Below are positions 1 to 64,000 of a stretch of DNA of 64,000 nucleotides, piece by piece. A program made the translations under genes and the position numbers. The notes beneath the pieces are model-generated. The model worked only from the letters and a program-made list of their open reading frames with translations. It was not told the DNA's origin and ran no database searches. The DNA is from Eledone cirrhosa (taxonomy: Eukaryota): positions 231,384,001 through 231,448,000 of the forward strand of contig OZ024742.1 of NCBI GenBank assembly GCA_964016885.1, in the 5' to 3' direction. Position 1 is the stretch's first letter; every line of letters begins with the position of its first letter.

Positions 1-91
1 AAGTTTAAAACCAGGAAAAAGAAGCAGCACAAAACAGATAATCATTGAGGTCACAGAATGTGTGATGAAAGAATTTGAATAAATAAATGAA

Positions 92-278
92 TAATTGTTT
101 CTACATTTGGCACAAGGCCAGCAATTACTCAGTACGTTACTGGTACTTTATTTTATCGACCCTGTAAGGATGAAAGGCAAAGTTAACCTCGGCAGGATTT
201 GAACTCAGATCGTAAGGGGACGTAACTATGCTGGAAAGCATGTCCGACCCTCTACCGATACTGCCAATTCACCGCCCT
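92..278 (-). mobile_element. tRNA-derived SINE (Nin/Deu-like central domain)
   Basis: On the minus strand: A box TGGCAGTATCGG, B box GTTCAAATCC, then GCCTTTCATCC...GGGTCGATAAAATAAAGTACCAG. Many copies in the window. Confidence 0.85.
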
Positions 279-530
279 GAATAAATGAATAATGAACAGT
301 AAAGATAAACTGAAAATTATATAGTATGTGTGTGTGTTTCTTTCTATTGGCAATATGACCATCCCCAAATATAATAATAATGATGATGATGATAGAAATC
401 CTTTCATAGAATTAAAACAAAATCTACATTATGGCTTATATAACTAGTATTGGCAAATTTTCTATCTAGAATACCATGTCAATCACAGTGTTTATCTGGT
501 GAATTTCGTATATTAAATATATATTTCGTA

Positions 531-2619
531 TATGAAAGGCTACTAAATGAGGAGAATAAATGGGAGAAAGACAGTCTCCCCCATATCGACCCAATAGAGG
601 GACCAGCAGTGTTAGTCGAGGGGAGTATAATAAGTAAGGCAATCAAGGATATGAAGACGGGTAAGGCGGCTGGGCCTTCGGAAATAGTTGCTGAGATGCT
701 GAAGGCATCTGGCACGGTGGGACACACCATGGTCACCCGCATAGTTAACCAAGTCGTACAGAATGGGGTTGTTCCGAAGGACTGGCATAGCAGCATCATC
801 GTTAACTGTTATAAGGGTAAAGGAGACGCCCTAGATAGGAGTAACTATAGAGGCATTAAATTAATCGACCAGGTCATGAAGGTCACGGAAAAAGTAATAG
901 CGCAACTAATCAGAGAGAGAATTGACCTAGATGAAATGCAGTTCGGGTTTGTGTCAGGCAAAAGCACCACAGACGCTCTTTTCATAGTACGACAACTACA
1001 GGAGAAGTACCTAGCTAAAGGTAAACCCCTCTACTTAGCTTTTGTCGACCTGGAGAAAGCCTTCGACAGAGTCCCCCGCTCCATTATCTGGTGGGCTCTT
1101 AGAAAACTAGGCGTTGACGAATGGCTTGTGAGGGCTATACAAGCCATGTATAAAGAAACAGTCAGCAAGGTTAGAATTAACAACGAATATAGTGAAGAGT
1201 TTAGCGTAAAAGTTGGCGTCCATCAGGGCTCTGTTCTCAGCCCCCTACTATTTATTATTGCCCTTCAGGCTATAACAGAGGAGTTCAAGACAGGCTGCCC
1301 ATGGGAACTCCTATACGCAGACGACCTGACACTCATAGCGGAATCAATGGCCGAGCTAGAGAAGAAATTCCAAACATGGAAGCACGGCCTAGAGTCAAAA
1401 GGACTTAAAATTAACCTGGCTAAGACCAAAGTTCTAGTTTGTAGGAAAGAAAACAAGGCGGCGGTCCCTTCTGGGAAATGGTCGTGCTCGGTGTGTAGGA
1501 AAGGCGTAGGTAGAAACTCCATTTTATGTCCTAAATGCAAAGTATGGGTGCATAAAAGATGTAGTGGGATATCAGGTAAGCTAACTAAGAACATAGATTT
1601 TACATGTGGCCGGTGTTCTGGTGCAATAAGTAGCAGCAAGTGCCCATAAAATACTAGCTCTTTCAATTGCGCAGAGGGTTCTATAGAAATAGTGGACAGC
1701 TTCCGTTACCTGGGCGATAAAATCAGCAGTGGGGGAGGGTGCTCTGAAAGTACTGTAGCTAGAGTCAGAACTGGTTGGAAAAAGTTCAGAGAGCTTATAC
1801 CACTATTAGCTGCTAAAGGGTTCTCCCTAAAAATGAAAGGCAGGTTGTACGATGCCTGCATACGAACAGCAATGTTGCATGGTAGTGAGACCTGGGCATT
1901 GTGTGCAGAGGATATACGCAGACTAGAGAGGAACGAAGCTTGCATGCTCCGCTGGATGTGTAACAGTAATATACGTGAACAGCAAAGCATAAACGAACTA
2001 AGGAAAAAATTAGAGATAAGAGGGATCAGATGTTGTTTACTCGAGAGAAGGCTACGTTGGTATGGACACGTGATGCGCATGAAAGTCGATAGCTGTATAA
2101 CAAAGTGCAGGGCAATAAAGATAGACGGTAGCCACGGAATAGGCAGACCTAGAAAAACCTGGGATGAGCTGATAAACTCCGACCTCACACACTTACACCT
2201 CTCCAAGACAATGTCACTGGACCGAGACCTTTGGCGGTACTCAGTAACAGAGAAGACCCGCCTTGCCAGTAGGCATCTCTAACAAAATACACCCCGTCCC
2301 GCCACCACCCCCACCCCATCCACACCACCCCGTTCTATGTAAAGTTATGTTGGTGCCGCGCCATCCAGGCCAAAACAAATGAGATCGTGTAGGTGTCACG
2401 ACAAAAAAAACACACACATTCCACGCTGTAATGTGGCCGTGTAGGCAACACAGTAAAAACTTCCCAGACCCACACTGTAAATGTGGTTGGTGTTAGGAAG
2501 GGCATCCAACTGTAGAAAACCTGCCAAACAGTCCTATGCGAGCAAGACAATCACTCTTGCCTCAAGTGGGACTACCCCCGTCCAAACCCATGCAAGCGTG
2601 GAACACGGACGTTAAATGT

Positions 2620-2651
<32 letters not shown>
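531..2651 (+). mobile_element. 5'-truncated RTE-clade LINE (RT, Cys/His finger, 3' UTR, (GAT)n tail), antisense in an Acinus intron
   Basis: RT motifs QFGF, FVDLEKAFDRV, GVHQGSVLSP and LYADD, plus RTE-type C-terminus RRLRWYGHV and GRPRKTW. The two ORF pieces share a frame, separated by one TAA (1647-1649). No endonuclease domain. Tail at 2621-2651. Confidence 0.93.
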
Positions 2652-2653
<2 letters not shown>

Positions 2654-2990
2654 AACTTGACTTCATCACAACTTGAGTAAATACCGTTAGAAATGAATCA
2701 TCTGATAATTAAATTTATTATTATTATTATAACAACGTAATTAACAGCAGTGGATTGGCAGGATTGTTAAAGTGTTGGATAAAATGCTTTGCAATATTTA
2801 GTTACAACTCTACATTCTGAGTTCAAAACCTGCTTAGGTCAACTTTGCATTTCATTTTTCCAGGATCAATAAATTAATGTAACCAGTCAAGAACTGGGTT
2901 TGATTCAAATAAATTTCCCCATCCACCAAATTGCTATCATTGTGTCTTAATTAGATGATAGTAATATTATAAATTAGACAAATGCTTTAC

Positions 2991-3113
2991 TTTTCGTTTT
3001 TCTTCCATTTCTCTCCTTTTCTTCCGTTCTGCTTCTTCTTCCTTCTCCAATTCTTTCCGTCTCTGTTCCCGTTCTAACTGCCGTTGCCTCCGTTCTCTTT
3101 CTCTTTCTGCAAT
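2991..3113 (-). CDS. ACIN1: Acinus coding exon N, charged coiled-coil (123 nt, phase 0-0); gene probably continues left of the window
   Basis: Encodes IAERERERRQRQLEREQRRKELEKEEEAERKKRREMEEKRK. TTTAG acceptor and GTAAAG donor. Confidence 0.9.
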
Positions 3114-3234
3114 CTAAACAAAGATTGGTCATATTTAGTTACATTGTCTTATGTGGTTAAATATGTTAAATAAAGTTAAATACTAAATCTTTGTTATTTT
3201 ATAAGTTACATCAAAAAAGACAGTCACCTATGTA

Positions 3235-3472
3235 TTAACCTGTTGACAGCAGTGTATATTTTACACAACTTCAGTTGCTGCGCTGGGTTTTTCCCCTCAG
3301 TAAAATGACTATTTTTTTAAACAAACATTTATTAACAACACAAATCTGAATGATTGACAAATGCCATATCAATAAACTAGTAACCCCATCTAGCTTTGAA
3401 GTTATGAACTTTTGGAAAAGAGTTCAAACATGTTAGGACGAGTTATCTCGTTTACGGCACTGAAGAGGTTAA
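3235..3472. mobile_element. Possible third TTAA-flanked MITE
   Basis: TTAA CCTGTTGACAGC ... GCACTGAAGAGG TTAA, imperfect inverted termini. Confidence 0.5.
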
Positions 3473-3835
3473 ACCCCATCAATTTAGTTATATTATACAG
3501 CTAAATCTAGAGTTATTTCAGTTACATCAACACAATAGACAGTCACAGTTGTATGATGCATGCTGATACTTCATAGCTAGATCAAAACAACAAACATAGT
3601 TAGTTATTTATAGCTTAATCTTCTGACTCAGACTTTAATGACCCATTCAAAACATGCCAACATGGAACTGGGGTTGTGGGGACATAAAATGAAGAAACAT
3701 TTAATCCTTTTGATACTAAACTACCTGAAACTGCCCCTTGTTCTATGACAAAACTGTTTTGAATATTTTATATTTAAATTTCAACTTTTCATTATAATTT
3801 TATGTAAGAAACTTTTGTTGTTTTCCAAACAACTT

Positions 3836-4207
3836 AATAATTGTTTCTACTTTTGGCACAAGGCCAGCAATTACCCAGTACATTACTGGTACTTTATTTT
3901 ATCGACCCCGTAAGGCTGAAAGGCAAAGTTGACCTTAACAGGATTTGAACTCAGATCGTAAGGGACGTAACTATGCTGGAAAGCATGGCGTCCAACCCTC
4001 TACCAATACTGCCAATACAAACAACTTAATAATTGTTTCTACTTTTGGCACAAGGCCAGCAATTACCCAGTGTATTACTTTATCGACCCAGTAAGGATGA
4101 AAGGCAAAGTTAACCTCAGCGGGATTTGAACTCAGACCACAAAAGGCCGTAACTCTTTGCTGCAAAACATGGCATCCGACCCTCTACCGATACTGCCAAT
4201 CCACTGC
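3836..4207 (-). mobile_element. Two tandem tRNA-derived SINE copies nested in a MITE
   Basis: Same family as 92-278, separated and flanked by CAAACAACTTAA. Confidence 0.85.
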
Positions 4208-4353
4208 AAACAACTTAAAAATGAAAGTTATTTTACTAAATCCCTCCAAATTCTTGATTATTTCAAAACCATCTGAAAATCTTTAACTGTGTATTATTAG
4301 AAACACAGTAAAAAAAGGATTAAATACTGAAAGTAAAAATAAAATGTTCCTAC

Positions 4354-4460
4354 CTGACTTTCTGTTAATGGCAACCAGTATATACAAGGAACAGCTTTAG
4401 TTTTCCTAAATAAATCATCTAATAATTTGGCAGGGGCTTCTTCTTCTATTACTTTCTTTT
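4354..4460 (-). CDS. ACIN1: Acinus coding exon M, RSB (RNPS1-SAP18-binding) motif (107 nt, phase 1-0)
   Basis: [28 protein letters not shown] matches the Acinus RSB motif. TTACAG acceptor and CAG|GTAGGA donor. Confidence 0.97.
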
Positions 4461-4585
4461 CTGTAATACAAGGGAGAAATGTCCAACATTAATGCAAAAA
4501 CAAATAATTACAGAAAAATTCTCAAGTAAAATATATCTTTAATATCATATATAATCATGCAAAAGTCACACCATTTTACTATGAA

Positions 4586-4773
4586 ATAATTGTTTCTACT
4601 TTAGGTACAAGGCCAGCAATTATCCAGTGCATTACTGGTACTTTATTTTATCGACCCCATAAGGATGAAAGGCAAAGTAAACCTCGGCGGGATTTGAACT
4701 CAGATCGTAAAGGGACGTAACTATGCTGGAAAGCATGGCGTCCAACCCGCTACCGATACTGCCAATCCACGAC
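4586..4773 (-). mobile_element. tRNA-derived SINE
   Basis: Very similar to 92-278 along its full length. Confidence 0.85.
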
Positions 4774-4974
4774 GTACAAATCAAACTGTACTATGCCTAC
4801 ATTAAAACTATCATAGGAGATGATGAAAGAACAGTGCTAGTTGAGAGAGGCTGGGCTGAAAAGGACCTGTCCAACCAATGCAAACATGGAAGCAAGCAAG
4901 AGAGAGAGAGAGAGACTACTGTGTGTATCTAGTTTAGAATAGGCACACCACGTTCCTGTGTTGTGTAAGGCAGT

Positions 4975-5232
4975 TAATAGGCTTGGCACAAGGAAGAGCA
5001 TCCAATCCCAAAACATTGCCTCAAAAAAGCACATGATGAGCACAAAGACTAATCTGGGACCCACATTTGCTTTAGCAGGGAAAATGGCTTTAAAATGCTT
5101 GTGATTGTCTTTGTATACATATAGTTCCTGTATGAGCAAGACAAGGTCAGCCAACCGGACACTGCCCACAACAGGACAACCCGTCTAACCCATGCTAGCG
5201 TGGAAGAATGGACGTAAAACGATGATGATGAT
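4975..5232 (+). mobile_element. RTE 3'-end fragment (similar copies near 60520-60810)
   Basis: Shares GGAAG.GCATCCA and CCCATGC.AGCGTGGAA...GGACGT.AAA(GAT)n with the LINE 3' UTR at 2480-2651. Confidence 0.7.
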
Positions 5233-5289
5233 ACACTGACACATCATTAGAGATATAATGTGAAACTGACGAAATGTTATATTAGTTAC

Positions 5290-5548
5290 CTTTCTTTTCC
5301 CGTTTTTCTCCACTTAATGCCCGTTTTTTCCTTTCTCTGGACCGTGACCTTGACTGTGAACGCGACACCGATCTTGACCTTCGTCTCATCTTACCACGAT
5401 CCCATTCTCGTACTTTTTTAATGTCTTCTTTCTTCTTCATTTCCCTCACAGACTTCTCAGCCGATTTCACTGCCTTCACACTAACATCTTGCTGGATTTC
5501 TCGGATAATATCCTGGGGGCCTTCTTCCTTCGAACGATAGTAACTTAC
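5290..5548 (-). CDS. ACIN1: Acinus coding exon L (259 nt, phase 0-1), REWDR motif plus RS repeat
   Basis: Encodes VSYYRSKEEG...VREWDRGKMRRRSRSVSRSQSRSRSRERKKR. TTTCAG acceptor and AAG|GTAACT donor. Confidence 0.93.
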
Positions 5549-6036
5549 CTGAAACATTGAAAAATAAATAAAATGTTCAGCTCACATCTATACAGGTTTA
5601 ATGCTGTGTGTATCCGGTTTAGAACAGGTACACTGTATCACTATGTTGTAAGAGGCAAATAGAAGTGTTTGTACCAGGAAAGGCATCTGGCTGTAAAGTA
5701 TTTGTCCAAAAATAGACCCTATGTTGACTATGTCATGGAGCCATTGAAGTTAACTTCTGCTTTAGCAAGGAAATTGGCCTCAAAACACTAGCAGTACACC
5801 TATGCAGGTTTAGTTGGCCTCCTACAAATTTGTATATCATATTGTTTCTTAGGTGTTTTAATTATAGGGGCTCCAGTAATATGAAAAGCGACATGGAATG
5901 AAGCTTCTTGCTCAAGAACACCACATTCCACCAAGTTCAGAAATTGAACATGTGACCTTATGATTGTGAGTGCAACAATCCAACCACTAGGTCATGCCCG
6001 TTCATTTGAAATCTGAGATAAACATACTACACCTGT

Positions 6037-6265
6037 TTAACCCTTTAGCATTTATATTACTCTATTTATACTATTGTATTTTTGCAGTAGAGGCTTTATC
6101 TTACATAATTATCTCACATAATATTGAATCTATGAGATTTTGATATTATTTATTTTGAGAACAATACCTTAACCTAAGTATGAGCAGCAAGTTACAGCCG
6201 GTTTGAACAGGAAGAGGTGAGAAAATTCTGGCCGGTTATGGCCTGTTTAAATGCTAAAAGGTTAA
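6037..6265. mobile_element. piggyBac-type MITE family A (copies at 28855-29062, 33600-33753, 52234-52430, 59048-59230, 63611-63811)
   Basis: TTAA target duplication with CCCTTTAGCATT / AATGCTAAA(A/G)GG terminal inverted repeats and a shared internal sequence. Confidence 0.8.
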
Positions 6266-6605
6266 AATATAGACAAATAAAATCACATCACAAAACTAAT
6301 AAGATTTAAATAAAATTTTGAATTCAAACTATACTTTTAGAAATAAAAAAATATTTTTGTACATAAGTTCCACCTCCATTTTGTATACATACACAATATG
6401 CAACATATTTTGGTCACATTTAAGCTTTTCAGATATTTTCAACATTATATGCAAGTATTCTTTTACCCGTTTCAGTGATAAAACTGGACATGCTAGAGCA
6501 TCACCTTGGAGGGATTTAGTCAATTATTTTAACCACCCAATGCTTGTTTTACATATCTTTTTGATTCTACCCACTATATTGCAAGACATAAACAGACTCA
6601 AACAT

Positions 6606-6643
<38 letters not shown>

Positions 6644-7689
6644 CACAGGTTTTTGTAGTTTCTGTCAACCAAATTTCACTCACAAAGTCATAGTAGAAGA
6701 CACTTGCTTAAAGTGCCATGCAGTGGGACTCAACCCGAAACCATGTGGTTGCAAAGCAAATTTCTTAACCACTTTGAATTGAATATCTAAATAAAAAATT
6801 TAATGAAACTATATCTTTAAAAATTGCACCACATATACTCATGTATAAGTTATACCAGTAAATAAGTGACACCTCCATTTTGCATACATTTACATGTTTT
6901 CTACTGTTTAGTCAGAGAAAGAAAGACAGGGCAGTGCCTATGACCTTTTCCAGAACCCCAGAGACTAGTGGGAAGAAGGTATCTTCAAACTGGAGTCTTG
7001 GCCTGAATGCTTCCAACAGAATAAACTCAACTAAAAGTACCCGAGAGACAAGTCATCATCATATCATTTAACATGTTTTATTTGCTAGCAAGGGTTGGTC
7101 ATGTCAGACCTCTCAGGTTGGCCACGAGCCCTTATTTTGCCTACATGCGTTCCTGTACTCAATTGCTCAGATGGGCTGGGGGCCCAACGAATGGCACTAA
7201 ACTAGGAATGCTGTCATATCTTTGACACAGCTGAAGAGTTCTCCCAACCCTTTGTTTGGCAGGTTTTTAACAACTGGATGCCCTTCCAATCACCAACCAG
7301 ATTGTGTTAAGTTGGTTGGATTAAACTTACCAGATGCAATCATTATCATCCTTTAACATCCATTTTTCCATGATGTGCATGTGCTGGATATATGTTTATA
7401 ATGTTTTGTTGTTTCTTTTGCTTGGTTTTCCAGGCTAGATGCACTTTTCCAGGCTAGCACCAACCATTAGAGAATTTGTATCGGTTTTTTTTATTCAGAG
7501 TAACTGCTCTCATAGACTGCCTTCTCTACAGTCCATGTCTATCTCATACCATATATTTTGAATTGCGGTTTTGGAGGTCAAGTAGATTAAGTGGCATGCT
7601 AGATTTTCATCTATTTTTGTGGAAAAAGGAGCAGCTTATAAATGAGTATATACAATACACTGAAAAATAAGATATCAAATATAACTCAC

Positions 7690-7797
7690 TTCATCATCTG
7701 TAGCATATTCTACTCGTAAAATCTTTGGATTAGATGATGGCCATTTAGTTCCATGTAGAGCTTTTCTTGTTAAAATAGCTTGTTCTTCTGTTTCATA
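7690..7797 (-). CDS. ACIN1: Acinus coding exon K, C-terminal half of the RRM (108 nt, phase 0-0)
   Basis: Encodes YETEEQAILTRKALHGTKWPSSNPKILRVEYATDDE. TTTAG acceptor and GAA|GTGAGT donor. Confidence 0.96.
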
Positions 7798-8319
7798 CTA
7801 AATAAAGAAATAATTTTAAATAAATACAAAGAAATTATATCCTCCTGGAGAGGATGTTAATCAATTTAGAAGTGTGTTACTATCATTGAATTTTTATTTC
7901 ATTTACAATTCACACTTGGTTTAACTGGCCTCCTATGAAGTTGCATCTAAGAGGTTTTGATTGTTTTTATAAGCATTTTGCTCAAGAACACAATGTACTG
8001 ATTGGTCATAGAATCGAACCTACAACCATATGATCATAAATCCAACACCCTGACCACTAAACCATGAATATGGAGGAGCAGAGAAGGTTGGAAAGAACAG
8101 AAATATGGTTTGGTGGATGTCTAGCATATTGTTGAAAAAGAGGAAGACAAACAATGAATTGAAGAAGATGATGGAAATAGAACCATGCTGTGAAGAGAAA
8201 TGGAATGAAATGTTTAGATCATGTGTTGAGGAAGGATGAAAGTGTTTGGGTGAGAAGATGGTGGGAATAGAACTAGTGATGGATGTTGTGAAGAATAATG
8301 GAATAAAATGTTTGGAGTA

Positions 8320-8705
8320 TCATGAAAGTAACAGAATCATAGCACTGCTGATTAGGGACTGGGTTAATCTAGACGAAATACAGTTCGGATTTGTGCCAGG
8401 TAAAAGCACCACAGACGCTTGGTCAGGAAGAGAGCTGGCAAAGCAGCTACAGAAGAAGTAAACCGCTCTACTGGCATTTGTTGATTTGGAGAAGGCTTTT
8501 GACAGAGACCCCCATGCCATAATCTGGTAAGTTCTTAAATGTGATAGGCGTTACAAAGGGCATTCAGCTGCAGAAACCAAGCCAAAATCAGTTCTGTATG
8601 AGCAAGACATCGTCACTTGACCCAGCATTTTTCACAACAGAACAACTCGTCTAAACCCATGCTAGCGTGGAAAAATGGACGTTAAACAATGATGAAGATG
8701 ATGTA
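8320..8705 (+). mobile_element. Internally deleted RTE fragment (RT piece joined to the 3' end)
   Basis: LDEIQFGFVPGKSTTDA and FVDLEKAFDR-like coding similar to 925-1095, followed by CCCATGCTAGCGTGGAAAAATGGACGTTAAAC and a (GAT)n-like end. Confidence 0.8.
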
Positions 8706-9027
8706 GAGGAAGGTTGAAAGTGACTGGGTGAGATGATGAGAATAGGCCTAGTGATGGATGTTGTGAAGAGAAATGGAATGTAATGGTGGGTTGTGGAAGG
8801 ATGAAAGTGATTAGAAGAGAAGAATGATGGAAAAGTATTTAGAAGCAAATAGAGGAAAGGAAAGACATGGATAAAAAAGCCATACCTAAAGATGATGGAG
8901 GAGGAAATGAAAACCATGTTTGCAGACAATACAGAAAAACAAAAAAGTCTGTCATAGAGCCCACAGGGAAAATGGTTTTAAAACACATATAGTTGTTAGT
9001 ATGTTGTAGAGAAATAACGGTACATAC

Positions 9028-9332
9028 CTTAGCAAAGCAATGTGATTTAATCTTGTCTATCCAGAAACCGTTTTCTACAACCAATCCTGTCCGTTTTAGA
9101 AGTTCCTTTAACTGACCAATTGTAAAAGGTCGGACTAAATTTCGGACATGGACAATCTTGCTGACAGGATTATGAGCAGGTGATGGGGATCTTCGTGCAG
9201 CCATTGGTTCCTCAGGTTCTGTAATAGACAACTGATGGCTGACCCTTCGAACAGTTAATGGTGGCGCGAACGTTTTGTTGGTCACCACCACAGCTGGGGC
9301 TTGTTGGTTAACAACTATTGGAGTGGCAGGTT
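9028..9332 (-). CDS. ACIN1: Acinus coding exon J, N-terminal half of the RRM (305 nt, phase 1-0)
   Basis: SPSP...IVHVRNLVRPFTIGQLKELLKRTG...FWIDKIKSHCF is the diagnostic Acinus RRM. TTTCAG acceptor and AAG|GTATGT donor. Confidence 0.97.
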
Positions 9333-10876
9333 CTGAAAAGGTAAATGTTTAGCTATTAGTACAATAATAACTGGATGTTTTTAGCAGAAACCTATATCAA
9401 ACATACACTAATCAATGCTTAGATTTCTGAAGCTCACAGGACAAGATGACAAAGGACTGTAACGAATGGGGATATGCTGAGCTGAAAATGACATCAAATT
9501 CATGAAGCCTAGAAAGGTAGATGTAAAATAGGAATGATACCTGAATGCATATAACACATTGAAAACCTACCAAACAAAAGGTGGGAATGACCATTTATAA
9601 CAACCTCTCTGCTGTTGGTGTCACAATAAAATGCCATCAGTAGAGCATGGGATGGTATGTAGATAAGATGTAAGCCCTCAACTCATCTGAGAGGTCAGTA
9701 GCCCTGCTTGGGTACTGGTTAGTCTGTAATCACCCATTTAACCCTTGTTAGTAGGGAAAATGGATGATTTTTTTCATTTATACAGGATAATATATAACTT
9801 TGGCCTTCTTCTTTGCCCACTTATTCCTGGTAGGATCATGGGGGCATAATTCTCAAAACTCCTTCCAGCAGGTCCTATCAGAAGCAACCATCTCAAATTG
9901 ATCCCAAGCAAGACAAGCCGAGTTCATGGATGTTATCCAACCATCATGCCCAGGGTCTACAACCAGTTGTTTTGCCCATAAAATCTGTCCAGCAATCCTT
10001 TCCAGAAACATTTTAACCAAATGCCCATGATATTGGAGCTGTGATCTCTCAATTCAGGAAGTAGTGGTTCTACCAGAAGCATGTATTCTTGCTTTAAAAG
10101 CATACAGCCACGTTCCATGAGACATGCTGTGGAAAATTCGCAGGATAGCTTTGTTAGTGAATTTGGTAGACAGAAACTGTAAGCCCATTGTACATGGCAG
10201 CATGAAAGGTTGATGTAAAATTATATATATGTATATGCGCGTGTGTGCTTGCGCGTGTGCACGTTTCCCCAGTTGCCACAGAGATCATATTGACACCTGC
10301 AATGACAGTTGTTTATTTCCCCCACAAGCAAAACATATATGACATTTACCATACTTAAAATAAGTTATGAATTACTGTCAGGAAAGACATTCAACTTTAG
10401 AAATACTATCTATAAAAGAGATTTTCCAAACCATGCAAACATTGATATAAAGACGAATGTAATAAACGGTGACATTTTTTAAACCAAACTTAGTTATATG
10501 ATATAAAACTGTTAATTTTAATGTGTTTATATTTATTTTAAAAACTTTCTATCATAAATTTTATGTAAGAATGGTATAGCATGGAAGACCTGTGTTGATG
10601 CTACAAGAGCTGATCACAAATTGCTGAAGCTCTGAGGAGATAAAGGACCACAAGTGCAGGAACGCTGTATGGGGAAAAAACTGTCCAACCCATGCAAGCA
10701 TAGAAAAGTAGACATAAAATATTGATGATGATGGTTTAAGTAATGTTCTAAACACCAGCTTAATAAGAGAAAATTAGTTATAATACAAAATCCTTCCAAA
10801 TTATTATTTTCAAAATTATATGAAAATAGCGAACAAAGGAAATATGGTAAAGAAAAGGTTAGCTTTGCTTCCTTAC

Positions 10877-11018
10877 CTCTCTCAATTGGTGCAGCAATTG
10901 GCACAGCAGGTAATGGTGCTGCAGCAGGAACTTCAGAAGAGACTTCTAAATCAGCATCAGTTAATACTTCCCTTGCTGTTGTCACCAATTCAACCTCCTC
11001 CTCCTCCTCTTCTTTCAT
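10877..11018 (-). CDS. ACIN1: Acinus coding exon I (142 nt, phase 0-1)
   Basis: TTTAG acceptor and GAG|GTAAGG donor. Encodes MKEEEEEEVELVTTAREVLTDADLEVSSEVPAAAPLPAVPIAAPIER. Confidence 0.88.
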
Positions 11019-11610
11019 CTAAACAACAATGCATCAAATTAAAACAAAAATCAGTAAAATGAAAAGCATTGAAACTTGACTTGTTAAATATTGTAAAAAA
11101 TATCCAACTTGGTATTTAACTCTTTAGATACCAAAACACCTGAAATCACTCTTGGTTTTGAAACAAAACTGTTCATTTTAAAGTGTTGAAACCCTTTTGT
11201 TAACATATTTTTAATGAAATACCTATGATTGTCAATTAGCTTTTTAAAACAATGAAAAACTTAGAGGAATAAGCAAACTTTTTCAATATTAAGTTGGCAT
11301 TTAGAACAAGATTTTGTAGGAACCTCTTAAGCTATAATGGCAGGTTTAAATTCAAACATGAACACTTGAGACAACTTTTTCTAATCATAAAACCAGGTGC
11401 AGTTTCTGACAGTTTGGTATCAAAAGTTATATTCCAAACAACAATAAGTGTTTTTAAGACAATTTTCTTTTCTAAACATTTGTGTTATTATTAAGGTTAA
11501 AAGTTTAATTAAATCTCTCGTAATTCTTAATTACTTTAATATCTTATACAGAAAGGCAGAAAATATTTTTGTTGGAAATCTAATCAGAAAAGGGTTAAAT
11601 TAATACAAAC

Positions 11611-11736
11611 CTGTACAGTTCTTCGGAACTTTACTTCCACTTTTTCCTCTTCATGGTCCGAGAAAGAACATTCATCATGGCTAAGATCTAATATGGCCTC
11701 TTTTATGGAACTGGGTTTTATCTCAGGAATTAACCC
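11611..11736 (-). CDS. ACIN1: Acinus coding exon H (126 nt, phase 0-0)
   Basis: Encodes GLIPEIKPSSIKEAILDLSHDECSFSDHEEEKVEVKFRRTVQ, continuing the Acinus SLIPDIKP motif. TTTCTAG acceptor and CAG|GTTTGT donor. Confidence 0.9.
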
Positions 11737-12516
11737 CTAGAAATAATTAATAAAAACATAGTAATGAGGTTAACATCATGAATCAAGCTAACCATGCTAT
11801 TCATAATCATAATCATCAGCATCTTCATTTTATATCTGCCTTCCATGCTGGTATGAATTGAGACAGATTGTCATCGTTCAAGAGACCTATTTGGCAGTTT
11901 CTACATCTGTTTCTGCCACTCCTAACACTGACAATTTTACAGAGTGGATTGGGTGTTTTATTCTGTCACTAGCACTTTACAGAGTGTACTGTGTGTTTTA
12001 TCATTGCACCAGGATATAAATGTTTTTGTTTCTACAGCTCACATCTGTGTAGGTTTAGCTGGCCCCCTACAAGGTGCACCTCATGAGGTTTCGTTTTAAT
12101 AATGGCCCCAGTTCTATCATGCAAAGGACACCTCACTGGATCAGACATTAGCCCCATTAGTGGTGTTAATTAACAGCAGCTATTGGCACTCTCTTTTTTC
12201 AGCTGAATGAACTGGAGCAACCTGGAATAACGTGTCCTAATCACTAGGCTATGATATAAATAGTGTGTGCTGGATGCAGTTTAACAAGGCATCCTGACTC
12301 ACACAACCAAAGAGTCATTTCAACTCATTGTTTGGCAAGTTGTCTTTTTTATCATCAACCATCTTACAGTATGTACTGGGTGCATTTGATCATGACACCC
12401 ACACTAGGAAGGTATTTGGTTATAGATTTGACTGAAGTATCCTATCTAATTTATGGGGAAGATAATAAGATTTGTAAAACAATCTTTCAATTGGTATGAG
12501 ATGCTATTTAGGTTAC

Positions 12517-12698
12517 CTTCAAAGAATCTGTAGAAATATCTATTGTAGTAGACTTAGTGGGTTTGGCACTAGTTCCCCATTTACGTTTACGTGGTACAGC
12601 TAAGGGAACTGGTGCTGCTGCTGCTGCTACTGCTGTTGTTGATGGAGACGTTGTCTTCTCTTCACACTTTTCACTGGATTCTTCATTTTGCAACTTAA
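12517..12698 (-). CDS. ACIN1: Acinus coding exon G (182 nt, phase 1-0)
   Basis: Contains RKRKWGTS...IDISTDSLK, resembling the Acinus KRRWG...ISITTESLK motif as recalled. TTTAG acceptor and AAG|GTAACC donor. Confidence 0.92.
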
Positions 12699-13164
12699 CT
12701 AAAATAAATAAACAAAAATTTGAAGTTGACAAAAAATAAAAATAACAGGACTTAACACTTTTGATATCACACCACCTGAAACCATCCATGGTTCTCCAAT
12801 ATAAAACTGTTTTAATATATAACCAGCAATGTCTGTCTGTCTGTCTGTCCGACAGTGGAAACACGTGCGCACGTGGTTGCTATCTCTCTCTCTCTCCAGC
12901 TATCCTTCTCTTTTAGTCTGTCTGTTTCTCTCACTCTTTCTCTTTGTAACACACTAACATTCCTCCCCTCTATCGCTGTGACGAATGGGGAGATGGAGGA
13001 GGAGGAGAGAGTCACTTCATCACTTCACCTCTGCCTTTCTTTCTCTCCCCTCTCACTCCCTCATTACGTACAGACATTAGGGCGGTGGATTGGCAGAATC
13101 TGTAGAGAGTCGGACACCATGCTTCATAGCATGGAGTTACGTCCCTTTACGGTCTGAGTTCAAA

Positions 13165-13395
13165 TACAGAAATACAGAAATATATATACATTTCTGTGTG
13201 TGTAATATATATATATATATATACACACAGTAATATATATACATTTCTGTGTGTGTAATATATATATATACACACACAGAAATATATATATATACACACA
13301 GAAATATATATACATTTCTGTGTGTGTAATATATATATATATACACACACACACAGAAATATATATACATTTCTGTGTGTGTAATATATATATAG
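13165..13395. repeat. Palindromic minisatellite (about 4 units)
   Basis: Repeats of ACACAGAAATATATATACATTTCTGTGTGTGTAATATATA with variable (TA)n spacers. Confidence 0.85.
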
Positions 13396-13426
13396 ACTAA
13401 AAGTTTCATTCTTGAGAAATCACCAG

Positions 13427-13428
<2 letters not shown>

Positions 13429-13471
<43 letters not shown>

Positions 13472-14334
13472 TTAGTTTCAGAAGATCCCGTTAAGGGTGA
13501 AAGCAGCGATTCTTTGCTTAAACTTTAATCTTTTATTTTAATAAATATATATATATATATAAATAAATGTACGTTTGTAATATATTAATAATATATATAT
13601 ATAATGTATGTATATATAATATATATATATATATGTTAGTAAATACGAAGAAATATTTATACTATTCCACACACATATAATATATATGTTATGTCGTCGA
13701 CCACTGATTCCAACAACCAGCGTTCTAGGCCAGCACGTGACACCTGCGTTCCCAGCCATGGTACACACGACCTTCGAGTAGTTACCATGGAGATCTAGCC
13801 AGACACAGCCGAGTTCTTTGAATTTACAGACGACAACTTTAAGACTGGCTTTTGGTGTTTTAACCAACTCACTGGGGCTGAGCATTTTCTTTTTTTTTAT
13901 TATAATATATATATATATATGTGTGTGTGTATGTGTGTATGTGTGTGTGTGTGTTATATGTGTGTATGCGTGTGTGTATATGCGTGTGTGTATGTGTGTG
14001 CGTGTATATAATATATATATATATTATATATGTATATATTGTGTCTCTCTATATATACATATATATAGGTTTAAGTGTGTATGTGTGTGTTAGCGTGTGT
14101 GTATGTATGTATGTGTGTATGTATGTGTGTATGGTATGTGTGTTAGCGTATGTGTGTTAGCGTATGTGTCTGTATGCGTGTGCGTGTCTGTAAGTGTGTG
14201 TGTGTACAGGAATTCATAAGTTTCCTAAAATATGTCTGTATGCTTAATTTTTCTTAAAAATTATAAACTGGTTCTTCTGTCAGAGATAATAATCTGATTT
14301 GAGAATAATGCATCTCAAAATATGAACATGGGTG

Positions 14335-14365
<31 letters not shown>

Positions 14366-14370
14366 GTGTC
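13429..14370. repeat. (TA)n/(TG)n microsatellite cluster
   Basis: Directly visible. Further (TA)n runs at 44577-44626 and 47971-48009. Confidence 0.9.
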
Positions 14371-14426
14371 TGTGTTAAATATATATCGACTAGCAGAAAA
14401 CCGCCCACCAGGTGGTTTTCTGCTAG

Positions 14427-15049
14427 TCTATATATCTAAAACAGAGAATGTCTGTCCGTTTGACTCCCTAAAACTCGAGAACCACCCAACCGATTGTTTT
14501 CAAACTTTACACATGTAATACTTATGGTCCTGTGAGTGTTTTGAGCAAAGAAAATTTCAAACTTTCAATGCCTTAGGGACCGCATTAGGCGATTTAGCGA
14601 TCTCTCTCTATAATTCTGAGTCTTTCTTTTTAGATAGATACATAGATTAACGTTGCGCCCTTATAATATCTGTCTATGTCTGGCTGTCTGCATTACGACA
14701 TTATCACATCGCTATCTGTGTGTGTGTGTGTGTGTATATGTATATATATATATATATATAGTATGTAACGTTTTTCGGAATATTTACTTCTGCGTTCACA
14801 GATTGATTTTTTTTTAGTTTCAGAAGATCTCGTTAAGGGTGAAAGCAGCGATTCTTTGCTGAAACTTTAATCTGTTATTTTAATATATATATATATATAA
14901 TTATATATTCGTGTACAGATATTTTTGCACACACAATAACAAAATATAAACAAACGTATTTATTTCACGAGGCTCGATAAGGATAAATATATATCAAATA
15001 TATAAGAACCCTAGAGCAAACTCCGAGCAACGCCAGGCCATTCTGCTAG
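14427..15049 (+). mobile_element. Non-autonomous Helitron-like element
   Basis: 5' TCTATATATCTAAAAC...ATGTCTGTCCGT start. 3' CCGAGCAACGCCAGG (imperfect hairpin) then TTCTGCTAG|T. A related ATGTCTGTCTGTCTG head occurs near 12815-12855. Confidence 0.65.
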
Positions 15050-15363
15050 TATTGATCTAAAAATTTCCATCATAATTTTATGTAAGAACTTTCAAGTTAT
15101 GCTCCAAAAACGAGCTTAATGATGAACAAGTTGGTTTAATTATTAAATCCCTTCAATTTGTTTGAAAATCATTGGCAGCATCTTTAATTAGAAATATGTT
15201 AACAAAATGGTTAGGTTATGTTCCAAACACCAAATAAATAAGTTAGTTATATTACTAATAAACTCTAAATTACTAATTATTTTCAAAATGATTTGAAAAT
15301 CATAGGCAGTATGTTTCATTAGAAATATAGTAAAGAAAGGATTAAATATGCAAATCTACTCAC

Positions 15364-15451
15364 GAGGAAGTTGTAGAGATGTACGTGGAGCGGTGTCATT
15401 ATCTTGGTGCTTCTTTACTTCCCCCTCTTCTTCCTCCTCCTCCTCTTGCTG
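15364..15451 (-). CDS. ACIN1: Acinus coding exon F (88 or 85 nt, phase 0-1)
   Basis: TTTCAGCAG tandem acceptor and GTGAGT donor. Encodes QQEEEEEEEGEVKKHQDNDTAPRTSLQLP. Confidence 0.82.
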
Positions 15452-18400
15452 CTGAAAGACAACCAGCTGATATTTTTGACAGATATAAACACGACTAACA
15501 TCAGATAATGTCTCAAAGTGAAACATGATTGTAGTAGGATCTTTCATCACTTTAATCCATCAGAAATATTTTTTTTAATATTCACTTTCAACAAACAAAA
15601 AGCAAAACAATATTACTTAAACTATCTTATCTACTCTTTTTATTGATTTAATTTCAACTTCTGATGTGTGGCCATGCTGGGGCACACACTCCCCATCAAA
15701 ATATCTAACTGATTATATTATTAATCCCAAGAGTATGAAGTAAAACCCTATCTAAAACAGAGCAGCCATAAATTCAGATCAAGGAACATATGATCAGAAA
15801 TGCTCCCTCTGTCAAAAACACCAACAAAAATGCCACATCTGGGATACTGAAGTCACCATAGAAGCTACTGAGAACAATATTGGTAATTTGCAAATCAAAA
15901 ACGCTCTTCTTAACAGATATATTAATAAGATTTGAGCTACATGGAGCTGACTTGCTATTGTGACCAGTCAGCACATGTCACCTTTCCAGTGTCCTACTTC
16001 CACCAAGTTAGTCACACAAGGAATAACTTATGAGAAGAGGCTCCAATTTTTCTTTTGTTTCATTTTTCTTCATTTGATAGATAAAGAGGTTCTAACCTTT
16101 TAATATTAGGTAAAAACTATATTGTCATGTCATTCCTACTTTACTCTTAGTTTCACCATTATATTCGCAATTTTATATAAGAATCATAAGTTTAAAACAA
16201 AATGACAAATAATTTTAGTGAACCCCTCATTAATTAATTGAAATAAAGTGCATTTCATTACAAAAATGATAGCGAAAGGGTTAAAATAGTAATTGTATCA
16301 ATTAATCAAATACACCAAATAAAGCATATTTGCTTATTATTTCAACACCAAATTTTCAGATTTTATGCCTATCTCATTTTTCTACAAACTAAAAAAAGGT
16401 ATCCTGATTCAGAAGGTGAATACTTGAGTCTATATATTGAATTTGTACTTCACCTATCAAGAAAGAAGCCAATATTTAGATCAGACTCAAAAAACAATGT
16501 TTCCATTGGTCTCACTAAAGCTGATACTATCTACCAGCAGCAATTCCTGGTAGGAAGAGGTGGGATCTGAACTCCAAATGCACAGAAACAGGACATTACC
16601 ACAAAGCACCCCGTCAAATACTTTAACCCCAACAATCCACTGCCCTTGGACTAATTTATTTATTGACCATGAAAGGACAAAAAGCAAATTTGACTTTTGC
16701 CCGATTTGAACTCGGGGCAGAGTGAACCAGAACAGATAACGTGGCATTTATTCCAATACCCTAACAGCCCTACCAATTCCCCACATAATTCACCTATCTA
16801 AAAAGCTTGATGCCAAAAACAGCATCTGTTTGTAAAATATTGCCTCAAAAAGGACCCACAGGGAAGCCTGGAAGGTTGACCCCCTACTTTAGCAGGGAAA
16901 ATGGCCTTAAAATACCTGTGTCATATATAAAGACAGTAGTAATATAACAGTAACAATTTCAGTTAATAGTTTCATTATCAAGCAAGCCTACACTGACTGA
17001 TACCAATATAGCATAGTTCAAATTTATTAAGTATTCTAAGTATGTTTTGGGGTTCTCAGCTTAACACAAATCAATTTACATTGAATATAAAATGTTAAAC
17101 AGCCAATCCAATGTAAAAATTCTTTGATAAAGTCATATTAATAGTTTCCAAGCTGCTAATTTGCAAAGTCAGAACATCAAATTAAATACTTCATTCCAGA
17201 CCTCAAAGTTCAAATGTTACCAAGTCTCAATTTTATTTTTTTAGGTCAATATATAAAGTACCATGGTGGACCAGCAATTTGCATTTTCAGTCAACCTGTG
17301 ACAACAATGTTGCCAGGCTGTATCAAGCTTTGCCTTTCCCTCAAACAACATCAGTGGCATAGAGAAAGAAGACTAGCATGCATGGACAACTGCTAGTCTT
17401 CAAAAGAAAAAAAAAAAACGCTTGCCCTGGCCTCTGCCTAAGACAAGAGCTTTCCAGATGCAGATTCATAGTCTCATGAAACAGAGGTTTTCCAGATAAA
17501 TGGTTACTCATTTCTTTCAAAATACAATCTAACTAAAACCCTATCTTAATAATTTAAATTACTTAACGCTTTAGATACAAACCCGACCAAAACTCACCCT
17601 GGTTCTATAAAACAAAGCCACCCATTTTAAAGAGTTCCAATTTTAAGTAAAAATTTTCCATTGTAATTTCAAATAAGAACCATACATTAAGTTAATGAAA
17701 TAATGAATGGTTTTAGTAAATCCCTCATTTATTAACTGAAATAATGTATTTCATCACAAATATGGTCACAAAACAGTTTTGATACTAAACCATCCAAAAC
17801 TGGCTCAGGTCCTACGAAACGAAACTATCCATTTAAAAAGTTCCTATATAAATTAAAATCTTCCAACATAATCTTATATAAGAACTGTGTTAAGTTACTA
17901 TCTTAGTAATGAAATAGTAATTTTAGTAAATTCCTCAAAATTCTCCATTATCTAATTGAAATAGGTCATAAAAGATTATTTTCTTCAACATATTTTTAGT
18001 AAAATACAAAAGATAAAAAATGTATTAACTATAGAATCATTAAGAATAGAGTCAATATGTAATTAATTTGAAATCTAATTAACAAAATATTCTACACAGA
18101 GTGTTTAAATTGAAAGTGAAAAAGAGTAAAAATAAAGGACTAATTAAGATATTTTATCACATTAGATATTACTTTAAGAATATACTTTAAGTTACTGGTT
18201 TCAAGGTCTATACATTCAAAACAATACATATATCATAATAAACATACTAGATAATTAACAGTTTTAAAGCATTAAAATATATACATAATTAAAAATGTCT
18301 ACATTGTTTAACTAATTTACATTTTTTAAAATAAAATATACTAAGTGTAAATATTTCTAAAGTAAAGAGCAAATGGTGAAGTTATATTGCTGCCCAGTTT

Positions 18401-18749
18401 AGGCACTGCCAAAATACCAGCCTCAATAAACGCTCTAAGCCTCTTCTGCCTCCTGTAACATTGAACAAACAACCCAGCTGGTGTAGCATCGCACATGTCA
18501 GAGGGTCATCTAACATCATCGCCGTTGTCATCATTACCATCATCAGCACAGTATCATCACATCTTTGGGTATGACTCAAGGGCATGGGAAGTAGTAAAAT
18601 ATTTTCTCATCAGTTGTGATGCACAGCCTTCTATCTTCTTGTGCAGCATCCTTGATGTATGTGAAGTTGCCAACCACCAGATGAAATTTGTACACAACAA
18701 CCACACATATATATACATATATATATAAACAATCATATATACATATATG

Positions 18750-18780
<31 letters not shown>

Positions 18781-21700
18781 TCATATGGATATTTTAGCTT
18801 CTTGGTCATAAAGTTCATAAAGAACTAAAGAAAAGCAGTCTTTTTTATGTATGTGCATGTTTTTGAAATTATTGAGACAATAGAATAAAGGGTGTATTTA
18901 TGTTTTTGTTAAAAGTTCTTGCTAAGAAGTACATCATATGAGAAGATTAAAAATGTTAACGTATAATTAACATTCAAGTAAGATTTCTGATAAAGTCTTT
19001 AGAATAATGGCAAAGGATTATTATTACTGAAGCTAAGAATGAAGCCTAGGACAATAAGTTGAACACATTTTCTATCTGGTAGAGTATTTCAAAATGATGA
19101 TAGAATACATAGAGCTGTATTAAAATATTCCATCAGAACAACATAGGTGTGGTCCAAGTTGTTAAGAGATCTGTCAACTAATTCAGTCAGAGTAACTTTA
19201 TTTATTCAGTTTAATACCATTGATAAGAACATTCAGATGCCTTGGTGTTGATCAAGATTGCGTACTTTTCAATATTTCACCTGTCTCAAAAAGTAAAAAC
19301 AATACAATATCCATAAAAAGGTGTTGGTACTTTGGTAGAGTCGGAGATTGGTAATTGTATTGTATCAATAAACCGAGCAAGTTGGGTTCTAGTATCTTCC
19401 AAGTAGTAATATAGACGCAATACACAAGTTTCTACTTTTGTTAAAGCAAAAATTCACAACCAGTTGTGAAATGGAGTGTGGAGAATGACGTCAGATTTCT
19501 GTTGATAGATGAAACTCCTACTGGAGAAATAACATCAGTAATATTACCAAATAAAACAATCAATAATTGATTTAAAAAGTTCATTAAATTATGGCTTGTG
19601 GTACAAATGTAAGATATAAATATATCTTCTATGAGTGAATGCAAAAAATTCCAATAAGGAATACAGTTTATTTTTGTTGTTGTTGTTTTTAATCATACTT
19701 ATGTAATGTTCAATAGTTGTGGTGGCAGTGGCTTCGTTAATCAGTGAAAGTGTATTTTATGTGTTCATAGTTGAAAATGTAGGCAGTTGTGTTTAACAAC
19801 ATTTATTATTTAGTACCAATCTCAGAAACAAATGTACTTGTGTGTTTTAAATATCACCAGCAGGAATAGCAGTAGTTTTACTTTGAATATGGGTAAAATC
19901 CTTGGGTATTGAATGAGTCCTTTTAAATACTGTTTCATTTATATAGGAGATGCAATCATCAACAGTGGAAAGACCAATGTAAACATTGTTTCTTTAGTCT
20001 TATCTGATGATCAGCTCCTTTCTGTTGATATTAGATGTGGTAAAATTCTCAAGAAATTCTGGCAATACTCCTCTTTCAAACAGCTTCAAAAGAGAAGTAA
20101 AAAAGTCCAATAGAATAAGATCCCACAGTAATAACAGTGATAATTCAGCAACGAAGTGATTTTCCATTCTCCATCTGGCAGAATGAGGACACATCGATGA
20201 CTGCATAACATGACTCCTTTTGGCAGCGAATTTCTCTTGCTTCGTTCAGATGAGTTTTTCTTCACATCTTCCTTTTCAGGGTGTCATGAGTTAAGGCTGG
20301 AGAGTGCATATCAGGTGAGACCAGTGGCTACAAGTGGCTGATGTTGACATCAGTGTTGGCGTTCGCCTTTCAGCAGCTCACAGATTTGCAATTCTCTATT
20401 GCATTGAGGAGATAGTAAGGTGAAATTAAACAACTGGGGAGGAACTGTTTCAAAAACAAGCTAACGACAATCAGCTCTTATCATCCTTGGCATCAAATAT
20501 CTTTAAATTTTTCCCAGACTCAAAACAAAACATACACTTCATTTTATCATTTTATCAAAACTAAAGATGTGTAAAAACAAACAAACAAAAAAAAAAACAC
20601 ACTAAATCAAGACAATACTAAAGACAATTTAAAAAAAAGCTTCTTAACATTCACATTCATAAAAGAACTACTAAAATTCTAATAACATTAGCTTGAACAT
20701 TATAAATTACCTTCTTACAGCATATTTATCTACCCTTGGTTCTATGATACAAAATTGACGGTTTTATGTAAAAACCTGTGTTAAATTATGCTCCAAATAT
20801 CAGCTTAATTTATATTACTAAATCCCACAAAATTTTTCATTATTTTCAAAATACACATCAACTGTATTAGAAATATGCTAACAAAAGAATGAACCAATAA
20901 CTTTAAAGCTAATTAATAAATTTCATTTGTTACAGATAATGATCAAATATGTAAATTATATTTAAAATCTTGACAAGGTAATTTAGATGGACAATTTAAC
21001 CCATTATATATTAGAATCAGAAACCACCCATTTCTAAGCTTTCACCATAACCTTATGTAAGCTTTGTTTAGTTATTCTACAAACCAGTCTAACAATGACA
21101 AAATTAGTTACAAAACCCCAAAACTTCTGGTCAATTTCAAAATTATATGCAGTGTCTGTTATTAGAAATATAAAAGAAACAAAATTGTTTAATTAATACT
21201 ACTAAAATTACCATTTTAACATATTTCTATCCTATATACTTATATGTAGTTTTAAAAAGTTGATAGTGATAACAAAAAATTTATTTTACAATCACTAAAT
21301 TGAAATCTAATCATTTTCTAACAAGGAAAACCAAAATATTTCCATTTTTGGTTATTTTGAAAAATATTATTTTTCAACTAAATTTAAACTACCAGCAAAT
21401 CAATATTACAAGCAACATAGAACACACATACACAACCACTCACATAGATAATATATTCTCTAATAAGAGGTGGGGAGAGATAAACAAAAAGCATTCAAAA
21501 TAATTGTAAATAAGATTGTAATTGTATATCTAAATGTTTTTATGTGAGAAAATATCTAAGTAAGAGAAAATACATTATCATAGACAAATCTTGTAAAGTA
21601 TCAGTTTGAAACAGCCTACTTAATCAACAGGTCTATTAAATAATATCTTTAAATATATATTTCTCATCAATTAGATAATGAGTACATTTTCCATGCTTCA

Positions 21701-22782
21701 GAGAGAATCACAGAATAAAATAGTTAGACAGAAATAAAATTAAACTATATATATACATATAAAACCACTACACATGTATTATCACTATAAAATAGTTGTA
21801 AAGTGGATAATCCGCACAAGCAATTATTCACTTTTTTCTGCCAATGGGTTATACTTTTAACAATTTTATAGTGATAATTCATACATATATTATATATATA
21901 TATATACACACATATATACACTCTAAAGATTTATCAAACACACACATATATATAGAGAGAGGGAGAGATGGAGATATCGGGAATGAGATGGCAAGACTAC
22001 ATTTACAGAGGCCCTCTATTATATAGGGCATCTACTGTTTTGTTATTAGGCAACAGTTTGGTCCACAGTTATTAAGAGTTCCAACCTGTACATATCCACC
22101 ATCAACCGATAAAATGTATTACTATTAATTATTCTTTCTAAATAACTAAAATATTTTCATTTTGATAAATTCAAAAACAATTTTTTTTTTTTCAGAGTTG
22201 AAGCTGTCTGTCAAGTGACTTGATCTGAGACTATATGCTGAAACTCAAATAATTACATCATAGAAAAGTATTTTAGCCAAAAAAAAAACCCCCCGCAAAT
22301 GTTAAATTCAGTTTACATTTATCACTAACCAAGTAGCAAACTATTAAAAATTTCAACACCATAAAATAATTGATATTGTATGTTTTGACTCTTCTACGAT
22401 GCAATTTGATTTTTTTAAAGCTAAATTTAACCCCATATAATAAAAAAAAATATAAACTAAAACAATATGATGCCTAGTTAATTCTAGATATATCCAGGTT
22501 GTAGCAAAAAAAAACAATTTGGTTTCTCTTTCCAAGTCCTTTCTTTCTTACAACACATAAGAAAATATACATGCATCACACACACTTATACAATAAATTG
22601 AAATAGTGCAGACAGCAAAGAGACCAGTCAAAATTTGAGCTGGGAACATAAAAACTAAAGGGACTAACTAGAAAGTAATGTTTCTTTGTTTTTACAACTG
22701 TAGAATCAACATTAATCATAACAGTATCCTCTCCCCAAAGAATCAAATACAAAGAAATATATTAAATAATTAACGACTTTAC

Positions 22783-22846
22783 CTCATTAGTTTCATTTGG
22801 TGCCACTTCCTCTTTTGTGGGCTGTTGAGGTTCACTTTCTACATCA
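22783..22846 (-). CDS. ACIN1: Acinus coding exon E (64 nt, phase 2-0)
   Basis: TTTTAG acceptor and GAG|GTAAAG donor. Encodes SDVESEPQQPTKEEVAPNETNE. Confidence 0.8.
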
Positions 22847-25187
22847 CTAAAACATAAATTGAGTAAAACTCGATCAGCAGAGAAAATCACAAGCAAAAAC
22901 TCAACCAGCCCTAGGTTTTTTGGTACAAATATCTCGCTGAACAACTATGTCACCTTGTGTCATGTTTTTTTCCTTCACAACGCATCAAATCAAACATATT
23001 ACTAGATATCAAATCAAACATATTACTATGGATTCTAAAATAAAATGAAAAAAAAATAAAAAAAAGAAAGGAGCCAATCACCAGATCAGACTAACAAAAC
23101 TACATCTCCACTGGTCTTTCTATTGATGATACTATCCATTGGTTACAACTCCTGGCAGAAGCGCCACTGATTTACTTGTGAGAGGGAGCAGGATTTATCA
23201 AAATAAAAAGAGCCAGAAACGATATTGCAAAGTATCCTATCTGACTCTTAACAAATAAGAATTTCACCAATCCACCATCCCTGGACTGGCACTTTATCAA
23301 TCCCAAAAGGAGGTATGGCAAAGTGGGATTTAGAGTATAGAGAACCAAAACTGAGAAATTTCATCTACAAGATCTCTTAACTTAAAATTCGTCTTAAAAC
23401 ATTAACTGGAATATCACCAAAAATATAAAATTAATCATTATCATAATTTAACATGCTTGCATGGGTTAGATGAATTGTCACATTCTGAGATTAGATTGTT
23501 CATGCCAGGTGCATTTATTCCATTTTTAGCATCATCATCATTATTGTCTTCATTTTTACATGCTGACATGGATCGGACGAGATATTTTTAGACAATGTTT
23601 TACAACCAGATGCTCTTTCTGACATCAACCTTTTCAGTTGTCTCTTATGACATGGTTACTATTCTAAAACCTGGAATACACAAATATCAATACAGACTTA
23701 GAATTATTGTTTTACATCCATATTTCCACGCTTTGTGCAGACTTTGATGGGTGTTAAGAAACGGCGTGTAAATGATGGTACACATTATTAGCTGAGTAAA
23801 CTGGAGCAAGGCAAAATAATGTGACTTGTTTAAAAAGACATGGTACCAGTCAGGCAATGAAACCCATGGACTTCAAACAGCCTTAGTAAAGTAAGCGAAA
23901 GTATTAGTAATATACATTTTTTTAAATATCTTTTTTATTTTGTTCCCCACCTCGTACTCCCAGCATCACTGCCCATTTTTCAGAGAGGGAAAGAGTAAAG
24001 TATCTTCAAACTGGAGACCTGGACCAAATGTTTGTAGTAGAGTAGACTTTGTTAAAGAGACACCCAAGGACCAAGTGGTAGTGGTATTAAACCATTTGTT
24101 GGTTTAAATCTTTCACCCATGCAGATCACATTGGGATTTGAAAACAGAATGCAGAGAGCTGGAACAAATATGACAGGACATCTCTTTCAACACTAACAAT
24201 TCCACCAATCTACTACTCTTGATTGGTACTTTATTTTATCAACTCAGAAAGGATGAAAGGCAAAGTTGATCTCAGCAAGATTTGAACCCATAAGGCAAAA
24301 CACCAGAACAAATACCACATGGCATCACATGCAACTCGCTAACAATTCCACCTCGACTGGTAGTTTATTTTATTGACTCCAAAAGAATGCAAGACAGCAT
24401 TCTAAGATTCGTTCCATTTGTGTGTGTATGTAGCAAATTGGTTATTATTATTGTGTTAGTGTTTGCATGTTCATATTTATATATGCATAGATATACATGT
24501 ATACATATGCACACCAAACTATTATCTTGGTTATCTATGTTAGTTGCAGATAGTTTATCCACAAAAATTGGTTGTAATAAAAGAATTATTAAACTAAAAA
24601 CTTGGTTTTGTACTCTATTAAATATATAAAATACAATTAATCATCATTTTTTACAGCACAAGGCCAGCTAGTCTACATATATTAGGGTAAATAGGTTTCT
24701 TAAGTTGAGTCAACAATCAAGAAACTTCTTAGTACTGGTGCCACAAAAATACACCTAGGACACCCAGTAAGGTGGTTGGAAGGGCATGTCAAGAGGATTT
24801 TCAGATGTGTCAAAGGAACAACAACCTCTCAATCTCCCTCGTGCTGATGTCACAATAAAATGTAGCCAAAGCACTCTGTAGAGTGTGGGAACATATGTAT
24901 GTGCGATGCCCAGCCTAACTGAAAAGTCAGTAGTGACAACACATCCAACCATTGCTATCAGGGACAACAGATGTATGATGATGATGATGATGATGATATA
25001 CGAATACTTCACAATAGCTTTCAACAGATCAATGACACAAAGTCCAACAGATTATTGGTTTACAACACATATTTTGTTCCTATCACAGGAAATCATTTTA
25101 AAATTGAAAAATAAAAACAAAAGAATAAAAAAAACTATCCATGATGTGGCCAAGTATTTGACAAGAAAGCCCAGCCACAGAACTAAC

Positions 25188-25300
25188 CTATCAGCAGCGT
25201 CAGGTGAAATAACTTCATCGCTTTTATTTTTTTTCATTTCGCAACTCGGAAGTGCTACATTTGTAACAATTTCCTCACTTTCATTTACTTCCTTTTTATC
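25188..25300 (-). CDS. ACIN1: Acinus coding exon D (113 nt, phase 0-2)
   Basis: TTTCAG acceptor and AG|GTTAGT donor. Encodes DKKEVNESEEIVTNVALPSCEMKKNKSDEVISPDAAD. Confidence 0.82.
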
Positions 25301-26736
25301 CTGAAATACAGAGCAAAATTTCATTACATTAAATGGAATATTACTACTACAGTTACTGCTATTATTCTAGGTTTATATATCTTGAGCCAAATCTAAAATA
25401 TATATATATATATATAATGGAATCCATCAAAAAACCACATGCTATCATACAAAAAAGGTCCTTATATTTCAGGTAAAATACACTTTTACAAAGGTGCTAA
25501 GAGAACACAAGAGAAACTATGTTCACAAAGGTAACATGCCCAATTTATTATATATATTAATATATTGATTATATTATATATCAATTTGACATGCCACCTT
25601 AATGAACATACAATATCTTTCTTTCATGTTCTCATAAGACCCTTGAAAAAATATTACCCCGGAAATATAGGAACCATTTAAGTAACATTCAATATTTTAT
25701 TTTTGTTTTTTTATATTTAATATATAAAATAGCCATTAAATGATGATGATGGTGAGAGGAGTTAAATCATACAATCCTCCTAAATGATGCTTATACATTA
25801 TTATTTTCATTTTATGTCTGCTTTCCATGCTGTCATGGAAAAGTTGTCATGGTCAGAGCAACCACGTTCCATATTTGGTATGATTTCTAGTTAGATGTCC
25901 TATTTAAGGTCAATTACCTTACAGAGCAGACTGGGTGTATTTTATTGTGGCACCAACACTAACACTTTACAGAGTTTACTGAGGGCATCAGAATTTGAGA
26001 GGCTTAGCCAAACCAAAGAATAATCACAAACCCTATATTGTCTGATTGCCAACCACTTCACTTACTGGGTGCATTTTATTGTGACACAAGTGCTAGAGAA
26101 GTTGAATACTACTTAGAACAAGAACACCCTTTCTACTTTGTTGTCTTCACCTGGTCATCCACTATTGGAGAGGATGAGGCAGAGTGATGTTTTATTTTTA
26201 TTCTACCTTCTATCAACATGTTAGAAGATATCTAAAACTTAAACATATTATTCCTATAGAAAATATTTAATTATTATTTTCAAAATTATTTGAAAATTAT
26301 ATTTCATTAGAAATATAGTAACAAAAGGGTTAAAGGTACTTTGGTGAAGATGCAAGCTTAGTGGTTAGTGTGTTTCACTCTTGACCCCTAATCCCAGACA
26401 TTGTGTCCTTGTATGCAGCACTTTACTGGCAAAAATGAGGTGTACCTGTAATTCAAAGGTCCAACCTTTTCACCCTTGTGTCACACAATCTCTCTAAGAA
26501 CAATGTTGAAGGTACACATGTCTGTGGAATGCTCAGCTATGTGCAAATTAATTTCACAAGCAGGCTATTCAGTTGTTTCAACACTCATCATCAGAACAAA
26601 CAGAGATCCAACAAAAACAAAGGCATTCTTCCTGAGAACATATATCTATAGAAGCTATTTAAAGGGATTCCCACTTACAGATTGCCTGTTTTAGAAATTA
26701 TTTACTGAGCCAAATTATACACACAATTTTAAATAC

Positions 26737-27037
26737 CTGTTCCTCTGGAGATTTTGTAGGTGTCTTCTTCTTTTCTGGCGAGCTGGAAGCAGAACTTGAC
26801 CTGGAATTGGATGGGGACCGGGATCTAGACCGTGAGGGAGACCGGGATGAACCTGAGTTTGACCATGACCGAGAACGGGAGGCTGAACGGGATCTTGAAG
26901 AGGCAGATCGTGATCGGACTCTTGTTTCTGAAGACTTTATGTCAGATTCCTTTCTTGAACTGCTCGAAGATGACCGGGATCGAGAACGAGAGGAATGAGA
27001 ACGAGATCTTCGGTTGCTTGAATGAGACGACACAGAC
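26737..27037 (-). CDS. ACIN1: Acinus coding exon C, RS/Ser-rich (301 nt, phase 2-0)
   Basis: TTTGTAG acceptor and CAG|GTATTT donor. Encodes SVSSHSSNRRSRSHSSRSRSRSSSSSSRKE...KKKTPTKSPEEQ. Confidence 0.88.
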
Positions 27038-30000
27038 CTACAAAGAGAAAATATTTTAAAAGATCTTAATTATCAGTTATGTAGAAAATCAAAACGTGTA
27101 AACTAACTTTATACAAATAATAACATTTTCAAAGGACCCTCTAATCAACTTCACAGACCTTTTATTAGAGATACAATTCAAAGTTTGCTTCCATTAAACC
27201 CTTTTGATACCAAACTGCCTGAAATTGCTTCTAGTTCTATAATATAAAATCTTTAATTTTAACATTTTTATAACCATTCCTAATGGAATACATTCTATTT
27301 CAATTAATTAAAGAATTTGTAAGGGTTTACTAACTAATATGGTTCTTATGTAACATTATGTCGGAAGATTTTAATTGAAATAACAACCCTTTAAAATAGG
27401 TGGTATTGTTTCATAGAACCAGAGGAGGTTTTGGCTGGGTCCAGTATCAAAAAGATTAAAATGCTTATATCGATAAAAAGCGTTCATCAAAATTTTGTTT
27501 ATGAACCTGTTAATTTGTTCCAAGCACCACCTTAATAATGAAGAAGTTAGTTACATTACTAAATCCGTCCAAATTTGTAGAATCAAGGGCAGTTTCAGGT
27601 GGTTTGGTATAAAATGGATTAACACTTGAGCTGTGTAATTTACCTTGTTGATAAAATTCTCAATGAATATATTATCAAAAATACACTGCACCAAGTTTGT
27701 TATTTTATCAAATATATCAAGTATTACTTTTGAGGAAGTATGATTGATAATTGATCTGCTGGGAAGGAAATGAAAATATCTCATCAGATTCACAAAATAC
27801 ATTTCATATGCATGTTGGAATTAGGATTGGAGTTCCCTTGTTGGCTGGTATATATGTGTATGTGGGTGTGTGTAAATATATAAAGTGGGGTATGTGGAAT
27901 GAGCTTGCTGAATCAGATGAGATATATTCATTTTCTTCAGACATCATTTATATAGGTGTGTGTGTGTATATATGACTTACGTGCCCATCTTTAAAAAAAA
28001 CATGAAACATTATGCTTGGATTAGGAGAGGGAGAAAGTTTTTTTTTTTTTATAATTATTTCAACTTTTTGATACTAACCCACCAAAAACTACCTTTAATC
28101 TTACAAGACAAAACCAATATTAAGGGTTCCTATTTAAAGTAGCCTCTTCCAACACAATCTTGTGTTAAAAATATAATAAAATAAATTATTTTAGTAAATC
28201 AATTCAAATACAGTGAAATAATAAAATGGTTACATATCTTGAAAGAAATATAAAAACCAACACAGACCTACTTCACTAAAATAAACATTTGAGCATTTCA
28301 ATTGCAAAATTATGAAGGGCACATTTTAAAATATGTAATAACTATAGTTGGAAATACCGTATATACTTGAATATAAGCTGAGACCCCCACCAACACCACC
28401 ATTTAATGTCTGAGAAATGGGCAAAAATCCAAACCTTGTTCATAAGCTAAGGCAGCTAATTAACACAGTATGTTTAGATGGTGTGGTTTTGAAATTCTCA
28501 TGAGTATAAAATATATTTATGACATTTTAATATTCAAAATGTTTTAAGAGTCACTTAGAATATAGTTTTTTTGTTTCACAACTCCATATTACGCAAAGCT
28601 TTTTTACAATTTCACTCGATTTATAGTTTCAACAAGTTTCTAGAATTTTTGTTTACTTCCAGCCACTTATGTGCTGGGAGTAGTTCAAAGCAAAAGATTG
28701 AATAAGAAAACTTTGTATAGTAATTTATAGAGAAGAGGGATGGAGAGACAGCAATCAAAAGAGGAGAGGCAGAAGGGAGAGACAGAGAGAGTGAGAGCAA
28801 TAAAACACAAGTCAGAAGTAAGATTTCAATCTTACATCAGACTGAAAGAAAACATTAACCCTTTAGCATTCTCATCACTCTACATCTACTATTGTATTTT
28901 CAGTAAAAGCTTTATCTCACATATCGAATCTACGATATTTTGATATTTATTTTAAGAACAATACCTTAACGTTGGTATGAGCGGCCGGTTATGACCAGTT
29001 TCAACAGAAAGAGGTGAGAGAATTCTGGCCGGATGTGGCCGGCTTAAATGCTAAAGGATTAAGTCAGAGAAAAAGTCGGCATGAATGTATGTGTGAGCGC
29101 GTGCATGTATTAAAAAGTTCAAATTATAAAAATTCATTGGAAATATTTTCAAGGGAATGCATAAATAACACTAATTACAATTAAATATAGAAAAACAGTG
29201 TTACATTGTAAAATAATGACTCAGATATTTTAGCACCTTATTTACATAGAATTTGAAGTTGGTGAAAATTGGCAAAATATTGACCACAAATAAGCCAACC
29301 TCTCCCATTTTACCATCATTTTTTTGGCGTCATATTTCTCAGCTCATATACAAGTATATACAGTAATTCTTTTTGTTTTTCCTTTCCAAAATAAAATTGA
29401 ATTTTTTCAGTGGGGTAACTTAAATTTAAAAAAAGCTGTTAATTACTTAGCACATTTTCTGTTATCTGTGTTATCCAGTTTAAAATAAGTATTCTGTATC
29501 CTTGCATTTTTAAGAGGTAACTAAGAATAGTGCTGTCTCAAAAAGGACCCCATGAATAAGTATAAAGGTCATCAAGGGTCTCCACAAAGCAGGGAAAGAC
29601 CTTAAAATGCTTGTATTTTTTTTATTTTCATATTTATCTTATGGAGCAGGGACATCTGAAGGTGGGAGGGGTAACTTTGGGGCCAAAACCTGGCATTTGT
29701 ATAAGAAATAAAAAATACATAAAATAATAAAACTTATTTAAATAGGTTTCTGATTTATATAGAATTTGTCTTTCTCTACTTGATTTACTGATTTATTTAC
29801 GTATTTTTGTACATGTCTAGGATCTATGAGGGAGTTGAGGATCCCATGAAGAATTTGATGGTCTAAAAAGTTTAGAATCCTCAAGTCACAGTACAATTCA
29901 TAATAGACACAAACTATAAATATAGAGCTAATTTTTATTTCTTTTACAGATTGATGTCTGTCTTACATACACCAACTACCTACATATGTCACATGTTATC

Positions 30001-31422
30001 TTTTTTATTAGTGGAAGATGTCAAAAATGCTATAAAAATCGAAACAATAAATTAATGATAAAAAAATGTATACATAAAAATAATGCCCTCTAAATTTAAT
30101 TAAAATAATAGGGCATTAACTTATCAAAGTACCACACGAAACTGCACTGGTAAGACATTTTTGAAAAGTACAAAACACCACTGACTGCATCACATTAAAA
30201 TTGAAGTCTCTTGTTTACTGCAATGTTCAAAAGATCTGTCCACTAGTAGAGGTATGATAAACCTTTGGATATTTAGATATTTTCTGCCTAACCATTATGT
30301 GGGAGGTTAAGTGCTTAAAATGATTCTAAACTATGTAAATATTTGAAGATATCAACTCTGAAATCATGAGTACACTAAAGTACTTTCAGTAAAAAAAAAT
30401 CCTTGTTTTATACCCATACTATAAGACTGTCATTCATTAACTTAAGATACTAACTGGAATTGATTAGTTATTGCATCATACCTTTCATTTTTTAATTCCT
30501 TGCAATAATAAAAGTTTTGTGTTTTCTTTAGATAAAAATTCAACATTTTTAAACACTTCTGTTATATTTCAAAAGCTGTACTTGTCTAGCAAGTGACTTG
30601 ATCTGAAACTGCATTTTGAAACTAAATCAATTACATTGGAAGAGTCATTTTAACCATTTAAAAACAAAAATGTTAAATTCACTTTACATTTATTCCTTGA
30701 TCAAAAAATAAATGTCAATGTAAAATAAACAGGCTTTCTTTTGCTTGAATGGTTAGAATGACTTCCACCATGTAATTACTTGATCTCGTTACATTGTTAA
30801 TCCAATATAAACAAACATTTTCTTACTGCTCTTAATTTGCAGATAAATAAAATAGTACAAAGTTATTGAATATTTTAGTGTGCAATCTAGTGTACACTAT
30901 GTTAATGACCTGACTTGTCTAACATGTCAAGATTAGTTTTTGTAGTTGAGGTAGAGTGCATGCTGAACTGTAAATGTGCAGATGGACTGCATGCTAAAGT
31001 GGCACTATATTATCACTTCAATCAGAGACTAAAGCAAGAAGCAACAAGAAAACTATCAGATCTAAACCATATCCAGTAAAAATAAATTTAACCTTATCCC
31101 AAAACAATTATTTTAATTAAGCAGGGAGCCTTCAGACAGAAGAGATTATATATTGTAACATGCATGCTTTTCCAAAGTGAAATAAATCTGGAATTTAAAC
31201 CAAATACACAACACTCACTAAACAATGTTGTAATCACTGTTCTACTTTCCTCATAAGACAAATAAATGAATCCCAGAAGGCAGATTTAAACTCCTAAACT
31301 TCCTAAAAATTTCTCCAGTAAATAATTTGATCCATTCCTAATCCATATTTCTAATAAAATAAACTTATACATTTTCAAATTATTTTGAAAATCACCAAGA
31401 ATTTGACAGATTTTACTAATAT

Positions 31423-31698
31423 GTACCAGTAATGCACTGGGTTATTGCTGGCCTTGTGCCTAAAGTAGAAACAATTATTATTTATCTAGTGTGGATGGGC
31501 GATGGATTGGCAGTATCGGTAGAGTCGGACGCCATGCTTTGACGCATAGAGTTACGGCCCTTGCCATTCTGAGTTCAAATCCCGCCGAGGTTAACTTTTC
31601 CTTTCATCCTTACGGGGTTGATAAAATAAAGTACCAGTAATGCACTGGGTTATAGCTGGCCTTGTGCCAAAAGTAGAAACAATTATTATTTATCTAGT
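31423..31698 (+). mobile_element. 5'-truncated SINE followed by a full-length SINE
   Basis: Full copy at 31497-31690 has A and B boxes. The upstream 31423-31490 repeats its 3' end. Confidence 0.85.
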
Positions 31699-34600
31699 AT
31701 TTAATTATGATAAAAGATGTTAAGATAAATATAAACACTTTAAAACCATGTTGGTTTGTTAGAATTTACTTTTACTAATTATTCAAAAGTGTGTGTTCAG
31801 GCAATTCTTTGAAGTTATATCAAAACAATTTATAAATAAAAACAATGATCTTTCAGAACAACATTAGTTTTAAACTTTCTGATACCAACCCACATGAAAC
31901 TGACCTCGGTTTTATTATACAAAACTGACTGTTTTAAAGTGCTCATATTAAAAAACCTTCTAATATTTTTGTTAAGTATCAGTTTAAGAATGAAAAAGTT
32001 AAGCTATATTACTAAATTCTTTCAAATTTTTCATTATTTTCCAAATAAATTGCAATGCAGTATATCTAAAAAGGGTTTTTAAATTCTAGTATATACTTAT
32101 CAAGAAATTATATAGACTGATTTATTCAGACTAGTGCCTTTGCCTTGGCTGTTGTGATCACATTTCAGCTGTTGTACCCTGTGACCAAGATGAAGACACT
32201 AATCAGAATAAATCAGCTTATAATAATTCCTCATTTCAGAAATTCAAACAAAACTTATCAAATGTGTGTTGTAATGTCTTAACATTCTGTATCACGAGAC
32301 AGCTCTTAAAAAGTACAAAACAGCACTATGACTTTATTACATGAAAAATTAAAACCTTGGTCCTAATACATCAATGTGTCCACTAGTAAAGATAAACATT
32401 TTAATTGACAAACCTGTTTTTAGATATGATCTGCTAAATCATTTACAGGATGTTAAAAGTTAAGAAACCTTCAGAAAATGAGCTAATTGTAACAATAATT
32501 GGAGACATTGTTAATGTTACATTAAATATATAGATTTAAGTGATTTTTTAAAAAAAGTTGAGGCAAAGAAACTAGTTTAGAATATAAAAATGGTATTGTT
32601 TACATTACATTGCAATAAAAATGTTCATTCTTAACATCTCTTATCATATAAAGAGAGCCAGAGTTTCAGTGTATTCAGAATTTCTTAGCTTAATCAAAAA
32701 TTGTTTTAAAAGATTTTAATCAGTTAACTGAAAGTGATTGCCCAATGATTATGATGAAAATACATAAAATAAAACCAGCAAACAATTTTTTTTAATATTG
32801 TTTATATAACGAACATTTCTTTTTTTTTTTTAAATCCAACTTTTCAATTTGGGTAAAAATAATTACCTAAAATATGGTATTTGTATATTTAAACTAATTC
32901 TATTTTCATTTAAAATATGAAAATATAGACAGACATGAGTGGATGTTTAAGAAGATTGCTATACATTCTTGTGCTTTCAGTGATATTTCTTTATGTCCCA
33001 CATAAACAATATCCTGCAGTTTAGAGATGTGATGAAGGCCAGCAGCATACAGCATACTTAAAACTTATGAGTGGGTTGGCATCAAGCCATAGCAAAACCT
33101 CCACAAAAAGTACTGCCCAAACATTCCATACTTGCATGGAAAAGCAGGTGTAAAACGAAAGAAAATTGAAAATGTGGCAGACTTTTCCTCTTATATTTTT
33201 CTGAATTCTAGGTATGTCCCACCCACCCCCCAAAAAACTATATAGAACAATCTGTAGGAGTTTAGTTCCATTTTGGTTTGATCACCATCCCATCCATGAT
33301 TCATATCAACTTTGAAAATCTCACAAAACAAACAACTGGATCTCATTACATACAATAAAGGAATTATTTCCCAAACAAAAATATAATGGATACAAAAAAA
33401 AAAAAAAAAATTAAATATATAGTTCCATCAGATAGTTGGTCTCTGTGCTTGTCACCAACTGCAATATCATGGAAAATAATAAAACCACTATGACCAGTTC
33501 AGAAAATAAAATAAAAATTAAAATGTTATTAGTAAGAAATGTTAAACTAAATATTTTTATTCCAGGCATTTCACTTTTAAAAAATAAAAAAAATAAATGT
33601 TAAACTAGATTTAGCATTTATATTATACATATACTATCATATTTTCACATAATATTGGATCTATAAGATTTTGAGAACAATACCGTAACATCATAAGTAT
33701 GAGCAGCTGGTTACAGCCAGGTTAAACAGAAAGAGAGAACACTAAAGGGTTAACCCTGTAAACCCCACCAAAACTAAGTATTAAAGTGTCAAATTTAAAT
33801 TCAAATCTTGGACCCAAATCTTATGACAAATAGTGTTAGTGGGTTGGCAGAATCATTAGAGTATCAAACAAAATGCTTGTGTTGTTTATCTCAGCCTTTT
33901 ACATATGGAGTTAAAATCTCAGATGTCAATCTTACTTTTCATTTTCCCAAGGTCAATAAAATAAAGGTTCAGTCAGGAATTGGGAATGATTTAATTGACA
34001 TGTCCCTTACCCTAAATTGCTGTCTTTGTGCCTAAATTAGAAATAATTAAATTCAAAGTTATTTATTTCACTGAACCTCTCATAATTTGTGATTATTTTA
34101 ATTAAAACACAAAACAATATATTTTTGCTATTAAAAATTGTTATATTTTCCAAAAAATTAAAGCTGTTATAGTTCAAAAATAGGATATGTAATGTACATC
34201 TTAGATATACTTTAAAACAATATTTATAATTTTGAACTGGTTGGATTGGTCAGATAGCTAGTTTTTAAGTACTTTAAACAATATCATATCTATACTGGCA
34301 TAGAATGGACAAGACTTTTAAAGGTAATTTTCTATAAACAAGATGCCCTTCCTGGTGCCAACTTGTTTTTTTTTTTTAATAAAGTATTTGTACCATTGAA
34401 CTTTACACATTGAAAGCACTTACACAAATATCACCAGATACCCAAGTGTCAATGTGAAGAAAAACATGCATGTACATGTACACACACACACACACACGGC
34501 AAGATTGAGGACACTTATCACAAAGGAAACATCCAATGAGTTGTAATTTCAAGGAAGCTCAACCTACAGTTGTGAAGTGTAACAACTATATATATATATA

Positions 34601-36627
34601 TCCTGCTATAAAAAACCATACCAAAACTAGAACACATTTTGGTACCAGTAGCTTTAGAGAACTTGGGACCCTATCTAATATTCAAGAAACATCAACTGAG
34701 ATGCAACCTCATAGGAGGCCAGCTAAACCTACATAGGTGTGAGCCATGTTTTGCAAGAAATGAGAATATAGCTTCTAGTGTAATAATCCTACACAAATAA
34801 ATATTCCATCATCAATTTGCAATGTTAACATGTCATGTGTAGTAGTTTATAAACAGATACACTGTATCCCTGCAAATTTTGTAGGGTTAGATTAAAAATT
34901 TCATCAATTAAGTAAAATAATTTGGGGCTCCTGTCTACAGCTCAGTCACATTCTCCCCATGAATCTATGTGTGTGTGCACACTCTTCTCTTTTAATCACT
35001 GATAAATCTAAAAACCTATCAACATTTGATTGAAATACAAGTTGTGTGAAGAAACGCAAAATACCCTAACACCAAAGTTAGCAAATGGAAAATATGTTTA
35101 CACACAATGAAGACACAGAAGCTCTTTGATGGGACTAAATAAGACTTTCTTACACACTACATTTATAATTCTAATTATTAAACACTAATAATTCAAAGAT
35201 AATTAATACCATTAGAGGAAGACAACTCTGTACAAACCAATCAATAGAAATGTTCTCATTTGTCACACAAAAAACATAATATAAAAAATAAATGAAACTA
35301 GATGTGCAAACTTCAAATATAATAACTTTCTACTGAGTGTTATATTTCACATTAAACAGATTTTGAACATAACAAGGGTTCCATTTAAAAACATTGACAA
35401 AAATAGAATTCACTAGCAGAATTAAACCACATAAATGAAAGCTGATATAATAGTGCATATAAAAATATCTAAATTTATGAAAAATTCTCTGAAATATATA
35501 ACATATGCCAAAATACAGTCCAATCTTAAAACAAAACAAACCCTGTAAAGTTTATCAAATTTCTCAACAAATTAACTGAATGCTGTAACAAACTTTAAGT
35601 GAACTAAATTAGCTTTTTATTAATTTCTAAGGAAGAAAAATTACATTAAGGCAAATTTAAATGAATGCTTTATGGTGCTAAATAAACATTAAAAGCTAAT
35701 ATTTAATTAGCCAAATTTCTAAAAACACAAGGACTCTGTAAACTAATCTAATGTGAAGAATAATTTTAAAAAGACAAAAAGGAATATATACAACATGACA
35801 ACATGGAAGTAGAGGTAACTTAGGAAAACTAAATGCAATGAACTATATGACAAGCTGAAACAATGAAATAAGATTAAATTAAATTTTTAAAAAAGGGAGA
35901 AAAAGAAAAAAGAATTTCCTAAGCAACACTTACTTTCGTACAGCCACTTGTGTTTATACTGGCTCCAAGATCAGTTCGGTCCAAATCGCCAACAAAATTG
36001 TCAGGGAATTGACAGTGACTATGTGAGTACACAAAGCCAATCTTTTGACCAAATAGCACTAAATTAGTTGCTAGTAGTCACAGCAAGTGTTATTTGGTTT
36101 TGCCTTTTTTGTTTTGTCCTCTTTTAACATAAAAATAACTGTTGAATTCTAGAGTTTAAGCTTGTGGGTATATATGTATAATATATATAGTATTATTTAA
36201 TACACAATATAAGAAAAGCCAACTCAAATTTAGTAACAAGTACATATGAACAAATAATATTAGAAGACGAAATGACCTATAATATATATAACTATATACT
36301 GACCTTACAGTTACAGAATAATTACAGCATCATAATTAGCCTTAAATCAATAGAAGGTAGCTAATGCCTTACATCAATACTATTGTTAATCAAACAAATG
36401 ACAGTAGAAATAAATTACCTTCACAAATCTTGAAAAATGTTTGTGTCTCCATGTATGTATAATATAAAGACAAAGATACCAGGTGTATTCAATAAAACAG
36501 TTCAGTTCAAAATTCTTAAATTTTATTTCTAAAAATATAGGAATCGTTTTTTTTTTCTTCTTTTTTTCCAGTAATCATTTTGCCATCCACACATTCTAAA
36601 AACTACAAATTCATTATATATGTAAAC

Positions 36628-36660
<33 letters not shown>

Positions 36661-36759
36661 AGAGAAAATGTATAACATTATAATTTCCATTTAAAATTAT
36701 TATTTTGTTAATTTTTACATCTATACATTGGAACATGTAACAAAATAAATAAATAAATG

Positions 36760-36961
36760 TTAACCCTTTCGTTACCATATTTCTGATGAAAGACTATGAA
36801 ATAATTTTCAAGAAATTGGAAAGATTTAGTAAAATAACTAATGTTCTCATTAAGTTGCAGTTTGAAGGTTCTTACATAAAACCATGATGGAAGGGTTTTA
36901 GATAAATCTAAACACTTAAAACAAAGAGCGGCTTCAGGTAATTTGGTATCAAAAGGGTTAA
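36760..36961. mobile_element. piggyBac-type MITE family B (many decayed copies, e.g. 3701-4323, 11116, 17563, 27196-27460, 41597-42031, 42058-42266, 44983, 47629, 63348)
   Basis: TTAA CCCTTTCGTTACCA ... TGGTATCAAAAGGG TTAA. Confidence 0.78.
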
Positions 36962-37645
36962 TGGTTTCAGAGAATTTTAATTGATATATATCTGTATATC
37001 ACCACTACTTTCATATGAATCAAGTCAAGCATACATTTAGCTATGCAAAAAAAAAAAAACAACAAAAAAAAACATCTTAATGAACACACCACATATCTAT
37101 ATAAACATACATATAAACACAAACACTTACATAATATATTAAATTATAAAACTATTGCCAAAACTATAACGGTCCAAGTCATATAACAAAATCAATAACG
37201 AAATGATTGTTACAAATTTTGATTTAAACATTCTATTCATGAGGAAAATATGACAGCAATACTAAGCTTGTATTGCTACATATTTCCATACAACTGCACA
37301 CTTTAGACAATTGGAAGAAAATAAAGAAATTTAAATAAAATAACCAAGAAGCTTAATCCCTGAATTCAACAGAATAAGAAGCAGTAGAGTAGAAGAAACA
37401 GACTCAACTGCAAGCAGTAATCTAGAAACAACCAAAGTCAGTCCTGTTCAATTAAAACTTCTTTATTTTGTACTAGAAGGTACAAAGTACTTATACAGGG
37501 GTTTTTTTTGTTTGTTTGTTTTTAGTCCAAAGAGAATGTTTTTTGCAATGACATAATATGTCAGTCATACTCATACAATATACAAAACATGCTACAGTCT
37601 AGCATTTAAAAAAAAAAAAAAAAAACTAACACATACATTTTTTTT

Positions 37646-37678
<33 letters not shown>

Positions 37679-40600
37679 AACATTTTAATGAAAACAAAAT
37701 ATTTTTTTTAATGGTAAAAATAAAAATGGAAATGAAATGAAAAAAATATATATTAAGCACCACTACAACTGATTTACTAATGGAAATGAATAAAGAGAAA
37801 GATGTATGTATTTATATACATGCACCCATGTGGCGTCCAGAAAATGGCAGTTGTTTAACAATTCATGAATTGTACAGCTAAACAGATATCACTAAATAAT
37901 ATTCAATACAAAGGGTTGTTTGTATTATAAATTTAAAGGTCAAAGAAATTTTAAATTTGCCACCATTTCTGACTCCCCCTTTTCAAATCCTAGTTTATTT
38001 ATTTATTTACAGTGATTGTTTAATTGGTCCCCAAAAGTTCGTCACGTGAGGAGACAACAAATATTTTACTAATCATATAAATGTTGATAGTTATTCTAAG
38101 AAAATAATGGTATTCATAATCCTTATTTCCAGCTAAACAGATCTTTAAAAATGCTCAAATATCAATCAGACAATACTTGTGACTTAAAATTAACAGAAAA
38201 TACACATGAAAAAGGAAATACAAGTGTGTGTGTGTGTGTGTGTATATACACACACATGTAAGTAATGTCATTTTTTAATCTCATTTTTACATGCACATGT
38301 ACACTACAAATATATTTCAAAGTGAACTGTGAAATGGTGGCTAGTTGAAAAACAAATCTTGACTTGTTAGTGTGAAATATTAGATTTAAAAAAAATAAAA
38401 TAAAATAAAATAAAAAAAATAAAAAATTTAAAAAAAATAAAAATCACTAAACTACATTTGGTCTCCTTTCATAATTTTTTTTAAAAAATGGTATAACTAA
38501 GGGAAAAACCAACAACTTTGTAACATTTTTATATCAATAATAAATAAATAAAAAATGAGTGAAGGTACACAATGTCTCTTCTTTACAGATTGCAAGGTTT
38601 CCATAATGTAAGCAGAACACAGAATTTTACTTCAAACAACAATCGATTTCCATTTTTTTTTCTTTTCTACATAGAAATAAATGCCAAAAGAAAAGGCTTT
38701 TATCTTTATAAAATAACATTGAGGAGATAATTTGTAATTTAGGTACAACAAGCCAGCAATTTGGCGAGGAGAGCAACAGCAAAGTTGACCGTAGCAGTAT
38801 TTGAACTCAGGCATTAGGTAATAATAGTGATTTCTAATTTAGGTACAAGGTCAGTGTGTGTGTGTGTATGTGTATATATATATATATAAAGACCCATTAA
38901 CTCAAGTACTTAACAGGTACTTTATGTTAACTGTCAAAAGGACAAAAGGCAAAGTTTTGACCTCAGTGGAATTTGAACTTAAGAACTGAATAATAGTAAT
39001 GATTTCTAATTTATGTACAAATAAGGATGAAAGGTAAAGTTGAACACAGCAGGATTTGAACTCAGAATGTAAAGAACTAGAACAAATACAGCCAGCTAAT
39101 TTGTCTAAAGGATTCTTCAGATTCCTCTGCCATGCACTGAATAATAATAAGAAAAAATTAAATACATCAACAAATGAGTTTTTTCCACAAGATATTTAAA
39201 TTAACCCATCCCTGATTTGGCTGTAGTAAAATTTTGAAGTAATATAGAAAGAAAAAGAGAAATTGGCAACAAACTATAATACAAAAATATAAAATATAGT
39301 CTAAAATAAAGGTATAAGGAAAAGGTGATGGGTGATCTTGTGAAAATAGCTGACGTGCATGAAGAAGTAAATATCTGAATACATTCTAACAGGAATTTAC
39401 TACAAATTAAATAAGTGATTAAGGATAATAAGCTATTGATAATTAACCGAAATATAGTTCATAATTGCTATCTGCCACTAAAAAAATGACCCTATGATGT
39501 GAAGCTGATCAACTCATTTATAGGGCCCACTCACATGGTTAACTCATGTGATGGGGGGGGGGGGGCTTTATATATATACACACATACATATTACATATCT
39601 AGCACGTATGTAGAAATTGCTCTTCCATAGCCATATTTCACATACACTATGATTTACTGTGTGGGTTTAGCTAGCCTCCTACAAGGTTGCATCTAGATAA
39701 GTCTGATACAGGAGTTAACCTCCAGCTGCTGGTGCTCATTCTTTTCTTTTCTCAGCTGGGTGGACTGGGAGCAACACGAAATGAAGTGTCTGGCTCAAAG
39801 ACACGCTGCAGCACCAGGCCCAATGATCATAACTCCAACACCCTAACCATTAACTAGGCTTTAAAATGGCTGCTCATTATTTGGGAATTTAAGCTGCAGG
39901 AGGTATATTTGTATAATATATACCCCAGAAATGCACAGAAACTTGGGGAGGGGGGAATAAAAAATTTTCAAGATACAATTTAACATTTATCTTTCTTTTC
40001 AATCACTGTCTATAAAGGTAAAAATAAAATTAATTAAAAAATAAAACAGTTCAAAATAGAACTGTAGATATTTTTAAAGCTTCAGTAAAAATGAAAATAA
40101 TATGCTATACAGAAACATAACATTTTTTGTGTGAAAAGGGTCATTTTATAAAAAGATACAGGGAGTTAATTCATGAGGAAATTGTTATAAACTATTACTT
40201 AAATTTAGATGTTTTCAACAGTAAATAAATACTGTGAACTTGTCAACAATATTGAGAAAACTCAATAAAATAGAGTTGAATATATATATACATACACACA
40301 CATTAGTATAGTACAATGTTGATACAATTGCTATTGAATGTACAATTTGAAGTAACACTAATTATACACCTACTCTACTATATACATAAGGGGGTCTGAA
40401 ATATTTTAGAAAATTAGTTGTGTGTGTGTATATTAGCAAATGAATGCTTAACAATGCAGAGTTTGTTCTAACTTATAATAATCATTACTTCAACGAGATT
40501 AAAATAAATTTTTTTTTAAATGTTTGTTTCTTGTATAAAAAAAAAAAAAAAAAAAAAAAAGAATGAATATTGTTGATACTAACTCTTTGAGTTCCAAACA

Positions 40601-41197
40601 TTTGAAACCATGTACCAAAAATGTTTTAGTTTATAAAGCTTGGGTTCAGACGAAGTAAATAAAGTAAATTTGATCAAAATATTTTATCATATTTAACATT
40701 CTTTTTTAATTACAATTTCAAAAATGAACATGTAAACCAGGCCCATGACTGTAAAATAACATTGAGGGGAAAAAAACAAAAAAAAAAAAACACAGCACTG
40801 GCACTCAAAGAGTTGACAACCAACAAAACAACAAAATCATTAATCAGTTGGTAATTGTTTTAACATCAATATATCAAAGAAAAACAAATTAAACAAAATC
40901 AACTGATTATATATAGTGAAGAGTTATTTACTCCATGCAAATTATAGTAGTTTTACCTGTTCCAGCCTATGGGCTGTGATCAAATGAACCAATAAAAGTT
41001 TTAAACCATTAAATTGTTTATTACAAGGAAGGGAAGAGTTTGGAATTTTATTTTACTTCCAATTCATTTTAACTAAAAAATTAACTTCAATAAAGAATTT
41101 GTGTTGATTGAATGTTAAAATAATAATAATAGCTTTATTTAACAGCAATTAGTTCCATAAAAACCAATGATATTACTAATACTAAACTTGTATATAA

Positions 41198-41503
41198 CAG
41201 ATTGAGAATCTTTTATCCGAAATGTTTGGGACCAGATGTTTTGGATTTCAGATTTTGGAATGTTTTGTATACAATCTAGAAAACGGGACAGTTTGGGAAT
41301 GGCACCCAAACCTAAACACAATATCCATTTAGATTTCATAATAGAGCTTATACATGTACACACATTTTGTTTTTAAAGATGTGGCTGCTATACTTAGTAC
41401 GATGAGCATCAGTGCTTTGTGGAATTTTCTATTTGTGGCATGTCATGTCAGTACTAGAAAAGACTTTGAACTTTGGAATTTCCAATAAGGAATTCTCAAC
41501 ATT
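41198..41503. mobile_element. pogo/Tigger-like MITE
   Basis: Termini CAGATTGAGAATCTTTTATCCGAAAT and ATTTCCAATAAGGAATTCTCAAC are imperfect inverted repeats. Resembles Tigger4/MER46 as recalled. Confidence 0.65.
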
Positions 41504-44500
41504 TGTTCATGTACCAAATGTGATTGTAAACCATAGTACTGAGAGAAAAGGCACAAGATAATCCCATTTAAAAAGCAACAAGATCTTTATAGACAATTAA
41601 CCCTTAGATACCAAACTACCTGAAAGACTACCCTGAATTTTAACATAATACAAAGCTGTTTTTAGCAGAAAATATCTAAATCTAACAGCGGGTGTGTTGA
41701 TTCATATATTTATAGTATCATTATTAGAAGTGAAAAGGTGCAGCAAACTAAAGTCAAGACTTTAATTTTTAATGTGAAGTTATAGTACCGTTTCATACTT
41801 TTCAATAATGCCTTGCTAATGTGGTACAGGATGCTAAGAATTAAAGTGTTTATATTTATCTAAAAAGCTTAACATTTTATGAAAGAACCTTTGATAAGTT
41901 ATGCTCCTAACACCAGTTTAATAATGAGAGTGTTAACTTTATCAAATTTCTCAGAATTCTTAAATTATTTTCAAAACTTTGAAAACCATAGACAGGGTCT
42001 TCCATTAGAAATATGGAAATGAAAAGGTTAACATTAAATGATTTAACAGAAAATATCTTAACCCATTAGTTACCAACCCGGCCAAAACTGGCTCTGGTTT
42101 TATGAAATAAAACTACACATTTTAAAGGTTTCCAACATAATTTTATATAAGAACCTTACATTAAGTTACTATCTTAGTAATGAAATAATACTTTTGGTAA
42201 ATTCTTCAAAATTCTTCATTAATTAATAGATTGTATTTCATTAGAAATACAGTCATGAAAAGGTTAAAATAGGGTTGTTAATTGAAATGTTTATAGTATC
42301 TTTACTGGTGGACAAATATTTGTATAAATTTGCAATATTTGAGTAAGGACTTCAATTTATAATGTGATGCAATCATTGTGCTGTTTTATACTTTTCAAGA
42401 ATGACTTGCTAATACAATTTCATGTGGTACATGACATTAAGAATTAATACAGCAACCTCCATGGGGAGTTATTTAAACATCAGTGTAAGTGCTGAAATAA
42501 CTATTTAATCCAGTTTAATTAGTTAAAACAAATTAATTATAAAAGTGCCAATAGCAAACTAATAAGAAAAATTAAACATTTCAAATCTTCATAAAACAAT
42601 AAAAATTGAATTAAAAACGAAAAAAAAAATTCAAATGTTTCTATAAAAGATGAAACTTTTCAGAATTTCCATAATGAAGAATTATAATTATAAACCGATT
42701 TATTTGGACTAGTGTCCTTATCATGGTTGTTTTAGTCACTATATTTTGATTATTGTACCTGCCAGTTGTGAAATGACAGAGTTGTTAAAATGTATAATGC
42801 TTCTTAGTTCAAATCAGTACAGTATGTGGGCATTGATTCTTTCTCTCCTTAGAAGAAATCAGCTCTGTTCAGACATGGACAGGAATGGGTTTTGCTAGGT
42901 TTTAAAAGTACCTGGAGAGACACTCCAGCCTTCTTCAGGTGCATGTTGTATTTGGTAATGTCCTCAGATTTTAAATTCGAAGCACAGTAGTAGAGATTTT
43001 TCTCGTTCAATTGTCCACACCAAGGATAGCCACAATTTGTTATCTGTGATACTGTTTCCTGGTTCAACAACATGAAACTGCTTTTGGTTATGATACTGAG
43101 CTGTTTATTTCAAAATGTTTTTAGTCATCTAAAAACCTTCCATCATAATTTCCTGTAAGAATCTACATTAGTTATTTTATTGAATCTCCAAATTCTTGAA
43201 TATTTTCAAAATTAATAGGCAGTGTATTTCATTGAAAATATGGTAACATACAAGAGCCACATCTTGATTTTAAACCAGCAAAGTTGACCACACAAGAACA
43301 GGAATAGTTTCGACCTTCTGACAGGCTTTTAGTTTCTGATTACCAAATTTCACTGGTTCAATCAAGGTCATCATAGTAGAGACTCACCAAAAGTGATGCA
43401 CCAGTGTTCATATATAAATTTAAAACTTCCATCATTTTAACTAAATACCAACTTGTCTGAAACTGCCCCAATTTTACGATAAACAGCTGCTCATTTTTAA
43501 TTTTCATCATTTTATGTAAGAATCTTTAAGTTATGCTCTCAGCTTAATAATAAAGTTATATTACAAAATCCTTCCAAATTCTTTATTTTCAATACTATTT
43601 AAAGATGTGCCTTTCATTAGAATTTTGTAATTGAAAGGTTAACAATAACAAGCAAATGACATCACAAGTAACTAATTAACTAAGATGAGGATATTTTCAT
43701 TTCATTTACACATGAAATATCCATGGAGAATGAGAACATTTACCTCCATGGTTTGAATAAAAAAATTTCATGTTTTACAGTAGTACTACAGAATACTATA
43801 GACTCACTGAAATAAGCTGAAAGATACAACAGCAAGTCGAGATGTGATCAAAAGCAACCAAAATGAAGACACTAGGTTGAATAAATCAAAGTATAATAAG
43901 AACATTTCTAAAATTATAAAACCAATAAATTAAGGAAAATTTCAGAGTTGACAATTAATTAATTCAGGAATAGTTATCGTTTTAAATTTTTTTTACATAT
44001 TTGGCTTTCTTTCTTTCCTTATAATTCTTTTTAAAAATATTAAAAATGACCAACATATTTTCAGAACACTACCATCTAATTTGATGTAACTATATATTTA
44101 TATTTCCTTAAAATACAACTGGCTTCTCTCAAAAAGAGAATCTAGCAAGTTTCCAGCTTTATTTTACTTACAAAATTTATTGATCAAACAAATATGGTGT
44201 TTATCTCTCCAATGCCCTATATATTTATGTGTTTGCATATATGTGTGTGTGTGTATATATATATATAGTTCAAGAATAAACAAGACAAACACATATACAA
44301 AAACAGTCTTATGAGGTTCACGCTTGTGTGTATAACGAAATATAATACATTTTGTTGTTCTCAATCTACTAATGCATTGAGTACTCTAGTACTGTGGTTA
44401 CTCCCAATTTCACTCGAGATATATATCCCGAGTGAAATCAGAAGTAACCACAGTAAATAAGGTACTCAATACATTATAGTAGAGTGAGAACAACAAAATT

Positions 44501-44572
44501 TATTAAATTTCATTAGGCTTTCCTGATGATTTCTTTTGAATGAAACAGTTCTAGTTCTGTAGAAGCCATTTC

Positions 44573-44629
<57 letters not shown>

Positions 44630-45725
44630 TATGTGAGGAAGAGAAAATAAAATTTCTAATTCCAAAAGGGGGGACAAATTTTTGAATAGATGATTTTCAT
44701 TAATGGATGCAATGCCAGAATGGTTGAATGCAACAATTAATTACTTAAGTCCAAAAAATTACATTTTTTATAGCATTATATGTAATAATTATACAGGCAT
44801 TCATTAAAAAAATCAGTTGACATTTATAACATATATCAATATTTTTCTTTCAAAAAAAATTTAGTGTCACATCACATACATTAGATTACTCTTTCCATTC
44901 CTTGAATATATATATAATATATAATTTTCAATATCAAGAAAATATATTAACCCAACAAAGATCAGTGGACTGCAATTGATATTTAACCTTTTTGATACCA
45001 ACTTGACCAAAACTGGTTCTCTTTCTAAGAGAGAAAACCACCCATTTTAAAGGGGGTTCTATGTAAATTAAACTTTTCAAAATAATTTTTAAATGATAAC
45101 CATATGTTAAGTTACTATCTTAGTATAATGAAATTTTTTTTAAATTTTGTAACTCCCTCAAAATTCTTCATTATTTAAATGAAGTATTTTCATTAGAAAT
45201 ACAACAAAAGCTAATAATAAGAAAACTAGGAAAATAGTATTGTTCTTTAAAAGAAACGGTAAATGTTGCATGCAACGTTTTTGATACCAACATGCTCAAA
45301 ACAGGCTGTGGTTCTATGAAACAAAAATCATCCATTTTAAAGGACTTTTTTAATAAAATCTTCTACCATAATTTTATAAAGAACTTTGTTACAAATACTA
45401 TCTTAGTAATGAAATAATAATTTTAGTAAATCACCCCATTTTAGTTACAGTACTCTTTATCTTGACTGATAGCCTACAGGATGGAAGGGCTCTGTAATAC
45501 AGTCCATCTAGAGATGTAAATTTGTTAAATTTCAGGTAAAACTGTTCAAATCCAGTTATCAGTTACATTTAGGTCTGCATTTTCTTGCAGTGCAACTTCT
45601 CCAATCCAAAGTTATGGTTTTCTTTTACTTTTTATTAGTACAACCATCCACTTGTACATTTTAAGTTCTTTTCTAGTAACACCTTTGATAAAATGCAAAA
45701 TTATCTAAAACTTTCCATCATTATA

Positions 45726-45909
45726 CGGTGAATTGGCAGTATCGGTAGAGGGTCGGACATGCTTTCCAGCATAGTTACATCCCTTTATGATCTGAGTTCA
45801 AATCCCGCCGAGGTTAACTTTGCCTTTCATCCATACAGGATCGATAAAATAAAGTTCCAGTAATGTACTGGGTATTTGCTGGCATTGTGCCAAAAGTAGA
45901 AACAATTAT
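45726..45909 (+). mobile_element. tRNA-derived SINE (other diverged copies near 2750, 13080, 16640, 24225, 33840, 38730-39130, 55825, 59655, 60215)
   Basis: Near reverse complement of 92-278. Confidence 0.85.
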
Positions 45910-47963
45910 ACTATGTAAGAACCTTGTTAAGTTATGTTCCAAACGCCAACATAAATATATATATATTATTTACAAAATGATTTGAAAATCATAAGTGTAT
46001 TTCCTTAGAAAAGTTATCACGAAATGGTAAAACGAATTGCCAAGACTTGACATGATTGAATCAATGGATCTGGCACTGGTGAACTTTTGAAATAATGCCT
46101 TATCCCCTACACTAACAAGTACTCCATATCTAGGTCTTTTTTTCTTTCTTTGAAATAACATTGCTTACTATTTCTTCTTTCTTTAAGGACCATCCTGGAT
46201 ATCTAGAAATGGCAACATTCTAAACTCTTGTCTGGAACATCTGCTTATTGAATAACTGCTGTACACTGGTCGGTCATTTGATAAGTTATTTTATTTTTTC
46301 TTAGCTGCAGTTATTGTTTCTTCTATAAGTCACTTATAAATTACACACATTGTGGGTAAAGGTATATCCAAATGGTTTGAAATTCACTTTGCAACTTTGA
46401 ACTATCAGGTACAATCCCACTGCATATCATATGTCTTTTACCATAGCCTTGGGTCAACCCAAGCCTTGTAAGTGAAATTGAAAAGACAGAAACTGTGATG
46501 TGATATACACAATTGAACTGAACACATTATTCAAAAGGCCAGTTTTGTCACAATGTATCATAAATAACTATGAAATAGTCAGCTATTTATACACAGAAAT
46601 CAATAAGTAGGCAGCTCAGCAGATTGGAATCCTCATCATTGAAACCAATAGAATTGTATTTACTTGTTTTTGCTCATGAACAATAATCCTAAGCTAGGTT
46701 CATAATTTGTGCATTGGCACAACATACATCAAAATGTTACAACACAGTAGCTTTGAATTTTAAATATTTTAGCTCAAAGAATAAAAAAAATTAGAGGGAT
46801 TGCTCATGAATGAAAATGATTTAAACATCCATCCATGCATATTATAAGGAGCAGAAGGTGACATATTTACTTCAAGCTTACTAAGCTCAGAACAGTGTAC
46901 ACATAATATACTCAAGCCCCAACAAATGTAAACTATTTATTTCTATTTATGACAATCATTTGATAAGAGCTATGCACATTAAGGGAAATTTAATCAAGCA
47001 ATTCATAGGTTAATATAGTTGATGGTGAAAACAAAATACCATTCTATTCACCCTTTAACAATTTCACCAATTCACCACCACTGGACAAGTATTTAGATAA
47101 AAGGCAAAGTTGACAGAGGCTGAATAAATGCAAGATCATTTAATCTGATGCTCTCAAGGCTCTAACTTGCAGCCTATATGCTTAAAATGGAATAGAACTT
47201 ACAAAAATATTTATGAAAGACTCCAACACTTATTCAATATACAGCAGACAAGTATAGATTCAGAAATAAGTGTTGAAACTGAAATTGTGTGTTTGATCAC
47301 AGAAAAAAAACACAAAACCTTAGACTTACATTAAACTGTTTCTTTAAAAGAACACCTAAGAAAATCTGATAGCCCCCAAAATATTTCTAATTAGAATTTA
47401 TACTCTAGAATTGAAAGAACTGTTTACTTTAGTACACGTGTACAAGTGCCACATCAGTTTCAGTTATCAGGAAAATCCAAAAGGCCAAATTTTGTAACTG
47501 GATAGTTTGTACATAACACACTAGCACTTTACAGCCATTTTAGTTTTTTTCCGTTGCCACCTACATGCCACCATTATTGAAGACTTTTAAATGGATTAAA
47601 ATCAAATAGATTTTGCTTTAGAAGTGTATTAACCCTTTTTGATACCAACTTGCACTGGTTCTATGAAACAAAACCGCCTATTTTAAGGATTCCGATTTAA
47701 ATCAAAATTTTCCAACATAAAATAAAAACAAAATAGAAATAGTGTATTTCATTAAGAATACGATCATGAAATGTTAAATAGTTTTGTTCTTTTTTATTTA
47801 TTTTAACTACATATTTAACCTGTACCTTCAAATCTAAACCACATCTAGTCCAAAGTTTGCCAGATGAATGAGTTGGCAGCTGTACTACATTGAACTATAA
47901 GGAGGGAGTTTACTGAAATTTTAGTGATTTGATTGATTAAAAAAATGGATATATAAAATTCTG

Positions 47964-48013
<50 letters not shown>

Positions 48014-48555
48014 CACACTTAAAACCAAACCAGAAAAAAGTAAATATTTCTCAAATAAATGATTAAATGTTTATCAAAATTCTATTAAAACTTTCTCCAA
48101 TTATCAAAAAATAAAAAATATATTGCAGCCTAACGAGTTAATATATTTTCTCTTTATACATTTCATGATTGTAAAAGCCACAATTTTCCTAATATTAGTT
48201 GTAATATTGCTATTACAACATATAATAAATAATTACAATAAAAGTTTCCTTATTTATAAAATAGAAATATAAATTTATTTACATGCTTTAAAAGTATATT
48301 GAATTAAAATCGAATCTGTTATGGTAGTATTATTAAATCTTTACAATAACCGTTTTGCTCGAGAATAACAAAAAAAAATTTAATGAACGAACATACAAGG
48401 AAGAAGAAAGAGGCAATGAAAGAATAAATTTTGATATGATATAAAATATTGTGAAATGGTCATTTGTGAAGAGCAAAGGCCAGAGGGAATGTGAAATCAA
48501 AGTCAGTAGAGTATCCAAGCAGACCTAATATCTACAAAGGAGAAGTAATACTTAC

Positions 48556-48685
48556 GAACTAGAACTGGAACGAGAATGTGATCTTGAAGAACTAGAGCTT
48601 AGAGAACGTGACCAGCTGCTTTTTCTTTTCTTTTTGTCAGATTTTGGACACGTTTCTTCAGCCCGATCTTTCCTCTTCTTTTCAT
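48556..48685 (-). CDS. ACIN1: Acinus coding exon B (130 nt, phase 1-2)
   Basis: TTGTTAG acceptor and GTAAGT donor. Encodes DEKKRKDRAEETCPKSDKKKRKSSWSRSLSSSSSRSHSRSSSS. Confidence 0.85.
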
Positions 48686-48799
48686 CTAACAAATTAAAAA
48701 ATCAAACAAGTTTGTCAAGGTTCTGATAAAGTGAAATTGTCATGTTACGAAAATGATTATTTTTGTCCTTGTCTGACCAAGGAATACATGCATACACAT

Positions 48800-50700
48800 T
48801 AGGATATTCCATTTTGCAAACTATTTGCCAATCATCTCGTGTCAATTACACTGCATTCGAGGTGGAGGCAATAACAATACATGCCAAATTATACATCAAT
48901 CAAATAATATTTAAAGGTTGCACACTTTCTTTTTATTTATGACTAATTTTTGGATCTGACCTGTAGTATATTGTCCTTTCTATTCATTTTACTGAGCACA
49001 ATGAGGAAACCACACAACAGAACAAAATGAAATGAAAATAAGCAGGAGAAATATGTCTGAATGCACAATAATAAATCGTTTTATGAATGAAAATTACAAC
49101 TAGAAACGACTTTTTTTTAGACCACTTGACTTTCATGGTGTAAGCTTAAGTTGGTCTTTGAACAGAACTATTTTGATCACATATATGGCTTTAGCCATCC
49201 AACAAGCCTCGTGATAAGCTCCTGGGACCAAAGAGAACTGGAGAGATACCCAACCACCAAAATAGAGAAAGGAGAGCTTTATGAACTTGGCATCATCTTC
49301 TCCAAGATGATCCACAGAAAACAGTACAGTCAGTAGATATTCAACCATCTTCCCCCTCTTTTGCTTCTAAAAATCTTCCATGGGATTATCATTATCCATG
49401 ATAGTTTGATAAGACTTATCGGTGGAGTTTCCACATTCCTGGAACTTTTTGAACATAGGGATACTGTGACCAGATGTTGGAAAAAAGATCTCAAAAAACT
49501 TTCTTCAAAACCAGTTCAAGAATGTGATGGTGGCAAGCCAGCTACATGAGGAATAGTTTAAGAGCTGCTCCAATGTTTATTTTGGCTCCTTGGTGCATGC
49601 CAGTGTTACTGGCAGTGGTGTCAAAAGACATACCAATTACTCTATCCTCAATTTTGAGTCATTGAATTTCCTTCAAAAACAACTTCAGTGACTTGTTTGG
49701 TTGCATCACTCGCAATAGGAACACATAAGAGCTCTTCCTCCTTTCCTTTTCCTGTAACTAAAACTACAATCCAATCTTTGAGTGAGCTGGATTGAGTAGC
49801 TGATAGAAATAATTCTCCACCCCAGTGGAAGACTAGCTAGGATCTGTCTTCAGGTGGGAAAGTGGATAACTGGTTCTTGCTCAATAAAAAGTTGAGACAC
49901 ATCATAACCAAGACTATGCAATTGTGATGTAAGTACTTGCTAGTTATACCAATAGTTTCCCTGTTCCCTCGTGGCAACAAGAGTGGCGTCAAGATTGGCT
50001 TTATTCTCAGTGATTTTCCGGGCAGTATCGACTTGAAGATTTCATTATCATCATCACTAATAGTTGAGCTGGATGACGAACTTTCAAGAACATCTTGGCT
50101 TCTTCGTCCTGCTTTCTCTTTCTTCTGAATGGCTCTCACATGTTCTGCATCAACGCCAACTAGGAATGAAGAAATTTGATCTTCCTGCAATGTCTCAAAG
50201 AAAGCTTTGTCTTTAGATGGGACATCCTTTCGTTCGAGAACATCCTGGCTTGCAATGTCAAACATTTCTTCAAGATCACCTTTCCACATTTCCTGCTTTA
50301 CAATTGCTTCTTTTTTCAGTCCTTGATACTCCTTATAAAATGTTTCAATTGAAGTGCGGATGGTTTTTTTCTTTCCTGTTTTGGTAGGGATATCTGTTTT
50401 CCTCCCTAATTCCTGGATCTTCTGGCTGGTGTTTTTTACAGCAATTAAAATTGTTTCCCCAAGTTCAATGTAATGGTAGATAAAATACAAGAGCACTTGT
50501 TTGGATGGGAATAGAGTCTCAGTTAACTCCCCCTTGGGCTTAGTCCCAAGCAGCCAAATGGCATCATTTCCATTTTCTTATTCACTTGTGAAAGATGAAA
50601 AGCAAAATCAATCAATCAAATTTTAAAACGACTGAGTTCTTGTATTTCTGGAACCCATTCAGGTTATGAAAAGCAAAAAACAAAATTATTTCATAACTTT
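48800..50700 (-). pseudogene. Decayed hAT-superfamily (hATm-like) DNA transposase; boundaries approximate
   Basis: Minus-strand frames give VFHWGG, GMSFDTTASNTG, LACHHHILELVL (CxxH) and PGAYHEACWMAKAIYVIKIVLFKDQ, with stops and frameshifts. Confidence 0.7.
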
Positions 50701-53700
50701 ATAACAACGGACGGATCTTGACGAAAACTAGCATATTTACTACTCACTAGCAAAACCAGCACTAGGCCAACAATGCAATGAACCTTGCATTAGAAACTTT
50801 TTGTTAACTCATCTTGTTGAATTATCAAAAATATCAAAAAGATCACCTCATCAATGTGATACCAAATACATCTTTGTACAAACAATGAATACAAATCACC
50901 AAAGTAAAATTAATTCTGCAAACAGTTTAAGTTTATAGTTCATTTCTTTTTCATTTAGGATTCTATAAGTGATAGAAACATCTGCATGTACACAGACAAA
51001 ATAGACAAAAAATGCAACCTGGCTATAATCAACAAGTGTTGAAGTGAATTTTTTTTCATTTCTTTGGTGTAGCATTCAAAACTCCTAAATAAATCCGTAT
51101 CTCTGTATGTCAGTGTAACTTTAATGTGAAATGGATTCAGGGCGCAATCAACATCAGGTCATTTCAACTAAAAGAAATTTTCTCTATGCATATGAAACAC
51201 CGAAAATACACATTAACACATCCATTAACTAATTTATAGATAAATTTTTAACAAGGACTTCCTTCCATCCATTTATATTCACTATTGTTGTTAGTGTTTA
51301 TGAGATTCCCTCTTCTATTTTCCTTCAAGTAAAAGAAATCTTTTCTATATTTCATCTGCCTGTCACCCACCTTGTGAATTATCTCTCTTGATCACTGGCT
51401 GCTGGCCTCTGTCATCTGATGCAGTCAGTGCAGTTATGTACTTTTCAAGAATGCCTTGCCAATGTAGTATGGTACTTATCATGGAAACAAATGAAGGGGA
51501 AGCAACTACTTTAGGTATGTTGAAAATTTAAAAGGAAAATAGTCATCCAAAATTTCATTGTCTATGCTGTAAAGGCATGTGAGCACTGCTCTATCCCTTC
51601 CTCAGACTAACAAAATAAAAACTTAAACAATTATGTAGCTTCAGACATAAACATTCTATTATTTGTAAATCTGAAATTAATGAGATTTTCGAAAAGCATG
51701 ACCTCAAGTAACTGAACCTCATGAAGGAGATAACACAGGACTGAGCTGATTGGCGATATGACATAATATAAAAATTTAAAAAAAAAACATCCAAACATTG
51801 CAACACTACAAGTTCAAGTTATCATGATGACATAATGAAGGCAACAGCGTTTGCTAATTGAACAGAGAAAATATAAGAGTTAAAAGGACTCTTCAGTCTC
51901 GATAAGAATGGAGCCACAAGTGCATCCAGTACATCCTGAAAGGTGGTTGGCATTAGGTATAGGGTACCCAGTCATAAGCACCAAGCCAAATATATGTATG
52001 AGGAAGAGAATATCACTGACTATAACCTATGCTAGCATGAAAAACAGACATAAAATGATGAATTACATTAAACAACTTGAGTTGGTTAACCTTTTAGCTC
52101 ATTTGATACCAACCCAGTTAAAGCCACACCTGTTTCTATGAAACAAAATTACCTATTTCAAAGAGTTCCTATCTAAATATCTTCCAACATAATTTGGTAT
52201 AAAAACCATTTAAGTTATATTGCAAATAACATCTTAACCCTTTAGCATTTACACCGGCCATATCCGGCCAGAATTCTCTCATCTCTTTCTGTTCAAACCA
52301 GCTATGCTTATGCTAAAGTATTGTTCTTAAATAATATCAAGATATAGCAGATTCGATATTATGTGAGATAATTATGTGAAATAAAGTGTTTTCCATGAAA
52401 ATACAAGAGTTAATATAGAGTAATGTAAATGATATTTTAGGAAATCCCTCCAAACTCTTCATTAATTGAAATACAGTGCATGTCATTTGAAATATAAACA
52501 TTTCAAAATAAACAACTTTGCATCATAAAACTAGGGACAGTTTCAGGCAGTAAGGTATCAAAAGGGTTAAAAAATGTGGAAAAAACATGTACTCAAACAT
52601 AATTTACTAACTGACAAGGGTCAGGTAGCTTTTAAAGAAAATATTGAGATTTTATTTTACACACCTGACTCAAGATAATACCCACAGTGAACAATTCAAC
52701 TTCATAAGAACCATGAAAAATATTTGTTCTGGGCAAACTCTTAAATAGTGTGTATAAGTCTAAATAACACATGGATATAATACAAAAAAAATCTTGGGCC
52801 TCAAAAATGGATAAATTAGTTATAAGTTTTAATATTGTTGCAGTGCATATCTATGTAGATTTAGCATATCAGATTTCTCAGACGTTTTAATGATACTTGT
52901 TACAGCTCACACATGCAGGTTAACTGATCTCCTACAAGGTTGCCTCTCACAAGGCATCAGCCCTATAATAAAAAAACTTCCCCTAGAATGGATGTCTGTC
53001 CATTTTCAGGGATTAGCTACCAGCTGTTGCTGGTATTCATTTTTGTCAGTTGTGTGGGCTGGAGCAGTCTGAAAGGAATTGTATTTTTCAAAGAGGTGCC
53101 ACCCAGTCAAAGAATCAAACCCACAACCTTATCCTTAATCCAACACCCTAGCCACAATATTCAGTATGAGAAGCTTGTCAATTCAATATTTTAAAATTTA
53201 CAATTCACTCCATATATTACTATATTAGACAACTGTAGTCTAATTTTTTTTTCAATTCCAAGAACCAAAGCATTTGTTATATGCTATGAGAAGTGGTACC
53301 CAATACATTGTAAAGTTTCACTAACTTGTAATACACTGGAACCTTTCTAAAGTGAACAAAAAACCCACTAGGTTGCAATAATTTGTGACACCAAACTTTT
53401 CTTTTCATTTGTTATTAACTAAATTTTTTTAAATATCAAAATGAGGACGAATAAAATTAGGCAAAGGCCCTGTACTGCCCTAACATGGACACAGCTTTCA
53501 AAATTAATATATGTAAGAGTTACAAGGAAGCCAGCTATAATTGCCTCGAAATGGACCCCATGGTGGGTATGAAGCTTTTTATGGGGACCATAAATTGTTT
53601 TAGTAAGGAAAATGGCCTTAAAATACTACTGTCATTATGATATAGCTTCCCAAGCTGACACGATTTGGGCAAGTAGTTAGTTCTTATTTGGAGGTTCTGT

Positions 53701-54149
53701 CTGCTTAGAGATGGGAGAACCACACCTCAATTATACAATCTAATTTTTAGCATGGTTTCTACAGAGTGAACTCCACCAAGGACATACAAGGTGGAAGTGG
53801 TGATGTTCAACTATAAAAGAGATATGAATTCCTTTTTTTTTATGCATGGCAGAATTAATTTTACATATGAATTTCCATGTTGGCATGCACTGGACAAGAT
53901 TCACAGTCGGAGACATAAGTCACAGAAACGACATCTGGTTCATACATTCCGACCACTTCACAAAGTGTACCGGGTGCATTTTATCATGGCCCCATCACTA
54001 CCATTTCACTAAGTGTATTTGGTATATTCCAACGTCAAAGTACACGAATAAGAAAAATTATGAAAGAATACATTCAGAAATTAAAAAACAAAAATATTTA
54101 ACCACTTCACAATGAAGATGAGATTAGCTAAGTATTAAAGATTACTTAC

Positions 54150-54350
54150 CTATATTCTTGTCATCCACTTCTTTTTTGGTCGGTTCTGAGATTATTTCTT
54201 TATTTTCAGCTTCTTTTTCTACATTATTTTCATTACCAATTACTTTTCCTTTCTTCTTAGCCATTTTGTTATTATTATTATTATTGTTGTTGTTATTATT
54301 ATTACTAGTATTACTACTACTACTACTATTATTACTACTACTACTACTAC

Positions 54351-54383
<33 letters not shown>

Positions 54384-54647
54384 TTGTGGCAGTGGCGGTG
54401 GTTGTTGTGGTGCTGTTGTTGTTACTATTTGGTAAGCTAACAGAACTAGACTGTTCTTTTATTTTAGACTCCTCAATGACAACAGGAGAAAGTTTTTCGT
54501 CAACTGTGCTTTCTTTTTGTGGTGATGTGTCCCTATCTACAGAGACTTCTTTTACCCTATCAGTATTCTCACTCGATTCCTGTGAACTTTCATCAAAAGA
54601 CTGCTCACTCTCGCGTTGTTTCCGTCGTAGTTCTTCTAGTTCTTCCT
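54150..54647 (-). CDS. ACIN1: Acinus coding exon A (498 nt, phase 1-1), acidic/Ser-rich with poly-Thr/Asn/Ser tract
   Basis: TTTTCAG acceptor and G|GTAAGT donor. Open frame EELEELRRKQRESEQSFDESSQE...KMAKKKGKVIGNENNVEKEAENKEIISEPTKKEVDDKNI. Phase joins the next exon (G|AT). Confidence 0.8.
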
Positions 54648-55249
54648 CTGAAAAGTAAAATAATCAAAATAAATTAGTTGACGTTATAAAAATTCATTAA
54701 AATCAACAAAAATAAGTGTTTTAAGACAATTTTCCCTGCTAAGGAAGAGGGGTGGCTTTGTGTGAGCCCTGAGAGGTTTCATAACTCCTCATGGGATCCT
54801 TTTTGAGGAAATGTTAATCAATATTTTTTTTTTTATTTAAAAATCCAAATTAGTTCTAAATTTGCAACAATTAAAAAAAATAGATATTTCTATACTACAA
54901 ACAAACTTGTATATCAACTATTAACATCCTGTAATAATTTAACAGAATATATATATATAAATGGCGGTGCCCCAGCATGACCTCAGACCCTCGGCTGGAA
55001 CACGTAATAGAGTTGTCTTGATGTGGCTTCATATGGTACAAGGAGTTATGAGAAATGCAGGATCTGAAATGTGTTCATCATCCATCATCATCATTTTACG
55101 TCCGCTTTTCCCTGCTTGCAAGGGTGGGAAGGGGAATGATTCTGGCTTGATTTCTACAGCTGGATGCACTTCCTAACACCAACCTCATTTTACAGTGAGT
55201 ACGACCACTTTGAAGTGGAATGATAGGGATCCCAGTTCTATCATCTCAT

Positions 55250-55390
55250 TTCTACAGCTGAGTAAACTGGAGCAATGTGAAATAAAATGTCTTGCTCAAG
55301 GAAACAACATATCACCCGGTCTGAGAATTGAACTCACAACCTTTCGATTGCAAGCCCAATGCTCTAACCACTAAGCCATGTGCCTCCAAT
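55250..55390 (-). mobile_element. Second tRNA-derived SINE family (CORE/Meta-like CCTTGAGCAAGACA core); copies near 5880-6000, 7975-8065, 26355-26560, 39740-39860
   Basis: Minus strand reads GGAGGCACATGGCTTAGTGGTTAGAGCATTGGGC...GAGTTCAATTCTC...TTCCTTGAGCAAGACATTTTATTTCAC. Confidence 0.7.
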
Positions 55391-55549
55391 CTTGTTAGAA
55401 AATATTTATGTAAGCAACAAAATTCTTGGTTGGGGTCTAGGGAACTTACTATTTTTTTTTTTTAAACCTGAAATCTATAATATATTATTATGACACATTT
55501 ACTTAATCAGATGGTTGCACCACAAGACTTTTAGTACATTGTGAAATGA

Positions 55550-58420
55550 GAATTCCCCTATAAAAAACGAATTCATCGTACGTTTCTTTTATCCTCCGGA
55601 GCGCACCTTATCCTGGGAAGGCTGGTATCTTTGACAATAGAGTTCGAAATAAGAAAATATCTCATCGCAATCAAGGGGAGGGGGGAATAACATACAATGA
55701 ATCCGGCAATTTTGTGATTTTATTTCGAACTGTAATGTCGAGGATTCAGAAATAAAAAGAAATTAAGTGACAGATACATATATTAAAAGCCTCGAATTTA
55801 GTGTTTGGAAAAAGAAAACTATATTACATAGATCCAGTACTTGACTGGTACTTTATTAAATCGACCGACCGGCGAAGGCCAAGTTAAGTCCGGCGGGATT
55901 TGAACACAGAACGTAACAAACCGTGACTAAATACTAAAAAACAACGCTGAACGTTTCTGCCAAAAATATGACAAGTTAAATACAAAAAACTGTGATATTA
56001 CAATAAAATTCACGTGGTTATGACAGAAAACTAAGTTTTCGTTATAATTGTTAACTTTCTACTAAAACCAAACTGAGAATAAATCTATTTTTACATACAG
56101 ACAGATGTATTAATTCCTTCGCAGTATGTTTTTTTAAGAGATTTTTTTTTTAAGAAAAAGAACTGCAGTCATGAACTGAACTATATATAACAAAGTTCTA
56201 CAATCATGCGTGTGTGGAGACACCAAATGGAGGTAGAATTTTGTTAAATTGTAATGATAAATGACGGGATATATGTATTAGCGGTTATCTAATACTAAGA
56301 TATTATATATAAACACACGCACAGAGATTCAAATAGAGAGAACGGTTTAAAGTATGGTTGGATTAAACTGACGAAAGAAAATCGGTGCTTATAAAAAAAA
56401 AAAAAATAGCTATTAAAAACGATATTAAAATAGGGGCAATTTACGTAGCAGGACACGACATATCACACGCACAAAATGTCTATAGACAGACACACAATCA
56501 ACCAAAGCCGCCGTGTTTGTGTGTGTATATATATATATATATATACACACACAAATATATACATATACATAAATACAATTGCCTCCTGTGTTTTGTTCGT
56601 TCATTTTCAACTATATATATATATATACACACACATACAAATACATATATATATACATAGACGTACATATGTGTTTAAATAGACACACACACACAGAAAG
56701 CCGCCATATCTGGCGAATGATGATAAGCAGGACAGAAGTGTTAAAAGAAAAACCAGCAAAAGATTGAAACACGAAAAAAAAAAGGTAAATAATTTATTCA
56801 ATAAAAGAACGAAATTTGCATCCCTAAATCACCCGACAAAATCAGTGTATATACACATCTTACATAGAAAAGTGTGCGTGGTGAATGTATAATATACATA
56901 GATATGTGTGTATATAGATACACACACATCTCTGTACGTTTATATATATAATATACACATAGCTAGGCTAAAGAGCCTCCCCGCTCATGGCACCGAACAA
57001 AGCAATTTATATCCCTTACTAAAATAGATTGCTAAATACAAGCCGAGACAGCGAAGGCGAAAGAGACAATGGATGATTTTGTTCGGGGTTATGAGGAAAG
57101 GAAAAAGGTTTTGAAAATAAATAAAAATAAAAATAAAAACTTGAGTAATTTATCTATAAAGAGAGATGGACTGAAAGAGGGAACGGGCACATTTAACCTG
57201 CTAAGCATTTAATACATCCCGACATGGAAAATAATCTTCACTATCACAAATGTGATTTTGTGTCTTATGTATGTCTGAGTGTGTGATAGCACTAATATAT
57301 AACATTATTTCGTATCAATCAACCAAGATACATACGACAAACATATATATATATATATATATATATATTATTTGATTACTGAGTATAGCTAGACCAAATA
57401 ATCGTTAACGTAACGGTTTAAGCTTGACCGTAGGGCCAATTTTATATATTTATGAGAGATTGTGATCGTGTATCTATGTCTATTTCTTATAGCACTAATA
57501 TATAAATAAAATAAAAATAGTATTAGACATTCTGCCGTCATGTTTTTTTTAAATTCTTTTATAATAAAAAATGATCTATGTAGAAAATCTAGAAAGATTA
57601 AGAGGCCGTTCGTATGCTAGCATAGAAGGGTAGATAGATTGTGGTCAGTGTTGAAAGAGAAAGAGTGAAAGGAATATGAGAAGAATGAATAAGCAAGTGT
57701 ATTATAATATATAGTCATTTTAGATAGAAAAATTACATTGAGGTGGCGGCGACCTTGCTGTTAAAATGAGGACAAAAGATTTGGACAGGGGAAGAAAAAA
57801 GTACGATATAAAGAAAATATAATTTTTTCGTCTTCTTAAAACTATAATCTTTTACACATTTTAAAATTCTCAACCGACGTGATCGATGAGATTTGACAAA
57901 AAGCCACCGAAATTTTTTTTCACTTTCTCAATACATCGGCCATTTCTATATACATAACAGTAATAATGTGGCAGAATTATTATTCTGCAACCGCTAACAA
58001 AGATAGTTGGAAATAATTTAAACTGTGGTTGACTTAGTGGGCTTGTTTTAATGATTTCTTCTGGTATCATATGTATATAAAATATAATAAGTAATAAGAT
58101 AATGTTTTTCACATAGAGTAAATTAGAAATACGTCTAATACTTACATCCGTTTCCTCCGAATGAGGAAGGCGAAACGCAGCAAGGTCATATGTTCGTTAA
58201 ATACATTCTGGCATTCTACTGCACTACGATTAGCACAGCAGATTGACAGAATGCCGTTCGGTTAAACTAATCGACTATAACGTTCGTTTTTGTTTTAAAA
58301 ATTATATATTATTTTTTTTCTATTTGTCGTATTATGATAATTTAATTTTAAATTACCTTAAAAATTTTCAAAAGTAAAAACTACCTTGAGATTGGCGTTT
58401 TTGTTCACATTTACTGAGAA
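55550..58420 (-). promoter_or_regulatory. Candidate internal promoter / alternative first exon region of Acinus
   Basis: CpG is visibly more frequent than in the flanking introns. CCAAT on the minus strand at 58391-58395. Strong GTAAGT donor at 58145. Confidence 0.45.
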
Positions 58421-61400
58421 GATAACGAATGACATTTAAAACATATTTTACAATTTCTTTTTACTTTTAAAATTTAATTAAAACTGATATGGTGCAAGAA
58501 ATATTTGAAAATATAAATGAAGCAGAACTGTGGGAATTCATATATAATTAATAATTTTAATAATACTTCTACAGAACAAAAATGCTACTCCTAAACATAT
58601 ATATATGTATATGTGTGTATATATATATTAATTTATTTTGTTCGAGTAAGAGACCAATTTTAAATAAGTACTCAATACATGTTAATAGTTTTAATCTGTA
58701 GAGGAGAAAAAAGATGATAAAAGATAATTTACAAAGCTGTTTTTAATTAGACCAAGTTTAAAATGACTCAGCAAATTAATGCATTTATATATTTCTTCAA
58801 TAAGATTCTTTTTTTTTTTTTTTACTGAATAACCAAGAAAAAGAGGGCAAAGCTGATGGTTCTTTTCGTGGCTTTTGGGATTGGTGGGAAAGGGGTAGGA
58901 AAGTATCCTCAAACTGAGCTCAATACTTGCAACAGCAGACTCTACTAAAGGCAGGCAAGGGTCACATGGCAACAGAATAAGTCCAGTAACCCACAGCAGG
59001 ATTTCGGACAAATACTGCAAGACACCATTAACCCTTTAGTATTTACATTACTCTATATTTACTATAGTATTTTCATGGTAAAGGTTTTACCTCACATAAT
59101 ATAGAATCTATGAGATTTTGATATTTATTTTCAGAACAATACCTTAATATCAATATGAGTGGCCAGTTACAGCCAGTTTGAACAGAAAGAGGTGAGAGAC
59201 TGCTGGCCGGTTTAAGCATGGCTTAAATGCCACCAGCTTTCCTTCACAGCTCAAGCCAGTGGAGTTAGGCCAAGACGATGGCATCAAAATCTACTCATTC
59301 CTCAGTGAAAGGCAACATATGATAACATTTTCTCTGCAGAAGTGTGCCTCACAAGTTGGAATGGCTATTACAACATCTTCCTCGCTATCCTCCAGAGTAA
59401 CGCTTTCTCCATGAAGCAGCTTGTGTCCGGAGTTCAGCATGCCAGAGAATCCTCCTCCCCCACAATAACCAGGTTTGTATCATTGAAGTAACAATGGAAT
59501 AGGTTGCTAACTACAACACATGTTGATACACAGGCACATAAATTATGAATAGTCACCGATATAGTTTAGAAAACAGCAGCTTGATAATTAAAAAGTGTGT
59601 TGTTTTATTAATATTTCTACAATTATCAATACTGCAAAATCAATACCCCTAAATTAGTACTTTATTTTATCGACCCTGCTAGGATAAAAGGCAAAGTTGA
59701 ATCTAGTGGGGTTTGAACTCAGAGCACAGACAACCAAAATAAATAGCACAAAGAATTCTATCCAATATTCCAATGACTGCTAATTTGCCTGCTACTAAAA
59801 AAACTACCACAGTAGTCATTCCCAATCAAGTATGATGTGGTGGTATGTACCACACATTCATTAAGGGTTTTATGTACCCAAGCAGTCATATAAACACAGA
59901 CTCCCTCTTAACATTACCTCTTTGAACCAGTAAAACATCCAGGATGTGACAGCTGAAAGGAAAGAGACTGCATTGGCACTGGATTGGTGCTTCGTCAAGA
60001 TATAACAACCTTGGTGGAATTTGAACTCCGAATGCAGAGATCCGGAACAAATATACAACACATTAACAACTCTACCAAACTATTTGCATAAACTTTCACC
60101 TGCACTGTAAAATACAAGAATATTAACTGAACTTTCTACATAATTATATATAATAAAACAGTGAAATCTGCAAAAACTATATATGGTGTATGTTGGCAAA
60201 CAGTAATATAAGGAATAGTTTCTAACTTAGGCACAGGGCCAGCAATGTTAGTGGGGAAGGAAAAGTTGGTTAAATTGACTAGTACATTATTTTATAGACC
60301 CCATAAGGATGAAAGACAAAGCTGACCTTGGCAAATGTTTACTATAGCTTCAAGCTGACCATTGTCTTGTGAGTGGGATTTGGTAGGCAGAAACTGCAGA
60401 AATGTATTGTGTATGCATACACACACAGAGACATTAAATGATGACGATATATGTATAATAATTAAATATGTTTATATATACATGTATAGACATAACCTCA
60501 GAGATGATGAAGGAACACTGCACATGGAGGAGGGCTGTGCTAGGAAGAACCCATCCAATACATGCAAGCATAGAAAAATGGACATATGAAGATGATATAT
60601 GAGCATATATATACATGTAAGGTGGTCGTGTAGGAGGAGCCACGACAAAAAGCACACTGTAAATGTGGTTGGCATTAGGAAGGGCATCCAGCCGTAGAAA
60701 CCTAGCCAAAAACAGTTCTATTTGAGCAACACCCAACTTGCCTCTAATCGGTCAACACGCCTAACCTATCCTAGCCTGGAAAATGGACTTTAAACGATGA
60801 TGATGATGATTATATATATATATATATATATTATACACAAGAACATATCTATGTGTTGATGTCTATGTTTACGTTTGTATCTGTATTTGTGTTCCTGGCC
60901 AATAACTTACTAGATTGACAAAACAAATAGTTCGATTATAATCAACTAACTCAACTAAGTACCCGAGCATGGCTGCAGTCAGATGACTGAAACCAGTAAA
61001 AGAGTAAAAGTATTTTATCCAACACTCTAACGATTCTTCCAATTTACTACCCTAAAAGAAAACAAAATACAAATAATTCAAAGAGAAGAATAAATTTTAT
61101 GCCAAGAGGAAAAAAGATGCAAAATTTAACTTTTCAGATAGAGACCTTGATATTGAAAAAGAAAATGCTTCTTTTTTTTTTTTTTGTCTGTCTCTCAAGA
61201 AAGGTTTCTGCTTCTGAAATGTTAAACTTACTTTCTTCCTCACAGCAAAATATTTATTCAAGTGTTAGAATTATGTGTAGCCACATAACTGATACTGTAA
61301 AACTGGTTGCCATAGAGTTACCCTTGACATCATCATCATGAAGATACTATTAGTACAAAAAACACTAAAGACAATACAAATAAACAGGGACATTGGGGGT

Positions 61401-63610
61401 TTACATAAAGCAAGTAAACACACAAAAAAAAGAAACAAGTAACAAAGTAACAATAAATTAATAACAATTCCCCAATAGGATCACCCTAAATTGCAAAGAG
61501 CACCATAGAAAATGCCCCTATCCCCTGTTTTCACCAGCTTACATTTTGCTAATGTGGTTTTATGCAATACAAGACATTAAGAGTTGATGTGAATGAGAAA
61601 ATCCAGCATTTTCTATCAGTAATAAATTCCTCAATTATTTTCAATAACCAAGACTATCTATGTTATCATGGTTTAGGACATATGGTAGTTGATATATATA
61701 TTTTCTATATAAAAGAAATATATAAAATGGGAACAGAAGTAGTAGCTACTTCCTGACCAGTTGCTATAAAAATTTCAGAAAATTGTAGCACAAACTTTTC
61801 AAAACTTAACAGGTTGTGTTAGAAAAGAACAAAATAAAAACTGACCCAGGATAAAGAAAACTGTCAACATTCCTTAATACAGGGAACTCACCTTCCCACA
61901 CAAGCAAGATGAAATAAGCATATGGAAGATAGATAGTCCCCACCAATCTGTTAGTATGCTCCACCAAAAAAAATTACCCAAGATTGATATAACAGACGAC
62001 ATCCCCATCCTGTACAACAGGAAACTCGCCTTCCCACACAAGCCAGCTGAAACAAGCACAAAGAGAATGGACCCCAACCAGCCAGTGTGCTCCCAACTTC
62101 CCCCAATGCTATCTCTCTCCCCACCTGAAACCCTGAAGCAGAGAGATAGGTACAACACTCGGGTTCACCCCACCTCCCACCATACCTAACAGTATACTCC
62201 CGAATTCCCTGCTGGCATGCCCATGATTCCCTTCCCCCACCCAGACATACCCTACACTATCAGACAACACCCACTTGCTCCAATCCAAGTTCTCAAGGAA
62301 AGCTAGGCATACTTCACAGTGTCATGCACCACCCACCAACCCAAGGCAACCCCCATGATGCCTCCCCTCTCTCCCACAGTAGCATATTAACACCCTCTAC
62401 ACACACATTTAGGCCAACAAGGGAAACCATGTACCCCCTATATGTCACACACTATCCTTTACTTCAAGGGCCCCCTACCCAATGAGATGGCTGAAGCTGG
62501 TGTTAAGAAGGGCATCCACCACAGAAACCATGTTCCCAGTACACTCTGTAAAGTGGTAGTGCTGGTATCACCAAGAACATTGTGTATTCCTTCCCAAGTA
62601 GTTATGGAAATGACACCATCTGTCTCCAAAGTAGATTTTGAGGAGCATTCTAAAGCTGTAATCCATGGAGGAAGAGAGAAATCAGACATTTAAGGGCGGT
62701 ATAGAAGAGTCATCAACCCTTGTGGAACAAAGTCAAACTAATAGAGAATAACACTGAAAGACAAGACAAGCAATTTAAAGAATCAGAGCATGTACACAGA
62801 ATTTAAAAACATTAAAGTCAAATGCAAACTATTCTCTCATCAAACTTCAAAGGAAACTCAAAGACTTGGTCTTGAAGTCCGGAAATTGCTCCCCAAACTT
62901 GAGGCAAAACTGATCTGGAAAAAAGGGCATTATATTATAAGAATAATGACATAAGTTTTAATATAAAAATGAGATGTTAACACTATCATGAATGCAATCT
63001 TAATCTCTCTCTTACACACACTGTATTTTAATTAGCAGGCAAAAAGAGTTCCAATATTCTACATAATAACATATGCAACATCTATACAGCCGGATGGCTG
63101 GAACAGACAAAAGAGTAAAAGAGTAACTCTTATGTGCTTAATTAATGAAATACACTGGTATTTGAATTAATGAAATATTTGGAGGGATTTACTGAAATTA
63201 TTAATTATTTCATGAAGATGCTATTTGTAACATAAGATTCACATACCAAAATATATGTTAGGTTTTTAATTCAAATAAGAACTCTTAAAAATGGGTGGTT
63301 TTGTTTCACAGAAACAGACAATTTAGGGCAGGTTGATATCAAATGAGTTAACACTTTTGGTTCCAACCCACCTGAAACTGCTGCTGGTTTTATTATAGAA
63401 AACTGCTTGTCTTAAGATGTTTATATTTATCTCAAAACCTTCCATCATAATTATATGTAAGAACCTTTGTTAAGTTATGCTCCAAACACCAGTTTAATGA
63501 TGATAATTCTTTTTTATTTTCCAAATTATTTGAAAATCAGTTCTTATTTGAAATATGATAATGAAAGAATTAATGAAATATAATGAATAATCTCCATAAG
63601 ATTATATATG

Positions 63611-63811
63611 TTAACCCTTTAGCATTTAAACCAGCCATATCTGTCCAGAATTCTCTCACCTTTTTATTCAAACTAGCCATAACCAGCTGCTCATACTTAT
63701 GTTAAAGGATTTTTCTCAATATAAATAATATCAAATAGATTTGATATTATGTGAGATAAAGCCTTTACGTGAAAATACAATAGTAAATATAGAGTAATGC
63801 TAAAGGGTTAA
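63611..63811. mobile_element. piggyBac-type MITE family A, opposite orientation to the 6037 copy
   Basis: TTAA CCCTTTAGCATT ... AATGCTAAAGGG TTAA. Confidence 0.85.
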
Positions 63812-64000
63812 ACAGTAAGATAAATACTTAACACACACATGGAATGGACTGCTGTTGGTTTCAACAATAAGTGTTGCAGTTGTTTGATCAACAACACAGC
63901 CTACTCATGAAATTAACATGCAAGTGGTTAAGGATTCCAGGGACACATGTACCATTAACTTGGTTCTTAGAGAAATTCTCTGTAATACAGTTTGAATTAC

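Follow-up and report, generated by a model that had tools for sequence, protein, structure and literature searches.

An exon start in octopod Acinus that rebuilds a consensus 5' splice site: a putative RS-exon, probably without a selected feedback role

The closest described counterparts of the exon considered here are the recursive-splice (RS) exons of humans. A putative RS-exon is defined as one whose rebuilt junction scores above the value reached by 90% of the donors of the species; such exons make up 3.6% of human exons, occur in 21.7% of human genes and are constitutive in 93.8% of cases (Blazquez et al., 2018; PMC6224609). Their re-splicing requires that the upstream intron be removed first and is repressed by the core EJC, PNN and RNPS1, the knock-down of ACIN1 having a 'very weak' effect, and some of these exons are physiologically skipped through incomplete repression (PMC6224609). 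EJC-sensitive RS-exons are recognized by their skipping upon loss of EIF4A3, MAGOH, RBM8A, PNN or RNPS1 and by a lariat or spliceosome footprint at the first base of the exon. In Drosophila, annotated RS-exons are about half as common and the same study found no EJC-sensitivity in S2 cells (PMC6224609), though other work found that the fly EJC represses sites regenerated at exon junctions, which its authors regard as an inherent by-product of splice-site sequence, and that fly cDNAs are re-spliced at such sites (Joseph and Lai, 2021; PMC8184009). Among the peripheral complexes of the EJC, PSAP represses cryptic donors (PMC7355637). It shares RNPS1 and SAP18 with ASAP, and the two have been suggested to bind the EJC in an exclusive manner (PMC6015020, PMC9178013); loss of Pinin is not rescued by Acinus, and knock-down of ACINUS, PININ or RNPS1 in HeLa cells left the mRNA and protein of the others unchanged (PMC6015020). 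A search of the literature, largely without subscription journals, yielded no paper on recursive splicing in octopus or other molluscs. It likewise yielded no report of RS-exon autoregulation, or of re-splicing as a homeostat of the EJC's peripheral complexes, in the texts covered, while supplementary tables may list such exons. The main text of PMC4986896 does not contain 'autoregul', and among the matches listed from the supplement of PMC6224609 ACIN1 figures as a knock-down target only, the RS-exon tables perhaps lying outside that scope.

The DNA examined here, referred to as the window, is a stretch of 64,000 nucleotides from Eledone cirrhosa (G000:C3:231384001-231448000), for which an original prediction had proposed an RS-exon in the Acinus gene as a candidate autoregulatory switch. 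All positions given for the gene are those of the window, and the gene lies on its minus strand. Fifteen exons, namely 14 within the window (2991..54647) and a last one located approximately 830-960 nt ahead of the window start (L002), form a single open frame of 891 codons. Among named proteins, the closest come from Octopus vulgaris (P0121, 95% identical over the exon of interest) and from cuttlefish (ACIN1, P0003). ACIN1 proteins are characterized by an RSB motif, an RRM and an RS-rich tail, to which the long isoform adds a SAP domain. The RRM of both falls under the Pfam cut-off yet aligns with named ACIN1 proteins, and the RNPS1-SAP18-binding (RSB) motif is recovered by a profile match (PF16294, E 1.6e-17); together, the RSB motif and the RRM alignment identify the predicted gene as an orthologue of Acinus (ACIN1). 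The cuttlefish protein additionally has a SAP domain, and no exons for this domain were located in the genome, the search extending over 30 kb in the upstream direction. Several other features of the locus were observed. The most upstream mapped exon (54150-54647) encodes low-complexity runs of Thr, Asn and Ser that are seen in the octopod and are missing in the cuttlefish P0003. A tandem acceptor, CAG CAG (15445-15452, exon start 15451), could provide a possible one-residue alternative acceptor. The last introns of the gene hold retroelement-like fragments (approximately 535-2620 and 8340-8700), reverse-transcriptase-like by eye, and a high-copy repeat of about 170 nt recurs at 4585-4780, 3840-4200 and 100-280, with very high RNA depth over 4556-4791.

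RNA data, in the form of assembled contigs from four (X19, X15, X9 and X10) of 22 runs, were aligned to positions 4320-7840. X19 has the same sequence as the window and comes from a library that is not on record, whereas X15 is from a relative, also an octopod, with 31 differences in 251 nt of the exon of interest. Exon J (9028..9332), recovered by tblastn with P0121 at 96% identity, encodes the first part of the RRM region. It is followed by exon K (7690..7797, 108 nt), which covers the end of that region and ends in GAA in phase 0, as seen in the spliced contig of X19. The 2141-nt intron K-L (5549..7689), whose joint is present in both X19 and X15, leads to exon L (5290..5548), a coding and included exon of 259 nt that is present as one copy in the 3.0-Gb genome G000. 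Exon L is followed by exon M (4354..4460, 107 nt), which encodes the core of the RSB motif (PF16294), and by exon N (2991..3113). The acceptor of exon L reads TTTCAG/GTAAGT, such that its first six bases (5543..5548), the Val-Ser codons GTA AGT, rebuild the 5' splice site GAA/GTAAGT upon joining to exon K. This architecture, including the length of exon L, the end of K at 7690 and the start of M at 4460, is as originally predicted, with the X19 contig confirming the K/L and L/M junctions.

The consensus for pairing with U1 over positions -3..+8 serves as a scoring motif for donors, and we judged donor strength by the number of matches to it, as a proxy for the RS-exon score threshold. By this measure the rebuilt site has 7 matches out of 11, the own donor of exon L 8 and that of exon K 6, within a range of 5-9 across the gene's 14 donors. 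Hence, the earlier view that the rebuilt site surpasses the donor of exon L holds over +1..+6, where the rebuilt site is perfect, and is reversed over the longer span. The donor that exon K uses, GAA/GTGAGTTA (7682..7689), differs from the rebuilt GAA/GTAAGTTA at +3 alone, and the rebuilt site looks competent because of this near-identity to K's own working donor. As a near-original donor thus stands again behind exon K after the first intron has been removed, something must prevent its reuse. By the proxy, the rebuilt site falls in the range of putative RS-exon donors (PMC6224609), and exon L is an internal exon with a downstream donor of its own (AAG/GTAACT, 5284..5289) that is used in X19, X15 and X9 (joint 4460/5290). 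Its designation as a putative RS-exon thus fits the published definition at the level of sequence (PMC6224609); being coding and included, it is not an intronic ratchet point. No other of the gene's 14 mapped junctions rebuilds a full-consensus donor; a second exon with a GT start, TTC/GTCTGT, was also found in the gene. While striking locally, the site is not beyond the expectation of a genome-wide scan, given the other GT starts and the 21.7% of human genes with a putative RS-exon. As a separate observation, exon 2 of mago nashi (L155, G000:C7:22.637 Mb), an EJC-related gene, also begins with GT and rebuilds ACG/GTAAAC with exon 1; it is frame-shifting, 59 nt long by an eye count, and its rebuilt site is weaker than that of exon L.

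The beginning of intron K-L (GTG AGT TAT, 7681-7689) and that of exon L (GTA AGT TAC, 5540-5548) both read Val-Ser-Tyr, and aligners therefore misplace the K/L junction by up to 8 nt. A recent gain of the intron by duplication, considered in view of the 8-nt likeness between the K donor and the start of L, was rejected, as the position of the intron is common to many other animals.

Comparison of sequences indicates that this phase-0 intron position is ancient while the GTAAGT signal is not. Sixty-five of 80 metagenome loci could be anchored, and in 31 of them a GT interrupts the frame at exactly the K/L codon, although many of the loci are near-duplicates or close relatives and hence not independent. 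Where the next exon of an interrupted locus was found (L040, L044, L047, L049, L051/L052, L053, L057, L065, L067 and L084, with L087/L088 as a near-pair), it starts with TTT, TTC, CTG or TTG, and none of the ten distinct-looking cases has a GT. A GT at the border occurs in one of 22 continuous loci (GAG/GTTGAA), and none of the 80 loci resembles the cephalopod junction. At the protein level, Val-Ser at the first two residues occurs in one of 120 homologue clusters from a fish-heavy set and, of 150 representatives, in two of the 147 that could be anchored, the one or the other of these two being an apparent intron read-through. Val alone is found at the first position in 13 of the 147, and the position of the Ser is occupied by D or E in 95, Ser being rare there. 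Mammalian proteins have a Leu at the junction, which makes a GT impossible. Cuttlefish-type proteins have Val-Asn, one of them (P0125) being a genomic frame over the same exon with the same borders, and their rebuilt site would hence read GTN AAY and lack the G at +5. Another, P0126, begins with M-N-Y-Y, where the Met is most likely a GTG start call. A protein search for short, exon-L-sized proteins from further cephalopods found none.

With respect to the second octopod, the X15 alignment puts the initial 8 nt of exon L at the start of the K intron, and seven letters fit on both sides. From this behavior of the aligner, we infer that +3 is not A in X15 (G, or a C/T tie) and that the other seven letters are unchanged; a G at +3 could also come from A-to-I editing. 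Should the X15 sequence be GTG AGT, both octopods examined would still have a consensus donor. Of 21 fourfold sites, 11 differ between the window and X15, as do at least 21 of the 54 third codon positions (28 of the 31 differences being visible), and, as estimated from substitution rates, the chance that drift alone would retain GTR AGT in two octopods is roughly even. The change that would have created the G at +5 appears unusual for the protein, yet a single transition from the cuttlefish Asn suffices for it. The expectation that the GTA AGT codons are kept beyond the needs of the protein largely fails: outside the octopods, cuttlefish have Val-Asn and other molluscs and animals have other residues and lack the motif, and in the related octopod +3 seems to differ.

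The RNA contigs bear on whether exon L is lost from the transcripts. X19 has one K-L-M contig (1741 nt, depth 309.6) with 0 differences and both junctions, and X15 likewise has one (795 nt, depth 800.2); X9 covers the L/M joint alone, and X10 consists of fragments, neither of these two spanning the K/L junction. The K-M joint (4460/7690) that re-splicing was predicted to generate is absent among the joints listed for X19 and X15, both of which cover K and M, a weak test insofar as contigs drop rare forms. The main contig alone accounts for the depth bins of X15 over K and M, with no residual; for X19, what remains of the depth over the 3' end of K limits a skip contig to approximately 9.5 at most, or 3%, assuming that such a contig carries about 30 nt of K. 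Since contigs omit rare variants and NMD would deplete a target transcript, these data show only that transcripts skipping exon L are no major form at steady state.

Joining of K to M would give a product ending ...DDE-K-R-K-stop, in the AAA AGA AAG TAA frame that had been predicted, with the TAA (4449..4451) ahead of the RSB motif and ending 95 nt ahead of the M/N junction and 218 nt ahead of the last junction. NMD is expected of a stop that precedes the last junction by more than about 50-55 nt, a rule that may not hold in cephalopods. Both distances exceed this threshold, and no relevant report on cephalopod NMD following it was found in the literature. Loss of exon L would accordingly remove the RSB motif via a premature stop. 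The acceptor of exon N offers a second possible partner for re-splicing, a product absent from the original account: by the arithmetic of exon lengths, the K-N form would drop L and M, 366 nt in total and in frame, giving an RSB-less protein with no premature stop. A truncated protein of the K-M type was not seen among the eight octopod and cuttlefish proteins listed, a weak test in itself.

We also examined sites with an acceptor followed by GTAAGT across the genome. The pattern Y8-N-CAG/GTAAGT occurs 134 times, as against 133 for a reversed control and 66 and 33 for permuted tails, and a stricter T-tract pattern shows no excess (10 versus 9). In the first 30 loci (L089-L118), with 24 non-repeat loci in each set, the upstream T content is 0.53 versus 0.36 and branch-like motifs number 15 versus 7 (p 0.02); none of these 30 has an obvious coding frame behind CAG/GTAAGT. 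The genome-wide sites are possible intronic ratchet points. One repeat family that combines a pyrimidine tract with CAG/GTAAGT accounts for six of the 30 (L098, L100, L106, L110, L113 and L117) and, where it inserts into an intron, could give rise to recursive-like sites.

Taken together, we regard it as probable that the GTAAGT of exon L is an incidental site, which arose from codon drift at an ancient intron, is silenced and has no selected role in feedback. Under this reading, Val-Asn (GTG AAY-like) would have passed to Val-Ser by single transitions, and the Val-Ser codons would rebuild a consensus donor once the upstream intron is removed. The rebuilt site is likely to be lineage-restricted and EJC-masked. 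Its silencing might be due to the EJC with PSAP, to splicing order or to competition with the own donor of exon L, possibilities borrowed from human and fly work, and re-splicing would mainly represent a leak upon failure of the EJC, as for hundreds of human exons. The genome contains genes for Pinin, SAP18 and Mago, and PSAP-type masking is therefore possible. Some observations weaken this overall reading: the site is as good as the working donor of K, Ser is rare at its position, a donor is possibly retained in both octopods and EJC-sensitivity was absent in S2 cells (PMC6224609), though repression by the fly EJC has been found (PMC8184009). We also observed that the Pinin gene (L008:475-2328, G000:C22:19.94 Mb) is a single open frame of 617 codons, apparently lacking coding introns, and its coding part could thus not host an RS-exon.

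Among the alternatives, it is unlikely, yet worth some weight, that exon L leaks with no feedback being involved, such that a few percent of transcripts are re-spliced in normal cells and are either degraded or lose L and M in frame, which would amount to noise not under selection or to variation between tissues. The identity of the rebuilt site to the donor of K except at +3 and the physiological skipping of some human RS-exons (PMC6224609) are consistent with such a leak, and the bound from X19 permits it up to approximately 3%. In X15, however, no residual depth was seen on K or M, and the donor of exon L pairs with U1 at least equally well (8 versus 7 of 11).

The original prediction had a different emphasis, in that the output of Acinus was thought to be tuned by the EJC machinery to which it belongs. 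The part of this link that concerns the EJC agrees with the literature, in which the core EJC with Pinin-RNPS1 (PSAP) is the repressor; the part that concerns Acinus does not, since the effect of ACIN1 is 'very weak' and it does not rescue the loss of Pinin (PMC6224609, PMC6015020). As the repressor is PSAP rather than Acinus, any feedback on Acinus would be indirect. With its sign and complex corrected, the idea becomes that of an octopod-specific mechanism that senses the balance of the two complexes: an excess of Acinus would divert RNPS1-SAP18 from Pinin, PSAP would fall at the K/L junction and re-splicing would reduce the mRNA coding for the RSB motif, closing a negative feedback loop. 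The products of such a switch would be K-M, as an NMD target, or K-N, as an isoform that stays in frame and lacks the RSB motif, and the ASAP-to-PSAP ratio would thereby be held steady. We consider this very unlikely. The logic of such feedback is coherent, though hypothetical. In its favor, loss of exon L would remove exactly the RSB motif, ASAP and PSAP share RNPS1 and SAP18 in what may be exclusive associations with the EJC (PMC6015020, PMC9178013), repression of the PSAP type has been established (PMC7355637), the change from N to S is a rare one for this protein and AGT is apparently kept in X15. Against it, the motif is missing in cuttlefish and other animals despite the ancient intron, no skip product is seen in the X19 and X15 contigs, the HeLa knock-downs point to no such cross-regulation in that the other factors stayed unchanged (PMC6015020), and two octopods are too few when retention of GTR AGT is a nearly even matter under drift. 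The proposal of an autoregulatory switch thus finds neither a K-M contig nor a conserved signal, and Acinus is not the known repressor. Finally, we give the least credence to one-step skipping of exon L as an AS-NMD control of Acinus to which the GTAAGT start would be irrelevant. Exon L is indeed frame-shifting (259 nt) and self-control by AS-NMD is common among RNA-binding proteins, but frame-shifting exons are the norm, no skip contig is seen in X19 or X15 and no report of such control of Acinus was found in the literature searched.

On the present evidence, exon L represents one more putative RS-exon of a known and common class, in a phylum for which no recursive-splicing paper was found. 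The feature itself is real; a regulatory role is unsupported. It nevertheless provides a convenient test site for repression of rebuilt donors by the molluscan EJC, because the rebuilt donor has almost the same sequence as the donor that was just used. If this Acinus is cloned as cDNA without introns, the transcript could be re-spliced in the manner of the fly cDNAs (PMC8184009). Feedback, if true, would make re-splicing a homeostat of the EJC's own peripheral complexes.

These features place exon L among several known systems. First, the RS-exons of KPNA1, MRPL3 and SACM1L (Blazquez et al., 2018; PMC6224609) are likewise internal coding exons that, together with the exon before them, rebuild a consensus 5' splice site, have a donor of their own and are normally included; exon L differs in being molluscan, in having an EJC-peripheral factor as its host gene and in being known from sequence and contigs. 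Second, the junctions of CkII-beta and CG31156 (Joseph and Lai, 2021; PMC8184009) are protostome cases in which splice-site and codon sequence regenerate a donor as a by-product, a parallel that would extend to exon L, but those sites have been shown to be used upon EJC loss or in cDNA constructs whereas that of exon L is known from sequence. Third, the AS-NMD of RBM10 and FUS resembles what loss of exon L would entail, namely a frame-shifting exon loss in a splicing-factor gene that leads to a premature stop with further junctions downstream of it; in contrast to these, the unproductive isoform of Acinus is not seen in the X19 and X15 contigs, its signal is unconserved and Acinus is not a known repressor of such sites. 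Fourth, the zero-nucleotide ratchet points of Drosophila, with their cryptic RS-exons (PMC6224609), share the AG/GTAAGT junction, yet exon L is coding, required and preceded by a 2.1-kb intron, rather than being a stepping stone within a long one.
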